Both the position numbers and the translations under genes were made by a program. The notes beneath the pieces were generated by a model. It was given only the letters and a program-made list of their open reading frames with translations, did not search any database and had not been told where the DNA came from. Positions 1 through 64,000 of a stretch of DNA of 64,000 nt are shown here, one piece after another (positions within the stretch are counted from its first letter, which is position 1; the number at the start of each line of letters is the position of its first letter). Origin of the DNA: Chitinophaga pinensis (lineage in GTDB: Bacteria > Bacteroidota > Bacteroidia > 2-12-FULL-35-15); assembly GCA_945879015.1 (NCBI GenBank), contig CAMCUO010000005.1, positions 1,306 to 65,305 on the forward strand, in the 5' to 3' direction.

Positions 1-925
1 AACTGGTATATAAAATACGTTAACCTTCCTTTTTCTCTCTTGCTTAAATTAATGGGAAAATATTTGGTAGATGAAGTAGAATTAAAAACGGCAAAATTCT
101 TTTTTATAAAATCAACTATATCTTTTGCTTCCATGTAAAATTTATCGGACAATCGATTTTTCTCCTTTGATAGAATCATGAAATAGTTTAATATTTCCTC
201 CTTACTTGCTTCACATTCTATTTGTTCAAATCCGGGTGGCAATTCTGGAGTAACTTCTGTAATTTCGGGAATCACTTTTTCGACAATTGAAATTTGGTTA
301 GATTCAACATCACTGCCCGAACTTTTTTTTTCTGATATTTCGTTTTCAATAAATCGTTTTACAAGCGGTTCATATTTATTTGTTAGGAATTCGCTGTATT
401 TTAAACATAAATTTTCTAAAAAATTTTTAAATTTCAGAAAATCATTATCAAATGTATATTGGAGGTGGTATTTTAAAAAATATTCGGCTGGCGTTTCATC
501 ACCTTTCACTATTTCCGTTAAAGAAAATTGCAAAGAAAAAAACAAGTCAAAATTATAGTCCCATTTATCTATAAAGCAATTCGTTTCAAAATTAACTATA
601 TTCAAATACTCGGATTCATTATCATTCCTTAAAAAATAGTCGGGGAATGGAAAGACTCTACTGTCTTCTGAATTTTTAAGGGCGCCAGGATACCTTATCT
701 TCTCATAATTTTCCAAATAGCTTCCATTTTCCCCATTATATTGAACTGATATAATGTTTTTTTGCCAAAGAGCGGATTGTATTGCATCCTGAAAGGTTTT
801 TATTAAAAACTGTCGGTCGTATATTTTCCATTTTTCATCACAACCTGTTAACTGAATGAAGATTGAGCCTGTATTTATTTCGTATTTATTTGCCACTTCT
901 GAAATTGTTTTTTTGTTTTTTTCAT
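1..925 (-). CDS. Hypothetical protein of the integrated element; C-terminus outside window, start ambiguous (ATG 925 plus a -1 shift, or GTG 896)
   Basis: My own minus-strand translation is open from 929 to the window edge, more than 300 codons (..TISEVANKYEINTGSIFIQLTGCDEKWKIYDRQF...EEILNYFMILSKEKNRLSDKFYMEAKDIVDF..). It is absent from the ORF track, apparently because its stop lies outside the window. The ATG at 925 is in another register and hits a stop after 16 codons. Confidence 0.55.
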
Positions 926-1074
926 TTACTTACGAATGTTGCCTGATAATAGCGGGTGTTTTTTGTACTGGCGCAATCGCTCTGGTCGCTATTATAAAAT
1001 CTGTTGCGCTCATATGACCAAATGTCGGACGCATCAATTTCAAATAAATCATAAAAAGTGTCGCTTCCGAACAT
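922..1074 (-). CDS. Small hypothetical ORF (50 aa, MFGSDTFYDLFEIDASDIW...)
   Basis: My own translation. Its TGA stop overlaps the ATG at 925 (ATGA), a typical coupled-gene junction. There is no recognisable domain, and it is below the ORF-track length cutoff. Confidence 0.25.
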   Translation of the reverse strand: MFGSDTFYDLFEIDASDIWSYERNRFYNSDQSDCASTKNTRYYQATFVSK

Positions 1075-1190
1075 AACAAACTTAATATTATATAATTGTT
1101 TTAGAATATTATAAAATTACATGATTCCCAATAAATTCCATTCATAAAATGGAAGTTCTTAATGTTTCTCTATTAAAATTTCTGCTTGAT

Positions 1191-2549
1191 TCATTTTCCC
1201 AATACCATTTCCATTGTTTCATCCAATGATTGTTCATCAAATGAAGCCAAATAAATTTCAGTTACTTTTAGGCTTTTATGACCTAATGCTTTTGAGATGG
1301 AGTACAAATCCGCTTTTTTCTTTCTTGCTATATTAGCAAAGCTATTGCGACTTGAGTGAAAATGCAAACGTTTGTTTAGTTTACATGATGCTGCAAGCTT
1401 CTTTAAATTGTAATTTATTTCCGAAGCTTTTGCATCCAATTGCTTTCTTAAAAATTGCTGATCGGAATAGTCAATATCATTATCCAAAATGGGAAACAAA
1501 AAATTTTCCGGCTTAGCGCTTCTCTTTTTGTAATATTTGATTATTTCTTTTGATTCAGAATTTACCTTGATCGACTTAAAGTGTCCCGTTTTACCCATCT
1601 CATAATGCAAACGTCCATTAATGATGTTTATGTTCTTTAGCTGGATTAGGTCGCTAATCCGAATTCCTGCATTATTAAAAGAAAAAAGATAGTAATTACG
1701 AACATCAATCAACTTTTGCTGCTCTGGTGCTTTCAACTTGGTTCGTTTTATTTTTGCCACTTCTTCAGAGGAAAGCGTTTCTTTCTCAGTAGCAACGTTT
1801 TTCATCTTAATGTGTAAAAAAGGATTTTTGTCTCGGTCAATTAATGGTTGTGATTCATTCATTGCTTTATACAAAATTGCTCTTACAGTTTTTAAATGAA
1901 AATTTATAGTGTTTGATTTTTTACCTTCTTTAATAAGAGCAGATTCATATTGTCTCAAAAATTCAACATTTAATTCATCGAAAAGAAGCGATTGCTTCTT
2001 AATATGTTTTTCAATGCTTCTGAGAACAGAGAGATGGTTCTTTGCTGTGGAAAGTTTATTGCGTTCCACTAAATGATCCACTGATTTTTTTGCATATACT
2101 AGAAAATCAGAAGAAGCATTGTATTTGTTGGTTGCTTTGTCTTTAATGTGTTGAGATGTCTGTGAGCCATCAGTTAAAGAAACCTGCTGCTTTACCCGGA
2201 TAACATCATTTAACTTTTGCTCGATGTCTGAATTGATTGCTTTGGCATTGGATAAAGCTTTCTTTTCCGGATTTTTTTTGGTGCGAGTGATATAAAGGCA
2301 ATTGTTTTCATCATCCCAATTTTCAGGTTTTACAGAATAACCAGTGGAGATATACCTTGATTTACGATTAGCTGTTATTCGGAGCATGATAGGGTGAGTA
2401 CCATTTGAATAAGTTTTGTAGGTATAATAAACAATGGCTATCTTTGGTGCTGACATGATTGAATTTAATTTTTTTGCAAAACAAATATAATCATTTTGGT
2501 TGAAACATGGTTGAATCGAAATGCTCTTTTTAATACTTTTTATGAACAT
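1191..2549 (-). CDS. Tyrosine recombinase / phage-type integrase (Bacteroidota mobile-element type)
   Basis: 452 aa. It has an N-terminal arm-type DNA-binding region (KIAIVYYTYKTYSNGTHPIMLRITANRKSRYISTGYSV). Catalytic residues are visible: AGIRISDL (Arg), HSSRNSFA (HxxR), LGHKSLKVTEIY (His...Tyr). Confidence 0.9.
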   Translation of the reverse strand: MFIKSIKKSISIQPCFNQNDYICFAKKLNSIMSAPKIAIVYYTYKTYSNGTHPIMLRITANRKSRYISTGYSVKPENWDDENNCLYITRTKKNPEKKALSNAKAINSDIEQKLNDVIRVKQQVSLTDGSQTSQHIKDKATNKYNASSDFLVYAKKSVDHLVERNKLSTAKNHLSVLRSIEKHIKKQSLLFDELNVEFLRQYESALIKEGKKSNTINFHLKTVRAILYKAMNESQPLIDRDKNPFLHIKMKNVATEKETLSSEEVAKIKRTKLKAPEQQKLIDVRNYYLFSFNNAGIRISDLIQLKNINIINGRLHYEMGKTGHFKSIKVNSESKEIIKYYKKRSAKPENFLFPILDNDIDYSDQQFLRKQLDAKASEINYNLKKLAASCKLNKRLHFHSSRNSFANIARKKKADLYSISKALGHKSLKVTEIYLASFDEQSLDETMEMVLGK

Positions 2550-2625
2550 TCAATGCCTATTTAGTATTTTACAAGTTATTGATATTCAGTAATTAAATAG
2601 AATTTAGTGGAATTAAGTAGAGTTC

Positions 2626-2653
2626 TCTCGACTCTCGAGCGGAGTCGAGAAAC
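2626..2653. repeat. Perfect 9-bp hairpin tctcgactc-tcgagcg-gagtcgaga, a variant of the gagcggagtcgaag repeat family (family B)
   Basis: The inverted repeat was read directly. It shares the core cgagcggagtcga with copies at 3625, 15018 and 37203. Confidence 0.6.
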
Positions 2654-2784
2654 TGCTATTCTCTGCAAAACAATGTCATTAGCAAATTTTAACTTTACTA
2701 AGAATCGATTGTTAATTATTTCGTACTTTAGCATTCATAATTCATCCCCGCCATACTATTTAAATAGTATTTTTGCAATCATAT

Positions 2785-3534
2785 ATGTTTACGTTACTAA
2801 AAAAGGAAATTCGCAGTTTTTTAAGTTCACTCATTGGTTATATAGCCATTGGAGTGTTTTTACTGCTTATTAGTTTGTTCATGTGGTGGATTAAATCCGA
2901 TTCGGGTTCAAGTGCTAATTTGAACGTATTAGATAGCGGTTATGCAAACATTGATTCTTTATTTATCATAGCGCCTTGGGTGTTTCTCTTTTTAATTCCA
3001 GCCATTACCATGCGCTCTTTTGCAGATGAAAAAAAATCTGGAACAATTGAACTTTTACTTACTCGCCCACTTACAGATTTACAAATCATTTTAGCAAAAT
3101 ATTTTGCCGGACTAGTATTGGTTTTGTTTTCTCTATTGCCAACGTTAATTTATTATTATTCAGTGCATAAATTGGGTAGTCCTGTCGGAAACATAGATAC
3201 TGGAGGAATGTGGGGTTCTTATATTGGATTGTTATTCCTAGGTGCTGCTTTTGTTTCTATCGGAATATTTGCTTCTGCTATCACCGACAACCAAGTTGTT
3301 TCTTTTATACTCGCATTATTCCTTTGTTTCTTCATTTATATTGGGTTTGATTTTATTAGCTCTTTTTCTCTTTTCGGAAAAATTGATAATATCATTTTGG
3401 CATTGGGAATAAACAATCATTATGTATCAATGAGTCGCGGAGTAGTGGACACAAGAGATGTATTGTATTTTGTTAGTTTGATTGCTGTATTTATTTTGGG
3501 AACAAGAACGGTTTTGGAAAGTCGTAAATGGTAG
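2785..3534 (+). CDS. gldF: Gliding-motility ABC transporter permease GldF (ABC-2 type)
   Basis: Polytopic membrane protein. Start chosen at MFTLLKKEIRSFLSSLIGY, the typical GldF N-terminus. It is immediately followed by gldG. Confidence 0.8.
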   Translation: MFTLLKKEIRSFLSSLIGYIAIGVFLLLISLFMWWIKSDSGSSANLNVLDSGYANIDSLFIIAPWVFLFLIPAITMRSFADEKKSGTIELLLTRPLTDLQIILAKYFAGLVLVLFSLLPTLIYYYSVHKLGSPVGNIDTGGMWGSYIGLLFLGAAFVSIGIFASAITDNQVVSFILALFLCFFIYIGFDFISSFSLFGKIDNIILALGINNHYVSMSRGVVDTRDVLYFVSLIAVFILGTRTVLESRKW

Positions 3535-3624
3535 GTTGATGTGCAGATTTGCAGATTTTTGATGTGCAGATTATTTGGTTTTAAGTAAATAATTTAATAG
3601 GTAGCAACAAATAATAATTTTAAT

Positions 3625-3650
3625 GTCACACTGAGCGGAGTCGAAGTGCG
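3625..3650. repeat. Family B short repeat gtcacactgagcggagtcgaagtgcg
   Basis: It differs by 1 of 26 nt from the copy at 15018-15043. It is intergenic between gldF and gldG. Confidence 0.7.
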
Positions 3651-3662
3651 TAATTCATAGAG

Positions 3663-5351
3663 ATGAAAAGTAGAAATAAAAAACGGGATTTAGTAGCACT
3701 TGGTTTGGCGATTGCCTTACTGATAATGCTGAACTATATCGGCTCGTTTATGTTTCATCGTTTCGATTTAACTACTGAAAAACGTTATACTTTATCAGAC
3801 GCTACTAAAAAATTATTGGGGGATTTAGACGATGTTGTTTTTGTAAAAGTGTATTTGGAAGGCGAATTCCCTGCTGGTTTCAAGCGTTTGAGAAATGAAA
3901 CTAAAGAAATGTTGGATGAATTCAGAGCTTATTCTGATAATAATATCGAATACGAATTTATTAATCCTTCTGCAAATCCTGATAAAAAAGAACAGAATGA
4001 AGTTCATAAACAACTTTATGAGAAAGGTTTAGACCCTACTAATTTAGAAGTGAAGGATGATAATGGAACTTCGCAACAAATTATTTTCCCTGGAGCAATT
4101 GTAACTTATAAAGGTCATGATTTACCATGGCAACTTCTAAAAACACAAATGGGTCGTTCGCCCGAAGCACAAATAAATAATTCTATTCAATCATTAGAAT
4201 ATGAATTTGCAAGTTGTATAAGAAATTTGAGTGTTCATATTCGTCCAAAAGTTGCATTCATTGCAGGTCACGATGAGTTGGATACACTAGCTGTTCAGGA
4301 TATTGCAGATGCATTGAACGAGTTTTATGCTGTTAAACGTGTTACAATTGATGCACAATTAAAAGCCTTGAGTGGTTTTAAAGCGATTATTATTGCTAAG
4401 CCAGATTCTTCGTTTACTGATAAAGATAAATTCATCATTGATCAATTTATTATGAAAGGCGGGAAAGTACTTTGGTTAATCGATCCATTGTATACTAGTC
4501 CCGACAGTCTTCGCAGAAATGGTGGGACACTTTCTGTACCGTATAATTTGCGATTGGATGATATGTTATTTAAATATGGAGCAAGAATAAACCCTGATTT
4601 GATTGTAGATATGCAATCTTCCATGATTCCTGTGAATGTTTCAATGAAAGGACAACCAGCCAATATTCAAATGAAGCCTTGGATTTTTTCTCCATTGATT
4701 TTGCCTACCGGTAATCATCCAATTGTAAAAAATTTAGATGTAATTAAAATGGATTTCGTTTCAAGCATTGATACAGTTGCATCGATTGGAATTAAAAAAA
4801 CAATTTTATTGCAATCATCAAAATATTCGAAAACGATGCTTTCTCCTGTTAGAGTCGATTTGCGAATGGTGAATATGCCACAAGATGAAAAACGTTTTAA
4901 TAATCCTTATAGAAATGTGGCTGTTTTATTAGAAGGAAAATTCGAATCTGTATTTAAAAATCACCTAGATCCTAAAATTGCAAAGGACAGCGCCATTGGA
5001 TATAAGGCGGATGGAGTAATATCAAAAATGATTGTGATAGCAGATGGAGATGCAATTCGTAACGATATTGATTATCGTTCACAAAAAAAATTGCCTTTGG
5101 GTTACGATAAATATACTAATCAAACGTATGGGAATAAAAATTTCCTACTGAACTGTATGAACTATTTATGCGATGATTCAGGCTTGATTGGTGTTAGAGC
5201 GCGTGAATTAACTTTGAGATTGTTAGATAAGAAGAAATTAAAAAATGAACGATTGAAATGGCAAGTTATGAATAGTGGTTTGCCTTTATTAGGATTAGTT
5301 CTTTTTGGAATCATTTATAATATTAGACGTAAACGTAAATATTCATCCTAA
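3663..5351 (+). CDS. gldG: Gliding-motility-associated ABC transporter accessory/substrate-binding protein GldG
   Basis: 562 aa with an N-terminal TM, a large periplasmic region and a C-terminal TM plus basic tail (LLGLVLFGIIYNIRRKRK). Position after gldF is conserved. Confidence 0.8.
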   Translation: MKSRNKKRDLVALGLAIALLIMLNYIGSFMFHRFDLTTEKRYTLSDATKKLLGDLDDVVFVKVYLEGEFPAGFKRLRNETKEMLDEFRAYSDNNIEYEFINPSANPDKKEQNEVHKQLYEKGLDPTNLEVKDDNGTSQQIIFPGAIVTYKGHDLPWQLLKTQMGRSPEAQINNSIQSLEYEFASCIRNLSVHIRPKVAFIAGHDELDTLAVQDIADALNEFYAVKRVTIDAQLKALSGFKAIIIAKPDSSFTDKDKFIIDQFIMKGGKVLWLIDPLYTSPDSLRRNGGTLSVPYNLRLDDMLFKYGARINPDLIVDMQSSMIPVNVSMKGQPANIQMKPWIFSPLILPTGNHPIVKNLDVIKMDFVSSIDTVASIGIKKTILLQSSKYSKTMLSPVRVDLRMVNMPQDEKRFNNPYRNVAVLLEGKFESVFKNHLDPKIAKDSAIGYKADGVISKMIVIADGDAIRNDIDYRSQKKLPLGYDKYTNQTYGNKNFLLNCMNYLCDDSGLIGVRARELTLRLLDKKKLKNERLKWQVMNSGLPLLGLVLFGIIYNIRRKRKYSS

Positions 5352-6427
5352 TGCGTAAAAACAGAATTGCTATTATTTTAGTAATATTAATGGGTTCACT
5401 TACCTTTTGGTTTATTAATAAAAACCGAAAGAGTACATTAAGTGCAGAAATGAAAAGTTTTGCAGTAAAAGATACAGCATCTATCAGTAAAATATTTTTA
5501 GCAGATAAAAATGGTCGTAATCTTACGTTAGAACGTACAGAAAGTGGTAAATGGACTGTGAATGGAAAATATGGAGTTCGTATGGATGCCTTGGAAACCT
5601 TGCTGAAAACAATTATGCGAGTGGATGTGAAAGAGCCTGTGGGAAAAAAAGCACAAGATAATGTTATCAAGAGATTGGCTACAAGGGCTGTGAAATGTGA
5701 AATTTATCAAAAAGGCGAACTTACTAAAGCCTATTATGTTGGTTCCGAAACACAAGATTTAACGGGTACATACATGATTATGATTGATATTGAAACGATG
5801 CAAGCTATGGAGCGACCTTTTGTAACTTATATTCCAGGCTTTGAAGGATATTTGACAACACGTTATTTTACTGAAGAAAAAGGTTGGAGAGATCGCACTA
5901 TGTTTCAATATAATCCAAATGATATTAAATCAGTAAGAATGGAAATTCCTTACAACCCTTCTTTTGGATATGAATTAACAGTGAAAGGAAATAACGATTA
6001 TGAAATTAAAATGCTTTCGGATAATAAAGTAGTTGCGAATATTGACCCACTAGCAGTAAAACAATACCTTTCATATTTTCAGATTTTAAGTTTCGAAAGT
6101 TTTGAAGTGGATTTAAAACAAAATCAAATTGATTCTGTTTTGAAATCTCAACCAATTAATATTTTAACGGTTACCGATAAAGATGGAAAAGTAAATAAAG
6201 TGAAATTTTTTGCCAGAAAACCTAAAAAGGAGTCTTATGGTAAAGATGGACTTTTGTTAAAATTTGATGAAGAACGAATGGATGCACTAATGAACAACGG
6301 AGTTGATTTTGTTATGGTGCAATTTTACATGTTCGGTAAAGTAATGCCTACAGTCGATTATTTCCAAAAAGGTACAAATCAAAGCCCTCAGCCTGTTAAT
6401 CTTCCGGTAAATAAGCCAAAAGCCTAA
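5351..6427 (+). CDS. DUF4340-like protein commonly following gldG
   Basis: 358 aa with an N-terminal anchor. Its start overlaps the gldG stop (TAATG). Family assignment is from memory of the gldFG neighbourhood, not from a search. Confidence 0.55.
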   Translation: MRKNRIAIILVILMGSLTFWFINKNRKSTLSAEMKSFAVKDTASISKIFLADKNGRNLTLERTESGKWTVNGKYGVRMDALETLLKTIMRVDVKEPVGKKAQDNVIKRLATRAVKCEIYQKGELTKAYYVGSETQDLTGTYMIMIDIETMQAMERPFVTYIPGFEGYLTTRYFTEEKGWRDRTMFQYNPNDIKSVRMEIPYNPSFGYELTVKGNNDYEIKMLSDNKVVANIDPLAVKQYLSYFQILSFESFEVDLKQNQIDSVLKSQPINILTVTDKDGKVNKVKFFARKPKKESYGKDGLLLKFDEERMDALMNNGVDFVMVQFYMFGKVMPTVDYFQKGTNQSPQPVNLPVNKPKA

Positions 6428-6452
6428 ATATTTTTATTAACCAAAATTGCAT

Positions 6453-6480
6453 AAAGTCCCTGTTTTTAGGGACTTTATTT
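6453..6480 (+). terminator. Rho-independent terminator
   Basis: aaagtccct-gttttt-agggacttt followed by atttg, 26 nt after the stop at 6427. Confidence 0.6.
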
Positions 6481-6537
6481 GTTAAAAAGTTGGTTGAAAC
6501 TAAAGTTTGAAAGGCCCCTTTTTTTTGTTTAAATATT

Positions 6538-6545
6538 TATATTTG
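6538..6545 (+). promoter_or_regulatory. Candidate Bacteroidota -7 promoter box TATATTTG (TAnnTTTG) upstream of dnaN
   Basis: Exact match to the TAnnTTTG consensus, 36 nt before the dnaN ATG. Confidence 0.35.
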
Positions 6546-6580
6546 TTCTATTAAATAAAAAAACTTAATTCGACCTAAAT

Positions 6581-7702
6581 ATGAAATTTATTGTTTCCAG
6601 TACTTCATTATTAAAACAATTACAAGCCATCAGTGGTGTGCTTAACTCAAATAATGCTCTTCCGATTTTAGATAATTTTCTTTTCGAAATTGAAAAGGGA
6701 ACTTTGAAGATTTCTGCATCAGATTTGGAAACTACAATGACAACGTCAATTAGTATCGAATCAAAAGATTCAGGTAGCATTGCAGTTCCTGCAAAATTAT
6801 TATTGGATACTTTAAAAACATTTGCAGATCAGCCTTTGACTTTTTCTGTTGATGATAAAAAATACGGAATAGAAATTATTTCTGATTATGGAAAATACAA
6901 ATTAACAGGCCATAACGGAGAAGAGTTTCCAAAATTACCAGCATTGGAATCAGGTTCATCGCTTGATATTGATGCAAGTGTATTAGCATCAGCAATCAAC
7001 AAAACAATTTTTGCAACAGGTAACGATGAACTTCGTCCAGTAATGTCAGGTGTGTTTTGTCAATTAGCTACTGATAGCATTACGTTTGTTGCTACAGATG
7101 CTCATAAATTGGTGCGTTACCGTAGAACAGATGCTAAAGCAAAAGCTGCTTCATCATTCATTATTCCTAAAAAACCATTGAACCTTTTAAAGAATACTTT
7201 AGCTAGTGTTAGTGGAAATGTGAAAATCGAATACAACAATACCAATGCATTTTTCTCATTTGAAAACACAAATTTAATTTGTCGTTTAATTGATGGAAAA
7301 TATCCAAACTACGAAGCAGTTATTCCAAAAGAAAATCCAAATAAATTAACGGTTGATCGTGTTTCATTCTTAAGTTCAATCAAACGTGTCTCTATTTTCT
7401 CAAATAAAACAACTCACCAAGTGCGTTTGAAAATTGCAGGAAGTGAATTGAGTGTTTCTGCGGAAGATCTTGATTTTGCTAACGAAGCAAGCGAAAGATT
7501 AACTTGTCAGTATGGTGGAGAAGACATGGAGATTGGTTTTAACTCTAAATTTTTAGCGGAGATGTTAAGCAACATGTCATGCGAAAATGTAAATTTAGAA
7601 ATGAGCGCACCAAACCGTGCTGGAATTTTATTGCCAACAGAAAAAGATACTGCTGGTGAAGATGTGTTGATGTTGGTGATGCCAGTTATGTTGAATAGCT
7701 AA
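6581..7702 (+). CDS. dnaN: DNA polymerase III beta sliding clamp
   Basis: 373 aa with the typical N-terminus MKFIVSSTSLLKQLQAISGV and three-domain length. Confidence 0.95.
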   Translation: MKFIVSSTSLLKQLQAISGVLNSNNALPILDNFLFEIEKGTLKISASDLETTMTTSISIESKDSGSIAVPAKLLLDTLKTFADQPLTFSVDDKKYGIEIISDYGKYKLTGHNGEEFPKLPALESGSSLDIDASVLASAINKTIFATGNDELRPVMSGVFCQLATDSITFVATDAHKLVRYRRTDAKAKAASSFIIPKKPLNLLKNTLASVSGNVKIEYNNTNAFFSFENTNLICRLIDGKYPNYEAVIPKENPNKLTVDRVSFLSSIKRVSIFSNKTTHQVRLKIAGSELSVSAEDLDFANEASERLTCQYGGEDMEIGFNSKFLAEMLSNMSCENVNLEMSAPNRAGILLPTEKDTAGEDVLMLVMPVMLNS

Positions 7703-7727
7703 ATTCTTGCAAAATATAATTACGAAT

Positions 7728-7757
7728 AAATGTCATCTCGAATTGAGGTGACATTTT
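7728..7757 (+). terminator. Rho-independent terminator after dnaN
   Basis: aaatgtcatctc-gaatt-gaggtgacattt followed by tttg. Confidence 0.6.
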
Positions 7758-7764
7758 TGTTATA

Positions 7765-7892
7765 GAGCGTCATTGCGAGTCACGCCCAGAGCATCGGGGC
7801 GGGATGTGGCAATCTCTCATGATGAGGAGATTCGCTACCATTGAGGAGAGATTGCCACATCTCGCGAAAATGCGGGACTCGCAATGACGCTC
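7765..7892. repeat. Family A composite palindromic element (two roughly 50-nt units in inverted orientation)
   Basis: agagcgtcattgcgagtc...ggatgtggcaatctctc // gagagattgccacatc...gactcgcaatgacgctct. The same two units recur at 23202-23325. Confidence 0.85.
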
Positions 7893-7977
7893 TAATAATA
7901 ATTCAATTTATTTTACTAAATTCGTAATATGAAATGCAAAGCATTCATGATTATCGTATAAACTAATAACCCAATAA

Positions 7978-9090
7978 ATGAAAAAAGTACTACTTTCCAT
8001 CTTCGTTCTATTTGCTACAATTGCAAGTGCGCAAACAACAGTAATTGACAGCATTTTGTCTGGCGGCATCTATCGTAATTACAGAGTATATATTCCTGCT
8101 TCATACACAGGAACAACTGCACGACCACTGGTTTTTGATTTGCATGGTTATACTTCAAGCGCAATTGCTGAACAAGGCTATTCTAATTTTATGCCCATTG
8201 CGGATACTGCCAATGTGATTTTCGTTTATCCGAACGGAACATTAGATGTTAGCAGTCAGCCATATTGGAATGCGGGATTTGGTGCAGCAATGGATGATAT
8301 TGGATTTATTTCCAATTTAATTGATACGCTTTTAACTCAATACAACATTGATGCTAACATGGTTTATTCCTGTGGAATGAGCAATGGCGGATACATGAGT
8401 CATACTTTAGCATGTGAATTAAGTAATAAGATTGCAGCTATTGCTTCAGTAACTGGCAGTATGACTACGTATCAACAATCTATTTGTGTGCCTAATCGTC
8501 CTGTTCCAATTATGCAAATAAGCGGAAATGCAGATGGAACAGTTTCTTACGGAGGAGGAGGAGGCTCAATGGGAATTGATGCTTTGGTAAATTACTGGGT
8601 GACAAATAATAATTGTAATCCTACACCAATTTTTACAAACGTTCCGAATACAAGCACTACAGATGGCTGTACAGCGGAGCATTATTTATACAATGGGGGA
8701 ACAAATGGTTCAACTTGCGAGAAATATAAAATTATTGGTGGGGGACATACTTGGCCTGGTTCTCCATTTATTATTGGTGTTACCAATCAAGATTTTAAAG
8801 CATCCGAAAAAATTTGGTTGTTCTTTAGAAAATATAAATTAAATCAATTAACGGGAATAAGTGATTTGCAAAATGCTGATAAGATTACTCTTTTTCCAAA
8901 CCCAGCTACAAATATTGTAAACATTGAAGGAGAAAATGTTTCTTCAGTAATTATATATGATCTTGATGGAAGAGTGCTTATTCAAACTCAGCAAAAGCAA
9001 ATAGATATTTCTGCTTTAGCAAAGGGAGTTTATTCTGTTGTTGTTATTTCTGAGAAGAATAGAAGTGTGAAAAAATTGGTGAAGATGTAA
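7978..9090 (+). CDS. Secreted esterase (PHB depolymerase / feruloyl esterase family) with T9SS C-terminal sorting domain
   Basis: Signal peptide, GMSNGG nucleophile elbow, and a C-terminal roughly 80-aa T9SS-type tail (ITLFPNPATNIVNIEGE...VYSVVVISEKNRSVKKLVKM). Confidence 0.75.
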   Translation: MKKVLLSIFVLFATIASAQTTVIDSILSGGIYRNYRVYIPASYTGTTARPLVFDLHGYTSSAIAEQGYSNFMPIADTANVIFVYPNGTLDVSSQPYWNAGFGAAMDDIGFISNLIDTLLTQYNIDANMVYSCGMSNGGYMSHTLACELSNKIAAIASVTGSMTTYQQSICVPNRPVPIMQISGNADGTVSYGGGGGSMGIDALVNYWVTNNNCNPTPIFTNVPNTSTTDGCTAEHYLYNGGTNGSTCEKYKIIGGGHTWPGSPFIIGVTNQDFKASEKIWLFFRKYKLNQLTGISDLQNADKITLFPNPATNIVNIEGENVSSVIIYDLDGRVLIQTQQKQIDISALAKGVYSVVVISEKNRSVKKLVKM

Positions 9091-10134
9091 TTACTTATAA
9101 ATAAGTAGTTCTTTCGAGCCATCACTTTTCATATAACCTCTATACATTCCTGCCGAATTAAAAGGCATGGTAATATTTCCTTTTGCATCAATGGCAATAA
9201 GTCCGCCTTCACCTCCAAGAGTTACTAATTTTTTCATCACTACTTCGTTCGCAGCATCTGCAAGAGATAAACCTTTGTATTCCATAAGCGCTGAAACATC
9301 ATAAGCAACTACCGAACGAATAAAAAATTCACCATGACCGGTACAGGAAACTGCACAGGTTTTATTGTTAGCATAAGTTCCAGCACCAATAATAGGTGCA
9401 TCACCAACGCGACCAAATTTCTTATTGGTCATTCCTCCAGTAGAAGTTCCTGCTGCAAGGTTTCCATATTGGTCAAGTGCAACTAAGCCAACCGTTCCAA
9501 ATTTTTTGTCTTTTAAGTCTATATCTGTAGGTTCAACAAAGCTTGTAGTATCAGAATGATCCAGTTGTAGTTGCTCAGCTTTTTTTATTTTCTGTAATTG
9601 ATCCCAACGTTTCTGTTCAAAGAAATAACTGGTGTCAGCAAATTCACATTTACATTGTTTTGCAAATTTTTCTGCTCCGACACCAACCATCATTACATGC
9701 GGTGATTTTTCCATCACGCATCTTGCCGCTGTGATAGGATTTTTTATGGTACGGACTCCGGCTACAGAACCAGCCATCAATGTTTTTCCATTCATGATAG
9801 AAGCATCCATTTCGTTTTTGCCATCAGCAGTAAAAACAGAACCTTTCCCGGCATTGAATAAAGGAGAATCTTCTAGAATTTTTATTGAGACAATAACTGC
9901 ATCAATGCTTGTTCCGCCTTTGCTTAATGTATCGTAACCTTTTTTTAGTGCTTCATTGAGTTTGTCGGTATATTCTTTTTCAAGCTCAGTGCTCATGTTC
10001 TTTTTTAATATCGTTCCAGCACCACCATGTATAGCAAGGGCGAAATTTTTATTAGGTGTTTGCTTTTTCTCTTGCGATAGAACTAGTATCGGTAAAAACA
10101 GAATCAAGTATATAAATAGAGTTGTTTTTTTCAT
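9091..10134 (-). CDS. Isoaspartyl peptidase / L-asparaginase (Ntn hydrolase, asparaginase 2 family)
   Basis: HGGAGT motif and the autoprocessing site GTVGLVALD. Start moved to MKKTTLFIYLILF (signal peptide), 9 codons inside the ORF-track start. Confidence 0.85.
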   Translation of the reverse strand: MKKTTLFIYLILFLPILVLSQEKKQTPNKNFALAIHGGAGTILKKNMSTELEKEYTDKLNEALKKGYDTLSKGGTSIDAVIVSIKILEDSPLFNAGKGSVFTADGKNEMDASIMNGKTLMAGSVAGVRTIKNPITAARCVMEKSPHVMMVGVGAEKFAKQCKCEFADTSYFFEQKRWDQLQKIKKAEQLQLDHSDTTSFVEPTDIDLKDKKFGTVGLVALDQYGNLAAGTSTGGMTNKKFGRVGDAPIIGAGTYANNKTCAVSCTGHGEFFIRSVVAYDVSALMEYKGLSLADAANEVVMKKLVTLGGEGGLIAIDAKGNITMPFNSAGMYRGYMKSDGSKELLIYK

Positions 10135-10180
10135 TTTATGAACCTTAAAATTAATCAACATTATCTTTCCAAATAAAATA

Positions 10181-10209
10181 CACCCCTAACCCCTCTCAAG
10201 AGGGGAATG
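10181..10209. repeat. Family C C-rich/G-rich mini-palindrome (cacccctaacccctctcaagaggggaatg)
   Basis: Hairpin cccctc-tcaa-gagggg. Related elements lie at 16171, 49944 and 52886. Confidence 0.55.
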
Positions 10210-10281
10210 AATACTGCTAATATATAAATAAGTTCTTCGAAAAAATTATTCTTAGTGCCTTTGTGCTCTTAGTGGTATGTT

Positions 10282-10824
10282 TTACAACATCTTCAAAATT
10301 TCATCACTCATTGGGTTTACAGCAGATGAATAGTATTTTACTAATTCTCCTTTTTCGTTAATTAAGTATTTGCAAAAATTCCAAGTAGGCACTTCATTGT
10401 TCCACCCATTTTCTTTTTCATCACTTAACCAATTGTACAAAGTATTATCTTTTACATCAATTTTTTCAAAAAGCTGAAATGTAACTCCGAAATTTTTTCT
10501 GCAAAAAGCACCAATATCTGAATTCGTTCCAGGTTCTTGTCCGCCAAAATTATTTGCAGGAAAACCAAGTATAGTTAGTTTGTTGCCATGTGTTTCATGC
10601 AATTTCTGCAATTCATCATACTGAGGAGTATAGCCACATTCAGAGGCAGTATTCACAATCAATAGTTTTTTTCCTTTATAAGACGAAAAGTCGATTTCTT
10701 TTCCTTCAATAGACTTCAATTTGAAATCATAAAATGATTTTGAACTCATTTTTGTATTATTAGGTCGTGATGAAACTCCTTTTGGAGAAAACAATTTTAG
10801 TAATTGATATATTAAATTTTTCAT
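10282..10824 (-). CDS. Glutathione peroxidase (Cys type)
   Basis: NTASECGYTPQY active-site region and FPANNFGGQEPG. The true start may be the internal MSSKSFYDF at 10749. Confidence 0.85.
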   Translation of the reverse strand: MKNLIYQLLKLFSPKGVSSRPNNTKMSSKSFYDFKLKSIEGKEIDFSSYKGKKLLIVNTASECGYTPQYDELQKLHETHGNKLTILGFPANNFGGQEPGTNSDIGAFCRKNFGVTFQLFEKIDVKDNTLYNWLSDEKENGWNNEVPTWNFCKYLINEKGELVKYYSSAVNPMSDEILKML

Positions 10825-10827
10825 AAA

Positions 10828-13251
10828 TTATTCTACTATCCTCAGTTTTGCAAATTTTATTAATAATTGTTTTTGTCCAATTCCATCAAAAAATATTGTT
10901 GCTTTATTATTTGGAAATGCGCCATCCATACTAACCACTTTTCCACTGCCAAAACGATCGTGCTGGACTTGCATCCCTACATTTAAATCTCGTAAACTTT
11001 CAGTATCGAAATCAGAAGTGTTTTTGGATGCTTTATTTACTTTCACCAACTTTTTCCCAATTACTGGTCGTTGTACAAATGTTTCCTTTGGTTTAGATGT
11101 ATGCAATTTCGGTTTTAATGAATATTCTTCATCAGCAAATATCCGCCCTTTGTTTTCTGTTGGTAACTGAATATATTTTGAATCCAATTCTTCAATGAAT
11201 CTGCTTGGTTCGCAATAAATTAAATTCCCCCAACGGTAACGAGTTGTAGAGTAGGAGAGTGTGATTCTTTTTTCTGCACGTGTTAATGCAACATAAAATA
11301 ATCTTCGTTCTTCTTCCAAATCTGCTCTTTCGGTTAACGACATCTGTGAAGGAAATAAATTTTCTTCCATTCCAACAATATATACATACGGGAACTCTAA
11401 TCCTTTCGCAGCATGAATCGTCATCAATACTACTTTGTTTTTATCTTCTTCTGTTTCGTTCTTTTTATCAGCATCTGTCATTAATGCAATGTCTTGCATG
11501 AAAATATTCAGAGTAGTTGTTGGTTGCTCGCTGTTGGTTGTAGGTTCATCCGTAAATAACAAAGCACTTTCTTCTTCTTCTCTTTTGACTTTTAACTTTT
11601 GACTTTCTTCTCTTTCTAATTGGTTCTCAATCTCCGTTTCATCTTTTACAATTTCAATCTCACTTTCAGTAAATTCTTTTATTCCATTTAGTAATTCTTG
11701 AATATTCTCATGCCTGCTTACTCCTTCGGGAGATTTATCAGCATACAAGTCTTTTAGAATGCCTGAATGTATTGCTATATGTTGTCCTAAGTCATAAGCA
11801 TTTTGTGTTGTCAATTGTGCTGAAAAACTTTTTATCATGCTAGCGAATTCATCAACTTTAGTTTTTGCACCGGTGTTTAGCCCAATATCAAATTCGTTTA
11901 TGTTTTCAATTACTTTCCACAAACTGATATTATGGTCGTTGGCAGCTACAATAATTTTTTCAAGTGTTGTATCGCCAATTCCACGAGCAGGATAATTTAT
12001 TATTCTTTTTAAAGCTTCTTCATCGTTATTGTTAATCGTCATACGATAATAAGCCAATAAATCTTTTATTTCTTTTCGTTGATAAAAAGACAATCCGCCG
12101 TAAATGCGATACGCAATATTTTGTCTACGTAAAGCTTCTTCCATTGCTCTGGATTGCGCATTGGTTCTATATAAAATAGCAAAGTCACGGTTATGCGCCT
12201 GCTCATTCATTTTTGTTTCGAAAATAGAATTGGCAATAAAATTTCCTTCTAAATTATCACTTTCGGTTTTTACAACTTTAATTATTTCACCTTCTGCATT
12301 ATCTGTGAAAACATTTTTTTTCAGCTGATCTTTATTTTTTGCGATAACGGAATTTGCAGCACCAACAATATTTTTTGTAGAACGATAATTTTGTTCCAAT
12401 TTAAAAATGCGTAATTCAGGATAATCTTTTTCGAAATTTAAAATGTTCTGAATGGTTGCTCCACGGAAAGCATAAATACTTTGAGCATCATCACCCACCA
12501 CACATATATTTCGGAAAGCCGCTGCCAACTGTTTAACAATTAAGTATTGAGAAAAGTTGGTATCCTGATACTCATCCACCAAAATATATTTGAACTTATG
12601 TTGATATTTATGAAGCACTGCCGGAAAATCGCGCAAGAGAACATTTGTATTGAATAGCAAATCATCAAAATCCATAGCACCAGCCTTGAAACAGCGGTTG
12701 CGATAAATTTCATAAATAATACCCATTTTTGGTTTGGCCGACTGACGATCTTCCTCTTGAATTTGAGGATTATTAAGATAAGATTGAGCCGAAATCAGGT
12801 TGTTTTTTGCAGAAGAAATTCGCGACAAAACAGCTCCTGGTTTATAAATTTTATCGTCCAAACCTTGTTCTTTAAGGATAGTTTTGATTAAACTTTTGGC
12901 ATCATCCGTATCATAAATGGTAAAATTGGGAGGATAGCCTATTTTTTCAGCCTCACTGCGTAAAATCCTGGCAAAAACTGAGTGAAAAGTACCCATCCAA
13001 AGGTTTTTTGCTTCGCCTTGACCCACAATTTTAGCAATCCGCTCCTTCATTTCTCGAGCGGCCTTATTGGTGAACGTTAAGGATAGAATATTAAAAGGAT
13101 CAACTCCTTTGGTCATGATATGCGCTACTCGGTAGGTCAAAACACGCGTTTTCCCCGAACCCGCTCCTGCTATAATCATTACTGGACCTTCGGTACACTC
13201 AACTGCCTCTCTTTGAACCGGATTTAGCTCTTCTAAATACGTTTTTGACAT
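10828..13251 (-). CDS. UvrD/PcrA-family ATP-dependent DNA helicase
   Basis: 807 aa with Walker A GAGSGKTRVL, VDEYQDTN, and a C-terminal Tudor-like tail (FGSGKVVSMDG...). Confidence 0.9.
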   Translation of the reverse strand: MSKTYLEELNPVQREAVECTEGPVMIIAGAGSGKTRVLTYRVAHIMTKGVDPFNILSLTFTNKAAREMKERIAKIVGQGEAKNLWMGTFHSVFARILRSEAEKIGYPPNFTIYDTDDAKSLIKTILKEQGLDDKIYKPGAVLSRISSAKNNLISAQSYLNNPQIQEEDRQSAKPKMGIIYEIYRNRCFKAGAMDFDDLLFNTNVLLRDFPAVLHKYQHKFKYILVDEYQDTNFSQYLIVKQLAAAFRNICVVGDDAQSIYAFRGATIQNILNFEKDYPELRIFKLEQNYRSTKNIVGAANSVIAKNKDQLKKNVFTDNAEGEIIKVVKTESDNLEGNFIANSIFETKMNEQAHNRDFAILYRTNAQSRAMEEALRRQNIAYRIYGGLSFYQRKEIKDLLAYYRMTINNNDEEALKRIINYPARGIGDTTLEKIIVAANDHNISLWKVIENINEFDIGLNTGAKTKVDEFASMIKSFSAQLTTQNAYDLGQHIAIHSGILKDLYADKSPEGVSRHENIQELLNGIKEFTESEIEIVKDETEIENQLEREESQKLKVKREEEESALLFTDEPTTNSEQPTTTLNIFMQDIALMTDADKKNETEEDKNKVVLMTIHAAKGLEFPYVYIVGMEENLFPSQMSLTERADLEEERRLFYVALTRAEKRITLSYSTTRYRWGNLIYCEPSRFIEELDSKYIQLPTENKGRIFADEEYSLKPKLHTSKPKETFVQRPVIGKKLVKVNKASKNTSDFDTESLRDLNVGMQVQHDRFGSGKVVSMDGAFPNNKATIFFDGIGQKQLLIKFAKLRIVE

Positions 13252-13440
13252 AAATTCTTTAAATTTTGCTCAAAAATAAGCTAAAAATGATGCTAAAAAG
13301 CAGATTTTAATGTGTGTTGAAAAGTAATCCTGCGTTTTTTTTTAACACATGCAACTTTTGGGCATAATTGTACATCTGCTATGTATATTTCAATATAATT
13401 AGTAAATTAGTCGGATAATAAAATCAAAAAAAATTTTAAA

Positions 13441-13851
13441 ATGAAAAAACTTATCTATTCTCTTGTAATTACATTTTTAATGGGATTATCGGTAAACACA
13501 TTCGCTCAAAAAGCAGTTGCTACTATGGCATATTTGAATGTTAAAACTTCTAAAAAAGTTGTAGATGATAAAACTGCAATTGTTAGCTTTCAGTTAAATA
13601 ACATTTCAGATGAAGCTACATTAGCAAAATATAAGAAAGCATTTTCTTCTCAACAAAGAATTCAGTCAGTAACTACTTCTTTGCAAAAAGGAAATATGGC
13701 TTCTTTTTATATTAAAATGGACAAAACAGCAACACTAGAAACTTTACAAAGATTATTCGTTAAGGCACATGTTGCATCAGTAAATGTTGATGGCAAAGTT
13801 GCAGCTACTAAAGATCTTTCTAAATTAAAACAAAAATCTGCTAAAAAATAA
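13441..13851 (+). CDS. Hypothetical secreted protein
   Basis: 136 aa with a signal peptide (MKKLIYSLVITFLMGLSVNTFAQ). No recognisable domain. Confidence 0.5.
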   Translation: MKKLIYSLVITFLMGLSVNTFAQKAVATMAYLNVKTSKKVVDDKTAIVSFQLNNISDEATLAKYKKAFSSQQRIQSVTTSLQKGNMASFYIKMDKTATLETLQRLFVKAHVASVNVDGKVAATKDLSKLKQKSAKK

Positions 13852-13871
13852 TATTTTTTCATACTTATAAA

Positions 13872-14999
13872 ATGGGTATTACTTTTTGTAATCCCCATTT
13901 TGTTTTTTACACCCATTCCATTATTGTGGTCGAACCGATAAACAAACAATTGCATTTCATCATTGGCATTGGACGCTCCGGAACGACCATTCTGAATAAG
14001 ATATTAAATTCTCATCCTTCTATTCACAGTTTACCAGAGGCAAATTTCCTTCTTTTTTTTCTGAACGATTATAAAAATGTAACTCGTTTTACAAAAGAGA
14101 ATATTGAGTTAATGTTTCAGCAGATTAAGATCTTTTCATTGTCGCATCCATTGGTTGGTTGGGAATTGGACATGGAAAATGCAAAGCAAAATCTTATAGA
14201 TATTGTTTCAAAAGGTGAATTGTCCTATGCTACACTTTGTAAAACTATTTATTCTGAAATTAAAGTAACAGGGAAAGACAAGTCAAACGCTACAATGCTG
14301 ATTGATAAAAATCCTGCTTTTACTTTATCAGTTGACCAATTGGAAAAACATTTTCCTGAATCAAAATTTATTTTGTTGGTTAGAGATTACAGAGCAAATG
14401 TATTGTCGAGAAAACAAAATGCTTATTTGAAATCACCTCTTGTGCCTTATAATGCTACTCGTTGGAGAGTTTTTAATCTGATTGCCAATAAGTTTTATCA
14501 AAAGCATAAGAGCAAAGTATTGTTATTGAGATATGAAGATTTGGTGAGCGAATACGATGCATCCATGAAAAAAGTGTTTGCCTTTTTAAATGTGAAAGAG
14601 GAAGATATGAAAGAAACGGACTTGTCGAAAGTGGATGTTTCAAAAATGGAAATTGCTAATGAGCATAAAAAATACTTTTCAAAAAAATATGAAGATTTAA
14701 GTAAGCCAATTAATACCAAGAGAGTAAATGCATGGCAAACAGAATTGAGCAAAGAGGATATTGCTGAGTGTGATACTATTTGTGCGAGTTTTGCTAAAGT
14801 GTTTGGTTATACAGAATTTACTCCTGTTCCTTTTTTCAAAAAAATCGGGATTATCTTAAAGAACATTTTTATTATTATTCCTTCTTATTTAGATATTAAA
14901 AAGGATCAGTTGTTGTACCACGTTTCTGCAAAAACAAAAATGAATGCTTTGATTAAGCGACACGAAACGCTTGGTTTTATTAAGCGTTCAGATTCGTAA
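13872..14999 (+). CDS. PAPS-dependent sulfotransferase
   Basis: 5'-PSB loop GIGRSGTTIL and a 3'-PB-like VRDYRANVLSRK. Confidence 0.75.
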   Translation: MGITFCNPHFVFYTHSIIVVEPINKQLHFIIGIGRSGTTILNKILNSHPSIHSLPEANFLLFFLNDYKNVTRFTKENIELMFQQIKIFSLSHPLVGWELDMENAKQNLIDIVSKGELSYATLCKTIYSEIKVTGKDKSNATMLIDKNPAFTLSVDQLEKHFPESKFILLVRDYRANVLSRKQNAYLKSPLVPYNATRWRVFNLIANKFYQKHKSKVLLLRYEDLVSEYDASMKKVFAFLNVKEEDMKETDLSKVDVSKMEIANEHKKYFSKKYEDLSKPINTKRVNAWQTELSKEDIAECDTICASFAKVFGYTEFTPVPFFKKIGIILKNIFIIIPSYLDIKKDQLLYHVSAKTKMNALIKRHETLGFIKRSDS

Positions 15000-15017
15000 A
15001 TTATACTTAATTATAAC

Positions 15018-15043
15018 GTCACACTGAGCGGAGTCCAAGTGCG
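15018..15043. repeat. Family B short repeat gtcacactgagcggagtccaagtgcg
   Basis: Matches the copy at 3625-3650 at 25 of 26 nt. It lies between the two convergent sulfotransferase genes. Confidence 0.7.
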
Positions 15044-15052
15044 TTATCTTTA

Positions 15053-16096
15053 CTAAATCCGATTCTTCGAAGGAGAAGGCCTGAAGGCTAAAGGTAGCTT
15101 GTATTTTATCTTAATTAAAATTCCCCAGACTGAGGATTTCAAATAACAATAGTTGTAATATAGTTTATCGAAAATAGTAGTTTTTTTTGAAGGAATGTGT
15201 TTCGCATAACCGAATCTCAAAGCCAATTTCTCACAAGCAAAATCAAGCAAAGCAATTTCTTCCGATTTTAATTCATTCACATAAGCATTAACCCTTTCGG
15301 TATTTACCTTTTTTTCCAAATTACCGTGCATACGTTGAATTTTTTCATTCTTTTCCTTAGAAACATTTTCCACCGCATGCTTTTTTATCTCTTTTGAAAG
15401 TTCCTGAAAATTGAGCATTTGCTCGGTATACGGAACATGAATGTAGGAACAAAGCAATTGTAAGTGCTCTGTAGGATCACTTGCCAAGTCTTCATATTTA
15501 ATTAAATGATAGGGAATGTTTTTCGTGGCAAGACATTCAAAAATGCTTTCATAATAATAATTCCAATCGGCTGCCAACTTGTGAATTGGAACATTTTCAT
15601 CCGAATATTTTCTTCTCGATAAAATATTGTCTCTGTAATCTCTAACAATGACAATAAATTTTGCATCAGGAAAGATTTCTGAAATTTTATCAATGTGCAA
15701 AGAGTAAGATGGATTTTTATCGATTACCCAATTCACATTTTTCTTCTCTTTTTGAGATAGGGGGTAATTCAAATAAGCGAGCTTGCAAACATTTGCAAAA
15801 GTTTTATCCTTTAACTGAAGGATATCTTTCTTTAATTCCGGACCGGGTTTCCATATACTTATCACTCTGTTGAAATTTTGGTCGAACATATCAATAAATG
15901 CATCCACTACTTTCTCATCATTAAAATCCTGCTGATGAAAGGTGTGATAAGAGTGCATAATGAATTCGTTTTCTGGACTGGCAATAATCTCAGGATTGGA
16001 ATTGAGTATATTTGTGAGAAGAGTAGTGCCCGAGCGACCCATTCCTACAATAAAGGCAATTTTTGGTAAAGATGATAATGGTTTTAATTCAGTCAT
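15053..16096 (-). CDS. PAPS-dependent sulfotransferase (paralog)
   Basis: GMGRSGTTLL and VRDYRDNILSRRK. Confidence 0.75.
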   Translation of the reverse strand: MTELKPLSSLPKIAFIVGMGRSGTTLLTNILNSNPEIIASPENEFIMHSYHTFHQQDFNDEKVVDAFIDMFDQNFNRVISIWKPGPELKKDILQLKDKTFANVCKLAYLNYPLSQKEKKNVNWVIDKNPSYSLHIDKISEIFPDAKFIVIVRDYRDNILSRRKYSDENVPIHKLAADWNYYYESIFECLATKNIPYHLIKYEDLASDPTEHLQLLCSYIHVPYTEQMLNFQELSKEIKKHAVENVSKEKNEKIQRMHGNLEKKVNTERVNAYVNELKSEEIALLDFACEKLALRFGYAKHIPSKKTTIFDKLYYNYCYLKSSVWGILIKIKYKLPLAFRPSPSKNRI

Positions 16097-16170
16097 TTAA
16101 TAGCTCAGCCTATGTTTTAAGCATTCAATATACAAAGTAATACTTAGGAAAATCTAAAATAGACAAATTA

Positions 16171-16197
16171 TCCCTCTGCTTTTTCAAGGAGAGGGAA
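16171..16197. repeat. Family C mini-palindrome (tccctct-gctttttcaagg-agaggga)
   Basis: Inverted repeat read directly, upstream of the MBOAT operon. Confidence 0.45.
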
Positions 16198-16310
16198 GGC
16201 TGAGGTTTTAAAAGGGCTATTTTTGATTTTCACCTAGTATAAAAGTAACAATTATTCGTTTATTTGAGTATTTTTGAGATATTTGTATAGTATGGTAATG
16301 GGCATAAATT

Positions 16311-18854
16311 ATGAGGCTAATTGACAAATATTTTCCTTTAATTTCAGTTACTTCAGAAAATCGGGAGGCGCTTTTCAATATCGATAGGCTTCGTTTTTTT
16401 AGTCTGGCTTTAGCGCAATTTATTTTAATTCTTTTTATTGTTACTCGCTATAATTTTGAAAAGTCATCAGGAATAATCGATTATGCTCCTTATGTTATTC
16501 TAGTATTTGCAATTTATAGTTTTATTGCCATCCGTTTTCGTCCAGCATTTCTATTTCTTGCGTGTGTTGCACTTGTTTATGCAGCATTTGGAATTCTGGC
16601 TGGAAGTTTTTTTATTCTTATCGGATTAGGTTTGATTTTAATTTGTCACTTACCTATAAAATATACTTATCGCTTTGTATTAATATTAGCTATTGCATTT
16701 CTTCTAGCTCTTTTTAGGACAGAATTTATTTACATTCCATGGATGACTATGACTGCTATGTACATGGCTCCATTGTTTATGTTCCGACTCATTATTTATT
16801 TGTATGAAATAAAGAACGGAGTGGTACCTGCAAATAAATGGCAAAGTATCAGTTACTTTTTTATGTTTCCAAATGTGTTCTTTCTCTTCTTTCCAATTAT
16901 CGATTACAAAACCTATATCAAAACACACCTCGATTCACCTGAAAAAGAAATATGGCAAAAAGGAATTCGATGGATGCTGCGTGGATTGATTCACATCATG
17001 TGTTATCGTTTGATCTGTTTTCATTTTTTAATCGGACCAGTTGAAGTAATTGACCTTCCAACAATGTTGCAATACATGGTGGTTAATTATTCTTTGATTA
17101 TCAGACTTTCTGGTGTATTTCATTTTATGATTGGTCTGGTTTGTATGTTTGGATTCAATCTTCCTCAAATATTTGACAATTATTTTACTGCTACCAGCTT
17201 TGTTGATTTGTGGAGAAGAATAAATATTTATTGGAGAAATTTCGTTCTAAAAATATTTTTCTACCCAACAATGTTTAGGTATAAAAAAATTCTGAAAAAG
17301 AATTTGTTGGCTTTTACCATGATGACGGTTTTCTTTATAACCTGGATAATGCATAGTTATCAGTTGTTTTGGATAACAGGTGTAGTTTCTGTTAGATCCA
17401 TAGATGTTATTTTTTGGATGGTGATTGGTGCATGTATAACTACAAATTCGGTAATTGTTGAAAAATATACTTTAGCTGAAGACAGAGTAGAAAAGCCTCA
17501 ATCGGAGTTTAAAAAGTATTTCATGAAAATAATCCGAATGATGGGAATGTTTCTTTTCATGTCAATTATGTGGTCGTTATGGAATACACGTACATTGGAA
17601 GATTGGCTTTTTATTGTTTCAAAAGGAAAACAAGTTGATTCGAAACAGTTACTTCTTATTTTTTCGGTTGTAATTGGAATTATTGGTTTAGGAATTCTTG
17701 TTCAGATGATGTTGAAAAATGTTAAGTTAAAACAGCTTATTAATAGGAAACCGCACGAAACAATTTTATTGACTTTGTCTACACTTACACTTCTAACATT
17801 ATTTTCTTTCAAAGAAATTCGTTCTAATATACCTTTATCAGTGCAACATTTGTACGATCAAATTTCTGATGGTTCAGCTAACAAACTTGAGAAAACAAAT
17901 GCTGAAGCAGGTTATTACGATAAATTGATTGAAGGCGAAGAGGGCAATACAATTGGCATAGGAGGAAGGTCATTAAAAAAGATGGTGAAGAAAAATCCTT
18001 ATACCAATGCTTATATTTATCAAAACAATATTGTAAACCGAAGAATGAAACCCAATCTCAACATTGTTGGTTCGGATCATAATTTTCAAAGTAATAGTTT
18101 TGGAATAAGAGATAAAGAGTATTCTATAAAAAAACCTCTTGGAACAAAACGTTTAGCATTGCTTGGCGGCTCTTATCAAATGGGTTCTGGTGTAAATAAC
18201 AATGAAGTTTTTGAAGCCATTGCAGAAGAAAGAATGAACAAAGAGTTGGTGGATACAAATTATAAAGCTTTTGAAATTTTCAATTTTGCTGCTGGTGGTT
18301 ATTATTTGTTGCAGCATGTTGAAATAGTTCATACATCTGTATTTCAATACGACATGGATGCCTTGGTATATTTTGCGCATACTGATGAAAGAGGCAAAGT
18401 GGTAAAAGATTTTACTACTATTATCAAGAAAGAATTGCCATTGAAATACCCATTTCTTCAGCAAATTGTCAAAGAAAGCGGCATTAAATCTTATATGAGT
18501 ATTTTACAAATAAGAGAATTACTGACTCCATATGCCGATACAATTATGAAATGGGGTTATAAGGAAATATATGAGCAATGTAAAAAGAACAATGTGGTTC
18601 CTGTTTGGGCCTATATGGAAACTACTACTGAGTTTGTTGATGATGCAGAATATAATGAGCTAAAAGCATACGCTGAATCATTAGGTTTTGTAACTTTGGA
18701 TTTACGCAATACCTATGGCAATATTGATAGAGTTGAAATTCAGATTTCGGATTTAAATACTCACCCAAATGTATTAGGACATCGATTGATTGCTGAAAGG
18801 TTTTATAAAGAGTTGAAATTAAAAAGAGATAGTATTTTTAGAATTGTTGAATAA
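16311..18854 (+). CDS. MBOAT-family membrane acyltransferase (DltB/AlgI-like) fused to a C-terminal SGNH/DltD-like domain
   Basis: 847 aa. The N-terminal roughly 470 aa are polytopic, with the MBOAT signatures DLWRRINIYWRNF and the conserved His in FFITWIMHSYQLFW. After 2-3 further TMs, a soluble domain carries LLGGSYQMGSG (block I-like Ser) and DLNTHPNVLGHRLIAERF (block V-like). Confidence 0.75.
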   Translation: MRLIDKYFPLISVTSENREALFNIDRLRFFSLALAQFILILFIVTRYNFEKSSGIIDYAPYVILVFAIYSFIAIRFRPAFLFLACVALVYAAFGILAGSFFILIGLGLILICHLPIKYTYRFVLILAIAFLLALFRTEFIYIPWMTMTAMYMAPLFMFRLIIYLYEIKNGVVPANKWQSISYFFMFPNVFFLFFPIIDYKTYIKTHLDSPEKEIWQKGIRWMLRGLIHIMCYRLICFHFLIGPVEVIDLPTMLQYMVVNYSLIIRLSGVFHFMIGLVCMFGFNLPQIFDNYFTATSFVDLWRRINIYWRNFVLKIFFYPTMFRYKKILKKNLLAFTMMTVFFITWIMHSYQLFWITGVVSVRSIDVIFWMVIGACITTNSVIVEKYTLAEDRVEKPQSEFKKYFMKIIRMMGMFLFMSIMWSLWNTRTLEDWLFIVSKGKQVDSKQLLLIFSVVIGIIGLGILVQMMLKNVKLKQLINRKPHETILLTLSTLTLLTLFSFKEIRSNIPLSVQHLYDQISDGSANKLEKTNAEAGYYDKLIEGEEGNTIGIGGRSLKKMVKKNPYTNAYIYQNNIVNRRMKPNLNIVGSDHNFQSNSFGIRDKEYSIKKPLGTKRLALLGGSYQMGSGVNNNEVFEAIAEERMNKELVDTNYKAFEIFNFAAGGYYLLQHVEIVHTSVFQYDMDALVYFAHTDERGKVVKDFTTIIKKELPLKYPFLQQIVKESGIKSYMSILQIRELLTPYADTIMKWGYKEIYEQCKKNNVVPVWAYMETTTEFVDDAEYNELKAYAESLGFVTLDLRNTYGNIDRVEIQISDLNTHPNVLGHRLIAERFYKELKLKRDSIFRIVE

Positions 18855-18888
18855 TATATTTGTTTGTCAAACTTAAAATATAAAAAAC

Positions 18889-19152
18889 ATGCGTGCAGAC
18901 ATTAACGAAATAAAAGAAACAGTAAAGGCGTTCGTTAATAAACGTTTTTTAAAAAATGCTGAAGGGAAAGAATTAAACTATTCAACTCCTCTCATTTCTG
19001 GTGGTATTATTGATTCGATACTTGCTATGCAGTTGGTTGTTTTCCTAGAACAAACCTACAGGTTTGAATTTCAAGCACACGAAGTTGATAAAGATAATTT
19101 AGATAACATCGATATCATTGCAGGGTTTGTTGTAAAGAAGTTGAATGCATAA
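18889..19152 (+). CDS. Stand-alone carrier protein (PCP/DltC-like)
   Basis: 87 aa. GGIIDSILAMQLVVFLE contains the phosphopantetheine Ser. Its 3' end overlaps the adenylase start. Confidence 0.8.
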   Translation: MRADINEIKETVKAFVNKRFLKNAEGKELNYSTPLISGGIIDSILAMQLVVFLEQTYRFEFQAHEVDKDNLDNIDIIAGFVVKKLNA

Positions 19153-20599
19153 GGTAAATAAGCTATATCAGCTTCTTGAAAATTCGGCAGAACAGTTTCC
19201 GGATAATACTGCTTTAGTTTTGCAAGAAAAAAAGATTAGCTATCAACAATTAGATTCATTAGCTAATAAAATAAAACAAGCTCTTCATTCTATAAACATT
19301 TCTGAAGGAAATCGTATCGCTATTTGCTCTCCTAAATCCATTGAATTTGTCGCCTCTATTTTCGGAATATTAAAAGCTGGTGCTGCTTATGTTCCTGTTG
19401 ATTATAATTCACCTATTGAACGCAATAATTTTATTATTGAAAATTGTGAAGTAGCTGCAATTATTATTACTAAAGACTTGTTAGAAAATTTTAAAAATAA
19501 TTTTACGTTTTTCGCAGATATTGGAATTGATTTAGTTTTAGCAAAAAGCAATAAGGTAACATTAAAAAAATCTTCTGAAGATTTATCCTATATTCTATAT
19601 ACTTCAGGCTCAACGGGAAATCCAAAGGGTGTAATTTATACCAATGCTGGAGCACTTGAATTTATCAATTGGAGTTCAAATACTTTTTCTCCCACTTCGA
19701 GTGATTGTTTTTCGTCGCATGCGCCTTTTCATTTCGATCTTTCTATTTTTGATTTATATGTTTCTATAAAGCATGGAGCAACTTTGGTTCTGATAAAAGA
19801 AGAAGTGGCGAAACAACCTATGCTATTGGCTCAATTAATTTCAGAACAAAAAATTAGTATTTGGTATTCTACTCCTTCAATTCTAATAATGCTTTCGGAA
19901 TATGGCAAAATGGAAAAGTATAAGTATGATAGTTTGAGATTGATATTATTTGCTGGTGAAGTTTTCCCAATTGTCAAATTAAATACATTAAAGAAAAAAG
20001 TTAAAACATCGGTTTTTTATAATCTTTATGGACCAACAGAAACAAATGTTTGTACGTATTATCAATTGCCTGAAAATATTGAAACAAATATTCCGATTGG
20101 AAAAGTATGCGAACATTATCAAGCCTGTGTTGTTGGTGATGAGCTTTTAATTAGCGGAAAAGGTGTGATGTTGGGTTATTGGAATGTTCCTGAAAAAGAT
20201 AATTTTTGGAAGGACCAAGAAAATAGATTTTGGTACAAAACGGGTGATTTGGTAGATGTTGCAGAGAGTGGAGATTATATCTTTAAAGGCAGAAGAGATA
20301 GAATGGTGAAGCGCAATGGTTATAGAATAGAATTGGATGAAATAGAAACAGGATTAAGTAAACATCCCGATATTGTTATTGCGGCTGTTGTCAGTAAGAA
20401 CAATGAAGAAGAGCAAATGATTATTTCTGCCTTTGTTGTTTTAAGAAATACTGAGCAAAAATCAGTCATAAAAATGAAGGAATATTGTATGAATCACTTA
20501 CCTTCGTATATGGTTCCCAACGACTTTATTTTTGTTGAGGATTTGCCACAAACATCAAGCAATAAAGTGGATTATCAGAAATTAAAACAATTAGCCTAA
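19145..20599 (+). CDS. Stand-alone NRPS-type adenylation enzyme (DltA/PltF-like amino acid--carrier protein ligase)
   Basis: All A-domain cores are readable: LKAGAAYVPVD, LYTSGSTGNPKGV, FHFDLSIFD, NLYGPTETNV, YKTGDL, GRRDRMVKRNGYRIELDEIE, LPSYMVP, NKVDY. Confidence 0.85.
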   Translation: MHKVNKLYQLLENSAEQFPDNTALVLQEKKISYQQLDSLANKIKQALHSINISEGNRIAICSPKSIEFVASIFGILKAGAAYVPVDYNSPIERNNFIIENCEVAAIIITKDLLENFKNNFTFFADIGIDLVLAKSNKVTLKKSSEDLSYILYTSGSTGNPKGVIYTNAGALEFINWSSNTFSPTSSDCFSSHAPFHFDLSIFDLYVSIKHGATLVLIKEEVAKQPMLLAQLISEQKISIWYSTPSILIMLSEYGKMEKYKYDSLRLILFAGEVFPIVKLNTLKKKVKTSVFYNLYGPTETNVCTYYQLPENIETNIPIGKVCEHYQACVVGDELLISGKGVMLGYWNVPEKDNFWKDQENRFWYKTGDLVDVAESGDYIFKGRRDRMVKRNGYRIELDEIETGLSKHPDIVIAAVVSKNNEEEQMIISAFVVLRNTEQKSVIKMKEYCMNHLPSYMVPNDFIFVEDLPQTSSNKVDYQKLKQLA

Positions 20600-21747
20600 T
20601 GGAACTTTCCTTATCAACAGAGCAAATGCTTATCCAGGAAAACATTATTGGTTTTGCTCAAAAAGAATTGAATAATAATATTATTGAGCGCGATAAAAAC
20701 CAGCAGTTTTTACCTGAATTATGGAAAAAATGTGCGGAACAAAAACTTACTGGATTACCTGTTGAGGAAAAATTTGGTGGTGCTGGTTTAGATCCTATTT
20801 CTTCTGTTTTAGCATTGGAAGCATTGGGTTATGGCTCCGATGACGGTGGTTTGAATTTTTCTATATGTGCACATTTATTGGCTTGTGTTGTTCCTATCTG
20901 GAAATACGGAAACGAAAATCAAAAGAAAAAATACTTGCCTGATTTATGTAATGGAAAAAAAATTGCTGTAAATGCAATGACAGAAAGCGAATCGGGTTCG
21001 GATGTTTTTAATATTAAAACAACTGCTAAAAAGCAGGATAATGGATTTGTGATAAACGGAACAAAAACGTTTTGTTCAAATGGTCCAGTTGGAGATATAA
21101 TTTTAGTTTATGCGCTTACTGATGAAAGCAAAGGGTATTATGGTGGAATTACAGCTTTCATTGTAGATAAAAATGCAAAAGGATTTAAAGTCGGTCAGAA
21201 ATATGAGAAAATGGGTTTGCGCAGTTCGGGTATTTCTGAAGTAATATTTGAAAATGTTTTTGTTTCAGAAGAAGATATGGTTGGAGGATTTGGTGGTGGA
21301 GCAACGGTGTTTAATCATTCGATGGAGTGGGAGCGAACTGGTATGGCAGCTTTGCATGTTGGAACCATGCGCAAGTTGCTTGAAAAATCAATTGATTATG
21401 TTCAAACACGCAAATCAGGAAATGAAGTAATCGGTAAAAAACAAGCTATCGCTCATCGCATTGCAAATATGAAAGTTCAATTGGAAGCAGCTTCTTTGCT
21501 TACTTATAAAGCTGCATTAGGATTAGAAAAAAATAAAGAGAACATGATTCATGCAGCTTCAGCTAAACTTTTTGTGAGTGAAGCATTTGTTGCTGCTGCG
21601 ATTGATACCATGCAACTTTTTGGTGGAAATGGTTATATGACAGAATACGGTATTGAAAGAATTGTGCGAGATGCTCTTGGAAGTACTGTTTATTCTGGCA
21701 CATCCGATATTCAACGTAACATCATTTCTCGTTTGCTTGGATTGTAA
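20599..21747 (+). CDS. Acyl-CoA dehydrogenase-family flavoprotein, probably acting on a carrier-bound substrate
   Basis: 382 aa with the ACAD fold length. The C-terminal RDALGSTVYSGTSDIQR has Ser where MCAD has the catalytic Glu, and a Glu is present in SMEWER (IVD-like position). Start shares nt 20599 with the adenylase stop. Confidence 0.8.
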   Translation: MELSLSTEQMLIQENIIGFAQKELNNNIIERDKNQQFLPELWKKCAEQKLTGLPVEEKFGGAGLDPISSVLALEALGYGSDDGGLNFSICAHLLACVVPIWKYGNENQKKKYLPDLCNGKKIAVNAMTESESGSDVFNIKTTAKKQDNGFVINGTKTFCSNGPVGDIILVYALTDESKGYYGGITAFIVDKNAKGFKVGQKYEKMGLRSSGISEVIFENVFVSEEDMVGGFGGGATVFNHSMEWERTGMAALHVGTMRKLLEKSIDYVQTRKSGNEVIGKKQAIAHRIANMKVQLEAASLLTYKAALGLEKNKENMIHAASAKLFVSEAFVAAAIDTMQLFGGNGYMTEYGIERIVRDALGSTVYSGTSDIQRNIISRLLGL

Positions 21748-21790
21748 AATATTTAGTATTTTAGCGCTAGTTCTCGATACTACTAAATTT

Positions 21791-23179
21791 ATGAAACTAT
21801 ACGATGTCATCATTATTGGCGGGGGGCCAACAGGTTCAACTGCTGCGACACTTTTAGCTCAAAAAGGGTTAAGTGTTTTGTTGTTAGAAAAAGAATCCTT
21901 CCCAAGAGAACATGTTGGTGAATCATTGATTCCGATTTCTTATGATCAATTGAATAAGTTGGGATTGGTTGAAGAAATGAAAAAAATTTCTAGTCGTAAA
22001 CCTGGAGTTAGTTTTGATGCAAATGATGGTGTGAACCGATCTTTATGGTGTTTTAAAAGTGTTATTAAAGATGAATCATATTTAGCTTTTCATGTTATCC
22101 GTTCGGCATTTGATAAGCTTTTGTTGGATAATAGTAAAAAAGTGGGAGCTGAAGTGAGAGAGCAATACATGGTGAAAAATGTAATTCTTGATAGAGCAGA
22201 TAAAATAGTAGAAGTGCATGCAACAAATGCAGAAGGCAAAGAAGAAAAATTTGAATCCAAATTTATTGTTGACGCAAGTGGACTAAGTACTTTTCTAGGA
22301 AGAAAATTGGGAGTTAAAAAAGCATATGCGGGTTTAGATAGAGTGGCTACTTGGTCGCACTGGACAAACACCGAATTTGATACAAATTTAAAAGAAGGCG
22401 TTATTAAAATTGTTTATTTGGGTGGAGAGAAAAAAGGATGGATATGGGTTATTCCTGTGAGCAAAGAGCATTTGAGCATTGGTGTGGTTGTGAATAACAG
22501 TCATGTGAAAGAAAAGAAAAAGCAATTTCAAGATTCAGAAGATTGGAAAAAAGATTATTATTTGCAGGAACTACAAGAATGTTATTTGTATAAAACGGTA
22601 TTGAAAAACGCTAAGATGGAGCATAAAGTTGCCATGGCTGGTGACTACTCTTATTACTGCGAAAAAAAGTATGGTGAAAATTATGCTTTAGTTGGAGATG
22701 CTGGTGCATTTTTAGATCCTATTTTTTCAAGCGGAATTTTTGTTGGAATGAAGAGTGCTGAATTGGTAGCGGATGGTATTGAAGCGAACCTGAAAGGAAA
22801 AGGGAATGCTGAAATGGACAAAGCTTATGTTAATATCAATGGTGCTGTCAACTTACTTGAAAAATTTATTCGCTTGTTTTATACTCCTGAAGCACTTGAT
22901 TTTTCTAAGATTGGAACTCCAGAAGGACTTTTAATGTTTAAAAAATACGAACAAACATATTCCGTTTTCCATTACTTATTAGCGGGTGATTTTTTCAATA
23001 ATTATGAAAAGTACAGTGAATTTATTGATACCATACGTGATGAGAAGACTATGGCCAAATTCGAAAATTTAATTGATCACGCGCACAGCGCCTTACCTAA
23101 AAGTTGCGGAGAAGATTTTGAAGAAATGTATGGTGAAATGACGCATAAAATTGAGTTTGATCATAAGGCGTTTGAGTAA
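21791..23179 (+). CDS. FAD-dependent halogenase-like oxidoreductase
   Basis: Start taken at MKLYDVIIIGGGPTGS (GxGxxG). Also carries FPREHVGESLIP, GWIWVIP (WxWxIP) and GDAGAFLDPIFSSG. The ORF-track start at 21653 overlaps the ACAD gene and is rejected. Confidence 0.7.
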   Translation: MKLYDVIIIGGGPTGSTAATLLAQKGLSVLLLEKESFPREHVGESLIPISYDQLNKLGLVEEMKKISSRKPGVSFDANDGVNRSLWCFKSVIKDESYLAFHVIRSAFDKLLLDNSKKVGAEVREQYMVKNVILDRADKIVEVHATNAEGKEEKFESKFIVDASGLSTFLGRKLGVKKAYAGLDRVATWSHWTNTEFDTNLKEGVIKIVYLGGEKKGWIWVIPVSKEHLSIGVVVNNSHVKEKKKQFQDSEDWKKDYYLQELQECYLYKTVLKNAKMEHKVAMAGDYSYYCEKKYGENYALVGDAGAFLDPIFSSGIFVGMKSAELVADGIEANLKGKGNAEMDKAYVNINGAVNLLEKFIRLFYTPEALDFSKIGTPEGLLMFKKYEQTYSVFHYLLAGDFFNNYEKYSEFIDTIRDEKTMAKFENLIDHAHSALPKSCGEDFEEMYGEMTHKIEFDHKAFE

Positions 23180-23201
23180 ATAGCATTGTGCACCCATTCG
23201 T

Positions 23202-23325
23202 GAGAGATTGCCACATCCCGCGAAAATGCGGGACTCGCAATGACGCTCTGTTATGTGGTTATCGCTTTTAGAACGTCATTGCGAGGCACGACCCGAGCAT
23301 TCGGGGCGGGATGTGGCAATCTCTC
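23202..23325. repeat. Family A composite palindromic element, second copy, units in swapped order
   Basis: gagagattgccacatcccgcgaaaatgcgggactcgcaatgacgctct, then a 21-nt spacer, then gaacgtcattgcgaggcacgacccgagcattcggggcgggatgtggcaatctctc. It lies between convergent genes. Confidence 0.85.
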
Positions 23326-23349
23326 CAATATTGCGAAGACCAGTCACCC

Positions 23350-24063
23350 TCAAAAAAACCAAGCACTAACATTCATCACAATCTTCCTTCCCCAAGAAGG
23401 AACATGTTTTAAAAAATAAAAATTCTGAAATTTTAATTGCCACCAAAGTGTTGCATTTACTTTAGCACAAATTTGTTTTTTGTCATTTTCAAATTCTTCA
23501 CGTAAAATATCAATAATCAAAATCCACCGTTCATTTTCTGTTTTGTTCCATACTTCATGTTCGTATGCATCACAGAAGGCAAAGAGTTTTCCATTTTTCC
23601 ATGAAATTTGCTCATTTCCAACTCTCATTCCAATTTCCGGTAAGCTATTTTTGCAGTTTAAAGTAAAGTGACATCGATACATCACATTGCTATCACCATG
23701 ATGTGGTTTTATGGAAGTATTTGCATTTAAAATGGAAAACGAAGCATGTGTCATTGCTGGAATGCTTTCGATTATTCTTGTCGTCTCCGGACATTTTTCA
23801 CAATTTTCTTTTTTCTTTTTGCTCCAAACATACAATGGAAAAATAGTCCAGTTCTCTGCTTTGCTGGCAAGTGATTTATTCATGTAAGGAATAATATTTT
23901 TATCCTTTGATTCAACAAGTTTGGTGAATTCTTTTAAAATTAAATCGTAATTGTCTTCAAAAAGAGCCACCCATTTTTTGTCATGGATATCAAAAAAATT
24001 AGGCTCTGGGCCTTTGTAAGCGCTATTCTCTGCAAACGAATACCATTTCTTTGAATTTCCCAT
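23350..24063 (-). CDS. Aspartyl/asparaginyl beta-hydroxylase (AspH/LpxO) family Fe(II)/2OG dioxygenase, paralog 1
   Basis: KPHHGDSNVMYRCHFTL and FCDAYEHEVWN. Confidence 0.75.
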   Translation of the reverse strand: MGNSKKWYSFAENSAYKGPEPNFFDIHDKKWVALFEDNYDLILKEFTKLVESKDKNIIPYMNKSLASKAENWTIFPLYVWSKKKKENCEKCPETTRIIESIPAMTHASFSILNANTSIKPHHGDSNVMYRCHFTLNCKNSLPEIGMRVGNEQISWKNGKLFAFCDAYEHEVWNKTENERWILIIDILREEFENDKKQICAKVNATLWWQLKFQNFYFLKHVPSWGRKIVMNVSAWFF

Positions 24064-24806
24064 TAGTAAACTTTAAATAGATTAACACTTACTATAGCCA
24101 GTCGTGTAAATGGATGTAAACATTTTGCTAAAAACTTAATTGTTCTAGCAGATAATTTTTTAAGAAAAGTATATTTCTGCCATCTCTTTTGTAAAAAAAG
24201 CGAAGTCATTACTGTTGCGCAAATTTTTTCTTTTTCATTTTTAAATTCATCACGCACAACATCCACCACAAAAATAAAACGATCTTTCTCCGAATTATTA
24301 TACGCTTCATGTTGATAGGCATCCATAAACATCAACCATTTCCCATTTTTCCATGGACGAACTTCCTCTTTAACTTTAAAGGCACATTCTGGAAGTCCAG
24401 CCGGAATTTCCAGTCCTAAATGACATCTATAAATAGTATTTGTATCTCCGCAATGTGGATGAATTTTACTTTTTGCTTCTAATAAATTAAAAGAGGAAGA
24501 AGTAATTTCTGGATATTTTTGAATAATGGAATAAGTTATTGGAAAATATTTCTGATTTTTAAACTGTTGAATTCCCCATGTTCTCAGTGGAATTGTTTTC
24601 CAGCTATTTTCACGCGAAACCATTGATTTTATAAAATAACCAATGAGGTTGTCGCTTTTAAGATATTCTTTGAGTTCTTTATAAATGGCTTCGTAATTTT
24701 CTTCAAACTCTTTTGTCCAGCGAAATTCTTCTGGTTTAGTAAAAGGAGCTTCCGTTCCATGATATTCGTCATTTACGTTATATATGTTGTACCAAGCCTT
24801 TTGCAT
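24063..24806 (-). CDS. AspH/LpxO-family dioxygenase, paralog 2
   Basis: HPHCGDTNTIYRCHLGLEIP and FMDAYQHEAYN. Its stop shares nt 24063 with the paralog 1 start. Confidence 0.75.
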   Translation of the reverse strand: MQKAWYNIYNVNDEYHGTEAPFTKPEEFRWTKEFEENYEAIYKELKEYLKSDNLIGYFIKSMVSRENSWKTIPLRTWGIQQFKNQKYFPITYSIIQKYPEITSSSFNLLEAKSKIHPHCGDTNTIYRCHLGLEIPAGLPECAFKVKEEVRPWKNGKWLMFMDAYQHEAYNNSEKDRFIFVVDVVRDEFKNEKEKICATVMTSLFLQKRWQKYTFLKKLSARTIKFLAKCLHPFTRLAIVSVNLFKVY

Positions 24807-24850
24807 CCACTCTTTATTTATTATATTTGTTTTAGTAAAAACTCTAGCAA

Positions 24851-25537
24851 ATGTCTGAATTCGAATTTACAAATAAAAATCCTAAGTTCTTTTATGATTC
24901 TGCTCAGTTTCCTTTTTTGAAGCCATTGCTTGATAATGTTGGGGTTATTCGAAAAGAGTTGCAAGATATTATTGCTTCAGGAAAGGAAAATCAATGGATG
25001 AATACGTTTCCACATTATGTAAAATCTGACGAGCACAAAGCTTGGAAGGTATTTTCATTTTTGTTCTTTAATATGAAGCTTCCCAACAACGCAAAATTAT
25101 GTCCGAAAACGGCTGAACTCATTTATTCTATTACAGAGATTCTTTCTTGTGATTATTCTTATATGAATCCAGGAACTCATGTGCTGCCTCACAAAGGTTA
25201 TTCACGAATGGTTTTACGTTGTCACATTGCTTTGATTGTTCCAGATGAGGAACTTTGTGCTTTACGTGTTGGAAATGAAATTAAACATTGGAAAGAAGGC
25301 GAACTTATAATTTTTGATGATTCATTTGAACATGAAGCATGGAATAGATCCGACAAAAGAAGAGTTGTTTTAATGTTTGATATTCCAAATCCCCTTTGGG
25401 GATATACTGCTCATGAAATTTCAAAATATAAAATTGATAAAATTGATGATCCTTTTCTTTTATCGATGGCTCCCAAAGATGAATGGATAAAAGCGTTTGA
25501 AAAAGGAATTTTTCCTTTGGAGAGTTTTAAAGATTAA
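24851..25537 (+). CDS. AspH/LpxO-family dioxygenase, paralog 3
   Basis: LPHKGYSRMVLRCHIALIVP and FDDSFEHEAWN. It is divergent from paralog 2 across a 44-bp spacer containing TATATTTG (24821-24828). Confidence 0.75.
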   Translation: MSEFEFTNKNPKFFYDSAQFPFLKPLLDNVGVIRKELQDIIASGKENQWMNTFPHYVKSDEHKAWKVFSFLFFNMKLPNNAKLCPKTAELIYSITEILSCDYSYMNPGTHVLPHKGYSRMVLRCHIALIVPDEELCALRVGNEIKHWKEGELIIFDDSFEHEAWNRSDKRRVVLMFDIPNPLWGYTAHEISKYKIDKIDDPFLLSMAPKDEWIKAFEKGIFPLESFKD

Positions 25538-25602
25538 ATTTTGGTTGAGAATTGTTATATAGTCAATTGATTAAAGGTATTCTCAGCTTAAATGGTTCTG
25601 AC

Positions 25603-26526
25603 TTATTTCTTCTTCACAAAAACTTTCTTCACCAAACCAACCGCTTTCTCAACAACTAAACCTACAATAATTCCAGCAAGGACACAGGATAGTGCTTTTA
25701 TAAACCAGGCCAAAGCAGACATGTTAGCCAAAGTGTGTTCGAGATCGTGAATTAAATTGGCAGAAAATTCAAAGCCGTGAGCAATGATTTCTGCACCCAC
25801 CCAAAGCATGGCTGCGGTACCCACATAACTCAAAATTTTTAGGAAATGCGGCATGAACCTGACAAGACCAAGTCCGAATTTTTGCAGGACAGGATGAAAT
25901 TTATCCTTGGCTAAGTGAAGTCCTATGTCGTCTGCTTTAACAATCAATCCAACAAATCCGTAGACTGCAATAGTAATAAAAACACCAACAGCCAGCATCA
26001 CCAAAATCTGCTTCATCATTGGCTGGTCGGTGACATAACTATAAGCAATGGCAATAATTTCTGCGGAGAGAATAATGTCAGTGCGAACCGCACCTGTAAT
26101 CCTTTCTTTTTCCAATTCATCTGGCGTGATGACTTTTACTTCATCCATTGTTAGAGGCAGATCAGGATGTTTGCTAAACATTGAATGCAACTTTTCGTAC
26201 CCTTCGAAACATAAATAAGCTCCACCTAACATTAAAATTGGTGTGATTGCCCAAGGAGCTAAGTACCCGAGCAACAAAGCTGCAGGAGTTAAAATAAGAA
26301 GTTTATTTATGAGAGATCGTTTGGCAATCCTGTAAATGATAGTTAGTTCACGTGATGGATCGAGTCCAACAACGTACTTTGGCGTAACGGCTGTATCGTC
26401 AATGACAATGCCCGAAACCTTCCCGCTAGTTTTGATTACCTGTGCAGGTACATCACTCAAGTTGGCTGCAGTTGTTTTTACTAAAGCTGAAATATCATCT
26501 AAAAGTGCAAAAAAACCCGAAGCCAT
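25603..26526 (-). CDS. DUF808 (YedI-like) inner-membrane protein
   Basis: 307 aa, polytopic, with N-terminus MASGFFALLDDISALVK typical of the family (recalled, not searched). Confidence 0.55.
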   Translation of the reverse strand: MASGFFALLDDISALVKTTAANLSDVPAQVIKTSGKVSGIVIDDTAVTPKYVVGLDPSRELTIIYRIAKRSLINKLLILTPAALLLGYLAPWAITPILMLGGAYLCFEGYEKLHSMFSKHPDLPLTMDEVKVITPDELEKERITGAVRTDIILSAEIIAIAYSYVTDQPMMKQILVMLAVGVFITIAVYGFVGLIVKADDIGLHLAKDKFHPVLQKFGLGLVRFMPHFLKILSYVGTAAMLWVGAEIIAHGFEFSANLIHDLEHTLANMSALAWFIKALSCVLAGIIVGLVVEKAVGLVKKVFVKKK

Positions 26527-26584
26527 ATGCTATAATTTTGCTAATGTGTACATATTGAAATCGATGCAGGTGATTTTTTTCGAT

Positions 26585-27196
26585 TTAGAGCAAAGCATTT
26601 ATCGCCTCCATATTCTCATCACAAACTTCACCGCTAAATTTTAATTCCGCATTTTGATCGCTCAAAATTGCAGCAGCTTTATTTAGTTTTGCACCAATTG
26701 TTTTGTAGTCATCCACGTGCAATTCGTATAATTGATTGTCCACATGCTCTTGATCTGACAGTAATTTGTAGCCAAGTAACTTGTTGTAATGAATGGCTCT
26801 ATCATTGTCGCTCAATATTCTGATACGAGAAATTTTGCTGACATTTAATTTTAAAAACATAAAATTCAAAAGACACAATGTTGCAAAAACGGCTGCAAAG
26901 GAGCTGATGTAGTCTTTGTCACTAATAAAAATTCCTCCTTCGCCAAATCCTAAGCCTACATCATAATTTTTTGCATTGATGAGTCCAACTTGTTTGCCTT
27001 CAAATTCAATAATAAAATAATAATTGTTTCTGTTGTTTACGGATTTGAACCAAATTTTTTGAGCTTCAGGTGTAATGAAATTACGGTATTCCATGTAATT
27101 AGCAATATCACTTTGGTTTCTCCAATTACGAACCATCTCAATATCTTTTTCTTGCACTCTTACAAGCCGAACGCCATATTGTTCAAGAACTAACAT
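26585..27196 (-). CDS. GNAT-family N-acetyl/acyltransferase (PseH-like size)
   Basis: 203 aa with an N-terminal RLVRVQEKDIEMVRNWRN typical of sugar-N-acetyltransferase GNATs. Start overlaps the GT2 stop. Confidence 0.6.
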   Translation of the reverse strand: MLVLEQYGVRLVRVQEKDIEMVRNWRNQSDIANYMEYRNFITPEAQKIWFKSVNNRNNYYFIIEFEGKQVGLINAKNYDVGLGFGEGGIFISDKDYISSFAAVFATLCLLNFMFLKLNVSKISRIRILSDNDRAIHYNKLLGYKLLSDQEHVDNQLYELHVDDYKTIGAKLNKAAAILSDQNAELKFSGEVCDENMEAINALL

Positions 27197-28107
27197 ATGA
27201 TTTCGTCTTCGTTATAGGAAGGCGCATTGTTCAAAGCTTTTAACATCTGACTTATATATTGTGCGACAATTCCAATGCAGAAAATAATTATACCTGTAGA
27301 AAAAAGAATACTTACAATCAAAGAAGTATAACCTTCCACATCAATTTTTAAGTAAAACTTTTTAATGATGTAAAAAATTCCAATAATGAAATTGATAGTA
27401 GCTAAACTAAATCCAATATAGGTTACCAATTTTAATGGTAGAGTAGATGAAAACATGATGATGGTAGAAGTCATCTTAAACAATCCTGCTACTTTGTAAC
27501 GTTGCTTATGTATGTAATCAGGATTTGCATTTACATCTACAAAGGCTAATTTTTTTGTGTACCATAAACACAATTCATCAATAAAAACAAATTGTTTGTG
27601 ATTGTGTACCAACTTATCAGTCAGTGATTTTTTTAATAATCTAAAACTGCTTCCTTTTCCTTTTTGTGGGCCTTCCAGCTTTGCTAGTATTTTATATGCT
27701 CCAGAAAAAATTCCTCTAAAAAAAGGTTGATTTTGTTTTGGATACAATCCATAAACCAGATCAGCATTTGTATTTTTTTGATTATCGATTAGCTTTTGAA
27801 TTTCTGAAGGGTGAACTTCTAAATCATCATCAATGGTAATAACAAAATCTCCTTTCGCATGTTTGAAGCCACAAACAGTAGCTCCGTGCTGACCGAAATT
27901 TTTACTTAAGCGAATAATGGTTGTGTTGGATGAACTTGCTTTTATTTTTTTTAATACTTCCCAGCTATTGTCGGTACTACAATCATCCACAAAAATAATT
28001 TCGTAGGAATATTTGTTTTCAAAAAATGAAACAATGCTTTGGTGCACCTTCTCAAGTGCATTTTCAGAACCATAAACTGGAATAACTATGCTATAGTTTG
28101 TGCTCAT
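27190..28107 (-). CDS. Family 2 glycosyltransferase, polyprenyl-phosphate sugar transferase type (ArnC/GtrB-like)
   Basis: IVIPVYGSE...IIFVDDCSTDNS, a DxD in TIDDDLEVH, and two C-terminal TM helices. Confidence 0.75.
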   Translation of the reverse strand: MSTNYSIVIPVYGSENALEKVHQSIVSFFENKYSYEIIFVDDCSTDNSWEVLKKIKASSSNTTIIRLSKNFGQHGATVCGFKHAKGDFVITIDDDLEVHPSEIQKLIDNQKNTNADLVYGLYPKQNQPFFRGIFSGAYKILAKLEGPQKGKGSSFRLLKKSLTDKLVHNHKQFVFIDELCLWYTKKLAFVDVNANPDYIHKQRYKVAGLFKMTSTIIMFSSTLPLKLVTYIGFSLATINFIIGIFYIIKKFYLKIDVEGYTSLIVSILFSTGIIIFCIGIVAQYISQMLKALNNAPSYNEDEIIC

Positions 28108-28847
28108 ATTTTACTATTTAAAAGTAATCCACCATCCATTTTTATAACTGTTCCAGTAATTCTTTTTGATGCGGCACTTAATAAAAACGCAGCAGTATTT
28201 GCAACATCAATTGGTTCACTTATTCCAAGTGGGTAACGACTTTCAATTTCTGCAAATTCTTCTTTTGAATAAATTTGCTCTGCTTGTTCCAAAATTTTTG
28301 TCCGAACCAGACCAGGAGCAATGGTGTTTACTCGTATTTTTTTAGAAGCTGTTTCCAAAGCCAATCCTAAAGCAAAAGACTCTAATGCAGCTTTTGATGC
28401 AGTATAAAGCGAACCTCCCGTGTATGGATGATTTGCAGAAATGGATGAAATGAAAACAACTGATGCTTCGTTATTTAATTTTTTTGCAGATAATAATCCA
28501 CTACTCAGCAATACAGCCGATGAAAAATTTATTTTAAAAAGTTCATCAATGTGTCTTGATTTTAAAAACTTTATTGGAAGTGGATTGATAATTCCAGCAC
28601 AATGAACGAAACCATCAATAGCAGGTATTTTAGAAATCAAATAATTAATTTCCTCTTCGTTTGACAAATCAGCAATAAAAAAGCCTGCTTTATTTTTTAA
28701 TAATGCTTTTGTTTTATTTAATTCATCAGCATTGCGACCAGTGATAATGATATTAGCACCCAAAGAATCACACAATTGCGCAGTTGCTCTTCCTATTCCA
28801 GAAGTAGCACCAGTCACCAAAATTGTTTTATTCTCAAGCTCTGTCAT
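28104..28847 (-). CDS. Short-chain dehydrogenase/reductase (FabG-like ketoreductase)
   Basis: VTGATSGIGRATA and YTASKAAL (YxxxK). Confidence 0.8.
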   Translation of the reverse strand: MTELENKTILVTGATSGIGRATAQLCDSLGANIIITGRNADELNKTKALLKNKAGFFIADLSNEEEINYLISKIPAIDGFVHCAGIINPLPIKFLKSRHIDELFKINFSSAVLLSSGLLSAKKLNNEASVVFISSISANHPYTGGSLYTASKAALESFALGLALETASKKIRVNTIAPGLVRTKILEQAEQIYSKEEFAEIESRYPLGISEPIDVANTAAFLLSAASKRITGTVIKMDGGLLLNSKI

Positions 28848-29892
28848 ATTCTAAAAGTTTTGTATAAACATTTTCGGTTTCTAAAATAACACTTCCCCAG
28901 GAATATCCAACTCCGAAACCACTCAATAACAAAGATAATTTTTTTGTTCGTAATGCTTCTTTCATTTTGTAGCACATGGTTAATGGAATAGAAGCGGAGC
29001 TAGTGTTCCCAAAAACATCTATAGAATAAGGCACTTTTTCAAGATCTATTTTTAATTTTTTTCTCACACTTTCGTTGATGAGCTTGTTGGCTTGATGCAT
29101 AACGAAGTAATCTGTATTCTCTTTTGATTTATTACTTTTTTCATAAAGTGTAGTAATATTTGAAGCCGCTTCTTTCAATGCAAAATTAAAAACATCCATT
29201 CCATTTAAAATCAAATGCTTTTTTGCTCTACTAATTCCTGGTTCAATTTCTACTAAATCTTCCAATGTTTTATCAAACGGTGTTCTGCAACTTCCATGTT
29301 CAATTATGATTGCATTTTTTCCGGAGCCATCGCTTTGTAAATTAAAATGCATTTCATTTTTAGTTTGTGAATGCTCTATCAATGTTGCGGTTCCTGCATC
29401 TCCAAAAAGTGGATAAGTGCTTTTATCGGTATATGTTGTAGATGTAGATGACTTATCTCCAACTATCAATAAGCCTTTTTTTAATTGTCCGCTTTGCATT
29501 AAGTTGGTGATTACCGACAATCCATAAACATATCCAGAACAACCTAAGCTGATATCAAATGCGATACAATCTTTTTTTAATCCTAAACGGTTTTGTAATA
29601 AAATGGAAGTCGCTGGTAAAATATAATCGGGTGACTGAGAAACAAAAATCAGGACATCAATTTCTTCAGCACAATTATATTTATCTAATAAATGTTTAGC
29701 TGCTGTAAAACATAAATCGGAGCAAGCAACATCTTTAGCGGCAACTCTTCTTTCTTTTATTCCAGTAGTTTTTGCAAATAATTCTCTTTCCTCAACTGAA
29801 ATATGATTGTAATCGGCAGTTTTTTCTATGTGAGTTGGCACACAGCTGGAGATTGCAATAATATTCGTTTTAGTAGTAGATAGATAGGCCAC
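28834..29892 (-). CDS. KAS III (FabH)-like ketosynthase, copy 2
   Basis: Cys-His-Asn triad contexts: SLGCSGYVYG, MHQAN, GNTSSASIP. Confidence 0.8.
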   Translation of the reverse strand: MAYLSTTKTNIIAISSCVPTHIEKTADYNHISVEERELFAKTTGIKERRVAAKDVACSDLCFTAAKHLLDKYNCAEEIDVLIFVSQSPDYILPATSILLQNRLGLKKDCIAFDISLGCSGYVYGLSVITNLMQSGQLKKGLLIVGDKSSTSTTYTDKSTYPLFGDAGTATLIEHSQTKNEMHFNLQSDGSGKNAIIIEHGSCRTPFDKTLEDLVEIEPGISRAKKHLILNGMDVFNFALKEAASNITTLYEKSNKSKENTDYFVMHQANKLINESVRKKLKIDLEKVPYSIDVFGNTSSASIPLTMCYKMKEALRTKKLSLLLSGFGVGYSWGSVILETENVYTKLLEYDRA

Positions 29893-30129
29893 TTATTTTA
29901 ATTTTTCGATAGTAATATTATAAAGATCTTGGATTGTTTGTGCCGATTTTAAATCAGCGCCATTTAATAATGCATTAAAATTCGCATCAATGTATGCAAT
30001 GATAATTAAGGCATGCATACTGCTCCAACCTTTTATACTTCTAAAGTTTGTAGCGGAGCTAAGAGTCCCAGGTTCTAAATCTTCAAATTCAACTTCTAAA
30101 CCTTTCGTAAATTCTTCTATGCTATTCAT
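29893..30129 (-). CDS. Acyl carrier protein
   Basis: 78 aa. KGWSSMHALIIIAYID has the Ser attachment context. It abuts the downstream KASIII with no gap. Confidence 0.7.
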   Translation of the reverse strand: MNSIEEFTKGLEVEFEDLEPGTLSSATNFRSIKGWSSMHALIIIAYIDANFNALLNGADLKSAQTIQDLYNITIEKLK

Positions 30130-30165
30130 AAATGTAAATATATTAAAATATACAATTCAAGATGA

Positions 30166-31179
30166 CTATAGCTCAATAATGGTTGCACCCCAAGACAAAC
30201 CGACTCCAAATCCTGCGAGTAATATTTTTTGTCCTGGTTTTGCTTTTCCTGATTTAATGGCTTCACTTAATGTAATGGGGATGCTTGCAGCAACTGTGTT
30301 TCCAACACCTGCCATGTAATTAAAAACTTTTTCCTCCGGAATTTTCATTTTTGTTCGTATGGAATTAATCAAAAATAAATTCGCTTGATGAAAAATAAAA
30401 AGATCAACGTCTTCGATATTTAATTTTTCTTTCGCCAATAAATCTTTAATCATTGCTGGAACAGTTTTTAATCCAAAATGAAAAACTCCAGCACCGTCCA
30501 TGTGTAAATTAGCATCGGTAGTCACATTTCCGTGTTCATTTTCTATTTCAATAAAAGAATTTTTTGAAATTGGATTTCTTGCACCACCATCTCTGATGAT
30601 AATTTTTTCTGCCATTTTTCCATCTGTTCCAAAAACGAATGAACTAATGTTAGCATTTTTTTTACCAGACGAAATGAGCGTTGCAGCTGCACCATCACCA
30701 AAAACAAATTTTGAACTTCTATCTTTTTTATGAATATTTTTTGTGAGTGTTGAAGAAGTAATTAGCAAAACATTTTTCAATCCCAAAGACTCAATCATTC
30801 CTTTTGCCATCCCTAATCCATATACAAATCCGCTACAACCTAAACTGTAATCCATTGCTCCAGCATTTATTGGAAGCCCTAATTTTGCTTGTATGATAGA
30901 GGCAGAGGCAGGAAACATGTAATCAAACTCCAAAGCACAAAAAAGTAAAAAATCAATTTCTTCAGGTTTAACTTTGTGTTCTTTGAAAAGTGCTAATGCT
31001 GCTTTAACAGCAAGATCAGAAGCTGTTTCATTTTTAGCTACTATATGCCTTTCAACAACTCCAATTCTTGCATAGTTTTCTTTTTGAGAAACAGTTGCAG
31101 GAAAAGCTTTGAAAAAATCTGTATTACTATAGATTTTTTCGGGAAGATAATAACTGATAGCTTTTATGAATGCCGACAT
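30166..31179 (-). CDS. KAS III (FabH)-like ketosynthase, copy 1
   Basis: SLGCSGFVYG, FHQAN, GNTVAASIP. Confidence 0.8.
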   Translation of the reverse strand: MSAFIKAISYYLPEKIYSNTDFFKAFPATVSQKENYARIGVVERHIVAKNETASDLAVKAALALFKEHKVKPEEIDFLLFCALEFDYMFPASASIIQAKLGLPINAGAMDYSLGCSGFVYGLGMAKGMIESLGLKNVLLITSSTLTKNIHKKDRSSKFVFGDGAAATLISSGKKNANISSFVFGTDGKMAEKIIIRDGGARNPISKNSFIEIENEHGNVTTDANLHMDGAGVFHFGLKTVPAMIKDLLAKEKLNIEDVDLFIFHQANLFLINSIRTKMKIPEEKVFNYMAGVGNTVAASIPITLSEAIKSGKAKPGQKILLAGFGVGLSWGATIIEL

Positions 31180-31309
31180 CTTTGTAAAATGAATAGAAAA
31201 TATTTAAAAAGTGTTTATGACAATTTTCGAATTAAAAGTACAAAAATACTTTCTCATCTTGGGAAAAACTTAATTATATTTGGTGGGTAAAGAATTGTAT
31301 AGAATTTCA

Positions 31310-33304
31310 ATGAAAAAGAACAAAGTAAAGGAAGCCCCTAAGCCTGAAAAAAAGATTGTTGAAAACGTGTTCAGTGAAAAAAAATTGAATCGTAGAATAA
31401 TTTTATTTTTTGTGCTTTTATGTTTTTTGGTTTACGGGAAAAGTATCAAGAATAATTATTCTATGGATGATGAGTTTGTTGTTAGAAATAACCAACAAGT
31501 TCAAAGAGGAATTGAAGCAATACCTGAAATTTTTAGAACAACCTATGTTGTAAATAGTCAAAAATCGAACTACGAATATCGTCCAATTGTTAAAGCATCA
31601 TTTGCGTTAGAGTGTGAGTTTTTTGGAGTAAATCCACATGTTAGTCATTTCATAAATGTGTTGCTTTATACTTTAGCGATAGTATTGCTTTACATGACTC
31701 TCAAGGCTTTACTGTCGAAATACAATATACTTCTTCCTTTTATAATTACGACTTTATTTTTGATTCATCCATTGCATTCCGAAGTTGTAATAAGCATTAA
31801 AAATAGAGATGTTATTTTAAGTTTTACAGGATTTATTCTTTCCATATTCTTTTATTTAAAATTCATTGAAACAAAAAAATATTATCACTTATTTTTCGGA
31901 GTATTTTTTATTCTTTTTGGATTGATGTCTAAAAAAGATGCGATGACCATTGTTGCTATTATTCCCTTTACTCTTTGGTTTTTAAAAGATGTTTCTTTCA
32001 AACGAATGATTCCAATTTTTATTTCTTACATATTTCCAATTCTCATTTATCGATTTGCAAACAAAATTGCGAATCATAATTTTTCGAGAAAAACATTGGA
32101 TTGGGAAAATCCTTTATATCTGGGTTCAACTTTAGCGGATCGTATTCCGAGCGGATTTTATAGCATTTATTTTTATCTAAAAATGTTTTTAATTCCGCAT
32201 CCGCTTGTTTCCTACTATGGCTACAATCAAGTGCCTATAGCTACTTGGTCGAATGCAATTGTATGGATTGTTTTAATCGGATTAATAGGCGTAGGTTATT
32301 ATGTAATTAAAAATTTCAAAACAAAAGGAATTGAAATTTTTGGAATTCTATTCTTTTTAGTAACCATTTCAATGTTTACAAATGTGTTGGTTCCAGTTGT
32401 AGGTATTGTAGGTGAGCGATTTGCATTTATTCCATCACTAGGATTGTGTTTTATATCAGCTTGGGCTTTGTTTAAAGGTTTTAAAATTGCTTTTGAAAAC
32501 AAAGAATTGAAATTTCCAGCACTTTCAAGTCCGATTTTCGTGACTTTAGGTTTAGTTGTTTTGCTATTTAGTATCCGTTCATTTGTTAGAATAAAAGATT
32601 GGAAGGATACATTTACTTTGTATCAAACAGATGTTAAAAATGCTCCAGAATCGGCTCATGCCAACTCATTGATAGCAGCAGCATCCATTCAAAAGATTAA
32701 GGAAAATGAAAAAATGAGCATAAATCAGAAACGATTTTATGTTCAAAATGCGGAAAAATACTATTTAGAATCCATTCGCATTATTCCAGACTACATCTCT
32801 TCCTTAAACAATTTGGGAATGATTTATTACACCTATTACAATCAGCCTGAAAAGTCGATTCCCTATCTTAAAAAGGCAATATCATTAGATACAAATTATG
32901 TGGAAGCATACTTTAACTTAGCGACTTGTGAAGCAAAGGGGAAAAACTATGTTGAAGCAGAAAAACATTACCTGAAATCAATAGAAATTGACTCCAATTT
33001 TGTGAGCACTTATTTTTCATTAAGCGCCATGTATGCGGAAGAAAAGAAGTATGATGAAATTTTAAAATTGAATCAAAATGCTATAGATAAAGGGGTTAAG
33101 GCAGATGTATTGCATGTGAATATTGGTAATGTTTATTTCATGAGAAAGGATACAATTTCTGCAGTACCGCATTTTGAAGAATGCATACGTTTGAACTCAA
33201 ATAACAGGTTTTTGAACTCGTTTTTGGCCAATTATTTCAAAGAAAAGGGTGATTTAGTGAAAGCGAACAAATATTATGACTTGATGGGGGCTTCAAAACG
33301 TTAA
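31310..33304 (+). CDS. GT-C-like polytopic membrane protein (PMT/ArnT-like) with C-terminal TPR repeats
   Basis: About 11 TM segments. An acidic first-loop motif YSMDDEFVV follows TM1. The C-terminal roughly 200 aa hold TPR repeats (NNLGMIYY..., AYFNLATCE..., TYFSLSAMY...). ATG at 31310 is preferred over the GTG at 31280. Confidence 0.65.
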   Translation: MKKNKVKEAPKPEKKIVENVFSEKKLNRRIILFFVLLCFLVYGKSIKNNYSMDDEFVVRNNQQVQRGIEAIPEIFRTTYVVNSQKSNYEYRPIVKASFALECEFFGVNPHVSHFINVLLYTLAIVLLYMTLKALLSKYNILLPFIITTLFLIHPLHSEVVISIKNRDVILSFTGFILSIFFYLKFIETKKYYHLFFGVFFILFGLMSKKDAMTIVAIIPFTLWFLKDVSFKRMIPIFISYIFPILIYRFANKIANHNFSRKTLDWENPLYLGSTLADRIPSGFYSIYFYLKMFLIPHPLVSYYGYNQVPIATWSNAIVWIVLIGLIGVGYYVIKNFKTKGIEIFGILFFLVTISMFTNVLVPVVGIVGERFAFIPSLGLCFISAWALFKGFKIAFENKELKFPALSSPIFVTLGLVVLLFSIRSFVRIKDWKDTFTLYQTDVKNAPESAHANSLIAAASIQKIKENEKMSINQKRFYVQNAEKYYLESIRIIPDYISSLNNLGMIYYTYYNQPEKSIPYLKKAISLDTNYVEAYFNLATCEAKGKNYVEAEKHYLKSIEIDSNFVSTYFSLSAMYAEEKKYDEILKLNQNAIDKGVKADVLHVNIGNVYFMRKDTISAVPHFEECIRLNSNNRFLNSFLANYFKEKGDLVKANKYYDLMGASKR

Positions 33305-33449
33305 TTTTAATGCAACTAAATAGGTTTAAAAACATCTTATTTAACAGATAAATAGTATTTTAGACATGATTTAATAATCGTTTATTTTTGAATCTCAATT
33401 AAGTCAAATTTCTTCAATCCTTAATATAGATTTTGTATAATTTTTTCAG

Positions 33450-33490
33450 AGTCGGAATTCCTTAATTATTAAGCGATTCCGACTTTTTTA
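33450..33490 (+). terminator. Rho-independent terminator insulating the island from the rpsL operon
   Basis: agtcggaat-(17 nt)-attccgact followed by tttttt. Confidence 0.6.
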
Positions 33491-33542
33491 TGCCCGAAAT
33501 ATTAAATTTTTCGGATAAATCACGTTTTTTTTTGAACTGTCT

Positions 33543-33572
33543 ATTGTTTATAATAAATATTTATTACCTTTG
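33543..33572 (+). promoter_or_regulatory. Candidate Bacteroidota sigma-A promoter of the ribosomal array (TTG ... TACCTTTG)
   Basis: TAnnTTTG match at 33565-33572 with a TTG 18 nt upstream. It lies 68 nt before the rpsL ATG. Confidence 0.4.
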
Positions 33573-33639
33573 CCCTCCCAAAAAAGCGGGGGTGTATTTA
33601 ATTTACACTGAAAAACGATAAAAATTTAACAACAGAAAA

Positions 33640-34041
33640 ATGCCTACAATATCACAATTAGTGCGTAAAGGGAGATTAAAAGCAGTTAACAAAAGTAAGT
33701 CTGCAGCTCTTGATTCTTGTCCACAAAAACGTGGGGTTTGTACTCGTGTTTACACGACTACTCCAAAGAAACCGAATTCAGCTATGAGAAAAGTAGCTCG
33801 TGTGCGTTTAACCAACAAAAAAGAGGTGAATGCATACATCCCGGGAGAAGGTCATAACCTGCAAGAACACTCAATTGTGTTGATTCGTGGTGGAAGAGTT
33901 AAAGATTTACCAGGAGTTCGTTATCACATCGTTCGTGGTGCTTTAGATACTTCAGGAGTTGATGGTCGTAACCAAAGACGTTCAAAATACGGAACAAAGA
34001 AACCAAAAGCAGGAGCTGCTAAACCAGCTGCTAAAAAATAA
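33640..34041 (+). CDS. rpsL: 30S ribosomal protein S12
   Basis: [12 protein letters not shown]..., [10 protein letters not shown]. Confidence 0.97.
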
Positions 34042-34113
34042 TTAAAAATCGAGTGAGGATTTGAGTAAGGAAAAACCTGAAGCAACAAATTTAAGCTCTA
34101 AAAAAAACAAACA

Positions 34114-34584
34114 ATGAGAAAGACCAAAGCCAAAAAGAGAATTCTTTTACCTGATCCAAAATTCAATGATATTTTGGTAACACGTTTTGTAAACAATTTA
34201 ATGTATGATGGTAAAAAAAGTACTTCATACGATGTATTTTATGATGCAATCGAAATTGTTCAGAAAAGAACTCCAGATGTTGATGGTTTAGAAACTTTCA
34301 AAAAAGCATTGAGTAATATCACTCCAGCAGTTGAAGTTCGTAGTCGCAGAGTTGGTGGTGCAACATTTCAAATTCCTTCTGAGATTCGTCCAGAAAGAAA
34401 ACTTTCAATGGGAATTAAGTGGATGATTCTTTATGCTCGTAAACGTAACGAAAAATCAATGGCTCAGAAATTAGCTGGAGAAATTGTTGCAGCAGCAAAA
34501 GAAGAAGGTGCAGCTTACAAAAAGAAAGAAGACGTTCATAAAATGGCAGAAGCTAACAAAGCTTTCTCTCACTTTAGATTTTAA
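34114..34584 (+). CDS. rpsG: 30S ribosomal protein S7
   Basis: 156 aa, [23 protein letters not shown]. Confidence 0.97.
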
Positions 34585-34721
34585 TTAATGTTGCGCTTTG
34601 CGCTTACATTAATTTATCCTGATGAAATCGGGATTTTATAAATAAGAATAAGAATAGCGTTGTTGAATGTGAGTTTAGGTAAAACCAACAACAAACAACC
34701 AGCAACAAACAACTAATTAAA

Positions 34722-36845
34722 ATGGCAGATTTAAGATATACAAGAAACATTGGAATTGCAGCTCACATCGATGCAGGTAAAACAACTTGCACCGAGCGTA
34801 TTCTTTATTATACAGGAGTGAATCACAAAATTGGTGAAGTTCATGACGGTGCAGCAACAATGGATTGGATGGTTCAAGAGCAAGAGAGAGGTATAACAAT
34901 CACATCTGCTGCTACTACTTGTTTTTGGAAATACAGAGACCAACAATATAAAGTAAACATTATTGATACACCGGGTCACGTTGACTTTACAGTTGAGGTG
35001 AATCGTTCATTACGCATCCTTGATGGTTTAGTTTTCTTGTTTTCTGCTGTTGATGGTGTTGAGCCACAATCAGAAACAAACTGGAGACTAGCTAACAACT
35101 ATAACGTAACCCGTATTGGTTTCGTAAATAAAATGGATCGCTCTGGTGCTGACTTTTTAAAGGTTGTTGCACAAGTGAAAGAAGTATTGGGTGGAAATCC
35201 TTTACCATTACAATTGCCGATTGGTGCTGAAGAAACATTTGTTGGAGTGGTTGATTTGATTAATTTCCGTGGAATTGTTTGGAATGAAGAAGATCAAGGA
35301 ATGACTTTCAAAGAAGTTCCTATTCCAGCAGAAATGATGGAAGAAGCAAAAGAGTGGAGAGGTAAATTATTGGAAGCAATCGCGGAATTCGATGATAGAT
35401 TGATGGAGAAATTTTTCGTAGATCCTGAATCTCTTACAGAGCGCGAAATTCTTGATGCACTTCGTCAAGCTTGTGTTGCGAACAAAGTAGTTCCAATGGT
35501 TTGCGGATCAGCATTTAAAAATAAAGGTGTTCAAACAATGTTGGATTTGGTAATGGAATTAATGCCATCACCAATGGATAAAGAAGAAACCAAAGGAACA
35601 CATCCTGATACTGGTGCAGAAATTTCTCGTAAGCCAGATGTTAAAGAGCCATTTACAGCATTAGCATTTAAAATTGCAACCGATCCTTTTGTTGGTCGTT
35701 TGTGTTTCTTCCGTGCTTATTCTGGTCGTTTAGATGCTGGTTCATATGTATTAAATACTCGCAGTGGAAACAAAGAACGTATTTCTCGTATTTTCCAAAT
35801 GCATGCAAATAAACAAAACGCAATTGATTTTATTGAAGCAGGTGATATTGGTGCAGCTGTAGGATTTAAAGATATCAAAACAGGTGATACACTTTGTGAT
35901 GAGAAACATCCTATCGTTCTTGAATCAATGAATTTCCCTGAGCCTGTTATAGGTGTTGCCATTGAGCCTAAAACTCAAGCTGACTTGGATAAATTAGGCG
36001 TTTCATTAAATAAATTAGCTGAAGAAGATCCTACTTTCCGTGTTAAAACGGATGAAGATAGTGGTCAAACAATCATCAGTGGAATGGGGGAACTTCACTT
36101 AGAGATTATTATGGATCGTTTGAAGCGTGAATTCAAAGTTGAATGTAATCAAGGTCCGCCTCAAGTATCATACAAGGAAACTATTAATGGCGAAGTATCA
36201 CACCGCGAGGTTTATAAAAAACAATCTGGTGGTCGTGGTAAGTTTGCCGATATACAAGTTGTTATTTCTCCAGTTGATGCAGATTTTGATGCAACAACAA
36301 AAAAAGCTGGTGGATTACAATTCGTAAACGAAATTTCTGGTGGTAATATTCCTCGTGAATTTATTCCAGCAGTTGAAAAAGGATTTAAATCAGCAATGGT
36401 GAATGGTGTATTAGCAGGTTATCCTGTAGATACATTAAAAGTAAGATTGTTAGATGGTTCATATCACAATGTCGATTCAGATGCATTATCGTTTGAGATT
36501 TGTGCTCGTTCTGCATTCCGTGAAGCAATGCCAAAAGCAAAACCAGTTTTATTGGAGCCTATCATGAAAGTGGAAGTTCTTACTCCAGAACAAAACATGG
36601 GTGATGTTGTAGGTGATTTGAATAAACGCAGAGGTATGATTGAAGGAATGGATACTAGAGCTGGTTCTCAAGTTATCAAAGCAAAAGTTCCATTGTCTGA
36701 AATGTTTGGATACGTTACAACTTTGCGCACTATCACTTCTGGTCGTGCAACTTCTACAATGGAATTTTCTCATTATGCAGAAGCTCCACGTAGCACTTCA
36801 GATGAGGTAATCGCTAAAGCAAAAGGTAAAGCAGAAAAAGTATAA
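34722..36845 (+). CDS. fusA: Elongation factor G
   Basis: 707 aa, [22 protein letters not shown]. Confidence 0.97.
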
Positions 36846-36877
36846 TAAATTAACATCGTTCTTTATAAAACAAAACT

Positions 36878-37186
36878 ATGAGCCAAAAAATCAGAATCAA
36901 ATTAAAATCTTACGACTTCAACTTAGTTGACAAGTCAGCAGAGAAAATTGTTAAAACTGTGAAAATGACAGGAGCTGTTGTTAGTGGACCAATTCCATTG
37001 CCAACACAGAAAAAAATCTATACTGTTTTACGTTCTCCGCACGTTAATAAAAAAGCACGTGAGCAATTTCAATTGTGCTCATACAAAAGATTGTTAGACA
37101 TCTACAACTCAACTTCTAAAACGGTTGACGCACTTATGAAATTAGAATTACCAAGTGGAGTAGAAGTTGAAATCAAAGCATCGTAA
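36878..37186 (+). CDS. rpsJ: 30S ribosomal protein S10
   Basis: 102 aa, [13 protein letters not shown]. Confidence 0.97.
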
Positions 37187-37202
37187 TAAAATTTGTTGAG
37201 CC

Positions 37203-37228
37203 GTCACCCTGAGAGGAGTCGAAGGGGG
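37203..37228. repeat. Family B-related repeat gtcaccctgagaggagtcgaaggggg
   Basis: Shares the gtcac-ctgag-ggagtcgaag core with the copies at 3625 and 15018. It lies between rpsJ and rplC. Confidence 0.55.
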
Positions 37229-37279
37229 AAGGCAGACAAATCTCAATAAGAAAAAAAAATAATTAATTAATTAAACACA

Positions 37280-37897
37280 ATGTCTGGAATAATAGGTAAA
37301 AAAATTGGAATGACTAGTATCTTCAGTGCCAATGGTAAATATATACCATGCACAGTTATTGAAGCTGGTCCTTGCGTTGTTACGCAAGTAAAAACCTTGG
37401 AGAAAGACGGATACGCTTCAGTACAATTGGCTTTTGATGAGAAGAAAGAAAAACATACTTCTTCTGCTATGCAAGGTCATTTCGCTAAAGCCGCCACCAC
37501 TCCTAAACGTAAATTAGTTGAATTTAAATACTTCGAAACTGCAAAAACTCTTGGAGAAGTAGTTACTGTTGATCTTTTCGCTGAAGGCGATTTTATTGAT
37601 GTAGCTGGCACTTCAAAAGGTAAAGGTTTTCAGGGTGTTGTTAAACGCCACGGTTTTGGTGGAGTTGGTGGAACTACTCACGGTCAACATGATCGTTTGC
37701 GTGCACCAGGTTCATTAGGAGCTTCTTCTTGGCCTTCACGTGTATTCAAAGGAATGAGAATGGGCGGAAGAATGGGTGGAGATCGCGTTAAAATCCAAAA
37801 CTTAGAAGTAGTAAAAGTAATTGCTGATAAAAATCTTTTAATTATCAAAGGTTCTATCGCAGGAGCAAAAGGTTCATACGTTACAATCGAGAAATAA
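37280..37897 (+). CDS. rplC: 50S ribosomal protein L3
   Basis: 205 aa, [13 protein letters not shown]. Confidence 0.97.
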
Positions 37898-37898
37898 A

Positions 37899-38528
37899 AT
37901 GGAAGTATCAATTTTAAATATAAGCGGTAAAGCAACTTCTAAGAAGTTGAGCTTAAACGATGCAATCTTTGGCATCGAGCCGAATGACCATGCCATTTAT
38001 TTGGATGTTAAACAACATTTAGCAAATAAACGTCAAGGTACTCACAAATCTAAAGAAAGAGCTGAAGTTCGTGGTTCTAGCAAGAAATTAAAAAACCAAA
38101 AAGGTACAGGTGGAGCTCGTGCAGGTAACGATAAATCTCCAACCCGTGTTGGTGGTGGTAGAGCATTCGGACCTCGTCCAAGAGACTACGCTTTCAAATT
38201 GAATAAAAAATTGAAGCGTTTGGCTCGTATGTCGGCATTAACTTATAAAGCTCAAGGTAGCAGTATTACTATTTTAGAAGATTTCATTTTTGATTCTCCT
38301 AAAACACAGAAATATGCTGATTTGATGAATAATTTAAAGCTTTCCGACAAAAAAACACTATTGGTGTTGGGTGAATCAAATAAAAACATATATTTGTCCT
38401 CCCGAAATTTGACCAATGCAAAAGTCGTAACTGCTTCGGATTTAAACACTTACGATATTTTGAACGCAACAAATTTGTTGTTAGTTGAGAGCTCATTGAA
38501 GGAAATTGAAAATTTATTAAGCAATTAA
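37899..38528 (+). CDS. rplD: 50S ribosomal protein L4
   Basis: 209 aa, [12 protein letters not shown]. Confidence 0.96.
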
Positions 38529-38532
38529 TAAG

Positions 38533-38823
38533 ATGAACGTGATAGTAAAACCGGTTATAACCGAAAAAATGACAGCACAGGGCGAAAAATTTAATCGCTA
38601 TGGTTTTGTAGTGGCAAAAGCTGCTAACAAAGTGGAAATAAAATCAGCTGTTGAGAAATTATATGGTGTTACTGTTGAATCAGTAAACACTCAAAATTAT
38701 ATTGGTAAAATAAAAACTCGTAACACTACAAAAGGTATTGCTATTGGTAGAGTGAACCAACATAAAAAAGCAGTTGTGACGCTTAAAGCAGGCGAATCAA
38801 TTGATTTTTACGCAGGCATTTAA
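38533..38823 (+). CDS. rplW: 50S ribosomal protein L23
   Basis: 96 aa; position and sequence are typical. Confidence 0.95.
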   Translation: MNVIVKPVITEKMTAQGEKFNRYGFVVAKAANKVEIKSAVEKLYGVTVESVNTQNYIGKIKTRNTTKGIAIGRVNQHKKAVVTLKAGESIDFYAGI

Positions 38824-38915
38824 TAAATGAAAATCCTAATTTTATTTAGGATTTAGAGATTAGAATTTTAATAAACTATACTCCGAGCAGTCGGAGTGAT
38901 AATAAAAAAACTGAG

Positions 38916-39740
38916 ATGGCTTTAAAGAAATTTAGACCCCTAACCCCAGGGCAACGATTTAAATTAGTTAGTGATAACGATGATATTACGCACGGCAAAC
39001 CTGAAAAGAGTTTGTTGGAGCCAGTAAAAAAATCGGGAGGACGCGATAATACAGGTAAAATGACTATGCGCTACATTGGTGGTGGTCACAAACAACAATA
39101 TCGTATTATCGATTTCAAAAGAGATAAAGCAGGAATTCCAGCAACAGTTAAAACAATTGAGTACGATCCAAATCGTACTGCTCGTATTGCTCTAGTAGTT
39201 TATGCTGATGGTGAAAAACGTTATATCGTTGCTCCAACAGGTTTACAAGTAGGACAAAAAATTGTATCAGGTAAAGATGCTACTCCAGAAGTTGGAAACG
39301 CATTGTATTTAGCTGATATTCCATTAGGTACAACAATCCACAATATTGAATTACGTCCAGGACAAGGTGCTATCATGGCTCGTAGTGCTGGTTCTGCAGC
39401 TCAATTGAGTGCTAGAGATGGTAAATATGCAATCGTTAAAATGCCTTCAGGTGAAACACGTATGGTGTTAATTACTTGTATGGCTACAATTGGTGCTGTA
39501 TCTAATGCTGACCATAACTTAGAAATAAGCGGTAAAGCAGGTCGTACTCGTTGGCAAGGTCGCAGACCGAGAACTCGTCCGGTAGCTATGAACCCAGTCG
39601 ATCACCCAATGGGTGGAGGTGAAGGTAGAGCTTCAGGAGGTCACCCTCGTTCACGTACAGGAACACCTTCAAAAGGATATAAAACACGTTATCCTAAAAA
39701 GGCTTCTAACAAATACATTATCGAAAGAAGAAAAAAATAA
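38916..39740 (+). CDS. rplB: 50S ribosomal protein L2
   Basis: 274 aa, [25 protein letters not shown]. Confidence 0.97.
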
Positions 39741-39799
39741 TAATATAAACAGTTTAATGGTCTCGCTTATTTGGGATTCACAACTTAAAAACAAAATAG

Positions 39800-40078
39800 A
39801 TGTCACGTTCATTAAAAAAAGGTCCTTTTATCGACTGGAAACTTGAGAAAAAATTATTAGATCTTCAAGCTTCAGGTAAAAAAACAGTAATTAAAACTTG
39901 GTCACGTAGATCAATGATTTCTCCAGATTTCGTTGGTTTAACAGTAGCAGTTCACAATGGAAATAAATTTATTCCAGTTTATGTAACTGAAAACATGGTT
40001 GGACATAAGTTCGGTGAATTTTCACCAACACGTACATTCAGAGGTCACTCTGGAAACAAAGATAAAGTAGCTAAATAA
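39800..40078 (+). CDS. rpsS: 30S ribosomal protein S19
   Basis: 92 aa, [12 protein letters not shown]. Confidence 0.97.
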
Positions 40079-40109
40079 GATTATTAAAGAGATTATAATA
40101 TAAAGTAAA

Positions 40110-40550
40110 ATGGGAGTTAGAAAACAAAACGCGGCAGATGCGCGCAAAGAGGCAAACAAAAGCAGATATTTTGCTGTATTGAAAAATTGCCCTACATCTC
40201 CACGTAAGATGAGATTGTTGGCCGACCTTATTAGAGGTAAAGAAGTTTTTATGGCTTTGAATATTTTAAAGTTCAATCCAAAAGAAGCATCTGGCAGATT
40301 AGAAAAATTGTTGACATCAGCAATTTCTAACTATGAAGCAAAAACAGGACAACGTTCTGAAGATAGCAACTTAGTTGTGAAAGAAATTTTTGTTGACAGT
40401 GCATTACAAATGAAGCGTTTAAGAACTGCTCCACAAGGTCGTGCAAACAGAATCAGAAAGCGTTCAAATCACGTTACTATTGTTGTTGACAGCAAAAAAG
40501 TAGAAGAGAAGAAAAAAGTATCAAACAAGAAACAAGAAGAAACTAAATAA
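40110..40550 (+). CDS. rplV: 50S ribosomal protein L22 (with K/E-rich C-terminal extension)
   Basis: 146 aa; position and core sequence are typical. Confidence 0.95.
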
Positions 40551-40559
40551 TAATTTTCA

Positions 40560-41348
40560 ATGGGACAAAAAGCAAATCCGATAGGCTTACGTTTAGGCAT
40601 CATTAAAGGATGGGATTCAAACTGGTACGGTGGAAAAAATTTCGCTGATAAATTAGTTGAAGATTTTAAAATCAGAGAATATTTGAAAGCTCGTTTAGCT
40701 AAAGCAAGTATTTCAAAAATCGTAATTGAAAGAACAGTTAAAATTATTACTGTTACAATTAATACTTCTCGTCCGGGAATCATTATCGGTAAAGGCGGAG
40801 CTGAAGTTGATAAAATTAAAGAAGAATTAAAAAAGATTACAAAAAAAGATATTCAAATCAATATTTTTGAAATTAAACGTCCGGAATTAGATGCTCGTTT
40901 AGTTGCTGATAGTATTGCTCGTCAAATTGAAGGACGTATTTCTTTCCGTAGAGCTGTGAAAATGGCAGTTGCTTCTACAATGAGAATGGGTGCTGAAGGT
41001 ATTAAAGTAAAGTGTTCTGGTCGTTTAGCTGGAGCAGAGATGGCACGTACTGAAGGATACAAAGAAGGACGTACTCCATTGCATACTTTGCGTGCTGATA
41101 TTGATTATGCTTTGGGTGAAGCTCACACAACTTATGGTCGTATTGGTGTAAAAGTTTGGATTTGTAAAGGTGAAGTTTATGGAAAACGTGATCTTTCTCC
41201 AAATGTTGGAAATGCAGCAGCAGGTTCAAAAGATGGAAAAGGTGGCGGATCTCATAAAGGTGGAAATCCAAAGTTTGATAACAAACGCGGACCAGGTGGA
41301 CCAAGAAAAGGTGGAAACGATAACAGAGGTAGAGATTCTAGAAAATAG
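40560..41348 (+). CDS. rpsC: 30S ribosomal protein S3 (with Gly/Lys-rich C-terminal extension)
   Basis: 262 aa, [14 protein letters not shown]. Confidence 0.97.
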
Positions 41349-41393
41349 TTTTTGAAAAGAACAAAATATTAATTGATATAATAAAAAAATACA

Positions 41394-41822
41394 ATGTTAC
41401 AGCCGAAAAGAACCAAATATAGAAAGATGCACAAAATGAAAATGAAAGGCAACGCTAAGCGTGGTGATCAACTTTCATTCGGTTCATTTGGATTAAAGGC
41501 AACGGAAGGATGCTGGGTGACAGCTCGTCAATTAGAAGCTGCAAGGGTTGCAGTTACTCGTTTCATGAAACGTGAAGGTCAAATATGGATTTGTGTTTTC
41601 CCTGATAAACCTATTACATCTAAGCCTGCAGAGGTTCGTATGGGTAAAGGTAAAGGTGCTCCTGAATATTGGGTTGCCGTAGTAAAACCAGGTCGTATTC
41701 TTTTTGAAGCAGAAGGCGTTCCAATGGAAGTTGCAAAAGAAGCATTGCGTTTGGCAGCTCAAAAATTGCCAATCACAACTAAATTCATCGTTAGAAGAGA
41801 TTACGCTGCAGAAGCGAACTAA
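41394..41822 (+). CDS. rplP: 50S ribosomal protein L16
   Basis: 142 aa, [11 protein letters not shown]. Confidence 0.97.
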
Positions 41823-41900
41823 ATAAAAGAACACCAACAAAATGAAATGAAGCCTGTAAAGGCGAAATTCCATTCGACAAAAAACAAAAAAAACAAACGA

Positions 41901-42104
41901 ATGAAACAAGAAGATATCAAACAACTTTCAACTGCTGATTTAGCTGATAGAATCAAAGAACAAAAAAATTCTTTGTCTAAATTAAAGTTAAATCATTCAG
42001 TATCTCCTATTGAAAATCCGTCTAGCATCACTGCTAACAGAAAAACAGTAGCTAGATTACAAACAGAATTGCGTTCAAGACAAATAGCTGAGGCTAAAAA
42101 ATAA
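41901..42104 (+). CDS. rpmC: 50S ribosomal protein L29
   Basis: 67 aa starting at [14 protein letters not shown]. The ORF-track start at 41847 adds an atypical 18-aa basic extension. Confidence 0.9.
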
Positions 42105-42112
42105 TTTCAAAC

Positions 42113-42370
42113 ATGGAAGAAAGAAATTTAAGAAAAGAAAAAATTGGTACGGTTACAAGTAACAAAATGGAAAAATCCATTGTGGTTTCTGTTGAACGTA
42201 AAGTAAAACATCCGAAATACGGAAAGTTTTTAAACAAGACAACAAAGTTTGTGGCACATGATGATGCAAACACTTGCAATATTGGTGATACTGTGAAAAT
42301 TGTTGAGACTCGTCCTATCAGTAAAAGTAAATGCTGGAGATTAGTTGAAGTAATCGAAAGAGCTAAGTAA
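42113..42370 (+). CDS. rpsQ: 30S ribosomal protein S17
   Basis: 85 aa, [14 protein letters not shown]. Confidence 0.96.
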
Positions 42371-42454
42371 AAATAAGGATTAAGGATTTTATTATTTGGG
42401 ATTTGTGTCCTTTTAAAATCCTAAATCTTAAATCCTAAATAAGAAAATAGTAAA

Positions 42455-42823
42455 ATGGTACAACAAGAATCAAGATTATTAGTAGCAGATAACAGCGGTG
42501 CAAAAGAAGTGCTTGTTATTCGTGTACTTGGTGGAACGAAAAAAAGATATGCTTCTATTGGAGATAAAGTGGTAGTAACAGTAAAACACGCTTTGCCTTC
42601 CGGAAACATTAAAAAAGGTGCAGTTTCTAAAGCAGTTGTTGTTAGAACAAAAAAAGAAATCAGCCGTTCAGACGGATCTTATATTCGTTTTGATGACAAT
42701 GCAGTTGTATTGTTAAACGCAACAGACGAATTAAGAGGAACACGTATTTTCGGGCCAGTAGCTCGTGAATTAAGAGATAAAAATTTTATGAAAATTATTT
42801 CTTTAGCACCTGAAGTATTATAG
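42455..42823 (+). CDS. rplN: 50S ribosomal protein L14
   Basis: 122 aa, [18 protein letters not shown]. Confidence 0.97.
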
Positions 42824-42874
42824 ATAATTAGTATTACCGTCTGCTTCAGCAAATGGGATTAAAAATAAAAAACA

Positions 42875-43201
42875 ATGAAAGTTAAATTACATATCAAAAA
42901 AGACGACTTAGTAAAAGTCCTTGCAGGCGACTCAAAAGGTCAAGAGGGGAAAGTTTTATCAATTGATAAAATTAAAAACCGTGCACTTGTTGAAGGAGTA
43001 AATTTAGTATCAAAACATACTAAGCCGGATGCAAAAAATCCTCAAGGAGGAATCATTAAGAAAGAAGCAACGGTGCATATTTCAAACTTAATGTTAGTTG
43101 AACCAGGAACAGGTAAAGTTACCCGTGTTGGTCGCAAATTAGATGAAAAATCGAATAAATTAGTACGTTACTCAAAAAAGACCGGGGAGGTAATTAAATA
43201 A
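42875..43201 (+). CDS. rplX: 50S ribosomal protein L24
   Basis: 108 aa with a KOW motif region ([15 protein letters not shown]). Confidence 0.95.
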
Positions 43202-43758
43202 TGGGATATTCACCACGTTTAAAAGACAAATATAAAGCAGACGTAGTTCCAGCTTTACAAAAAAAGTACGGTTACAGCAGTTCAATGCAAGTGCCTAAAC
43301 TTCAAAAGATATGCCTTAATCAAGGTGTTGGAGACGCAGTTTCTGATAAAAAATTGATTGAAAGCGCTATCAAAGAAATGTCAACAATCAGCGGACAAAA
43401 AGCTGTTTCTACCATTTCTAAAAAGGATATTTCTAACTTCAAACTTCGTAAAGGCGTGCCTATCGGAGTAAGAGTTACTCTTCGCGGAGATATGATGTAT
43501 GAGTTTTTGGACAGATTAATTTCTGTTGCATTACCTCGTATTCGTGATTTCAGAGGAATCAATGATAAAGGTTTTGACGGAAGTGGAAACTATACTTTAG
43601 GTGTTACTGAACAAATCATTTTCCCGGAAATTGATATTGATAAAGTAAGTAAGATTATGGGTATGGACATAACTTTCGTTACTTCAGCTGATTCAGACGG
43701 AGAAGCATTAGCATTGTTAAGTGAATTTGGATTACCATTTAAGAACCAAAAAAAATAA
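43201..43758 (+). CDS. rplE: 50S ribosomal protein L5
   Basis: 185 aa; position and sequence are typical. Confidence 0.96.
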
Positions 43759-43767
43759 TATAAGTCG

Positions 43768-44037
43768 ATGGCAAAAGAATCAATGAAAGCAAGAGAAGTT
43801 AAACGTAAGAAACTTGCTGATCTATACGCTGAAAGAAGAGCTGCTTTAAAAGCTGCAGGAGATTCAGTTGGACTGCAAAAATTACCAAGAGCTTCTTCAC
43901 CAACTCGTCAACGTAACCGTTGTAGATTAACTGGTCGTCCTAGAGGTTATATGCGTCAATTCGGTATTTCACGTAATCAATTCCGTGAAATGGTATTGGA
44001 TGGTTTAATTCCGGGATTGACAAAATCAAGTTGGTAA
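43768..44037 (+). CDS. rpsN: 30S ribosomal protein S14 (long form)
   Basis: 89 aa, [13 protein letters not shown]. Confidence 0.96.
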
Positions 44038-44110
44038 TTCGGTTCGATTACAAAAAGAGTATTAATGTATAATTATCCTGCGTGCGGGATAACATATAAA
44101 ACCAAATAAA

Positions 44111-44506
44111 ATGACAGATACAATTGCAGATTACCTCACAAGAGTGAGAAATGCTATCAAAGCAAACCACAGAATCGTAGAGATTCCTTCTTCTAACCTT
44201 AAAAAAGAGATTACTAAGATCCTTTTCGAAAAAGGCTACATCCTTAGTTACAAATTTGAAGATTCAGCTTCTCAAGGCAACATTAAAATTGCATTGAAAT
44301 ACCATCCTGTTAACAAACAGTCGGCTATCAAAAATCTTGAAAGAGTGAGTTCTCCAGGTTTACGTAAGTATACTGGTTCTGCTAAAATACCTCGCGTATT
44401 GAACGGATTAGGAATCGCTATTATTTCAACTTCAAAAGGTGTAATGACTGATAAAGAAGCGAAAACACAAAAAGTAGGTGGTGAAGTATTGTGTTATGTT
44501 TATTAA
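44111..44506 (+). CDS. rpsH: 30S ribosomal protein S8
   Basis: 131 aa, TDTIADYLTRVRNA. Confidence 0.97.
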   Translation: MTDTIADYLTRVRNAIKANHRIVEIPSSNLKKEITKILFEKGYILSYKFEDSASQGNIKIALKYHPVNKQSAIKNLERVSSPGLRKYTGSAKIPRVLNGLGIAIISTSKGVMTDKEAKTQKVGGEVLCYVY

Positions 44507-44525
44507 TATTTAGGAGGAAAGAAAA

Positions 44526-45080
44526 ATGTCAAGAATAGGTAAATTACCAATAACACTTCCGAAAGGAGTAGAGGTAAATGTTTCAGATAAAAACGTTGCA
44601 ACTGTTAAAGGACCAAAAGGAACTTTAACTCAAGCAATGGATACAGCAATTACTGTTGCAAACGCCGATGGTGTATTAACAGTAGCTCGTGCAACTGACC
44701 AAAAACGTCATAGAGCAATGCATGGTTTATACCGTGCGCTTCTAGCTTCAATGATAAAAGGTGTTAGCGAAGGATATAAAACAGAACAAGAACTTGTTGG
44801 TGTTGGTTATCGTGCTGCAAACAAAGGACAATTGTTAGAATTAACTTTAGGTTATTCTCATAACGTTGCTTTTGAATTGCCAGTTGAAATAAAAGTAACT
44901 ACTGCAACAGAAAAAGGTTCGAACCCAAAAATTATTTTGGAATCAGCTGATAAACAATTGTTAGGTGCAGTTGCTGCTAAAATTCGTTCTATGCGTAAAC
45001 CTGAACCTTATAAAGGAAAAGGTATCAAATTTACTAATGAGATTTTGAGAAGAAAAGCAGGTAAATCAGCAGGTAAATAA
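44526..45080 (+). CDS. rplF: 50S ribosomal protein L6
   Basis: 184 aa, MSRIGKLPITLPKGV. Confidence 0.97.
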   Translation: MSRIGKLPITLPKGVEVNVSDKNVATVKGPKGTLTQAMDTAITVANADGVLTVARATDQKRHRAMHGLYRALLASMIKGVSEGYKTEQELVGVGYRAANKGQLLELTLGYSHNVAFELPVEIKVTTATEKGSNPKIILESADKQLLGAVAAKIRSMRKPEPYKGKGIKFTNEILRRKAGKSAGK

Positions 45081-45131
45081 TAAAATAAGAATTTAATTGT
45101 CGGCTAAACCGACAGAAATAAGGTAAATAAA

Positions 45132-45491
45132 ATGGCTAATAACACAAAAGAATTCAGAAGAAACAGAATCAAACAACGTATTCGTAAGGTTGTTAATGGT
45201 GACGCACAAAGTCCACGTTTGTCTGTTTTTAGAAGTAATAAAGGTATCTACGTTCAATTGATCGATGATATTTCAGAAAAAACTTTAATTGCTGCATCTT
45301 CAGCTGATAAAGGAATTGCTGATGTAAAAGGAAATAAAATTGATCAAGCAAAATTGGTAGGTAAAGCTATTGCTGAAAAAGCTATCAAGGCAGGTATTTC
45401 ATCGGTACGTTTTGACAGAAATGGTTATTTGTACCATGGTCGTGTTAAATCATTAGCAGAAGGTGCTCGTGAAGCAGGTTTAAAATTCTAA
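45132..45491 (+). CDS. rplR: 50S ribosomal protein L18
   Basis: 119 aa; position and sequence are typical. Confidence 0.96.
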
Positions 45492-45583
45492 AAATTACAA
45501 ATTACAAATTGAAAATTAAAGATTGAAAGATTAAAGTGAGATAAAAATCCTAAATCCTAAATCTAAAATCTAAAAATAGAAAA

Positions 45584-46102
45584 ATGTCAAACGCAAACAT
45601 TAAGAGAGTAAAATCAAGTGATATCGAATTGAAAGATAAACTTGTTAGCATCCAACGTGTAACTAAGGTTACAAAAGGAGGAAGAAACTTTACATTTTCA
45701 GCTATTGTTGTAGTTGGAAACGAAAAAGGAATTGTTGGATATGGTTTGGGTAAAGCAAAAGAAGTAACTGATGCTATTACTAAAGGTATTGATGATGCTA
45801 AAAAGAATTTAATTAAAGTTGCAATCGTTAAAGGAACTGTTCCTCACGAACAATATGGTAAGTTCAGCGGATCATTGGTTTTCTTGAAACCAGCAGCACA
45901 CGGAACTGGTGTTATTGCAGGTGGTGCGATGCGTGCAGTTTTAGAAAGCGTTGGTGTAACAGATGTATTGGCAAAATCAAAAGGCTCATCAAATCCTCAC
46001 AACGTTGTGAAAGCAACTATGGATGCGTTGATGAAAATGCGTGATGCTGCTACAGTTGCGCAAACTCGTGGTATATCAATGGAAAAAGTATTTAACGGAT
46101 AA
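45584..46102 (+). CDS. rpsE: 30S ribosomal protein S5
   Basis: 172 aa, [14 protein letters not shown]. Confidence 0.97.
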
Positions 46103-46207
46103 TTAAGTTAAAAAGTTAAAAAGTTGAAAAGTTAAAAAGTTGATGTTTTAGTAACAACTTTGAAACCTTAAAACTTTCAAACCTTAAAACTTTCAAACTA
46201 AAATAAA

Positions 46208-46384
46208 ATGGCAACAATTAAAATTAAACAGGTAAAAAGCGGAATCGGTCAAACAGTGCGTCAAAAGCGTACTTTGCAAGCTTTAGGTTTTATCAAAATG
46301 AACCAAACTATTGAAAAGGAAGCAACTCCTCAGATTCTTGGGATGGTGAAAAAAGTAGCTCATTTGCTAGTTGAAGTAAAATAA
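46208..46384 (+). CDS. rpmD: 50S ribosomal protein L30
   Basis: Not in the ORF track (58 aa). My translation is MATIKIKQVKSGIGQTVRQKRTLQALGFIKMNQTIEKEATPQILGMVKKVAHLLVEVK. It sits in the canonical slot between rpsE and rplO. Confidence 0.9.
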   Translation: MATIKIKQVKSGIGQTVRQKRTLQALGFIKMNQTIEKEATPQILGMVKKVAHLLVEVK

Positions 46385-46467
46385 AAATTAGAGAAGTATT
46401 GAATTAGAGAATGCAGAATAACTAAAATCACATTCGCTAAATCTACAAATCAATAAAAAGAAAAAAA

Positions 46468-46935
46468 ATGAATTTAAGTAATTTAACACCAGCAGAAGGT
46501 TCAGTAAAAAACGCTAAAAAGCGTATTGGTAGAGGTCAAGGATCTGGAAAAGGCGGAACTTCAACAAAAGGTCACAAAGGTGCTCAGTCACGTTCTGGAT
46601 ACTCTGCTAAAAGAGGTTTTGAAGGTGGTCAAATGCCATTACAAAGACGTGTTCCAAAATTTGGATTTAAAAATATTAATCGTGTTGAATACCGTGGAAT
46701 TAACTTAGATGTTATTCAAGGATTAGTTGATGCGAACAAAGTAGCTACAATCGATTTAGCATTTTTAATTTCAAAAGGATTGGCTCACAAAAACGATAAA
46801 GTAAAAGTGCTTGGTCGTGGTGAATTAAAATCAAAAGTTGATGTTTCTGTTCATGCATTTTCTGCATCAGCAAAATCAGCAATTGAAGCAAAAGGTGGAT
46901 CAGCTGTTTCGGTTGAAAAAGTTGCAAAAGCTTAA
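46468..46935 (+). CDS. rplO: 50S ribosomal protein L15
   Basis: 155 aa, MNLSNLTPAEGS..RIGRGQGSGKGGT. Confidence 0.96.
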   Translation: MNLSNLTPAEGSVKNAKKRIGRGQGSGKGGTSTKGHKGAQSRSGYSAKRGFEGGQMPLQRRVPKFGFKNINRVEYRGINLDVIQGLVDANKVATIDLAFLISKGLAHKNDKVKVLGRGELKSKVDVSVHAFSASAKSAIEAKGGSAVSVEKVAKA

Positions 46936-46957
46936 TTAAACGCAGTAATACTGTTTT

Positions 46958-48304
46958 ATGAAAAACTTTATAAATACATTAAAAAACATTTGGAAAATTG
47001 AGGAACTAAGAGGTCGTATTCTTATGACACTTGGTCTTATTTTGATTTACCGTTTGGGTTCATATGTTGTTCTTCCAGGAGTTAATACACAAGTTCTTGC
47101 TGATGCAAGTAAATCTTCAAACGAAGGAATTATTGGATTGATTAATATTTTTGCAGGTGGAGCATTTTCTCGTGCATCTATTTTCGGATTAGGAATTATG
47201 CCTTATATCTCTGCATCTATTGTTGTGCAATTATTAGGAATGGCTTTGCCATATTTCAGAAAATTACAAATGTCTGGAGAAAGTGGTCGTAAAAAAATAA
47301 ATCAAATCACTCGTTTTTTGACAGTTGGTATCACTTTGATGCAAGCTCCTGGGTACATTGCTACTCAAATTACAAGCAAACCGGGTGTTGTTGCTGATCC
47401 TGGGTTTTTCTGGATGGCGCAATCTATTTTGATTTTAATTACAGGAACGATGTTCGTTATGTGGTTAGGAGAAAAAATTACAGATAAAGGAATTGGAAAT
47501 GGTATTTCATTAATCATTATGATTGGTATCATTGCTCGTTTACCTGAATCTTTTTTACAAGAATTTGCTAATCGCTTAGGTGGTGACGGTGGAGGTGGTG
47601 GATTAATCATGTTGTTAATCGAAATGGTTCTTTTATTATTAATTATTGTTGGAACAATTATGTTGGTTCAAGGAACAAGAAAAATTCCTGTTCAATACGC
47701 TAAAAAAATTGTTGGAAGTAAACAATATGGTGGTACTCGTCAGTATATTCCTTTAAAAGTAAATGCTGCAGGTGTAATGCCAATCATCTTTGCGCAAGCA
47801 ATTATGTTTATCCCAATTACAGTTATTTCTTATGCTCAATCCGATTCATTGACAGGTGTGCTAGGTGCTTTGTCTAATCACAATGGATTCTGGTATAATT
47901 TAGTTTTTGCATTATTAATTATTGTGTTTACTTATTTCTATACAGCTATTACGGTTAATCCTAATCAAATGGCAGAAGACATGAAACGCAATGGTGGATT
48001 TGTACCAGGTGTTGTACCAGGTAAAAAAACAGCTGAATTTATTGATGCTGTGATGTCGCGTATTACATTACCAGGTTCTATTCTATTAGCATTTGTGGCT
48101 ATTTTGCCAGCATTCGCTTATATATTAAATGTAGATGCAGGATTCGCACAATTTTTTGGTGGAACATCTTTATTGATTTTGGTTGGTGTTGTGTTGGATA
48201 CATTACAACAAATAGAAAGTTATTTATTAATGCGTCATTATGATGGATTGATGAAAACAGGAAGAATAAAAGGTCGTTCTTCAATGAGTATGACCACAGC
48301 TTAA
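46958..48304 (+). CDS. secY: Preprotein translocase subunit SecY
   Basis: 448 aa, 10-TM pattern, canonical position. Confidence 0.96.
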   Translation: MKNFINTLKNIWKIEELRGRILMTLGLILIYRLGSYVVLPGVNTQVLADASKSSNEGIIGLINIFAGGAFSRASIFGLGIMPYISASIVVQLLGMALPYFRKLQMSGESGRKKINQITRFLTVGITLMQAPGYIATQITSKPGVVADPGFFWMAQSILILITGTMFVMWLGEKITDKGIGNGISLIIMIGIIARLPESFLQEFANRLGGDGGGGGLIMLLIEMVLLLLIIVGTIMLVQGTRKIPVQYAKKIVGSKQYGGTRQYIPLKVNAAGVMPIIFAQAIMFIPITVISYAQSDSLTGVLGALSNHNGFWYNLVFALLIIVFTYFYTAITVNPNQMAEDMKRNGGFVPGVVPGKKTAEFIDAVMSRITLPGSILLAFVAILPAFAYILNVDAGFAQFFGGTSLLILVGVVLDTLQQIESYLLMRHYDGLMKTGRIKGRSSMSMTTA

Positions 48305-48326
48305 TATAAGAAGAGGAGAAAGAAAC

Positions 48327-49115
48327 GTGTCGAAAGGCTTGTATTATAAAACGAAAGAAGAGATAGAATTAATAAGAGAAAGTTCTTTACTTGTTGGAAA
48401 AACTTTAGCCGAAGTTGCAAAAGTTATTAAACCCGGAATCACTACACTATCATTAGATAAAGTAGCGTACGAGTTTATTAATGATAACAAAGCAATTCCC
48501 GCTTTTTTGAATTACAGCGGTTTTCCGAATTCACTATGCATTTCTGTAAATGCACAAGTGGTTCACGGAATACCAGGAAAGTATGAATTAAAAGATGGTG
48601 ATATTGTTTCTGTTGATTGTGGAGTTATAAAAAATAAATTTTTTGGTGACTCTGCATATACCTTTGCAATAGGAGAAGTAAAGCCCGAAATTTTGAATCT
48701 CTTACAGGTTACAAAAGAAAGTCTTTACAAAGCAATTGAAGTATCAATAGTTGGAAAGCGATTAGGAGATGTTGGTGAAGCAGTTCAAGATTATGCCGAA
48801 AAAAATGGATACTCTGTAGTAAGAGAATTAGTTGGACACGGAATAGGACAGAATTTGCACGAAGCACCGGAAGTTCCAAATTATGGAAAAAGAGGAACAG
48901 GATTAAAGTTGCAAGAAGGGTTGGTAATCGCAATTGAGCCAATGATTAATTTTGGTAAAAAAGCAATTAAAACAGATAGTGATGGTTGGACAATTGCAAC
49001 TGCTGATAATTTACCATCAGCACACTTTGAGCACACAATAGCAATAGGAAAAAACAAAGCAGATATTTTATCAAGCTTTGAATATATTGAAGAAGTATTA
49101 AAGAATAAAAAATAA
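48327..49115 (+). CDS. map: Type I methionine aminopeptidase (GTG start)
   Basis: 262 aa with metal-site contexts VDCG, GHGIGQNLHE, IEPM. The start codon is gtg at 48327. Confidence 0.93.
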   Translation: MSKGLYYKTKEEIELIRESSLLVGKTLAEVAKVIKPGITTLSLDKVAYEFINDNKAIPAFLNYSGFPNSLCISVNAQVVHGIPGKYELKDGDIVSVDCGVIKNKFFGDSAYTFAIGEVKPEILNLLQVTKESLYKAIEVSIVGKRLGDVGEAVQDYAEKNGYSVVRELVGHGIGQNLHEAPEVPNYGKRGTGLKLQEGLVIAIEPMINFGKKAIKTDSDGWTIATADNLPSAHFEHTIAIGKNKADILSSFEYIEEVLKNKK

Positions 49116-49137
49116 AGATTAGGATTTTTAAAAAAGT

Positions 49138-49356
49138 ATGGCCAAACAATCATCAATTGAGCAAGATGGAACAATATTAGAAGCATTGTCAAATGCAATG
49201 TTTCGTGTTGAGCTCGAAAATGGACATGTGATTACAGCTCACATTTCAGGAAAAATGCGAATGCACTATATTAAAATTTTAACAGGCGATAAAGTAAAAA
49301 TTGAAATGTCGCCCTACGATTTAACAAAAGGAAGAATATCTTACAGATATAAATAA
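49138..49356 (+). CDS. infA: Translation initiation factor IF-1
   Basis: 72 aa, [30 protein letters not shown]. Confidence 0.97.
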
Positions 49357-49395
49357 TAAAATAAAAGATTAGTAATAAAGTAATTCATAGAAATA

Positions 49396-49512
49396 ATGAA
49401 AGTTAGAACATCCATTAAAAAGAGAAGTGTTGACTGCAAAATCGTTCGCAGAAAGGGCGTTTTGTATGTAATCAACAAAAAAAATCCTAAGTTTAAACAA
49501 AGACAAGGATAA
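49396..49512 (+). CDS. rpmJ: 50S ribosomal protein L36
   Basis: Not in the ORF track (38 aa). My translation is [38 protein letters not shown]. Confidence 0.92.
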
Positions 49513-49564
49513 TTAAAAACGAAAATTCAATGTGATAAAATCACATTATTAAACAAAAAATAAA

Positions 49565-49942
49565 ATGGCTAGAATTGCAGGTATTGACTTACCAAACAAC
49601 AAAAGAGGAGAAATCGGTTTAACATATATTTATGGTATCGGCCGTAGTACTGCTCAAAAAGTATTGACAGAAGCAGGAATCGATTGGAACGTTAAAGTTC
49701 AAGATTGGAATGACGATCAGTTAACTGCTATTCGTACAATCTTAACTGATAAATATAAATTAGAAGGTTCTTTACGTTCTGAAGTTCAATTAAACATTAA
49801 ACGTTTGATGGATATTGGTGCTTACAGAGGAATTCGCCATCGTGTTGGTTTACCAGTTCGTGGACAAACAACTAAAAACAACGCACGTACTAGAAAAGGT
49901 AAGCGTAAAACAGTTGCAAACAAGAAAAAAGTAACTAAATAA
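49565..49942 (+). CDS. rpsM: 30S ribosomal protein S13
   Basis: 125 aa, [10 protein letters not shown]. Confidence 0.97.
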
Positions 49943-49943
49943 A

Positions 49944-49977
49944 CCTCTCCCCAACCCTCTCCAAATAGAGAGGGAGG
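49944..49977. repeat. Family C mini-palindrome (cctctccccaaccctctccaaatagagagggagg)
   Basis: Hairpin ccctct-ccaaatag-agaggg, directly after the rpsM stop. Confidence 0.55.
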
Positions 49978-50043
49978 ATAAGGAAAAAAAAGTAAATTAA
50001 TTAAACGGTCAGCGTTAACTGACGATCATATAAATAAAAACAA

Positions 50044-50454
50044 ATGGCTAAAACAAATCAAGCAACAACTACAGTAAAAGCTGCCGCTAAGAAAAGAGTT
50101 GTAAAAGTAGATGCAATTGGCGAAGCGCATATCAATGCTACCTTCAACAATATCATCATTTCATTAACAAATTTAACTGGACAAGTTATTTCTTGGTCTA
50201 GTGCTGGAAAAATGGGTTTCCGTGGTTCTAAGAAAAACACACCTTATGCAGCTCAATTAGCAGCTTCAGATTGTGCTAAAGTTGCTTACGACAATGGATT
50301 GAGAAAAGTGAAAGTATTTGTAAAAGGTCCAGGTGCTGGTCGTGAATCGGCTATCCGTACTTTAGCAGCTGCTGGAATTGAAGTTACAGAAATCATGGAT
50401 ATCACGCCAATCCCTCACAATGGTTGTCGTCCTCCAAAACGCAGAAGAGTATAG
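50044..50454 (+). CDS. rpsK: 30S ribosomal protein S11
   Basis: 136 aa; sequence is typical. Confidence 0.97.
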
Positions 50455-50558
50455 AAGAAATTATAAATTATGAATTAGTAATGAAAAATGATAATCATAA
50501 TTTGTAGCAAAAAAATAAAAATTTATAATTCATAATTTACAATTTATAATTACAACAA

Positions 50559-51164
50559 ATGGCAAGATACATCGGCCCCAAATCAAGAATAGCAAGAAAA
50601 TTTAAAGAACCAATTTTTGGTCCTGATAAAGTATTAGAAAAAAAGAACTACCCTCCTGGACAACATGGTTTGTCTAAGAAGCGTTCGAAGCAATCAGAAT
50701 ATGCTGTTCAGTTACAAGAGAAACAAAAAGCAAAATATACTTACGGTATTTTAGAGCGTCAATTCTGGAAAATTTATACAATGGCTCAACGTGCACATGG
50801 TGTTACAGGTGAGGTATTGTTACAATTGATCGAATCTCGTATCGATAACGTTGTTTATCGTATGGGTATTTCTCCTACACGTAGTGGTGCTCGCCAATTA
50901 GTTGGTCACCGTCACATTACTGTTAACGGAAACGTAATGAACATTCCTTCTTATATTTTAAAACCAGGTGATATTGTTGCAGTTCGTGAGCGTTCAAAAA
51001 CATTAGAAGTAATTAGTGCTAGTGTTTCTGGTGCTAATAATGCTTACCCTTGGATGGATTTTGATAAAACTTCTATGACAGGAAAATTCATTTCTGTTCC
51101 TGAAAGAGTTCAAATTCCAGAAAATATTAAAGAACAATTAATTGTCGAATTGTACTCTAAATAA
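50559..51164 (+). CDS. rpsD: 30S ribosomal protein S4
   Basis: 201 aa, [15 protein letters not shown]. Confidence 0.97.
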
Positions 51165-51239
51165 TAGAGAATTAGTATTGGTGCTTGCATCATTTATAAG
51201 AAAAATTAAAATAGTAATTAACTTAATAAAATATAACAC

Positions 51240-52232
51240 ATGGCAATTTTAGCTTTTCAAAAACCTGATAAGGTAATTATGATTAACTCTAGTGAAACTG
51301 AAGGTCAATTCGAATTCCGTCCTCTAGAGCCTGGTTATGGTATTACTGTTGGTAATGCTTTAAGAAGAATTTTATTGTCATCTTTAGAAGGCCATGCTAT
51401 CACTACTATCAAAATAGAAGGTGTTGATCATGAATTTTCTACACTTAAAGGTGTTGCAGAAGATATAACTGAAATCATTTTGAACTTAAAACAAGTTCGT
51501 TTCAAAAAGCAAATTGAAACAACAGATTTCGAAAAAGTAACGGTAACAGTTACTGGTAAAAGTCAGTTAACTGCTGGAGATATCGGTAAATTTACTTCAG
51601 GATTCCAAGTATTAAATTCAGATCTAGTTATCTGCAACATGGAATCAAACGTGAAATTGAAAATTGAATTAACAATTGATAAAGGTCGTGGTTATGTTCC
51701 TGCTGAAGAGAACAAACCAGTAAATGCTTCTGCTGGATTAATTCCAATCGATTCTATCTACACTCCAATCAAAAATGTTCAATACAGCATCGAAAACTTC
51801 CGTGTTGAGCAAAAAACAGATTATGAGAAGTTGATTATGAACATCACAACTGATGGTTCTATTCATCCGAAAGAAGCTTTGAAAGAAGCTGCTAAAATTT
51901 TAATTCACCACTTCATGTTATTCTCTGATGAGCGTATCACTTTGGATACTGAAGAAAAAATGGCTACTGAAGAGTTTGATGAAACATCATTACACATGCG
52001 TCAGTTGCTTAAAACTAAACTAGTTGATATGGATTTGTCAGTTCGTGCTTTAAATTGCTTAAAAGCTGCTGATGTTGAAACTTTAGCTGATTTAGTATCA
52101 TTTGCAAAACACGACCTTTTAAAATTCAGAAACTTCGGTAAAAAATCACTTACTGAATTGGAAGACTTAGTTGCAAACAAAGGTTTGACTTTCGGAATGA
52201 ACTTAGCAAAATATAAATTAGATAAAGAATAA
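51240..52232 (+). CDS. rpoA: DNA-directed RNA polymerase alpha subunit
   Basis: 330 aa, [25 protein letters not shown]. Confidence 0.97.
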
Positions 52233-52242
52233 AAACAGATTA

Positions 52243-52304
52243 GAGATATGAGATGTGAGATGTGAGACGTTTAGTTTTATCTCACATCTCACATCTCACA
52301 TCTC
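52243..52304 (+). repeat. 25-bp-stem hairpin whose arms are tandem heptamers (gagatgt x3 / acatctc x3), between rpoA and rplQ
   Basis: Left arm gagatatgagatgtgagatgtgaga (52243-52267), 12-nt loop, right arm tctcacatctcacatctcacatctc (52280-52304). There is one mismatch. Confidence 0.85.
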
Positions 52305-52319
52305 AATACTAAAAATAAA

Positions 52320-52814
52320 ATGAGACACGGAGATAAATTAAATAATTTAGGCAGAAAAACTGCTCATCGTAAGGCGATGTTAGCTAATATGGCTAGTTCA
52401 TTAATTTTACACAAACGCATTAGCACTACGCTTGCAAAAGCAAAGGCATTGAGAATTTATGTTGAGCCAATTTTGACAAAATCAAAAGATGATTCAACTC
52501 ATTCAAGACGTACGGTTTTTGCATATTTGGGTAACAAAGAAGCAGTAGAAATGCTTTTCAAAGATATATCATCAAAAATTGCTGATCGTCCAGGTGGATA
52601 CACTAGAATTCTTAAGACTGGTGGCCGTTTAGGCGATAATGCTGATATGTGCTTTATCGAATTGGTTGACTTCAACGAAAATATGTTAGCTGCTAAAGCT
52701 CCTGCTAAAGCTAAAACATCTAGACGTGGTGGTAAAAAGAAATCAACAGATACAACAGCTAAAACAGTTGAAAAAACTGAAGAATCAACAGATGACAACA
52801 CAAAAAGTGAATAA
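52320..52814 (+). CDS. rplQ: 50S ribosomal protein L17 (with C-terminal low-complexity extension)
   Basis: 164 aa, [21 protein letters not shown]. Confidence 0.96.
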
Positions 52815-52840
52815 TTTGTTGACTTAATATTTTTAATCTT

Positions 52841-52877
52841 AAAAAGGATAAAGTAATTTTGCTTTATCCTTTTTTTA
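52841..52877 (+). terminator. Rho-independent terminator ending the ribosomal array
   Basis: aggataaag-(8 nt)-ctttatcct followed by ttttttt. Confidence 0.7.
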
Positions 52878-52885
52878 TGCACGGA

Positions 52886-52922
52886 CCTCACCCCGACCAT
52901 CTCCTTGGAGAAGGAGAGGGAG
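52886..52922. repeat. Family C-like C-rich/G-rich element (acctcaccccgaccatctccttggagaaggagagggag)
   Basis: Hairpin ctcctt-ggag-aaggag flanked by C-rich and G-rich arms. Confidence 0.45.
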
Positions 52923-52935
52923 AAAAAGAAAAACT

Positions 52936-54072
52936 ATGAAGTATACAGCAAAAACTCCCGCAATTTTATTACTTGAAGATGGTAAAGTATTTCACGGAAA
53001 AGCTGCCGGAAAGATTGGTATAGCTACTGGTGAAATATGCTTCAATACTGGGATGACCGGATACCAGGAAATATTTACAGATCCTTCTTATTTCGGACAA
53101 ATCATTGTAGCAACCAATGTACACATTGGAAATTACGGGGTAAATAAAGATGAAGTGGAATCAGACTCTATTAAAATTGCTGGTTTAGTTTGTAAACAGT
53201 TCAATGAGTTTCATTCCCGTAAACGTTCTGATGGCTCTTTAAAGGATTATTTTGTAGATGGAAACATTGTTGCCATTTCAGATGTAGATACACGCGCAAT
53301 CGTTCGTTATATTCGTGATAAAGGCGCTATGAATTGTATCATTTCCTCAGAAACGCAAGACATATCAGTTCTTAAAGAAAAACTTTCAAAAGTGCCTTCT
53401 ATGGCTGGCTTAGAGCTTTCCTCAAAAGTAAGCACCACTAAACCTTATTTTGTTGGAGATCCTAATGCTGATTATAAAGTTGCAGTAACAGATTATGGTG
53501 TAAAGAAAAACATCTTGCGTTCATTGGTTGAGCGTGGTTGTTATTTGCAAGTATTTCCTATGAAAACTTCTTTCGAAGAAATGAAAAAATGGAATCCTGA
53601 TGGATTTATGATTTCAAACGGACCCGGTGATCCATCTGTTATGAATGAAGAGATTGTAACAATTAAAACAATTATAAATTCGGGTATTCCAACATTCGGA
53701 ATTTGTTTGGGACATCAATTGATTGCTGAAGCTTCAGGAATTTCAACATTTAAAATGCATAAAGGACACAGAGGAATTAATCATCCTGTAAAAAATATTC
53801 TTACTGGTAAAAGTGAAATTACTTCGCAAAACCATGGATTTGGTGTAAAGGCAGAAGATGTTGCCAAAGTGAAAAATATGGAAGTAACACACATCAACTT
53901 AAATGATAATACTATTGAAGGATTACGTTATACTGATAGAAATGTTTTCTCTGTTCAATATCACCCGGAAGCTTGTCCAGGTCCATACGATGCCCGCTAT
54001 TTATTTGATGATTTTATTACTATGATTTCATCAGTAAAAAAGAAAGAAAAGAAAACGGCTGTTCCAGCTTAA
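52936..54072 (+). CDS. carA: Carbamoyl-phosphate synthase small (glutaminase) subunit
   Basis: 378 aa, GICLGHQL nucleophile context, VQYHPE. Confidence 0.93.
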   Translation: MKYTAKTPAILLLEDGKVFHGKAAGKIGIATGEICFNTGMTGYQEIFTDPSYFGQIIVATNVHIGNYGVNKDEVESDSIKIAGLVCKQFNEFHSRKRSDGSLKDYFVDGNIVAISDVDTRAIVRYIRDKGAMNCIISSETQDISVLKEKLSKVPSMAGLELSSKVSTTKPYFVGDPNADYKVAVTDYGVKKNILRSLVERGCYLQVFPMKTSFEEMKKWNPDGFMISNGPGDPSVMNEEIVTIKTIINSGIPTFGICLGHQLIAEASGISTFKMHKGHRGINHPVKNILTGKSEITSQNHGFGVKAEDVAKVKNMEVTHINLNDNTIEGLRYTDRNVFSVQYHPEACPGPYDARYLFDDFITMISSVKKKEKKTAVPA

Positions 54073-54088
54073 GAGCTTTTGTATTTAG

Positions 54089-54850
54089 TTATATTTTTAT
54101 TCCTGTCCTTACAGTATAATCTATTCTGTTTAAAAGAATTTTTTCTGGAGATACTTCAAAGTATTCATCTACTGCTTTCCTCGCACCTTCCCAATGGCCA
54201 TAGTCATCAATTATAAGAACGCCTTTTTTTACAAGTAGTGGGAATAAATGCAATAATTCGTGTTTTGTTGATTCATACCAATCAGTATCAAGTCGTAAAA
54301 TACTTATACTGGTAGGCAAAACAAAAGGGATTGTATCTTCCACTTTTCCTTTAGTAAAAATAATTTTTTCAGAATTATATCCAGTAGAAAGCATGTTTTT
54401 TTTGACCTCATCAAGCGGACCATAACACCATATTATATCCTTTTCTTTTTCCGTTTTATTCAAAAGCTTTTTTGCAGAATTGCCACCAAAATCGACATCT
54501 TTTTCTGTGGGTTCTGACATGCCTTCAAAAGTATCATAGAGGTATATTTTTCTAGATGTGTCTTTAAAATGGATTAAAGTCAATGCCATCATCATTGCGC
54601 TGCCACCTTTGTAAACGCCACATTCTACAAAATCACCGGGTATTTTATTTTTAACAATGTATTCTACACTTTTAAATAATGAATACATGGGCTCAACTGA
54701 ACAAGTGGAAAACTGTTTGCATTTGTTGTAAATGGCTTCAAAATCAGGCTCCGTCATATCAATCGGAATCCCTGATTTGTTTATTGTGGAATCAGTTTTT
54801 TTGATTTCATAGCCAATATTTCGAAGAGTTTTTTTTATAAAATGTTTCAT
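54089..54850 (-). CDS. TylF/MycF-family class I SAM-dependent O-methyltransferase
   Basis: FVECGVYKGGSAMMMA, LYDTFEGM, LRLDTDWYEST, IIDDYGHWEGA. Confidence 0.75.
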   Translation of the reverse strand: MKHFIKKTLRNIGYEIKKTDSTINKSGIPIDMTEPDFEAIYNKCKQFSTCSVEPMYSLFKSVEYIVKNKIPGDFVECGVYKGGSAMMMALTLIHFKDTSRKIYLYDTFEGMSEPTEKDVDFGGNSAKKLLNKTEKEKDIIWCYGPLDEVKKNMLSTGYNSEKIIFTKGKVEDTIPFVLPTSISILRLDTDWYESTKHELLHLFPLLVKKGVLIIDDYGHWEGARKAVDEYFEVSPEKILLNRIDYTVRTGIKI

Positions 54851-54975
54851 GCTTGCTTCTAATTATGGTGAACAGCTTCCATAATGCTATTTCAATGGCA
54901 ATTTATGTCGCCTTTTCGAGTATGATCTCTTGACGATATTGTTAACTATTACTAGTGACCTCGAAGGGAGTCGAA

Positions 54976-55015
54976 TGGCGAGACTTTGCTCGCCACCGGG
55001 AGCAGTGCCTCGTGG
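54976..55015. repeat. Double-hairpin insert E1 (tggcgag-actttg-ctcgcca + ccgggag-cagtgc-ctcgtgg)
   Basis: Inserted at the T-stem/T-loop junction of the relic tRNA. It is the most diverged of the four copies. Confidence 0.7.
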
Positions 55016-55059
55016 CCCATAACCTTCGGTACCGGAAACCGACACTCTATCCAGTTGAG

Positions 55060-55100
55060 TGGCGAGGCTTAGCTCGTCATCGCGAGCTACGCCTCGCCAC
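55060..55100. repeat. Double-hairpin insert E2 (tggcgaggcttagctcgtcatcgcgagctacgcctcgccac)
   Basis: Inserted between tRNA positions 10 and 11 (D-stem). Confidence 0.75.
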
Positions 55101-55114
55101 TACATAATAATTTG

Positions 55115-55188
55115 TGACCTCGAAGGGAGTCGAACCCCCAACCTTCGGTACCGGAAACCGACACTCTATCCAGTTGAGCTACGAAGCC
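55115..55188 (-). tRNA. tRNA-Arg (anticodon CCG)
   Basis: Hand fold of GGCTTCG-TA-GCTC-AACTGGATA-GAGT-G-TCGGT-TTCCGGT-ACCGA-AGGTT-GGGGG-TTCGACT-CCCTT-CGAGGTC-A, 74 nt, no encoded CCA. Four G-U pairs fall in the acceptor and T stems. Confidence 0.75.
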
Positions 55189-55202
55189 AAATTTGTTTTT
55201 TA

Positions 55203-55264
55203 CTCAGTTGAGTGGCGAGGTTTCACTCGCCATCGCGAGTTTTTTGCCTCGCGACTACGAAGCC
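55203..55264 (-). pseudogene. 5' fragment of tRNA-Arg (positions 1-19) with double-hairpin insert E3
   Basis: ctcagttgag + insert + ctacgaagcc. It ends 14 nt before the intact tRNA. Confidence 0.7.
55213..55255. repeat. Double-hairpin insert E3 (tggcgag-gtttca-ctcgcca + tcgcgag-ttttttgc-ctcgcga)
   Basis: Same D-stem insertion point as E2 and E4. Stems are conserved and loops differ. Confidence 0.75.
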
Positions 55265-55292
55265 ATATTTGTTGCAAAGGTAAATTATCTAA

Positions 55293-55553
55293 TTATACTT
55301 TATCGAAATATTTAGTAATGAGTTTATGAAGGTTTTCTGTATTTAAATTTTTCAATTTTTTCTCTAAAATCATCGCATCTGAGCGGCTTTGTTTTTCAAA
55401 ATATCCTATTAATTCCCAAGGAATATATGGTTTTGTAGATTTTTCAATCCCTGAATTGTGCCTATTTAATCTATCTTTAATACTGTTTTTTTGCCCAATA
55501 TAAAAGCGATTGTGACTTTTTGAATGTAAAATATATACGTAAAATTCTACCAT
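55293..55553 (-). CDS. Small GIY-YIG nuclease-family protein
   Basis: 86 aa: FYVYILHS...RFYIGQKNSIKDRLNRHNSG...ILEKKLK (GIY, YIG, Arg and Glu elements). Confidence 0.8.
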   Translation of the reverse strand: MVEFYVYILHSKSHNRFYIGQKNSIKDRLNRHNSGIEKSTKPYIPWELIGYFEKQSRSDAMILEKKLKNLNTENLHKLITKYFDKV

Positions 55554-55562
55554 AATTTATTG

Positions 55563-55654
55563 CCAAACCTTCGGTACCGGAAACCGACACTCTATCCAGT
55601 TGAGTGGCGAGGCTTTGCTCGCCATCGCGAGCTACGCCTCGCGACTACGGAACC
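55563..55654 (-). pseudogene. 5' two-thirds of a second tRNA-Arg(CCG) allele (positions 1 to about 48) with insert E4, truncated where the GIY-YIG gene begins
   Basis: ccaaaccttcggtaccggaaaccgacactctatccagttgag + insert + ctacggaacc. The acceptor 5' strand is GGTTCCG, against GGCTTCG in the intact copy. There is no T arm. Confidence 0.7.
55605..55645. repeat. Double-hairpin insert E4 (tggcgag-gctttg-ctcgcca + tcgcgag-ctacgc-ctcgcga)
   Basis: Cleanest copy, with two perfect 7-bp stems. Confidence 0.8.
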
Positions 55655-55760
55655 ATTATGTTGTAAAGATATTAACTATTTCCCTATGTTTTTATTAGAA
55701 GCAATACAATAAAATCAGTACTTTTATGTTTATATAATGCACTAATTGTGTTTATCTATA

Positions 55761-58109
55761 ATGAAAAAAATAAGTTTACTATTCTCTTTCCTAATACTCG
55801 TTTCTATTCTTTCAGCTCAGCAAATTCCTATTGGTGCGTGGCAAGAACATCTTTCCTATAAGAATGCCATTTCTGTAGCGGAAGGTAATGGATTAGTATA
55901 TTGTTTAACGACCAGCGGTATTTTCAATTTTAAAAAATCTGATAACTCTATGACTCGTTTATCTAAAGTAAACGGATTGTCGGACATAGAAGGTGTGGTA
56001 GTTAATTATAATCCCTATAACAACAAGTTTTTAATTGCCTATAAAAATTCTAACATAGATATTATTGAGACTGGACAGATTATTAATATTTCTGACATTA
56101 AAAGTAAATCAATTATTGGTAACAAATCCATTAATAATATTTATTTTATCAATCAATTTGCTTACTTATCCTGTGGTTTTGGAATTGTTGTTTTAGATAC
56201 CGAAAGAAACGAAATAAAAGATACCTATTATATTGGTCCATTAGGAGGAGCAATTAATGTTATGGACCTTACTTCTGATGGAACTTATTTTTATGCTGCA
56301 ACCGAAACATGTATTTATAAAGCTTTGGTTAGCAATCCTAATTTATCAAATTACACATCCTGGACAAACATAAATAATGTTGCTACAGGACTTGATTTGC
56401 CAATAGGAATGTTTAATTCAGTTACATCTTTTTATGGAAATATTTACGCAAATTTTTCAAAAAATAGTATGACAGGTGCTTACGGAGAAGATTCTTTATT
56501 TGTTTTTGATGGCACTAATTGGACGCATTTTATTCCACCGGGTTTTCCAATATCAGGAAGTGGCTATGTTTGTCATTCGATAAAAATAAATAATAATCAG
56601 TTGGTTTTAGTTTTGGATGGTTCTGTTCTGACCTATAATTCAACATTAGGTGGAACAGGTTATTATTCAGGATATTTAGGAGATATTACAAGAGCAAAAG
56701 CAGCTGTGCTGGATGCTGCAGGTTCCATTTGGTTTGCTGATAGTAAATTTGGGCTGGCTTCATGGCGGCCAAGCATTGGCTATCAATATCGTTATCCAAA
56801 TGGACCTAGCAGCGAAAGTGTATTAAATATGTGTCTGGAAAAAAATCAGTTATACGTTGCTCCGGGTGGATATGCAAAATATAAAATTGATGGAATATAT
56901 CAATTTAAAGAAGAGCAATGGTATAATATAAGATCAACCTCCACAGCCGTTTCTATGGATTCAATTCAGGATATTATGAATGTTTTAGTAGATCCCAATG
57001 ATCCCAAAAAATTATATGCTACTAGTTGGAATTTTGGTATGTTGGAATTGTATGATGGTCAGCCAGTGAAATTATATAATACTACCAATAGTACTTTGTC
57101 TGATATAGATGCCCCAGGTTATAATATTTGGACCTATGGTTTAGCCGTTGATGAAGGTGGAAATTTGTGGGTAAGTAATTCAGGTGTTAGCAGTTCTCTT
57201 TGTTATAAAAATACTAGTGGCGTTTGGGGAGCATTAGATTTTGAATCAATTATCAATAAGGCAAATGTCGAACAGATACTTATTGATAAACAGGATCAAA
57301 AATGGGTAGTTATTTCTAATAGTGGTGGAGGAATTTTGGTGTATAAAGGAAATACGACTGATCCTCCTGCATTAGGTTCTAATGCTAAAAAATTAACTAC
57401 AGCAGCTGGCAATGGTGGTTTACCAAGCAATGTTGTTTATTGTTTAGCAGAAGATTTAGATGATGAAATTTGGGTAGGCACTGATAAAGGAATTGCTGTT
57501 TTTTATTCGCCAGAAAATGTATTCTCAGGTTCAAATTTTGATGCTCAACAAATTTTGTTGGAACAGGATGGTCAAGTGCAAATATTACTTGAAACAGAAA
57601 ACGTTCTTTCGATTGCTGTTGATGATGCAAATCGTAAATGGATCGGAACTACTAATTCTGGCGTGTATTTAATGTCAGCAGATGGAACAACTCAAATTCA
57701 TCATTTTGATATTTCTAACAGTCCGCTATTCAGCAATACTGTAAAAAGCATAACTATTAATCACGAAACGGGTGAAGTATATTTTGGAACAAATAAAGGA
57801 ATTATTTCTTATAGAGGAACTTCAATAGAGGCATTAGAGAGCTTTACAGATGTTTATGCTTTTCCTAATCCTGTTAAACACGATTATGAAGGGCCAATTG
57901 CAATAAAAGGATTAATGAATAATTCTACTTTAAAAATCACTGACATTAGTGGTGCTTTGGTTTATGAAATGAAATCGGAAGGCGGACAAGCCATTTGGTA
58001 TGGCAAAAATTTCAAAGATGAACGAGTAAGTTCAGGGGTTTACATGGTTTTTTGCACAAGTGAAGATGGAGCTAAAAAAACGGTCACCAAAATATTGGTA
58101 ATAAATTAA
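55761..58109 (+). CDS. Double beta-propeller (two-component-regulator propeller repeats) protein with T9SS C-terminal domain; PorZ-like
   Basis: Signal peptide MKKISLLFSFLILVSILSAQQ and repeated W(I/V)GT..G(I/V) propeller blades (IWVGTDKGIAVF, KWIGTTNSGVYLM, VYFGTNKGIISY). It has a C-terminal sorting tail (AFPNPVKHDYEGPIAIKGL...KTVTKILVIN). Length matches PorZ-type proteins. Confidence 0.65.
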   Translation: MKKISLLFSFLILVSILSAQQIPIGAWQEHLSYKNAISVAEGNGLVYCLTTSGIFNFKKSDNSMTRLSKVNGLSDIEGVVVNYNPYNNKFLIAYKNSNIDIIETGQIINISDIKSKSIIGNKSINNIYFINQFAYLSCGFGIVVLDTERNEIKDTYYIGPLGGAINVMDLTSDGTYFYAATETCIYKALVSNPNLSNYTSWTNINNVATGLDLPIGMFNSVTSFYGNIYANFSKNSMTGAYGEDSLFVFDGTNWTHFIPPGFPISGSGYVCHSIKINNNQLVLVLDGSVLTYNSTLGGTGYYSGYLGDITRAKAAVLDAAGSIWFADSKFGLASWRPSIGYQYRYPNGPSSESVLNMCLEKNQLYVAPGGYAKYKIDGIYQFKEEQWYNIRSTSTAVSMDSIQDIMNVLVDPNDPKKLYATSWNFGMLELYDGQPVKLYNTTNSTLSDIDAPGYNIWTYGLAVDEGGNLWVSNSGVSSSLCYKNTSGVWGALDFESIINKANVEQILIDKQDQKWVVISNSGGGILVYKGNTTDPPALGSNAKKLTTAAGNGGLPSNVVYCLAEDLDDEIWVGTDKGIAVFYSPENVFSGSNFDAQQILLEQDGQVQILLETENVLSIAVDDANRKWIGTTNSGVYLMSADGTTQIHHFDISNSPLFSNTVKSITINHETGEVYFGTNKGIISYRGTSIEALESFTDVYAFPNPVKHDYEGPIAIKGLMNNSTLKITDISGALVYEMKSEGGQAIWYGKNFKDERVSSGVYMVFCTSEDGAKKTVTKILVIN

Positions 58110-58139
58110 TTTTTTAAAGAGCTCCATTGTTGTTAAAAT

Positions 58140-58865
58140 ATGCTTCACAAAACAGGTGGTATAATACTTCAAACAACAAATTACTCCGATACTAGTTTAA
58201 TTGCTAAAATTTACACCGAGCGATTTGGCTTGCAATCCTACATGATTTCAGGTGCTAGAAGCAAAAAGTCAAAAACAAAAGCTTCATTGTTTCGGCCCAT
58301 GGCTATTGTAGATATTGAAGTTTCCAATTCTACTAAATCAAATTTACATCGCATTTCCGAAATTTCTATTCAACATCCCTATTCTGATATTCCATACAAT
58401 ATTGTAAAAAGCTCAATTGCAATTTTTTTAAATGAAGTATTATTCCGGTCTTTAAAAGAAGAACATCCGGATGAGGATTTGTTTTCATTTATAAAAAATT
58501 CATTATTGATTTTGGACATTAAAAATGAAAGTTGTTCAAGCTTTCATCTTTGTTTTTTAGTTCAAATAAGTAAATTTTTTGGTTTCTATCCTCAAGGAAG
58601 TTTTTCTGAAAGTAATTCTTATTTTGATTTGTGTAATGGTAAATTCACTTCTCAAATTCCTAGCCACAACAATTATTTAAATCCAAGCTTAGCTCTTTTA
58701 TTAGATAAAATTATGCAAGCTAAATTTGAGAATATTCATGAAATAAAAATAGATTCAATTCATAGGAAAACAGTACTATATTCTCTCGTTTTTTTCTTCC
58801 AATTTCACATTCCATCCTTCGGAGAAATCAAGTCCATGGCTGTTTTGGAGGAGGTAATCAGTTAA
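58140..58865 (+). CDS. recO: DNA repair protein RecO
   Basis: 241 aa, N-terminus MLHKTGGIILQTTNYSDTSLIAKIYT typical of RecO. Confidence 0.85.
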   Translation: MLHKTGGIILQTTNYSDTSLIAKIYTERFGLQSYMISGARSKKSKTKASLFRPMAIVDIEVSNSTKSNLHRISEISIQHPYSDIPYNIVKSSIAIFLNEVLFRSLKEEHPDEDLFSFIKNSLLILDIKNESCSSFHLCFLVQISKFFGFYPQGSFSESNSYFDLCNGKFTSQIPSHNNYLNPSLALLLDKIMQAKFENIHEIKIDSIHRKTVLYSLVFFFQFHIPSFGEIKSMAVLEEVIS

Positions 58866-58927
58866 ATTTGGATTTTAATCGAAATTTTTGTATGTTTGAA
58901 TATTATAAACCCTTAAACCCTAATCAT

Positions 58928-59542
58928 ATGAAAAAAATTTACTCTTTAATTATTGCCATATCAATTACCCTTTTTAGCATAAACGCATCAGCAGTTACTA
59001 TCGTAGTTATGGTTGGACAAAATGCTAGCGGTGTTGCGGCCAATGAATACAATCCAGCAACTTATACAGCTAATGTTGGTGATGTAGTTGCATTTACTTG
59101 GTTTAGTGGTATGCATAATGTAACGAATGGTTCAGTTCCTGCTGGGGCTGCAACATTTGCATCTGGAACAATGAGTAGTACTGGTGTTTACAATTACACT
59201 GTTACTGTGTCTGGTTCTTATGGTTATTTTTGTTCTTTTCATGCTTCTACAATGTTTGGTGGATTTAGTGCAACAGTAACTGGTATTGCTAATCCAACAG
59301 TTGATTTATTGACAAGTGCTTATCCAAATCCTTTCAAGGATAAATTTACACTTAAGTATGGTGCAGTTGAGTCTATTGATTTGTTTAACATTATTGGTGA
59401 AAAAGTAAAAACTTTTGAATTGCCGAAAAATGAAACAAAAACAGAAATTGACCTTACTGATTTAAATACTGGTGTTTATTTCATCCGTACTTACCATGAA
59501 GGAGTTATTGTTGAAACTAAAAAGATTGTAAAAACTAAATAA
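58928..59542 (+). CDS. Secreted type-1 copper (cupredoxin/plastocyanin-like) protein with T9SS C-terminal domain
   Basis: Signal peptide. Candidate Cu ligands are His in SGMHNV and C-x2-H-x3-M in YFCSFHASTMFG. It has a C-terminal T9SS tail (AYPNPFKDKFTLKY...GVYFIRTYHEGVIVETKKIVKTK). Confidence 0.7.
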   Translation: MKKIYSLIIAISITLFSINASAVTIVVMVGQNASGVAANEYNPATYTANVGDVVAFTWFSGMHNVTNGSVPAGAATFASGTMSSTGVYNYTVTVSGSYGYFCSFHASTMFGGFSATVTGIANPTVDLLTSAYPNPFKDKFTLKYGAVESIDLFNIIGEKVKTFELPKNETKTEIDLTDLNTGVYFIRTYHEGVIVETKKIVKTK

Positions 59543-59562
59543 TCTTTTTTTTGATTTTTTTG

Positions 59563-59601
59563 AAATCGCCAAGAGTAATTCTCTTGGCGATTTTATTTTT
59601 T
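59563..59601 (+). terminator. Rho-independent terminator
   Basis: aaatcgccaagag-taatt-ctcttggcgattt followed by tatttttt. Confidence 0.75.
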
Positions 59602-59627
59602 GTATCTTTATAATAAACATATCTAAA

Positions 59628-60011
59628 ATGAAATCTATTCTTATTTTTTGTTTCTTTTTTATAGCATCAAGCATTGTTTCTGCTCAAGCAGATAAACAAA
59701 ACATAAAAGTGGTTACTAATACCGAACCTTCTTTCCCGAAAGGTGACAATGCTTTGTTTACATATGTTTATATGAATTTAAAGTATTCTGAAGAGTCGAA
59801 AAAAAAATATATTGAGGGTGAAGTTACACTTAGCTTTGACGTGAAGCCTGATAGTACTGTTACAAATGTATCCGTAATAAGTGGTGTTGGATATGGAGTG
59901 GATGAAGAAGTAAAAAAGTTAATTCAATCATTGAAATTTAGTCCCGGTGTTCAAAATGGAACAGTTATTAAAATGAATACGATGTATACATTCCCTGTAA
60001 AAGCTCATTAG
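59628..60011 (+). CDS. TonB C-terminal-domain protein (periplasmic/secreted)
   Basis: 127 aa with a signal peptide and a TonB_C-like core (PSFPKGDNALFTYVYMNLKY...IEGEVTLSFDV...). Confidence 0.65.
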   Translation: MKSILIFCFFFIASSIVSAQADKQNIKVVTNTEPSFPKGDNALFTYVYMNLKYSEESKKKYIEGEVTLSFDVKPDSTVTNVSVISGVGYGVDEEVKKLIQSLKFSPGVQNGTVIKMNTMYTFPVKAH

Positions 60012-60015
60012 AGGC

Positions 60016-61038
60016 ATGAAAATACGCATTCTAATATCGTTTTTAATAATATCTACTGGGATTTATGCTCAACGTAAAAGTCGCAGAAACGATACGTTGC
60101 GTATCTTCAATAAAATTGATACTACTTATATTGAAGATTATCACGATATGTTTACGCTCAGAACCATTGCAGTTGTTCGCTACAATAATTTTACGTTAAC
60201 TGATAATGTTTCTGGTGCCAAAATGCAATATGGTATAAACGATAATCTTAGCATGGGTTTGGGGTTAAGTTTTAAATCAATAGGAGTTGAGTATCAGCAA
60301 AAAATTTATGGTAACTCTATTCAATATTCTTTAGCAACAGGAGGGAACTCAAGGCGTTTTATTTATGATGTTTATTATAGATATACAAAAGGGTTTCGTT
60401 CTCGTGATAGATATTTAACAGGTGATACATTATTAGGTAAGCCTTTGTGGGATTATCTTTACAGACCAGATATTACGAATTACAATGCGGGCTTTAATTT
60501 TTTATATGTCTTTAATAACAAAAAATTTTCAAGTGCGGCTCCATATAGTTTTACACAACGCCAAAAAAAGAATGCGGGTTCTTTGTTGTTAGGAACATAT
60601 GCATTGTTGTATGGACTTACTGCCGATACGGTTATGTTTCCAGATTCATTAAGAAATTCGTTTCAGCCTGAATTACAATTTAAAAATGCGTCCTCTTATA
60701 CGTGGGGCATCTCATGTGGTTATACATACACTGTAACCATTGGTAAATATTGGTATTTGAATATGTCAACTGTGCCAGGTATTTCTTTTCAAGGTTTTTA
60801 TTCCACCAATGCTTTCGATCAAATTTCTTACCAAAATGGATCACTTGGCCTAACATTGCAATCAAAATTTTCAATTGGGTTTAATAAAAAGTTAAATTAT
60901 TTAGGGCTTTGTTATGCTGCAAATAATTATTTGATAAATAATGATTCTCGGTCTTCATTAAATTATAAATTCAGTTCTATAAGAATATATTACGGCCACC
61001 GTTTTGATATAAGAAGTTTTCTTAAAAAGAGATTGTAA
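60016..61038 (+). CDS. Hypothetical outer-membrane beta-barrel-like protein (possibly DUF4421)
   Basis: 340 aa with a signal peptide and alternating aromatic/polar strands, but the C-terminus (...IRSFLKKRL) has no terminal aromatic residue. The family name is recalled, not verified. Confidence 0.4.
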   Translation: MKIRILISFLIISTGIYAQRKSRRNDTLRIFNKIDTTYIEDYHDMFTLRTIAVVRYNNFTLTDNVSGAKMQYGINDNLSMGLGLSFKSIGVEYQQKIYGNSIQYSLATGGNSRRFIYDVYYRYTKGFRSRDRYLTGDTLLGKPLWDYLYRPDITNYNAGFNFLYVFNNKKFSSAAPYSFTQRQKKNAGSLLLGTYALLYGLTADTVMFPDSLRNSFQPELQFKNASSYTWGISCGYTYTVTIGKYWYLNMSTVPGISFQGFYSTNAFDQISYQNGSLGLTLQSKFSIGFNKKLNYLGLCYAANNYLINNDSRSSLNYKFSSIRIYYGHRFDIRSFLKKRL

Positions 61039-61040
61039 TT

Positions 61041-63416
61041 CTACTTCTTCTTACTCACAATTTCAAATTGCTGAATAATAGACTCACCTTCTTCGTCAAC
61101 TAATGTAAGTGTATGAATGCCTTCATCTGGAGTTAAACCCATTTGGTGGTTACTTTGAGTTGTTCCAATAAATACTCCATCCAAGTGCCAATAGATATTT
61201 ATATTTCCTTTGCGATGTGCTACTTGAAAAATTGTTTTTCCCATTGAACCATCAATCTCAACAGGAACATATATTTTACTGAATAGTTTTGGATAAATAA
61301 TTTCCATTCCACTTAATCCAGTTGTTTCGCAATCGCTCCGTAAGGGTGGCAATTCTTTATAAGTGGAGTTTTTCGATTTAAAATAAAATTCCATTGCTGG
61401 TGGCAAAACAAACCAACTTATATGTTTCATTTTATTTACATCCTCGCAATTGCTGTTCACTCTATAAGTTTCATTTGCATCCAAATGAATTAAACGATGG
61501 TATTTGCAGGACTCAGTTCTTAATCCACTTTTTTGTATTCTCACTTCTTCAACAGGTTTACAAATATCAGTTGCGCGAGAACCACTTTGTTTACAAAGTT
61601 TTATTTTTTCCATTTCATCATAGGGAGGAGTAAACCATTTCCCAGGTTTTAATACACTAAAAATATCAAACAGAATTGGTGCAGCAGTTTCTATTCCAAT
61701 CAATCCTGGGCGACCTTCACCATCAGCATTTCCTACCCAAACTCCTACAACATATTTTGGAGTTATTCCTATAGCCCAACCATCTCTATAACCAAAACTT
61801 GTTCCTGTTTTCCAAGCAACTTTTGATGAGGATGTATATTGTTTCCACCCTCCATCTTCATCTGGACGAGCAACTTCAACCATTGCTTCAAACGTAAAAT
61901 AGATGGATGCAGCATCAATGATGGATGAGTTTTCTAAATCAGATTTTTTTTCTTCTTGTAATGTATAATAGGGTGCATGGAAATCATTCCTATCGTATTT
62001 TCCTCCATAGCTTGTATAGTTGTTTAAAGCGCGAGCCATACTTGCATACATTCCAGTTATATCCCATAATTTTCCTTCTGCTCCGCCCAAAATAACTGAT
62101 AATCCATAATGATCTGGAGCACTTGTTAGTGTTGTCATTCCTAGTTTTTTTAGATTGTAATTAAATTTTTCAATTCCATAATTTTGTAGCATACGAACAG
62201 CTGGAATATTTAAACTTCTGGCCAATGCACGCTTTGCTGGAACAGCACCATCAAATGTTTGATTGTAATTTTGCGGAGCGTAACCTGCAATTTGTGTTGG
62301 AATATCTGGAATAAGAGTAGTGGATAATAATTCTCCATCATTTAGCATGCTAGCAAATAGAAATGGTTTTAAAATACTTCCTGTACTTCTAGGAGCGCTT
62401 ATTACATCTACATCTCCTTCGTATTCTGGTTTCCCTTTGTTATTGGTGTTTCCAACATAAGCCAATACATTTCCTGTATTTACATCTAACACAATTGCAC
62501 AAGCATTGTGAATTTCATTTCCTCTTAAAATTTTATGGTGATTTTCAATAATGGTATTTACTCGTTCTTGTAAATGCCCATCTAATGTTGAAATAATTCG
62601 TTGCCCAGAAAAGTTTTCTTTTACAGCTCTTTGTAAAAGATGTGGGGCTAGTTGGGTTATAGCGTGTGGCTTTCCAGGTAATGGTTCTTGTTTGCTTAAT
62701 TCACATGTTTCTTTATCAATAAGTTTTGCTACAAATAATTGATCCAATAATCGGTTTCTTTTTTTGAATAATCGTTCTTGATTTTTTCCTGGATAAATTA
62801 AACTTGGAGCATTCGGCAAAACTGCCAATGTTGCGGCTTCTGCCCATGATAATTTTGATGGCTCTCGACCAAAATATCGCCATGAAGCAGCATCAATTCC
62901 CACTACATTGCTTCCGAATGGTGCATTTGATGCATAAAGTTCGAGGATTTCTTTTTTTGAATAACTGAACTCTAATCTGGTTGCTAAAATAATTTCAATA
63001 AATTTTTCAAAGAATGTTCGTTTTTGCCCTTTTCTTGACATGCGAATTACTTGCATTGTTATAGTGCTTCCACCGCTAATGGTTCGTTTAGCTTCTATAT
63101 TTTGTTTTGTTGCTCTAGCAATAGCTGCAGGGCTTACTCCCCAATGTGAGTAATATCCTCTATCCTCGAATTGAATTATACAATCAATAAATTTTTGAGG
63201 CAATTTTTTTGTTAATGGAAATCTCCATTGTCCATCTTCTGCAATTTTTGCAGCAAGTAATTCTCCTTTGTTATCTTCTAATACTGTACTAGTTTTGTTT
63301 TTAAATAGGGGAGAAGGTAAGCAGAGGCAATACCAAGAAACTAAAATTAGTAGTAGTATCGAAAGTATCCCTTTTCTAGTTTTAAGAAAATTTAATATGA
63401 AAGGAATACGTTTCAA
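61041..63416 (-). CDS. pbpC: Penicillin-binding protein 1C (bifunctional GT51 transglycosylase / transpeptidase)
   Basis: 791 aa with FEDRGYYSHWGV, GGSTITMQ, STGSILKPF (SxxK), SLN, KTGTS and a C-terminal PBP1C-type domain. Confidence 0.85.
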   Translation of the reverse strand: MKRIPFILNFLKTRKGILSILLLILVSWYCLCLPSPLFKNKTSTVLEDNKGELLAAKIAEDGQWRFPLTKKLPQKFIDCIIQFEDRGYYSHWGVSPAAIARATKQNIEAKRTISGGSTITMQVIRMSRKGQKRTFFEKFIEIILATRLEFSYSKKEILELYASNAPFGSNVVGIDAASWRYFGREPSKLSWAEAATLAVLPNAPSLIYPGKNQERLFKKRNRLLDQLFVAKLIDKETCELSKQEPLPGKPHAITQLAPHLLQRAVKENFSGQRIISTLDGHLQERVNTIIENHHKILRGNEIHNACAIVLDVNTGNVLAYVGNTNNKGKPEYEGDVDVISAPRSTGSILKPFLFASMLNDGELLSTTLIPDIPTQIAGYAPQNYNQTFDGAVPAKRALARSLNIPAVRMLQNYGIEKFNYNLKKLGMTTLTSAPDHYGLSVILGGAEGKLWDITGMYASMARALNNYTSYGGKYDRNDFHAPYYTLQEEKKSDLENSSIIDAASIYFTFEAMVEVARPDEDGGWKQYTSSSKVAWKTGTSFGYRDGWAIGITPKYVVGVWVGNADGEGRPGLIGIETAAPILFDIFSVLKPGKWFTPPYDEMEKIKLCKQSGSRATDICKPVEEVRIQKSGLRTESCKYHRLIHLDANETYRVNSNCEDVNKMKHISWFVLPPAMEFYFKSKNSTYKELPPLRSDCETTGLSGMEIIYPKLFSKIYVPVEIDGSMGKTIFQVAHRKGNINIYWHLDGVFIGTTQSNHQMGLTPDEGIHTLTLVDEEGESIIQQFEIVSKKK

Positions 63417-63424
63417 TTAGTATA

Positions 63425-64000
63425 TTAATTGGTAGAATTTTTATTTTTCAATTCGTTTCGCAATTGACGAGCAGTTTTTTTGCTACCATCATGACTCCAG
63501 CCAGGCGGGCCAAAAACATACATAAATTTTGCTTTTAAAGAAGATGATTTACGTAAGTCTTTACCAATATTTATCCATTCATGAAAAACCATTTTTATTG
63601 GGTGATGTGTTTTTATATTTTCTGTTAGTCCATAAATCACTTTCTCTTTTGCATCTTCTGCCACAAATGTTCCAAATAACTTGTCCCAAATGATAAAAAC
63701 CATTCCCATGTTTTTATCAAGATACTTTACATTGCTTGCGTGATGGACTCTATGGTGGGATGGAGTAGACATGAAATATTCAAGAAACCCTAGTTTGTTC
63801 ACTGTTTTTGTATGAATGAGAATGCCGTATATTTGAGTAGCAGAATAAATAAACATAATGTCAATTCCTTTGAACCCTAAAAGTGCTAATGGAATAAAAT
63901 AAATAAAGCGATACAATGGTTGAAAAACAGATGATCGAAATCCTACGGTTAAATTAAATTCCTCAGATGAATGATGCGTAACATGAACAGCCCAAAACAT
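63425..64000 (-). CDS. Fatty-acid hydroxylase / sterol desaturase-family membrane protein (N-terminus probably outside window)
   Basis: His boxes HVTHHSSEEF and HHRVHHASN. The reading frame reaches the window edge. Confidence 0.7.
   Translation of the reverse strand: MFWAVHVTHHSSEEFNLTVGFRSSVFQPLYRFIYFIPLALLGFKGIDIMFIYSATQIYGILIHTKTVNKLGFLEYFMSTPSHHRVHHASNVKYLDKNMGMVFIIWDKLFGTFVAEDAKEKVIYGLTENIKTHHPIKMVFHEWINIGKDLRKSSSLKAKFMYVFGPPGWSHDGSKKTARQLRNELKNKNSTN

Follow-up and report, generated by a model that had tools for sequence, protein, structure and literature searches.

A described system with a comparable cassette is the O-polysaccharide (O-PS) locus of Flavobacterium psychrophilum, in which Qui2NAc4N is acylated with a 3,5-dihydroxyhexanoyl group (PMC6519341). 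An earlier note on the DNA analysed here had named such an amide from a Flavobacterium O-antigen, and this proved to be right. The genes wfpC (KASIII, 333 aa), wfpD (ACP, 76 aa), wfpE (KASIII, 350 aa) and wfpF (ketoreductase, KR, 242 aa) were predicted by the authors to make this group, and by published annotation the cassette abuts an amino-sugar N-acyltransferase (PMC6519341). A capsule locus of B. fragilis encodes PglC-like and PglD-like proteins, ACP76, KAS351, KR250 and KAS349 together with DegT, Wzx and EpsG; here the cassette abuts the PglD-like amino-sugar N-acyltransferase. The acyl-chain module has already been predicted in polysaccharide loci of fish-pathogenic and gut Bacteroidota. 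New at the present locus are the delivery route and its neighbouring genes, for which there is no earlier description.

We analysed a 64-kb stretch of DNA (the window) of an uncultured member of the Bacteroidota. Its ORF listing contains seven minus-strand ORFs between 25603 and 31179:

30166..31179, minus strand, KASIII paralogue 1, first gene of the operon (337 aa; ACP_syn_III, ACP_syn_III_C)
29893..30129, minus strand, dedicated ACP (78 aa; W-S-S-M motif)
28834..29892, minus strand, KASIII paralogue 2 (352 aa; GTG start; ACP_syn_III, ACP_syn_III_C)
28104..28847, minus strand, FabG-like SDR ketoreductase (247 aa; adh_short, adh_short_C2, KR)
27190..28107, minus strand, polyprenyl-phosphate GT2 of the GtrB/ArnC/DPMS type (305 aa; Glycos_transf_2; two C-terminal hydrophobic helices)
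26585..27196, minus strand, GNAT N-acyltransferase of the PseH/FdhC-like nucleotide-sugar type (203 aa; Acetyltransf_3)
25603..26526, minus strand, DUF808 (YedI-like) inner-membrane protein (307 aa; DUF808 E 8e-105)

The comparison with Wfp covers gene order and size, in which the first four proteins agree (337/78/352/247 versus 333/76/350/242 aa). When the neighbourhood was compared with O-antigen and capsule loci, as the earlier note had suggested, homologous cassettes were found in the B. fragilis capsule locus (ACP, KAS351 and KR at about 36-46% identity) and in operon L089 of a Flavobacterium sp. The latter encodes GT2, GNAT, ACP, KAS, a Rieske oxygenase, KR, KAS, DegT and a PMT_2 GT-C, and contains one-for-one homologues of all six genes from KASIII paralogue 1 to GNAT (31-51% identity). 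Overall, the closest homologues of the cassette in isolate genomes lie in capsule/O-antigen-type loci, alongside genes for DegT, PglC/PglD, Wzx and Wzy.

Acyl-chain enzymes and operon structure

The Cys-His-Asn triad, described before as intact in both FabH-like enzymes, held on alignment: Cys112, His244 and Asn274 (E. coli FabH numbering) were invariant in both paralogue families. KASIII paralogue 1 is 37% identical to paralogue 2, 47% to Flavobacterium KAS337 and 35% to B. fragilis KAS349. Paralogue 2 belongs to a large subfamily of proteins of about 350 aa and shares 51% identity with Flavobacterium KAS359, 46% with B. fragilis KAS351 and 29% with E. coli FabH. The ketoreductase shares 40-41% identity with its counterparts in the two homologous cassettes (B. 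fragilis, Flavobacterium). The earlier note had named loss of a key residue or membership in a dialkylresorcinol (DarB-type) pathway as findings that would speak against its reading. The DarB pathway was rejected on scores of 49 and 25 bits, where the cut-off is 550; DarB and StlD/DarB models together gave 25-54 bits at cut-offs of 450-550.

The 78-aa protein had no match in Pfam or NCBIfam. A profile built from 23 orthologues nevertheless matched solved ACPs end to end (2lml, the best, E 3.7e-4; 2ehs; 1vku), and Ser37 in the W-S-S-M motif was invariant and aligned with their phosphopantetheine serine, in agreement with the original ACP assignment. It shares 36-37% identity with the ACPs encoded in the cassettes from B. 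fragilis and Flavobacterium, and the WSS motif is common to all of them.

The junctions read from the sequence were as noted before: a 36-nt gap, 0 nt (the TAA of the ACP gene is followed at once by the GTG of KASIII paralogue 2), overlaps of 14 nt, 4 nt (ATGA, SDR to GT2) and 7 nt, and a 58-nt gap between GNAT and the start of the DUF808 gene downstream. The domain calls for both KASIII enzymes, SDR, GT2, GNAT and DUF808 also stand on profile matches. No terminator-like site was found in 25300-31500, which is compatible with one transcript across the operon, although this is weak evidence in Bacteroidota. Genes for a dehydratase, an enoyl reductase, an aminotransferase or nucleotide-sugar synthesis were found neither in the operon nor among the scanned ORFs of the window, and the latter included no nucleotidyltransferase gene.

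GT2, GNAT and conservation of the gene order

The GT2 aligned end to end with GtrB (5ekp, 1e-33) and ArnC (9hwj, 9bhc, 8vxh). ArnC and PgfS models covered its full length, with scores far under their cut-offs. The GNAT gave a weak match to the PseH model (51 bits, cut-off 93). In Foldseek, its AF2 model (pLDDT 85.7) retrieved PseH (4ri1, 3.6e-10), FdhC (5kta/5ktc) and, at similar scores, polyamine acetyltransferases, SpeG ranking about as high as PseH. FdhC is a GNAT that was solved with its product 3-[(R)-3-hydroxybutanoylamino]-3,6-dideoxy-D-galactose.

In 78 of 79 related loci, GNAT is immediately preceded by GT2. Among the 60 loci with enough upstream DNA, 40 repeat the order KAS-ACP-KAS-SDR-GT2-GNAT, representing about 40 species-level MAGs, and most of their junctions fall in the range from -14 to +4 nt. 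Such order and tight spacing indicate an arrangement beyond chance. The close relatives are all uncultured MAGs. The remaining 20 of the 60 loci have no KAS/ACP/KR genes within 10 kb. With about a third of GT2-GNAT loci lacking the cassette, there is no strict bond between the GNAT and this ACP, and the family can work without it, perhaps on an acyl-CoA.

The conserved unit thus comprises six genes, KASIII-ACP-KASIII-KR-GT2-GNAT. The seven-gene unit proposed earlier describes the layout in the window correctly, but of the loci fetched through GNAT, L009 is the only one besides the window that has DUF808 after GNAT. The seven-gene limit therefore belongs to the lineage and not to the system, and by this gene-order comparison DUF808 is a lineage-specific appendage and no part of the core.

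The divergent GT-C gene and the surrounding cluster

The operon does not stand by itself. The earlier note had missed a divergent GT-C gene and the surrounding conserved cluster of about 20 kb (13872-33304), of which the operon is a part:

31280..33304, plus strand, TMTC-like GT-C glycosyltransferase (674 aa; TPRs at the C-terminus), divergent from the operon
24851..25537, plus strand, Fe/2-oxoglutarate hydroxylase, Asp_Arg_Hydrox, OlsC/LpxO-like (OlsC 132.6 bits, LpxO 98.4 bits, both below cut-offs)
24063..24806, minus strand, OlsC/LpxO-like hydroxylase (profile match)
23350..24063, minus strand, OlsC/LpxO-like hydroxylase (profile match)
21791..23179, plus strand, FADH2-dependent halogenase (CndH, Mpy16, CmlS, Bmp2, PltA; GxGxxG and WxWxIP motifs)
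20599..21747, plus strand, PigA/RedW-like dehydrogenase (PigA 418 bits, RedW 381 bits)
19145..20599, plus strand, adenylation enzyme (meets the AA-adenyl-dom model; PltF 2.9e-80)
18889..19152, plus strand, PCP (weak PP-binding match; GGIIDS motif)
16311..18854, plus strand, fusion of a DltB-like MBOAT with an SGNH domain (847 aa)
15053..16096, minus strand, PAPS-type sulfotransferase 2 (Sulfotransfer_3, Sulfotransfer_1)
13872..14999, plus strand, PAPS-type sulfotransferase 1 (Sulfotransfer_3, Sulfotransfer_1)

The TPRs of the GT-C protein span residues ~490-670, and a DD pair (D63, D64) in its N-terminal membrane domain is invariant among orthologues. Six of the 16 orthologues matched TMTC_DUF1736 (5e-8) and six PMT_2 (5e-6). 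A GT-C/TPR gene was found no more than 10 kb away in 23 of 28 full loci with the KAS cassette versus 2 of 11 without it. In two loci, L080 and L059, the GT-C gene abuts KAS1 and is co-directional with it; in L050, L064 and L075 a plus-strand GT-C gene has its end near the same position. Several relatives encode a giant secreted PKD/Ig/CHU_C protein next to the GT-C gene. Translation of the window gene could alternatively start from an internal ATG at about 31310.

The hydroxylase at 24851-25537 is the paralogue found with GT2-GNAT in nearly all cases, and 72 of 75 loci have one or more hydroxylase genes downstream of GNAT. Sulfotransferase 2 carries the PAPS-binding motifs GRSGTT and RDYRD...S, and among solved structures it comes nearest to TPST1/2 and the CurM sulfotransferase; both window sulfotransferases matched NoeE weakly. 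The adenylation enzyme, PCP, PigA-like dehydrogenase, halogenase and MBOAT-SGNH fusion form a Dlt-like module. In the fusion, N305, H348, S621, N658 and H818 are invariant; its AF2 model (pLDDT 84) matched DltB, HHAT and PORCN in the N-terminal half and SGNH esterases in the C-terminal half (Foldseek). Source annotations of its homologues read DltB/AlgI or SGNH hydrolase, and a family member sits in a Wzy-type polysaccharide locus of Rhodocaloribacter. The fusion is present in 11 of the 14 full loci with the dehydrogenase.

A candidate pathway and its alternatives

We consider it fairly probable that the six genes (31179-26585) and the GT-C gene (31280-33304) encode a periplasmic glycosylation pathway by which an N-(hydroxyacyl) amino sugar is added to a surface molecule. 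Each of its steps, and with them the identities of acyl chain, sugar and acceptor, we infer from homology or gene context. Housekeeping FabD would malonylate the dedicated ACP; the cluster contains no FabD gene. One KASIII would then condense acetyl-CoA with malonyl-ACP, and the ketoreductase would yield 3-hydroxybutyryl-ACP. Going by the genes present and by the precedent in F. psychrophilum, the second KASIII would add another C2 unit and the same ketoreductase would generate 3,5-dihydroxyhexanoyl-ACP, the hydroxyl groups staying in place because there is no dehydratase or enoyl reductase. Judging from its fold and from the Flavobacterium operon with DegT, the PseH/FdhC-like GNAT would acylate the amino group of a nucleotide-activated amino sugar whose synthesis would be encoded elsewhere in the genome. 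By homology, the GtrB/ArnC-type GT2 would load the N-acylated sugar onto undecaprenyl phosphate; acylation and loading could also occur in reverse order. A putative flippase would move the lipid-linked sugar across the membrane (none of the GtrA, ArnE/F or Wzx type was recognised). The TMTC-like GT-C with TPRs is probably the final transferase, passing the sugar to a periplasmic acceptor; its TPRs, like its TMTC/PMT signature, favour a protein over LPS or another glycan. Before export, the OlsC/LpxO-like dioxygenases and the PAPS sulfotransferases probably add hydroxyl and sulfate groups to the acyl chain or to the sugar, although these roles are guesses. The sequence proposed earlier, from a short hydroxyacyl chain via the GNAT to an amino sugar loaded by the GT2, gained comparative support from Wfp, B. 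fragilis, L089, the GNAT fold and the GT2 alignment; a strict tie of GNAT to ACP did not. Against the preferred pathway speak the lack of sugar-supply genes among the scanned window ORFs and the scores of GNAT and GT2, far under the PseH and ArnC equivalog cut-offs. The 20 loci without the cassette, the lack of a recognised flippase and the SpeG scores in the fold search count against it as well.

The same route to an undecaprenyl-phosphate sugar might instead end on lipid A/LPS core (Arn-like) or on an O-antigen/capsule chain (Gtr-like). The GT2 alignment with ArnC and GtrB fits such an acceptor, as do the neighbouring hydroxylases, whose nearest matches OlsC and LpxO act on lipids, and the homologous Flavobacterium GT-C of L089, which has CBM60 instead of TPRs and adjoins Wzx and Wzy genes. 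We regard this as unlikely, however, given that the window GT-C has TPRs, that its orthologues match the signature of TMTC protein O-mannosyltransferases and not ArnT, that ArnA, ArnB and ArnD are absent, and that the giant secreted protein adjoins the GT-C gene in several relatives. An Arn-like version would amount to a charge or permeability modification, a Gtr-like one to decoration.

Distinctly less can be said for a GNAT that uses acetyl-CoA or another acyl-CoA while the KAS/ACP/KR product goes elsewhere, possibly as a longer 3-hydroxy fatty acyl chain that housekeeping FAS II enzymes help to make and that ends in a lipid, such as an aminolipid modified by the OlsC-like hydroxylases. That a third of GT2-GNAT loci are without the cassette, that the hydroxylases resemble OlsC and LpxO, and that chain length is not fixed by sequence would agree with such a diversion. 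Yet the KAS2-SDR-GT2-GNAT junctions overlap by 4-14 nt and these overlaps are conserved, the same cassette abuts an amino-sugar N-acyltransferase in B. fragilis and, by published annotation, in F. psychrophilum, and two KASIII enzymes with one ketoreductase fit a C6 dihydroxy product. The elongating KASI/II needed for a long chain is absent, as is an OlsB-, OlsF- or GlsB-type acyltransferase; we hold this reading to be improbable. Very improbable, finally, is a secreted natural product of the halopyrrole-polyketide or dialkylresorcinol/flexirubin-like kind, with the KASIII enzymes extending a pyrrolyl or other starter and GT2, GNAT and sulfotransferases tailoring a small molecule. The adenylation enzyme, PCP, PigA-like dehydrogenase and halogenase do lie 3 kb off, the sulfotransferases are distantly like that of CurM, whose substrate is a beta-hydroxyacyl-ACP, and dialkylresorcinol (DAR) and flexirubin clusters typically have KASIII enzymes. 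But besides the low DarB and StlD/DarB scores, a DarA-type cyclase, thioesterase and dehydratase are absent, and the pyrrole-type module occurs in 13 of 28 full loci with the KAS cassette, so that most are without it. Moreover, this module mostly travels with MBOAT-SGNH, whose family sits in the Rhodocaloribacter locus, and the nearest isolate homologues of the cassette belong to capsule/O-antigen-type loci.

Anatomy and conservation of the operon

The operon occupies the minus strand of the window between 31179 and 25603 and is flanked by a divergent gene on the plus strand, which closes a larger cluster (13872-33304):

30166-31179, minus strand: first KASIII protein (KAS1)
29893-30129, minus strand: 78-aa putative acyl carrier protein (ACP)
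28834-29892, minus strand: second KASIII protein (KAS2)
28104-28847, minus strand: SDR-type ketoreductase (SDR/KR)
27190-28107, minus strand: GT2 glycosyltransferase
26585-27196, minus strand: GNAT acyltransferase
25603-26526, minus strand: DUF808 protein
31280-33304, plus strand: GT-C protein (674 aa) with C-terminal TPRs

The earlier note had described the seven minus-strand genes as one translationally coupled operon, and inspection of the sequence returned the same reading frames and the same six junctions: a 36-nt gap, a TAA stop running into a GTG start, a 14-nt overlap, an ATGA, a 7-nt overlap and a 58-nt gap. Pfam and NCBIfam searches likewise agreed with the proposed gene identities (two KASIII, SDR/KR, GT2, GNAT of the Acetyltransf_3 family, DUF808). 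No terminator-like hairpin was detected within 25300-31500 by a terminator scan, and an Rfam scan added nothing.

Homologues of the GNAT with 60-99% identity were numerous in metagenomes. A GNAT scan with one genome per species yielded 80 loci, all from uncultured Bacteroidota (Crocinitomicaceae, Lishizhenia, Vicingus, Flavobacteriales and unclassified Bacteroidia); cultured relatives comprised only more distant Flavobacterium, Bacteroides and Rhodocaloribacter loci. We compared the GNAT-derived loci by tblastn, employing all cluster proteins as queries. The GT2 gene was located immediately upstream of GNAT in 78 of 79 loci, usually with an overlap of 4-7 nt, and at least one Asp_Arg_Hydrox gene followed GNAT downstream in 72 of 75 loci, those without KAS genes included. 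KAS2, ACP and SDR were present in 40 of the 60 loci with sufficient upstream DNA, and their junctions mostly ranged from -14 to +4 nt. The cluster was syntenic in four of the related loci (L004-L006 and L084).

Among the loci fetched through GNAT, DUF808 followed GNAT only in the window and in L009, where the order is GT-C / KAS1-ACP-KAS2-SDR-GT2-GNAT-DUF808 and unrelated genes come next. In the nearest syntenic relatives (L004, L005 and L006), GNAT converges directly on a hydroxylase gene with no DUF808 in between. Because DUF808 is not conserved after GNAT, we define the conserved operon as six genes, and DUF808 appears to be an addition in the lineage of the window. Its distribution (only one other related locus) also lends no support to DUF808 as a core component or as a flippase. 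The earlier interpretation was largely supported by the comparison of loci, but its boundaries were drawn wrongly: the seventh gene falls outside the conserved unit, and the divergent GT-C gene had been overlooked.

Loci without the KAS/ACP/KR cassette (KAS- loci: L037-L046, L048-L049, L051-L058 and similar ones, mostly from Crocinitomicaceae and Lishizhenia) represent a smaller version of the cluster. They contain GT2-GNAT together with one or two hydroxylases, and many also have two sulfotransferases; all of these are found in L042. Most of them have no GT-C within 10 kb. A 525-aa protein upstream of GT2 in L042, at first taken for a TPR-less GT-C, is an unrelated, secreted protein.

Identity across the cluster was uneven in two of the syntenic relatives. 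In L005, identity to the window is 81-94% for most cluster genes but 75% for GNAT and 73% for KAS1. L004 shows the opposite tendency, with a GNAT 84% identical to that of the window. Such a mosaic would fit recombination or diversifying selection acting where acyl specificity would be determined, as in serotype loci.

The proposed acyl-building cassette and its precedents

Both KASIII proteins retain the residues for catalysis that the earlier note had ascribed to them: Cys112, His244 and Asn274 were invariant in both families in alignments that included E. coli FabH and six orthologues of each protein. Neither protein reached the cut-off of the housekeeping FabH model TIGR00747 (257.8 and 233.2 bits, cut-off 292.1), and both passed only the broad subfamily model NF006829 (278.7 and 253.6 bits versus 249). 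In a library-wide search, KAS2 fell into a large subfamily of KASIII proteins of about 350 aa with 37-51% identity, whereas E. coli FabH shared only 29%. The 20 representatives that we looked up came from Flavobacterium sp., B. fragilis, Cloacibacterium and Nonlabens, none from F. psychrophilum. A dialkylresorcinol (DarB-type) pathway, which the earlier note had named as an alternative identity, can be dismissed on scores of 49 and 25 bits against NF053539 (cut-off 550) and 54 and 33 bits against the StlD/DarB family model NF005293 (cut-off 450). HMG-CoA synthase identity was also ruled out by the scores.

The 78-aa protein had no Pfam or NCBIfam match at any threshold, and hhalign against E. 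coli AcpP alone gave a weak result (probability 6.7%). A profile built from 23 orthologues, by contrast, matched solved ACPs end to end in a PDB profile search (2lml with E 3.7e-4; also 2ehs and 1vku). Ser37, which lies in a W-S-S-M motif at a helix start and is invariant among the 23 orthologues, aligned on the phosphopantetheine site of these structures. Given the invariant serine and the end-to-end matches, we assign the protein as an ACP of divergent type.

Two priming-type condensing enzymes with one ACP, one KR and no dehydratase would be the gene count for a C6 3,5-dihydroxy acid. This count is common to the window and to cassettes from F. psychrophilum, B. fragilis and Flavobacterium. 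The earlier note had mentioned a Flavobacterium O-antigen with a 3,5-dihydroxyhexanoyl amide, and the statement is correct: 3,5-dihydroxyhexanoate is the N-acyl substituent of Qui2NAc4N in the F. psychrophilum O-polysaccharide (Cisar et al. 2019, PMC6519341). Synthesis of the acyl group has been assigned to wfpC (KASIII, 333 aa), wfpD (ACP, 76 aa), wfpE (KASIII, 350 aa) and wfpF (reductase, 242 aa; sizes from Table S1 of that study), and its transfer to wfpG, a PglD homologue, as predictions from genetics and NMR and not from enzymology (PMC6519341).

Acyl modules like that of the window have been predicted before in published work. By order and size, both cassettes read KASIII-ACP-KASIII-KR, with 337, 78, 352 and 247 aa in the window, and their paralogues have diverged to a similar extent (33% identity between WfpC and WfpE, 37% between KAS1 and KAS2). 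Both lack a dehydratase and an enoyl reductase, and both are followed by a putative amino-sugar N-acyltransferase. This enzyme, however, is of the PglD type with a left-handed beta-helix in the Wfp locus and a GNAT in the window. Delivery differs as well: the Wfp sugar enters a Wzx/Wzy O-unit via PglC, whereas the ArnC/GtrB-type GT2 and the GT-C of the window would imply a single sugar on undecaprenyl phosphate. Among the window ORFs scanned, we found no PglC, PglE, PglF, Wzx or Wzy gene.

Homologous cassettes were found in two further settings. The capsule locus of B. fragilis (L086-L088) encodes Wzx, DegT, glycosyltransferases, EpsG, a PglC-like and a PglD-like protein, ACP76, KAS351, KR250 and KAS349, with a second DegT further on. 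ACP76 carries the same WSS motif and a C-terminal TIQDLYN, and identities to the window are 36% for ACP, 46% for KAS2, 40% for SDR and 35% for KAS1. A Flavobacterium operon (L089/L090) comprises an RmlC-like protein, an SDR epimerase, GT2, GNAT, ACP74, KAS359, a Rieske oxygenase, KR249, KAS337, DegT and a PMT_2 GT-C that carries CBM60, and Wzx and Wzy come next. It thus holds homologues of all six window genes (GT2 31%, GNAT 33%, ACP 37%, KAS2 51%, SDR 41%, KAS1 47%) and, judged by gene content, appears to show the same logic from end to end. Both cassettes are ordered ACP-KAS-KR-KAS, unlike that of the window. B. fragilis further differs by its PglD-like acyltransferase and Wzx/EpsG, and Flavobacterium by its own DegT aminotransferase, which the window does not have, by the Rieske oxygenase where the window cluster has Asp_Arg_Hydrox enzymes, and by CBM60 instead of TPRs on the GT-C. 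The Rieske-type oxygenase gene (L089, 11070-12158) lies between KASIII and ketoreductase genes. Its product may be a functional counterpart of the window hydroxylases. The presence of this gene within the operon hints that pathways of this type regularly include hydroxylation. Our literature search found no experimental study of the B. fragilis or the Flavobacterium locus.

N-hydroxyacyl amino sugars, such as those with 3,5-dihydroxyhexanoyl groups, shape the O-antigen serotypes of F. psychrophilum and also occur in the V. cholerae O100 O-antigen. We know of no characterised enzyme from the KASIII-ACP-KASIII-KR route, and the locus and its relatives offer a defined protein set for reconstitution. 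The acyl-building module seems to be reused with three different partners, combining PglD-type or GNAT acyltransferases with Wzx/Wzy or GT2/GT-C delivery.

Predicted acyl transfer, loading and periplasmic delivery

The AF2 model of the GNAT (pLDDT 85.7) matched PseH best in a Foldseek search (4ri1, E 3.6e-10, TM 0.63-0.71). FdhC, a nucleotide-sugar GNAT solved with its N-(3-hydroxybutanoyl) amino-sugar product, was among the top dozen matches, and SpeG polyamine acetyltransferases scored similarly. The fold is common to PseH, FdhC and the window GNAT, but sequence identity is just 18-20%, and the PseH model TIGR03585 was not reached (51 bits, cut-off 93.1). A conserved C-terminal extension of about 45 aa sets the window GNAT apart from PseH and FdhC, and the donor predicted for it would be acyl-ACP instead of acyl-CoA.

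The GT2 is predicted to be a polyprenyl-phosphate glycosyltransferase. Residues 4-303 align with GtrB (sll0501, 5ekp) and three ArnC structures, the catalytic domain (residues 3-173) aligns with archaeal dolichol-phosphate mannose synthase, and two hydrophobic helices are found at the C-terminus. ArnC and PgfS models were matched over the full length, although the ArnC equivalog NF007986 gave 118.8 bits versus a cut-off of 529. The window ORFs scanned included no ArnA-, ArnB- or ArnD-like gene, and the locus does not qualify as an Arn pathway.

The GT-C consists of an N-terminal multi-pass membrane domain of about 470 aa and a C-terminal third of TPRs. The aspartate pair D63, D64, which would fit the acidic residues that GT-C enzymes carry in their first periplasmic loop, is invariant among orthologues, of which 6 of 16 match TMTC_DUF1736 (5e-8) and 6 of 16 match PMT_2 (5e-6) in Pfam, while the membrane domain of the window protein itself stays below Pfam thresholds. 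By sequence, that domain had no PDB match, and a full-length search returned TPR matches only. Of 28 full loci with the cassette, 23 had a GT-C gene within 10 kb, versus 2 of 11 loci without it. It is co-directional and abuts KAS1 in L080 and L059, and in L050, L064 and L075 a plus-strand GT-C ends at about the same position. The GT-C frame starts at a TTG (31280), and an in-frame ATG ten codons downstream (about 31310, MKKNK...) is a plausible true start; with it, the divergent intergenic region measures about 130 nt, not 100 nt.

Three-component periplasmic glycosylation is known from GtrA/GtrB/GtrC, ArnC/ArnE-F/ArnT and PgfS/PgfM. Like these systems, the window pairs a putative polyprenyl-phosphate GT2 bearing a C-terminal membrane hairpin with a GT-C, and together with the cassette they would form a GtrB/ArnC-type scheme with no recognisable flippase: the cluster contains no small dedicated flippase (GtrA, ArnE/F), and DUF808 is its sole membrane protein without an assigned role. 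As in the Arn pathway, the amino sugar would be N-acylated before or around the loading step. The predicted acyl group, however, is a synthesised hydroxyacyl chain and not formyl, and it would stay on the sugar because no deacylase is seen. In contrast to the GT-C enzymes of the three-component systems, that of the window is TMTC-like with TPRs. It shares with TMTC1-4, the eukaryotic protein O-mannosyltransferases, an N-terminal multi-pass GT-C domain, the DUF1736 signature and C-terminal TPRs, but it is bacterial, its family attains the signature in only the six orthologues and not in the window protein, and its predicted donor is an undecaprenyl-phosphate N-acyl amino sugar instead of dolichol-phosphate mannose.

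In view of the TPRs and the TMTC signature, a protein is the more probable acceptor. An Arn- or Gtr-like modification of LPS in place of protein is a plausible alternative and would leave the chemistry unchanged. That the operon makes a secreted natural product is unlikely: the DarB scores are far too low, a cyclase and a thioesterase are absent, and the named relatives of the cassette sit in polysaccharide loci. The GNAT might also act uncoupled from the ACP, as the 20 of 60 loci without the cassette would suggest, but the overlapping junctions are conserved, and acyltransferases adjoin the cassette in F. psychrophilum and B. fragilis as well.

If the acceptor of the GT-C is a protein, the system would represent TMTC-type glycosylation in a bacterium, with an unusual acylated sugar. 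A giant protein with a homologous N-terminus (N-terminal parts 58-73% identical) adjoins GT-C in L001, L004, L008, L010 and L084, and PKD/Ig/CHU_C domains (type IX secretion) were recorded in it in L001 (1-3309) and L084 (1-3142). It might be a target of glycosylation. Beside the GT-C gene of the window, the ribosomal rpsL operon takes its place. In several relatives, a small secreted ORF also lies beside GT-C along with the giant protein. Literature searches yielded neither a bacterial TMTC-like enzyme nor a cluster combining these parts. What would be new here is that an acyl module is coupled with a GNAT, a GtrB/ArnC-type GT2 and a TMTC-like GT-C, and also that it apparently sits amid hydroxylases, sulfotransferases and a Dlt-like module with a halogenase. 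Our functional assignments, here and throughout, draw on homology and gene context.

The surrounding cluster

Downstream of the operon, the cluster comprises the following features:

23350-25537: three Asp_Arg_Hydrox Fe/2-oxoglutarate hydroxylases, closest to OlsC and LpxO, below model cut-offs
13872-16096: two PAPS sulfotransferases, the second with PAPS-binding motifs and with TPST and the CurM sulfotransferase as its nearest solved structures
16311-23179: Dlt-like module, consisting of
an MBOAT-SGNH fusion, 847 aa (AF2 pLDDT 84), N-terminal half similar to DltB, HHAT and PORCN, C-terminal half similar to SGNH esterases
a PCP, 87 aa
a stand-alone adenylation enzyme, matching PltF (2.9e-80) and, better, the second-module adenylation domain of LgrA (residues 1223-1712, 3e-119)
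a dehydrogenase, PigA 418 bits (cut-off 500) and RedW 381 bits (cut-off 650)
a halogenase, true start ATG 21791, with GxGxxG and WxWxIP motifs, FADH2-dependent, carrier-substrate class

The hydroxylases and sulfotransferases have no signal peptides; their probable substrate is the acyl chain or the sugar, on the cytoplasmic side of the membrane. Hydroxylase and sulfotransferase numbers could not be matched, since counts per locus were too variable and flanks cut loci off.

In the MBOAT-SGNH fusion, N305, H348, S621 and H818 are invariant; the protein had no PDB match by sequence. Its family is large and occurs in cultured Rhodocaloribacter litoris within a Wzy/sulfotransferase polysaccharide locus. 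Variant clusters encode a separate MBOAT and a protein of about 300 aa, without carrier-protein genes. Relatives of the halogenase include CndH, Mpy16, CmlS, Bmp2 and PltA. With a stand-alone adenylation enzyme and a carrier protein beside a DltB-fold MBOAT with an SGNH domain, the module has all parts of a Dlt system. Its PigA/RedW-like dehydrogenase and carrier-substrate-class halogenase resemble the halopyrrole cassette PltF/PltL/PltE/PltA. We know of no Dlt system with a dehydrogenase or halogenase, of no halopyrrole pathway that ends in an MBOAT, and of no description of an MBOAT together with halopyrrole-cassette enzymes. From its domains and models, we read the module as a candidate Dlt-like O-acylation step on an exported glycan, in which the acyl group may be (halo)pyrrole-2-carboxylate.

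The whole of 13872-33304 could form one composite surface-decoration machine, in which the GT-C glycosylates secreted proteins and the Dlt-like system esterifies the glycan with a (halo)pyrrole-2-carboxyl group, although we consider this improbable. The sugar would then be a polyhydroxylated, sulfated N-acyl amino sugar and the targets possibly type IX secretion adhesins, and the Dlt-like step would take place outside the membrane with the pyrrole acyl carried on the PCP. We are aware of no case in which an MBOAT decorates a glycoconjugate of the bacterial cell surface with a halogenated pyrrole ester. Judging by the linked hydroxylases, sulfotransferases and carrier-protein/MBOAT module, uncultured Bacteroidota that are abundant in freshwater and soil would modify their surfaces with sulfate esters and perhaps pyrrole esters. 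Such chemistry could influence how these bacteria adsorb phages, resist grazing and adhere.

The ORF at 13441-13851 encodes a secreted 136-aa protein without a family match and lies immediately upstream of the first sulfotransferase gene. Small secreted ORFs adjoin GT-C in L001, L002 and L084, with no evident similarity to 13441-13851 upon inspection. As conserved precursor peptides they were rejected, since the ORFs at 13441-13851, in L001 (136 aa) and in L002 (128 aa) showed no convincing likeness by eye. Features with no link to the operon are:

1191-2549: tyrosine recombinase of the phage integrase family, near the window start
54089-54850: TylF-like O-methyltransferase
55115-55188: a single tRNA gene
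55746-58109: PorZ-like type IX secretion component with a CHU_C domain

Follow-up and report, generated by a model that had tools for sequence, protein, structure and literature searches.

What does it mean that four copies of one short hairpin element interrupt sequence derived from a single tRNA gene, next to a small nuclease gene, in a 64-kb stretch of Bacteroidota DNA (the window)? A first, sequence-only reading had placed three answers side by side: a tiny structured mobile element near a GIY-YIG gene, a nuclease recognition or immunity insert, and an unconventional intervening sequence. Our analysis favors, with a probability of roughly 0.55, the view that the double-hairpin element (DHE) is a conserved structured DNA module of selfish cassettes that reside in Bacteroidota tRNA genes and are built around a minimal Slx1/UPF0213-like GIY-YIG nuclease. 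This view builds on the observed anatomy, insertion status, association, covariation, and dispersal of the element. The features of the locus are the following:

54956..55103, minus strand: pseudo-tRNA A (unit A), consisting of GTAG (nt 7-10), E2, nt 11-53, E1, and nt 54-73, without the 5' acceptor strand
54976..55015, minus strand: E1, degenerate double hairpin between tRNA nt 53 and 54 (T-stem/T-loop), in pseudo-tRNA A
55060..55099, minus strand: E2, double hairpin between nt 10 and 11 of pseudo-tRNA A, with swapped arms, one long hairpin
55114..55188, minus strand: intact tRNA-Arg(CCG), called by ARAGORN (Rfam tRNA, 56.8 bits), the sole functional-looking copy
55189-55204, minus strand: 16-nt filler after unit C
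55205..55282, minus strand: unit C, cassette promoter (TACCTTTG, 55275-55282), tRNA nt 1-10 (55255-55264), E3 (55213-55254), and nt 11-18 (55205-55212)
55213..55254, minus strand: E3, double hairpin between tRNA nt 10 and 11, in unit C
55293..55553, minus strand: GIY-YIG nuclease gene, 86 aa, Slx1/UPF0213-like minimal type (PF01541)
55566..55671, minus strand: unit D, ancestral promoter remnant (TATCTTTA, 55664-55671), tRNA nt 1-10 (GGTTCCGTAG, 55645-55654), E4 (55605-55644), and nt 11-47 (55566-55604)
55605..55644, minus strand: E4, double hairpin between tRNA nt 10 and 11, in unit D

Direct location in the window confirmed the four copies, of 40 to 42 nt each, where they had first been read, and comparison with the intact tRNA-Arg(CCG) gene confirmed both that they interrupt sequence derived from it and where they do so, namely at nt 10/11 for E2, E3, and E4 (between GTAG and CTCAAC) and at nt 53/54 for E1 (between ..GGG and TTCGAC). 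The claim that the motif is absent from the rest of the 64 kb also held in searches with a half-motif pattern and with a covariance model. With up to 2 mismatches allowed, TGGCGAG-N6-CTCGCCA gave 6 matches in the window, all within E1 to E4 (0.04 expected; 0/100 shuffles). The covariance model, run over the whole window with filters off, found only E1 to E4, on the minus strand (E = 1e-15 to 2e-11; 1.8e-11 for E1, itself part of the model); these scores are not independent, because the model alignment contains the four copies, and the informative part of that scan is the next best match in the window, at E = 1.6. Nothing further in the 64 kb came from a generic search for double hairpins, from a GIY-YIG HMM, or from tRNA-fragment searches. 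An Rfam scan of the locus and nine related loci returned tRNA only, with no curated family matching the DHE; sub-threshold matches to YrlA, CRISPR repeats, and snoRNA were set aside as chance or tRNA-module artefacts.

Each copy had been described as two consecutive hairpins. This holds for E3, which alone folds so unaided, but E1 is degenerate, and E2 and E4 prefer one long hairpin. That E2 favors outer/inner pairing was borne out by thermodynamic folding: its arms are swapped, and therefore its best fold is a single long hairpin; it contains the inverted repeat I3, with 19-nt arms that are 95% complementary. E4 likewise favors the outer/inner, single-hairpin fold. In E1, read on the tRNA strand, the first hairpin has 2 non-pairs, and the fold is no better than that of shuffled sequences (z about -1.6 to -2.5).

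Read along the minus strand, the locus begins with a promoter, tRNA nt 1-10, E4, and nt 11-47, followed by the 86-aa GIY-YIG gene; then come a second promoter, nt 1-10, E3, and nt 11-18, the intact tRNA, and finally GTAG, E2, nt 11-53, E1, and nt 54-73. Unit D is the 5' leader of the GIY-YIG gene and retains the ancestral promoter context, and its arrangement recurs in four other loci (L150, L004, L062, and L006). The nt 1-10 flanks fit the local tRNA gene: in L006 (Arg-TCG) they read GGGTCCGTAG, and in L058 (Arg-TCT) they read GGTCTCGTAG. After the nuclease gene, the window and the same four loci share AGATAAT..AC(C)TTTG, the cassette-borne promoter. Unit C is missing from L150, whose layout is otherwise that of the window, and has an independent equivalent at tRNA-Arg(TCT) in L058. 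Pseudo-tRNA A, recognized by reading it against the intact tRNA, contains the repeat families D1 and D4 and received no ARAGORN call; this unit is also present in L068, with the ancestral terminator after it. A TylF methyltransferase gene is also inserted beside the same tRNA.

Four relatives, in which PorZ, the product of the neighboring gene, is 79-88% identical to that of the window, show the plain order carA, terminator, tRNA-Arg(CCG), porZ, without a GIY-YIG gene and without a covariance-model match (L148, L149, L152, and L153). Up to nt 69, the intact tRNA of the window is identical to the single tRNA of two of these empty sites (L148 and L152), with one acceptor-stem change (GAGGTC vs GAGGCC). 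The same site is occupied in the window, L150, L004, and L068. L150 (PorZ 86%) has unit D, the GIY-YIG gene, and the tRNA only, and L068 has a decayed unit D, the GIY-YIG gene, the tRNA, unit A, and the ancestral terminator. Since close relatives with the same neighbors have the plain tRNA-Arg only, the complex has been inserted; these empty orthologous sites, together with the recurrence at several tRNAs, bear out the earlier claim of inserted DNA. Hence, occupied and empty alleles are found at one chromosomal site, as expected of homing endonucleases.

To look beyond this site, we used 80 metagenome loci chosen via the nuclease protein alone (protein-seeded loci). A tRNA lies at most 200 nt away in 54 of the 64 scorable loci, with 17 isoacceptors represented, and the nuclease gene follows the tRNA at a median gap of 45 nt. 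A perfect 7-bp T...GA[CG] hairpin was present at most 170 nt from 64 of 87 gene copies, and the covariance model matched in 54 of 77 loci. The double hairpin is found in about 70% of the protein-seeded loci, where it typically abuts a displaced tRNA fragment. This fragment is an exact 3' part of the tRNA in 20 of 27 cases, and in about 10 of those 20 the match, judged by eye, also spans the shown 7-17 nt flank. The positions recur as well: nt 10/11 is occupied by the same element type in three tRNA-Arg isoacceptors (four loci), and nt 53/54 is occupied in tRNA-His, -Ser, and -Lys and in three tRNA-Arg isoacceptors (ACG, CCT, and CCG, the last in the window and L068). The nt 53/54 site of E1 is also filled in L068/L069 and in most protein-seeded loci. 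In other lineages the DHE is located at 25/26, 48/49, 61/62, or 65/66, nearly always a cloverleaf helix boundary. Thus, a small structured element does recur at the same tRNA positions (nt 10/11 and 53/54 at several tRNAs), as the sequence-only reading had supposed.

The cassettes occur in two layouts. In the 3' layout, that of most lineages, the tRNA is followed after 0-170 nt by the nuclease gene and then by a T-arm remnant, the DHE, and the displaced 3' end; this downstream part is present in roughly 70% of the loci. In the 5' layout, that of the window, the nuclease gene would be transcribed from the original tRNA promoter, by way of nt 1-10, the DHE, and a tRNA remnant. Tandem cassette arrays occur in L093, L075, and L128, and the DHE is flipped at the D-loop sites of L070, L077, and L065. 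The tie between the element and the neighboring GIY-YIG gene is physical, as seen in the protein-seeded loci, and also evolutionary: stem type (GAG vs GAC) follows protein clade, and in 63 of 65 cases the nearest neighbor shares it, a value reached in 3 of 2000 permutations. This co-variation could be simple co-inheritance. No other candidate enzyme was present in any locus examined, and none of the cassettes showed a recombinase, a circle, or a second end of the element.

Is it the sequence or the fold of the DHE that is kept? Covariation analysis, which had been suggested as a check, showed that the stems vary between lineages and that pairing is retained: alignment A2 is 99.7% paired, with 11 of 18 pairs compensatory, and alignment A3 is 97.2% paired, with 9 of 14 compensatory. 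The observed pairing and covariation scores were reached by 0 of 500 shuffles. In A2 the inner 4-bp stem, which played no role in sequence selection, covaries too. The E-pattern sample was chosen with fixed stems and is therefore uninformative on covariation. The outer/inner fold was rejected as the conserved one, since it is only 83.3% paired, compared to 97.2% for the double hairpin, and position 2/42 is unpaired in 15 of 18 sequences. Judged from these alignments, the double hairpin is the fold that relatives conserve. Conserved in sequence are the loop-proximal GAS/STC and the closing T/A. Among 508 pairs in sense-strand stems, there were 3 G.T, 10 A.C, and 14 other non-pairs, that is, no G-T excess, the wobble count being small and taken with a hairpin finder that scored G.T as a mismatch; the pair tables of A2 and A3 contain one G-U among 540 cells. 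Small as these numbers are, the wobble asymmetry leans toward pairing at the DNA level.

The protein matches PF01541 with E = 3.1e-13 (50.3 bits vs a cut-off of 22.6) and has the hallmarks of the GIY-YIG superfamily; Y7, Y18, G20, R28, H32, N33, E64, and N69 are invariant among 35 homologues. Profile searches against the PDB gave 1zg2 (1.2e-08), 1ywl (1.9e-07), and Slx1 (1e-3), and a Foldseek search with the predicted structure (pLDDT 92) gave 1zg2 and 1ywl, then Slx1 (TM 0.64-0.69, rmsd 1.7-2.4 Å), with UvrC and I-TevI further off. On these profiles and this model, the 86-aa protein is assigned to the prokaryotic Slx1-like/UPF0213 minimal GIY-YIG proteins, stand-alone domains of about 80-110 aa. 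The whole 86 aa are taken up by the GIY-YIG domain, without the joined DNA-binding module of I-TevI and the Seg proteins, and TIGR01453 scored 16.6 bits against a cut-off of 56. Libraries of defense-system and phage proteins yielded weak, partial GIY-YIG matches only. Slx1 is described as cutting branched and stem-loop DNA by structure, not sequence (PMC1564403).

The DHE also travels without the gene. With the exact pattern we found 54 loci in about 30 Bacteroidota MAGs, with at most 5 copies per MAG. Among 55 copies found by pattern alone, 18 lie at a tRNA junction or adjoin a GIY-YIG gene, so the DHE is not the generic REP without tRNA preference that had been named as the case against the first reading. 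Nor is it exclusive to tRNAs, since 37 of the 55 are solo copies elsewhere, whose surroundings are free of a GIY-YIG gene out to 500 nt. A number of the solo copies form in-frame parts of open reading frames; heptamer tracts harbor others. Segmental duplication of one ancestral insertion does not account for the copies across loci, where the insertions are independent, but E2 and E4 have a loop sequence in common and may descend from a single one. Direct repeats of 7 nt or more (7 to 21 nt long) flank 22% of the copies, compared to 1.3% in controls. About 70% of the solo copies have no flanking repeats, and therefore one insertion mode cannot explain all of them. A MITE or another transposon with a fixed target-site duplication was considered and rejected: there are no terminal inverted repeats, and the flanking repeats occur in 22% only and vary in length. 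Two DHE patterns had 0 matches in 2.9 M viral contigs.

Other explanations have to be weighed against these data. The precise positions of the inserts inside tRNA sequence would suit intervening sequences that are removed from a precursor to give a functional tRNA. However, unit D is without T-arm and 3' acceptor strand, unit C comprises nt 1-18 only, and unit A is without nt 1-6; every interrupted copy thus misses an acceptor strand or a whole arm, ARAGORN calls the intact gene only, Rfam yielded neither a group I intron nor an intron of another family, and every locus has an intact tRNA beside the interrupted copy. With the interrupted copies incomplete and an intact tRNA-Arg among them, they are not introns, and we give this part of the sequence-only reading hardly any chance. 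It is also conceivable that the DHE is a mere hitchhiker, a small palindromic repeat moved by another enzyme or by replication slippage that shares dispensable tRNA-gene surroundings with GIY-YIG genes. Indeed, the surroundings of tRNA genes are known insertion hot spots, as the TylF gene at the same tRNA illustrates, and most pattern-found copies are solo. This is nevertheless very improbable in our view: about 70% of the protein-seeded loci have a DHE, its place with respect to nuclease gene and tRNA fragment is typically a defined one, its stem type tracks the protein clades, and no locus offers another enzyme.

A role at the RNA level is a further alternative, which we consider unlikely. 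The DHE would then belong to an untranslated region of the nuclease mRNA as a structured module, its hairpin pair being cap-like at the 5' end or protective at the 3' end depending on the layout. It would stabilize the message or keep the tRNA remnant from folding and being processed like a tRNA; solo copies would be REP-like stabilizers or terminators. The DHE always lies within the predicted transcript in fixed orientation to the gene, and a nuclease gene at a median of 45 nt behind a tRNA must share a transcript with it and undergo processing. As RNA, the hairpins have very high stability (-23 to -30 kcal/mol, z -4 to -7), and by dividing the tRNA remnant at helix boundaries the DHE would block a tRNA-like fold. 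However, G-U wobbles are not enriched on the sense strand, the conserved GAS/STC and closing T/A would be needless for a mere stabilizer, the DHE is flipped at the D-loop sites, and some solo copies reside in reading frames or heptamer tracts; presence/absence polymorphism and target duplications would also be left unexplained. Yet more doubtful is an immunity insert, in which a homing nuclease would cut intact tRNA-gene DNA at a helix boundary, and the DHE-split fragment, itself safe from cutting, would serve as a template for repair, with homology arms flanking the break. The fixed tRNA position, flanked on either side by perfectly matching tRNA sequence, the empty and occupied alleles, and the tandem arrays expected from repeated cutting and repair are all consistent with it, and there is a precedent in T4 SegB, which cuts tRNA-region DNA (PMC2330249) and promotes segmental amplification (PMC13096335). 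But the intact tRNA by the cassette retains an uninterrupted site, any insertion would protect, leaving a conserved, covarying double hairpin unexplained along with the 37 of 55 copies away from tRNAs, and the 86-aa protein has none of the domains by which known GIY-YIG homing enzymes bind DNA.

We return to the favored reading, in which the DHE is a structured DNA module and the cassette around it is selfish. Each cassette takes up a tRNA transcription unit in which one tRNA stays intact; next to it is a displaced partial copy, with the DHE exactly at the point of interruption. In the 5' layout, the cassette brings its own promoter for the intact tRNA. For the action of the nuclease on the DHE and the mode of insertion, we infer the following course. 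Both hairpins may form in DNA, either single-stranded or as a cruciform, and may be recognized by the structure-specific nuclease. The module would then be copied to new sites when DNA is broken and repaired at the DHE or at a helix boundary of a tRNA, and both layouts could arise when a tRNA and a donor of the form X1-DHE-X2-nuclease undergo a single crossover or repair copying. Units C and A and the intergenic solo copies would be non-autonomous derivatives, spread without the gene. Several points count against this scheme: the intact tRNA by the cassette has no visible protection, and therefore a nuclease that cuts tRNA-gene DNA should cut the host copy; an 86-aa catalytic domain has no obvious means of joining DNA, with no recombinase in sight; and 37 of the 55 pattern-found copies have no GIY-YIG gene nearby. 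More tentatively, the Slx1-like nuclease and its cognate 40-nt DHE might represent a new class of mobile element, a structure-guided insertion system that recognizes folded DNA, both its own hairpins and tRNA-gene helix boundaries, instead of sequence and moves either the cassette or the bare module, with stems and nuclease co-evolving as specificity pairs.

How does this compare with known systems? Free-standing GIY-YIG homing genes of the phage T4 SegB type are, like the cassette, small selfish genes lodged among tRNA genes (PMC2330249; PMC13096335). Both are present or absent between relatives, and both show local duplication and amplification of tRNA-region DNA. However, the cassette protein consists of nothing but an 86-aa Slx1/UPF0213-like domain and has no DNA-binding module, the cassette is chromosomal in Bacteroidota, with its DHE patterns unmatched in the viral contigs, and it is accompanied by a covarying double hairpin (in about 70% of loci) and a displaced tRNA fragment. 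To our knowledge, neither of these two accompaniments is known for Seg enzymes.

In form, the element resembles the DHEs of fungal mitochondria (Allomyces and Schizosaccharomyces; Paquin et al. 2000, via PMC10085805 and PMC2800124), which these sources describe as short, G+C-rich pairs of neighboring stem-loops that are scattered through intergenic DNA and structural RNA genes, with mobility inferred from differences between close relatives. The bacterial element is likewise short, dispersed, and apparently mobile, with two adjacent G+C-rich stem-loops; the likeness is one of form only, and a relationship in sequence is not expected. The passages on mitochondrial DHEs in PMC10085805 and PMC2800124 name no defined partner nuclease. 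The bacterial DHE, in contrast, is fixed at tRNA helix boundaries beside a specific nuclease gene. REP/BIME sequences are short imperfect palindromes with conserved stems, variable loops, and many copies, and their RAYT enzyme is thought to recognize folded DNA. The DHE is similarly an imperfect palindrome, dispersed in multiple copies per genome with conserved stems and variable loops, but it has two hairpins in tandem on the same strand, does not exceed 5 copies per MAG (exact pattern) as opposed to hundreds, has a GIY-YIG domain instead of an HUH/Y1 transposase as partner, and strongly prefers tRNA junctions. Integrative elements that target tRNA genes lie between attL and attR and duplicate the tRNA 3' end; integron cassettes carry attC. 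As with the former, an intact tRNA is regenerated and a displaced partial copy is left; as with the latter, arrays occur and structure is conserved while sequence varies. The DHE cassette, however, is without a tyrosine or serine recombinase, has a unit of only about 0.4 kb, and duplicates 5' as well as 3' parts of the tRNA. Closest to its nuclease in sequence and fold are Slx1 and the bacterial UPF0213 (YhbQ-type) proteins (1zg2, 1ywl, 6sei, and 7cq3; PMC1564403). The bacterial UPF0213 proteins are regarded as housekeeping or of unknown role, whereas the cassette subfamily is multi-copy, forms tandem arrays, is variably present, and is tied to tRNA genes and the DHE.

Our search of a limited literature collection returned no account of a Bacteroidota tRNA-linked GIY-YIG gene with hairpins, nor did Rfam hold the DHE, which is apparently undescribed until now. 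If the reading is confirmed, the DHE would be a new companion DNA structure, and puzzling Bacteroidota annotations such as tRNA fragments, pseudo-tRNAs, and tandem small nuclease genes would be explained. The cassette would also exemplify an expression strategy in which tRNA promoters and terminators are borrowed and the tRNA is kept intact. A minimal nuclease may be aimed by DNA shape, that is, by hairpins and cloverleaf helix boundaries, which bears on how structure-specific nucleases turn mobile and could interest tool builders. Finally, many uncharacterized UPF0213/Slx1-like proteins would gain a context as selfish residents of tRNA genes; this very large family comprises 2,100 clusters at 50% identity (E ≤ 1e-10).

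The double-hairpin element is conserved and structured, and it accompanies a nuclease cassette that resides at tRNA genes; in this cassette, a GIY-YIG nuclease gene, an element and a displaced partial tRNA lie beside one intact tRNA. The window belongs to a metagenome contig of Bacteroidia origin (ENA ERZ27280328). Within 54956-55671 it has one intact tRNA-Arg(CCG) and three partial copies of the same tRNA (units D, C and A), arranged as follows.

55671->55566, minus strand: unit D, with a promoter-like TATCTTTA box, tRNA nt 1-10 (GGTTCCGTAG), element copy E4 and nt 11-47
55553->55293, minus strand: GIY-YIG gene, 86 aa, start codon 12 nt past unit D
55282->55205, minus strand: unit C, with TACCTTTG, nt 1-10, E3 and nt 11-18, followed by a 16-nt filler and the intact tRNA
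55114-55188, minus strand: intact tRNA-Arg(CCG)
55103->54956, minus strand: unit A (pseudo-tRNA A), with GTAG, E2, nt 11-53, E1 and nt 54-73

The Bacteroidetes -7 promoter consensus is TAnnTTTG. Four elements of 40-42 nt interrupt the partial copies exactly where the sequence-only reading had placed them (E1, 54976-55015; E2, 55060-55099; E3, 55213-55254; E4, 55605-55644), and its insertion points also hold against the intact tRNA, at nt 10/11 for E2, E3 and E4 and at nt 53/54 for E1. Its suggestion of an intervening sequence fails, because every interrupted copy is incomplete and none makes a complete tRNA. E1 is degenerate, E2 has swapped arms, E2 and E4 both fold best as one long hairpin, and E3 folds as two hairpins. 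All six occurrences of the half-motif fall within 54956-55671, compared to 0.04 expected. Unfiltered scoring of the whole window with a covariance model returned E1-E4 only, which is partly by construction since these copies are in its alignment; the informative part is that the next match has an E of 1.6. A generic double-hairpin finder run over all 64 kb added no further element. A sub-threshold Rfam match to YrlA (Y-RNA-like) at 55020-55164 (minus strand; 24.8 bits compared to a gathering score of 69) was rejected as an artefact of the tandem tRNA modules, in which the intact tRNA contributes the T-arm and pseudo-tRNA A the D-arm.

The 86-aa protein has the complete GIY-YIG catalytic set and a confidently predicted structure (pLDDT 92). 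In both sequence and fold it is nearest to the UPF0213 proteins 1zg2 and 1ywl and then to the nuclease domain of Slx1, a structure-specific nuclease, with UvrC and I-TevI more distant. The stand-alone relatives in bacteria have the domain in its minimal form (PMC1564403). The family is a large one, with 2,100 clusters at 50% identity (E <= 1e-10).

A second sample of 80 metagenome loci was chosen by the protein only (46-79% identity). A tRNA was found at most 200 nt away in 54 of the 64 scorable loci, upstream and on the same strand in 51 of these 54 (median gap, 45 nt), and seventeen isoacceptors were represented. A perfect 7-bp hairpin of the family type follows 64 of 87 nuclease gene copies; the covariance model matched in 54 of 77 loci, and most loci without a match have a recognisable hairpin, as judged by eye. 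Most often, the order is tRNA, nuclease gene, T-arm remnant, double hairpin and TTCGA..3' end. In 20 of 27 cases the displaced fragment reproduces the 3' part of the tRNA exactly, and in about 10 of those 20 the identity reaches, by eye, into the 7-17 nt of downstream flank shown. Junctions vary by lineage and nearly all fall at cloverleaf helix boundaries (10/11, 25/26, 48/49, 53/54, 61/62, and 65/66), with a few located in the D- or T-loop. Tandem arrays are common (L093, L075, L128, and L090). In L093 (1940-1965 and 2358-2383), antisense tRNA nt ~38-54 (aaccgcgaccccgtgcgt) lies in the spacer from the tRNA-Asp 3' end to each nuclease gene copy, and in L090 direct-tandem elements stand on both sides of the gene, three (six hairpins) at 142-261 and two at 718-797.

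Comparison of relatives shows the cassette to be an insertion, which left one intact tRNA and a displaced copy interrupted by the element. Among orthologous loci retrieved via PorZ, the product of a neighbouring gene, the order in L148/L149 (PorZ 88% identical) and L152/L153 (79%) is carA, terminator, plain tRNA-Arg(CCG) with the TACCTTTG promoter, and porZ; all four are without nuclease gene, element or covariance-model match. L150 (86%) and L004 (73%) have unit D, nuclease gene and tRNA only, and in L068 a decayed D, the nuclease gene and the tRNA precede a two-element unit A, after which comes the ancestral terminator. Close relatives therefore show several structural states. A promoter, AGATAAT..AC(C)TTTG, located 3' of the nuclease gene is common to cassettes at different loci, including a tRNA-Arg(TCG) locus (L006), and the ancestral promoter context persists in unit D; hence the cassette carries its own promoter for the displaced tRNA. 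The element-flanking nt 1-10 always fit the local tRNA (GGGTCCGTAG in L006, GGTCTCGTAG in L058). A TylF-like O-methyltransferase gene (PF05711, E = 3e-36; window 54089-54850, minus strand) lies between carA and the tRNA complex, likewise in L150, and is missing from the corresponding interval of L148, L149 and L152; it is a second, separate insertion beside the same tRNA gene. In L151 (2105-2415; PorZ 82% identical), which has neither nuclease gene nor element, tRNA-Arg(CCG) and its promoter are inverted relative to all other relatives and a different terminator hairpin follows.

Stem sequences differ by lineage (TCGCGAG/TGGCGAG, TCAGGAG/TGACGAG, TGCTGAC/TTCCGAC, CCGAGAC/TGCCGAC, and CACTGAC/CACTGAC) with pairing retained throughout. 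As a double hairpin, 16 long-type copies (alignment A2) are paired in 99.7% of cells with both-side changes at 11 of 18 pairs, and 18 short-type copies including E1-E4 (A3) in 97.2% with both-side changes at 9 of 14; 0 of 500 shuffles matched the observed pairing and covariation scores in either case. The high pairing is partly by construction, because a hairpin finder was used to pick the sequences; the diversity of stem sequence at a homologous position is not, and the inner 4-bp stem, which had no part in selection, also covaries. The alternative outer/inner single hairpin is not the conserved fold, with 83.3% of A3 cells paired and both-side changes at 4 of 13 pairs. Sequence is conserved at the closing T/A pair and at the loop-proximal GA(C/G)...(C/G)TC; a G following the first arm and a C preceding the last arm are likewise conserved. 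At the variable positions of the stems, non-pairs are rare (27 of 508), and the absence of a sense-strand G-T excess leans weakly toward a constraint at the DNA level. A leader or trailer structure acting in RNA would be compatible with a selfish cassette and is unlikely. That the element is an unrelated hitchhiker is very improbable; stem type tracks protein clades.

Somewhat more likely than not, the cassette is a selfish nuclease gene that has a structured repeat as its partner. The hairpins may form in DNA and be recognised by the structure-specific nuclease; the module would then be copied when breaks in the element or at helix boundaries of the tRNA are repaired. With X1 and X2 as the tRNA parts 5' and 3' of the element (E), a single crossover in X1 or X2 between a donor X1-E-X2-filler and a tRNA could give the 5' layout (X1-E-X2-filler-X1X2) or the 3' layout (X1X2-filler-X1-E-X2), and repair copying from this donor could give the same two products. 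At odds with this model, the intact tRNA is unprotected, no joining enzyme was seen, and about 70% of solo copies are without flanking repeats. It is imaginable that the element is an immunity insert, which would also be compatible with the selfish cassette; with the intact tRNA unprotected, we consider this unlikely.

T4 SegB is the closest known case by nuclease and neighbourhood, and mitochondrial double-hairpin elements are closest by form; REP/RAYT pairs, tRNA-targeting islands and integron attC sites are alike in logic. The nuclease is without a DNA-binding module, one of the defining features of homing enzymes, and the element lacks defining features of MITEs and tRNA introns. It fits no family in Rfam, and no description of it was found there or in the literature searched. 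That it represents a distinct, structure-guided class of mobile element is less likely than not, but a serious possibility.

The element also spreads alone. When one genome per species was scanned with the exact pattern, 54 loci turned up across about 30 MAGs, none with more than five copies; essentially all of these are Bacteroidota. Of 55 pattern-found copies, 18 lie at a tRNA junction or adjoin a GIY-YIG gene, and 37 are solo. Direct repeats of at least 7 nt flank 22% of copies compared to 1.3% of random positions, and 52 of 54 copies have a purine at position -1. Some of the solo copies are found in long open frames, others in tracts of tandem heptamers. At an identical site in two MAGs (L023, 2839-2878; L042, 1158-1197), a solo element in a long frame (762 aa in L023) reads in-frame as SR(A/G)S(S/T)RDGE(R/P)SLAK within a Lys/Glu-rich linker, which recalls the Rickettsia palindromic elements. 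Heptamer tracts (L033, about 7660-7810; also L018, L046, and L038) are exemplified by ttatcgg / tgttcgg / tggtcgg in ~13 repeats, the period running on across the element. In a cluster of 19 tRNA genes (L022, 1284-5639), an element sits in a D-loop-like fragment (tagctcaactg, element, gtgg) in the gap from tRNA-Cys to tRNA-Ile. In L044 (1-221), it lies between two C-terminal nuclease-gene fragments, abutting the coding sequence ..SEAMILEKKLKNLN; therefore, the element is able to interrupt the nuclease gene itself, too.
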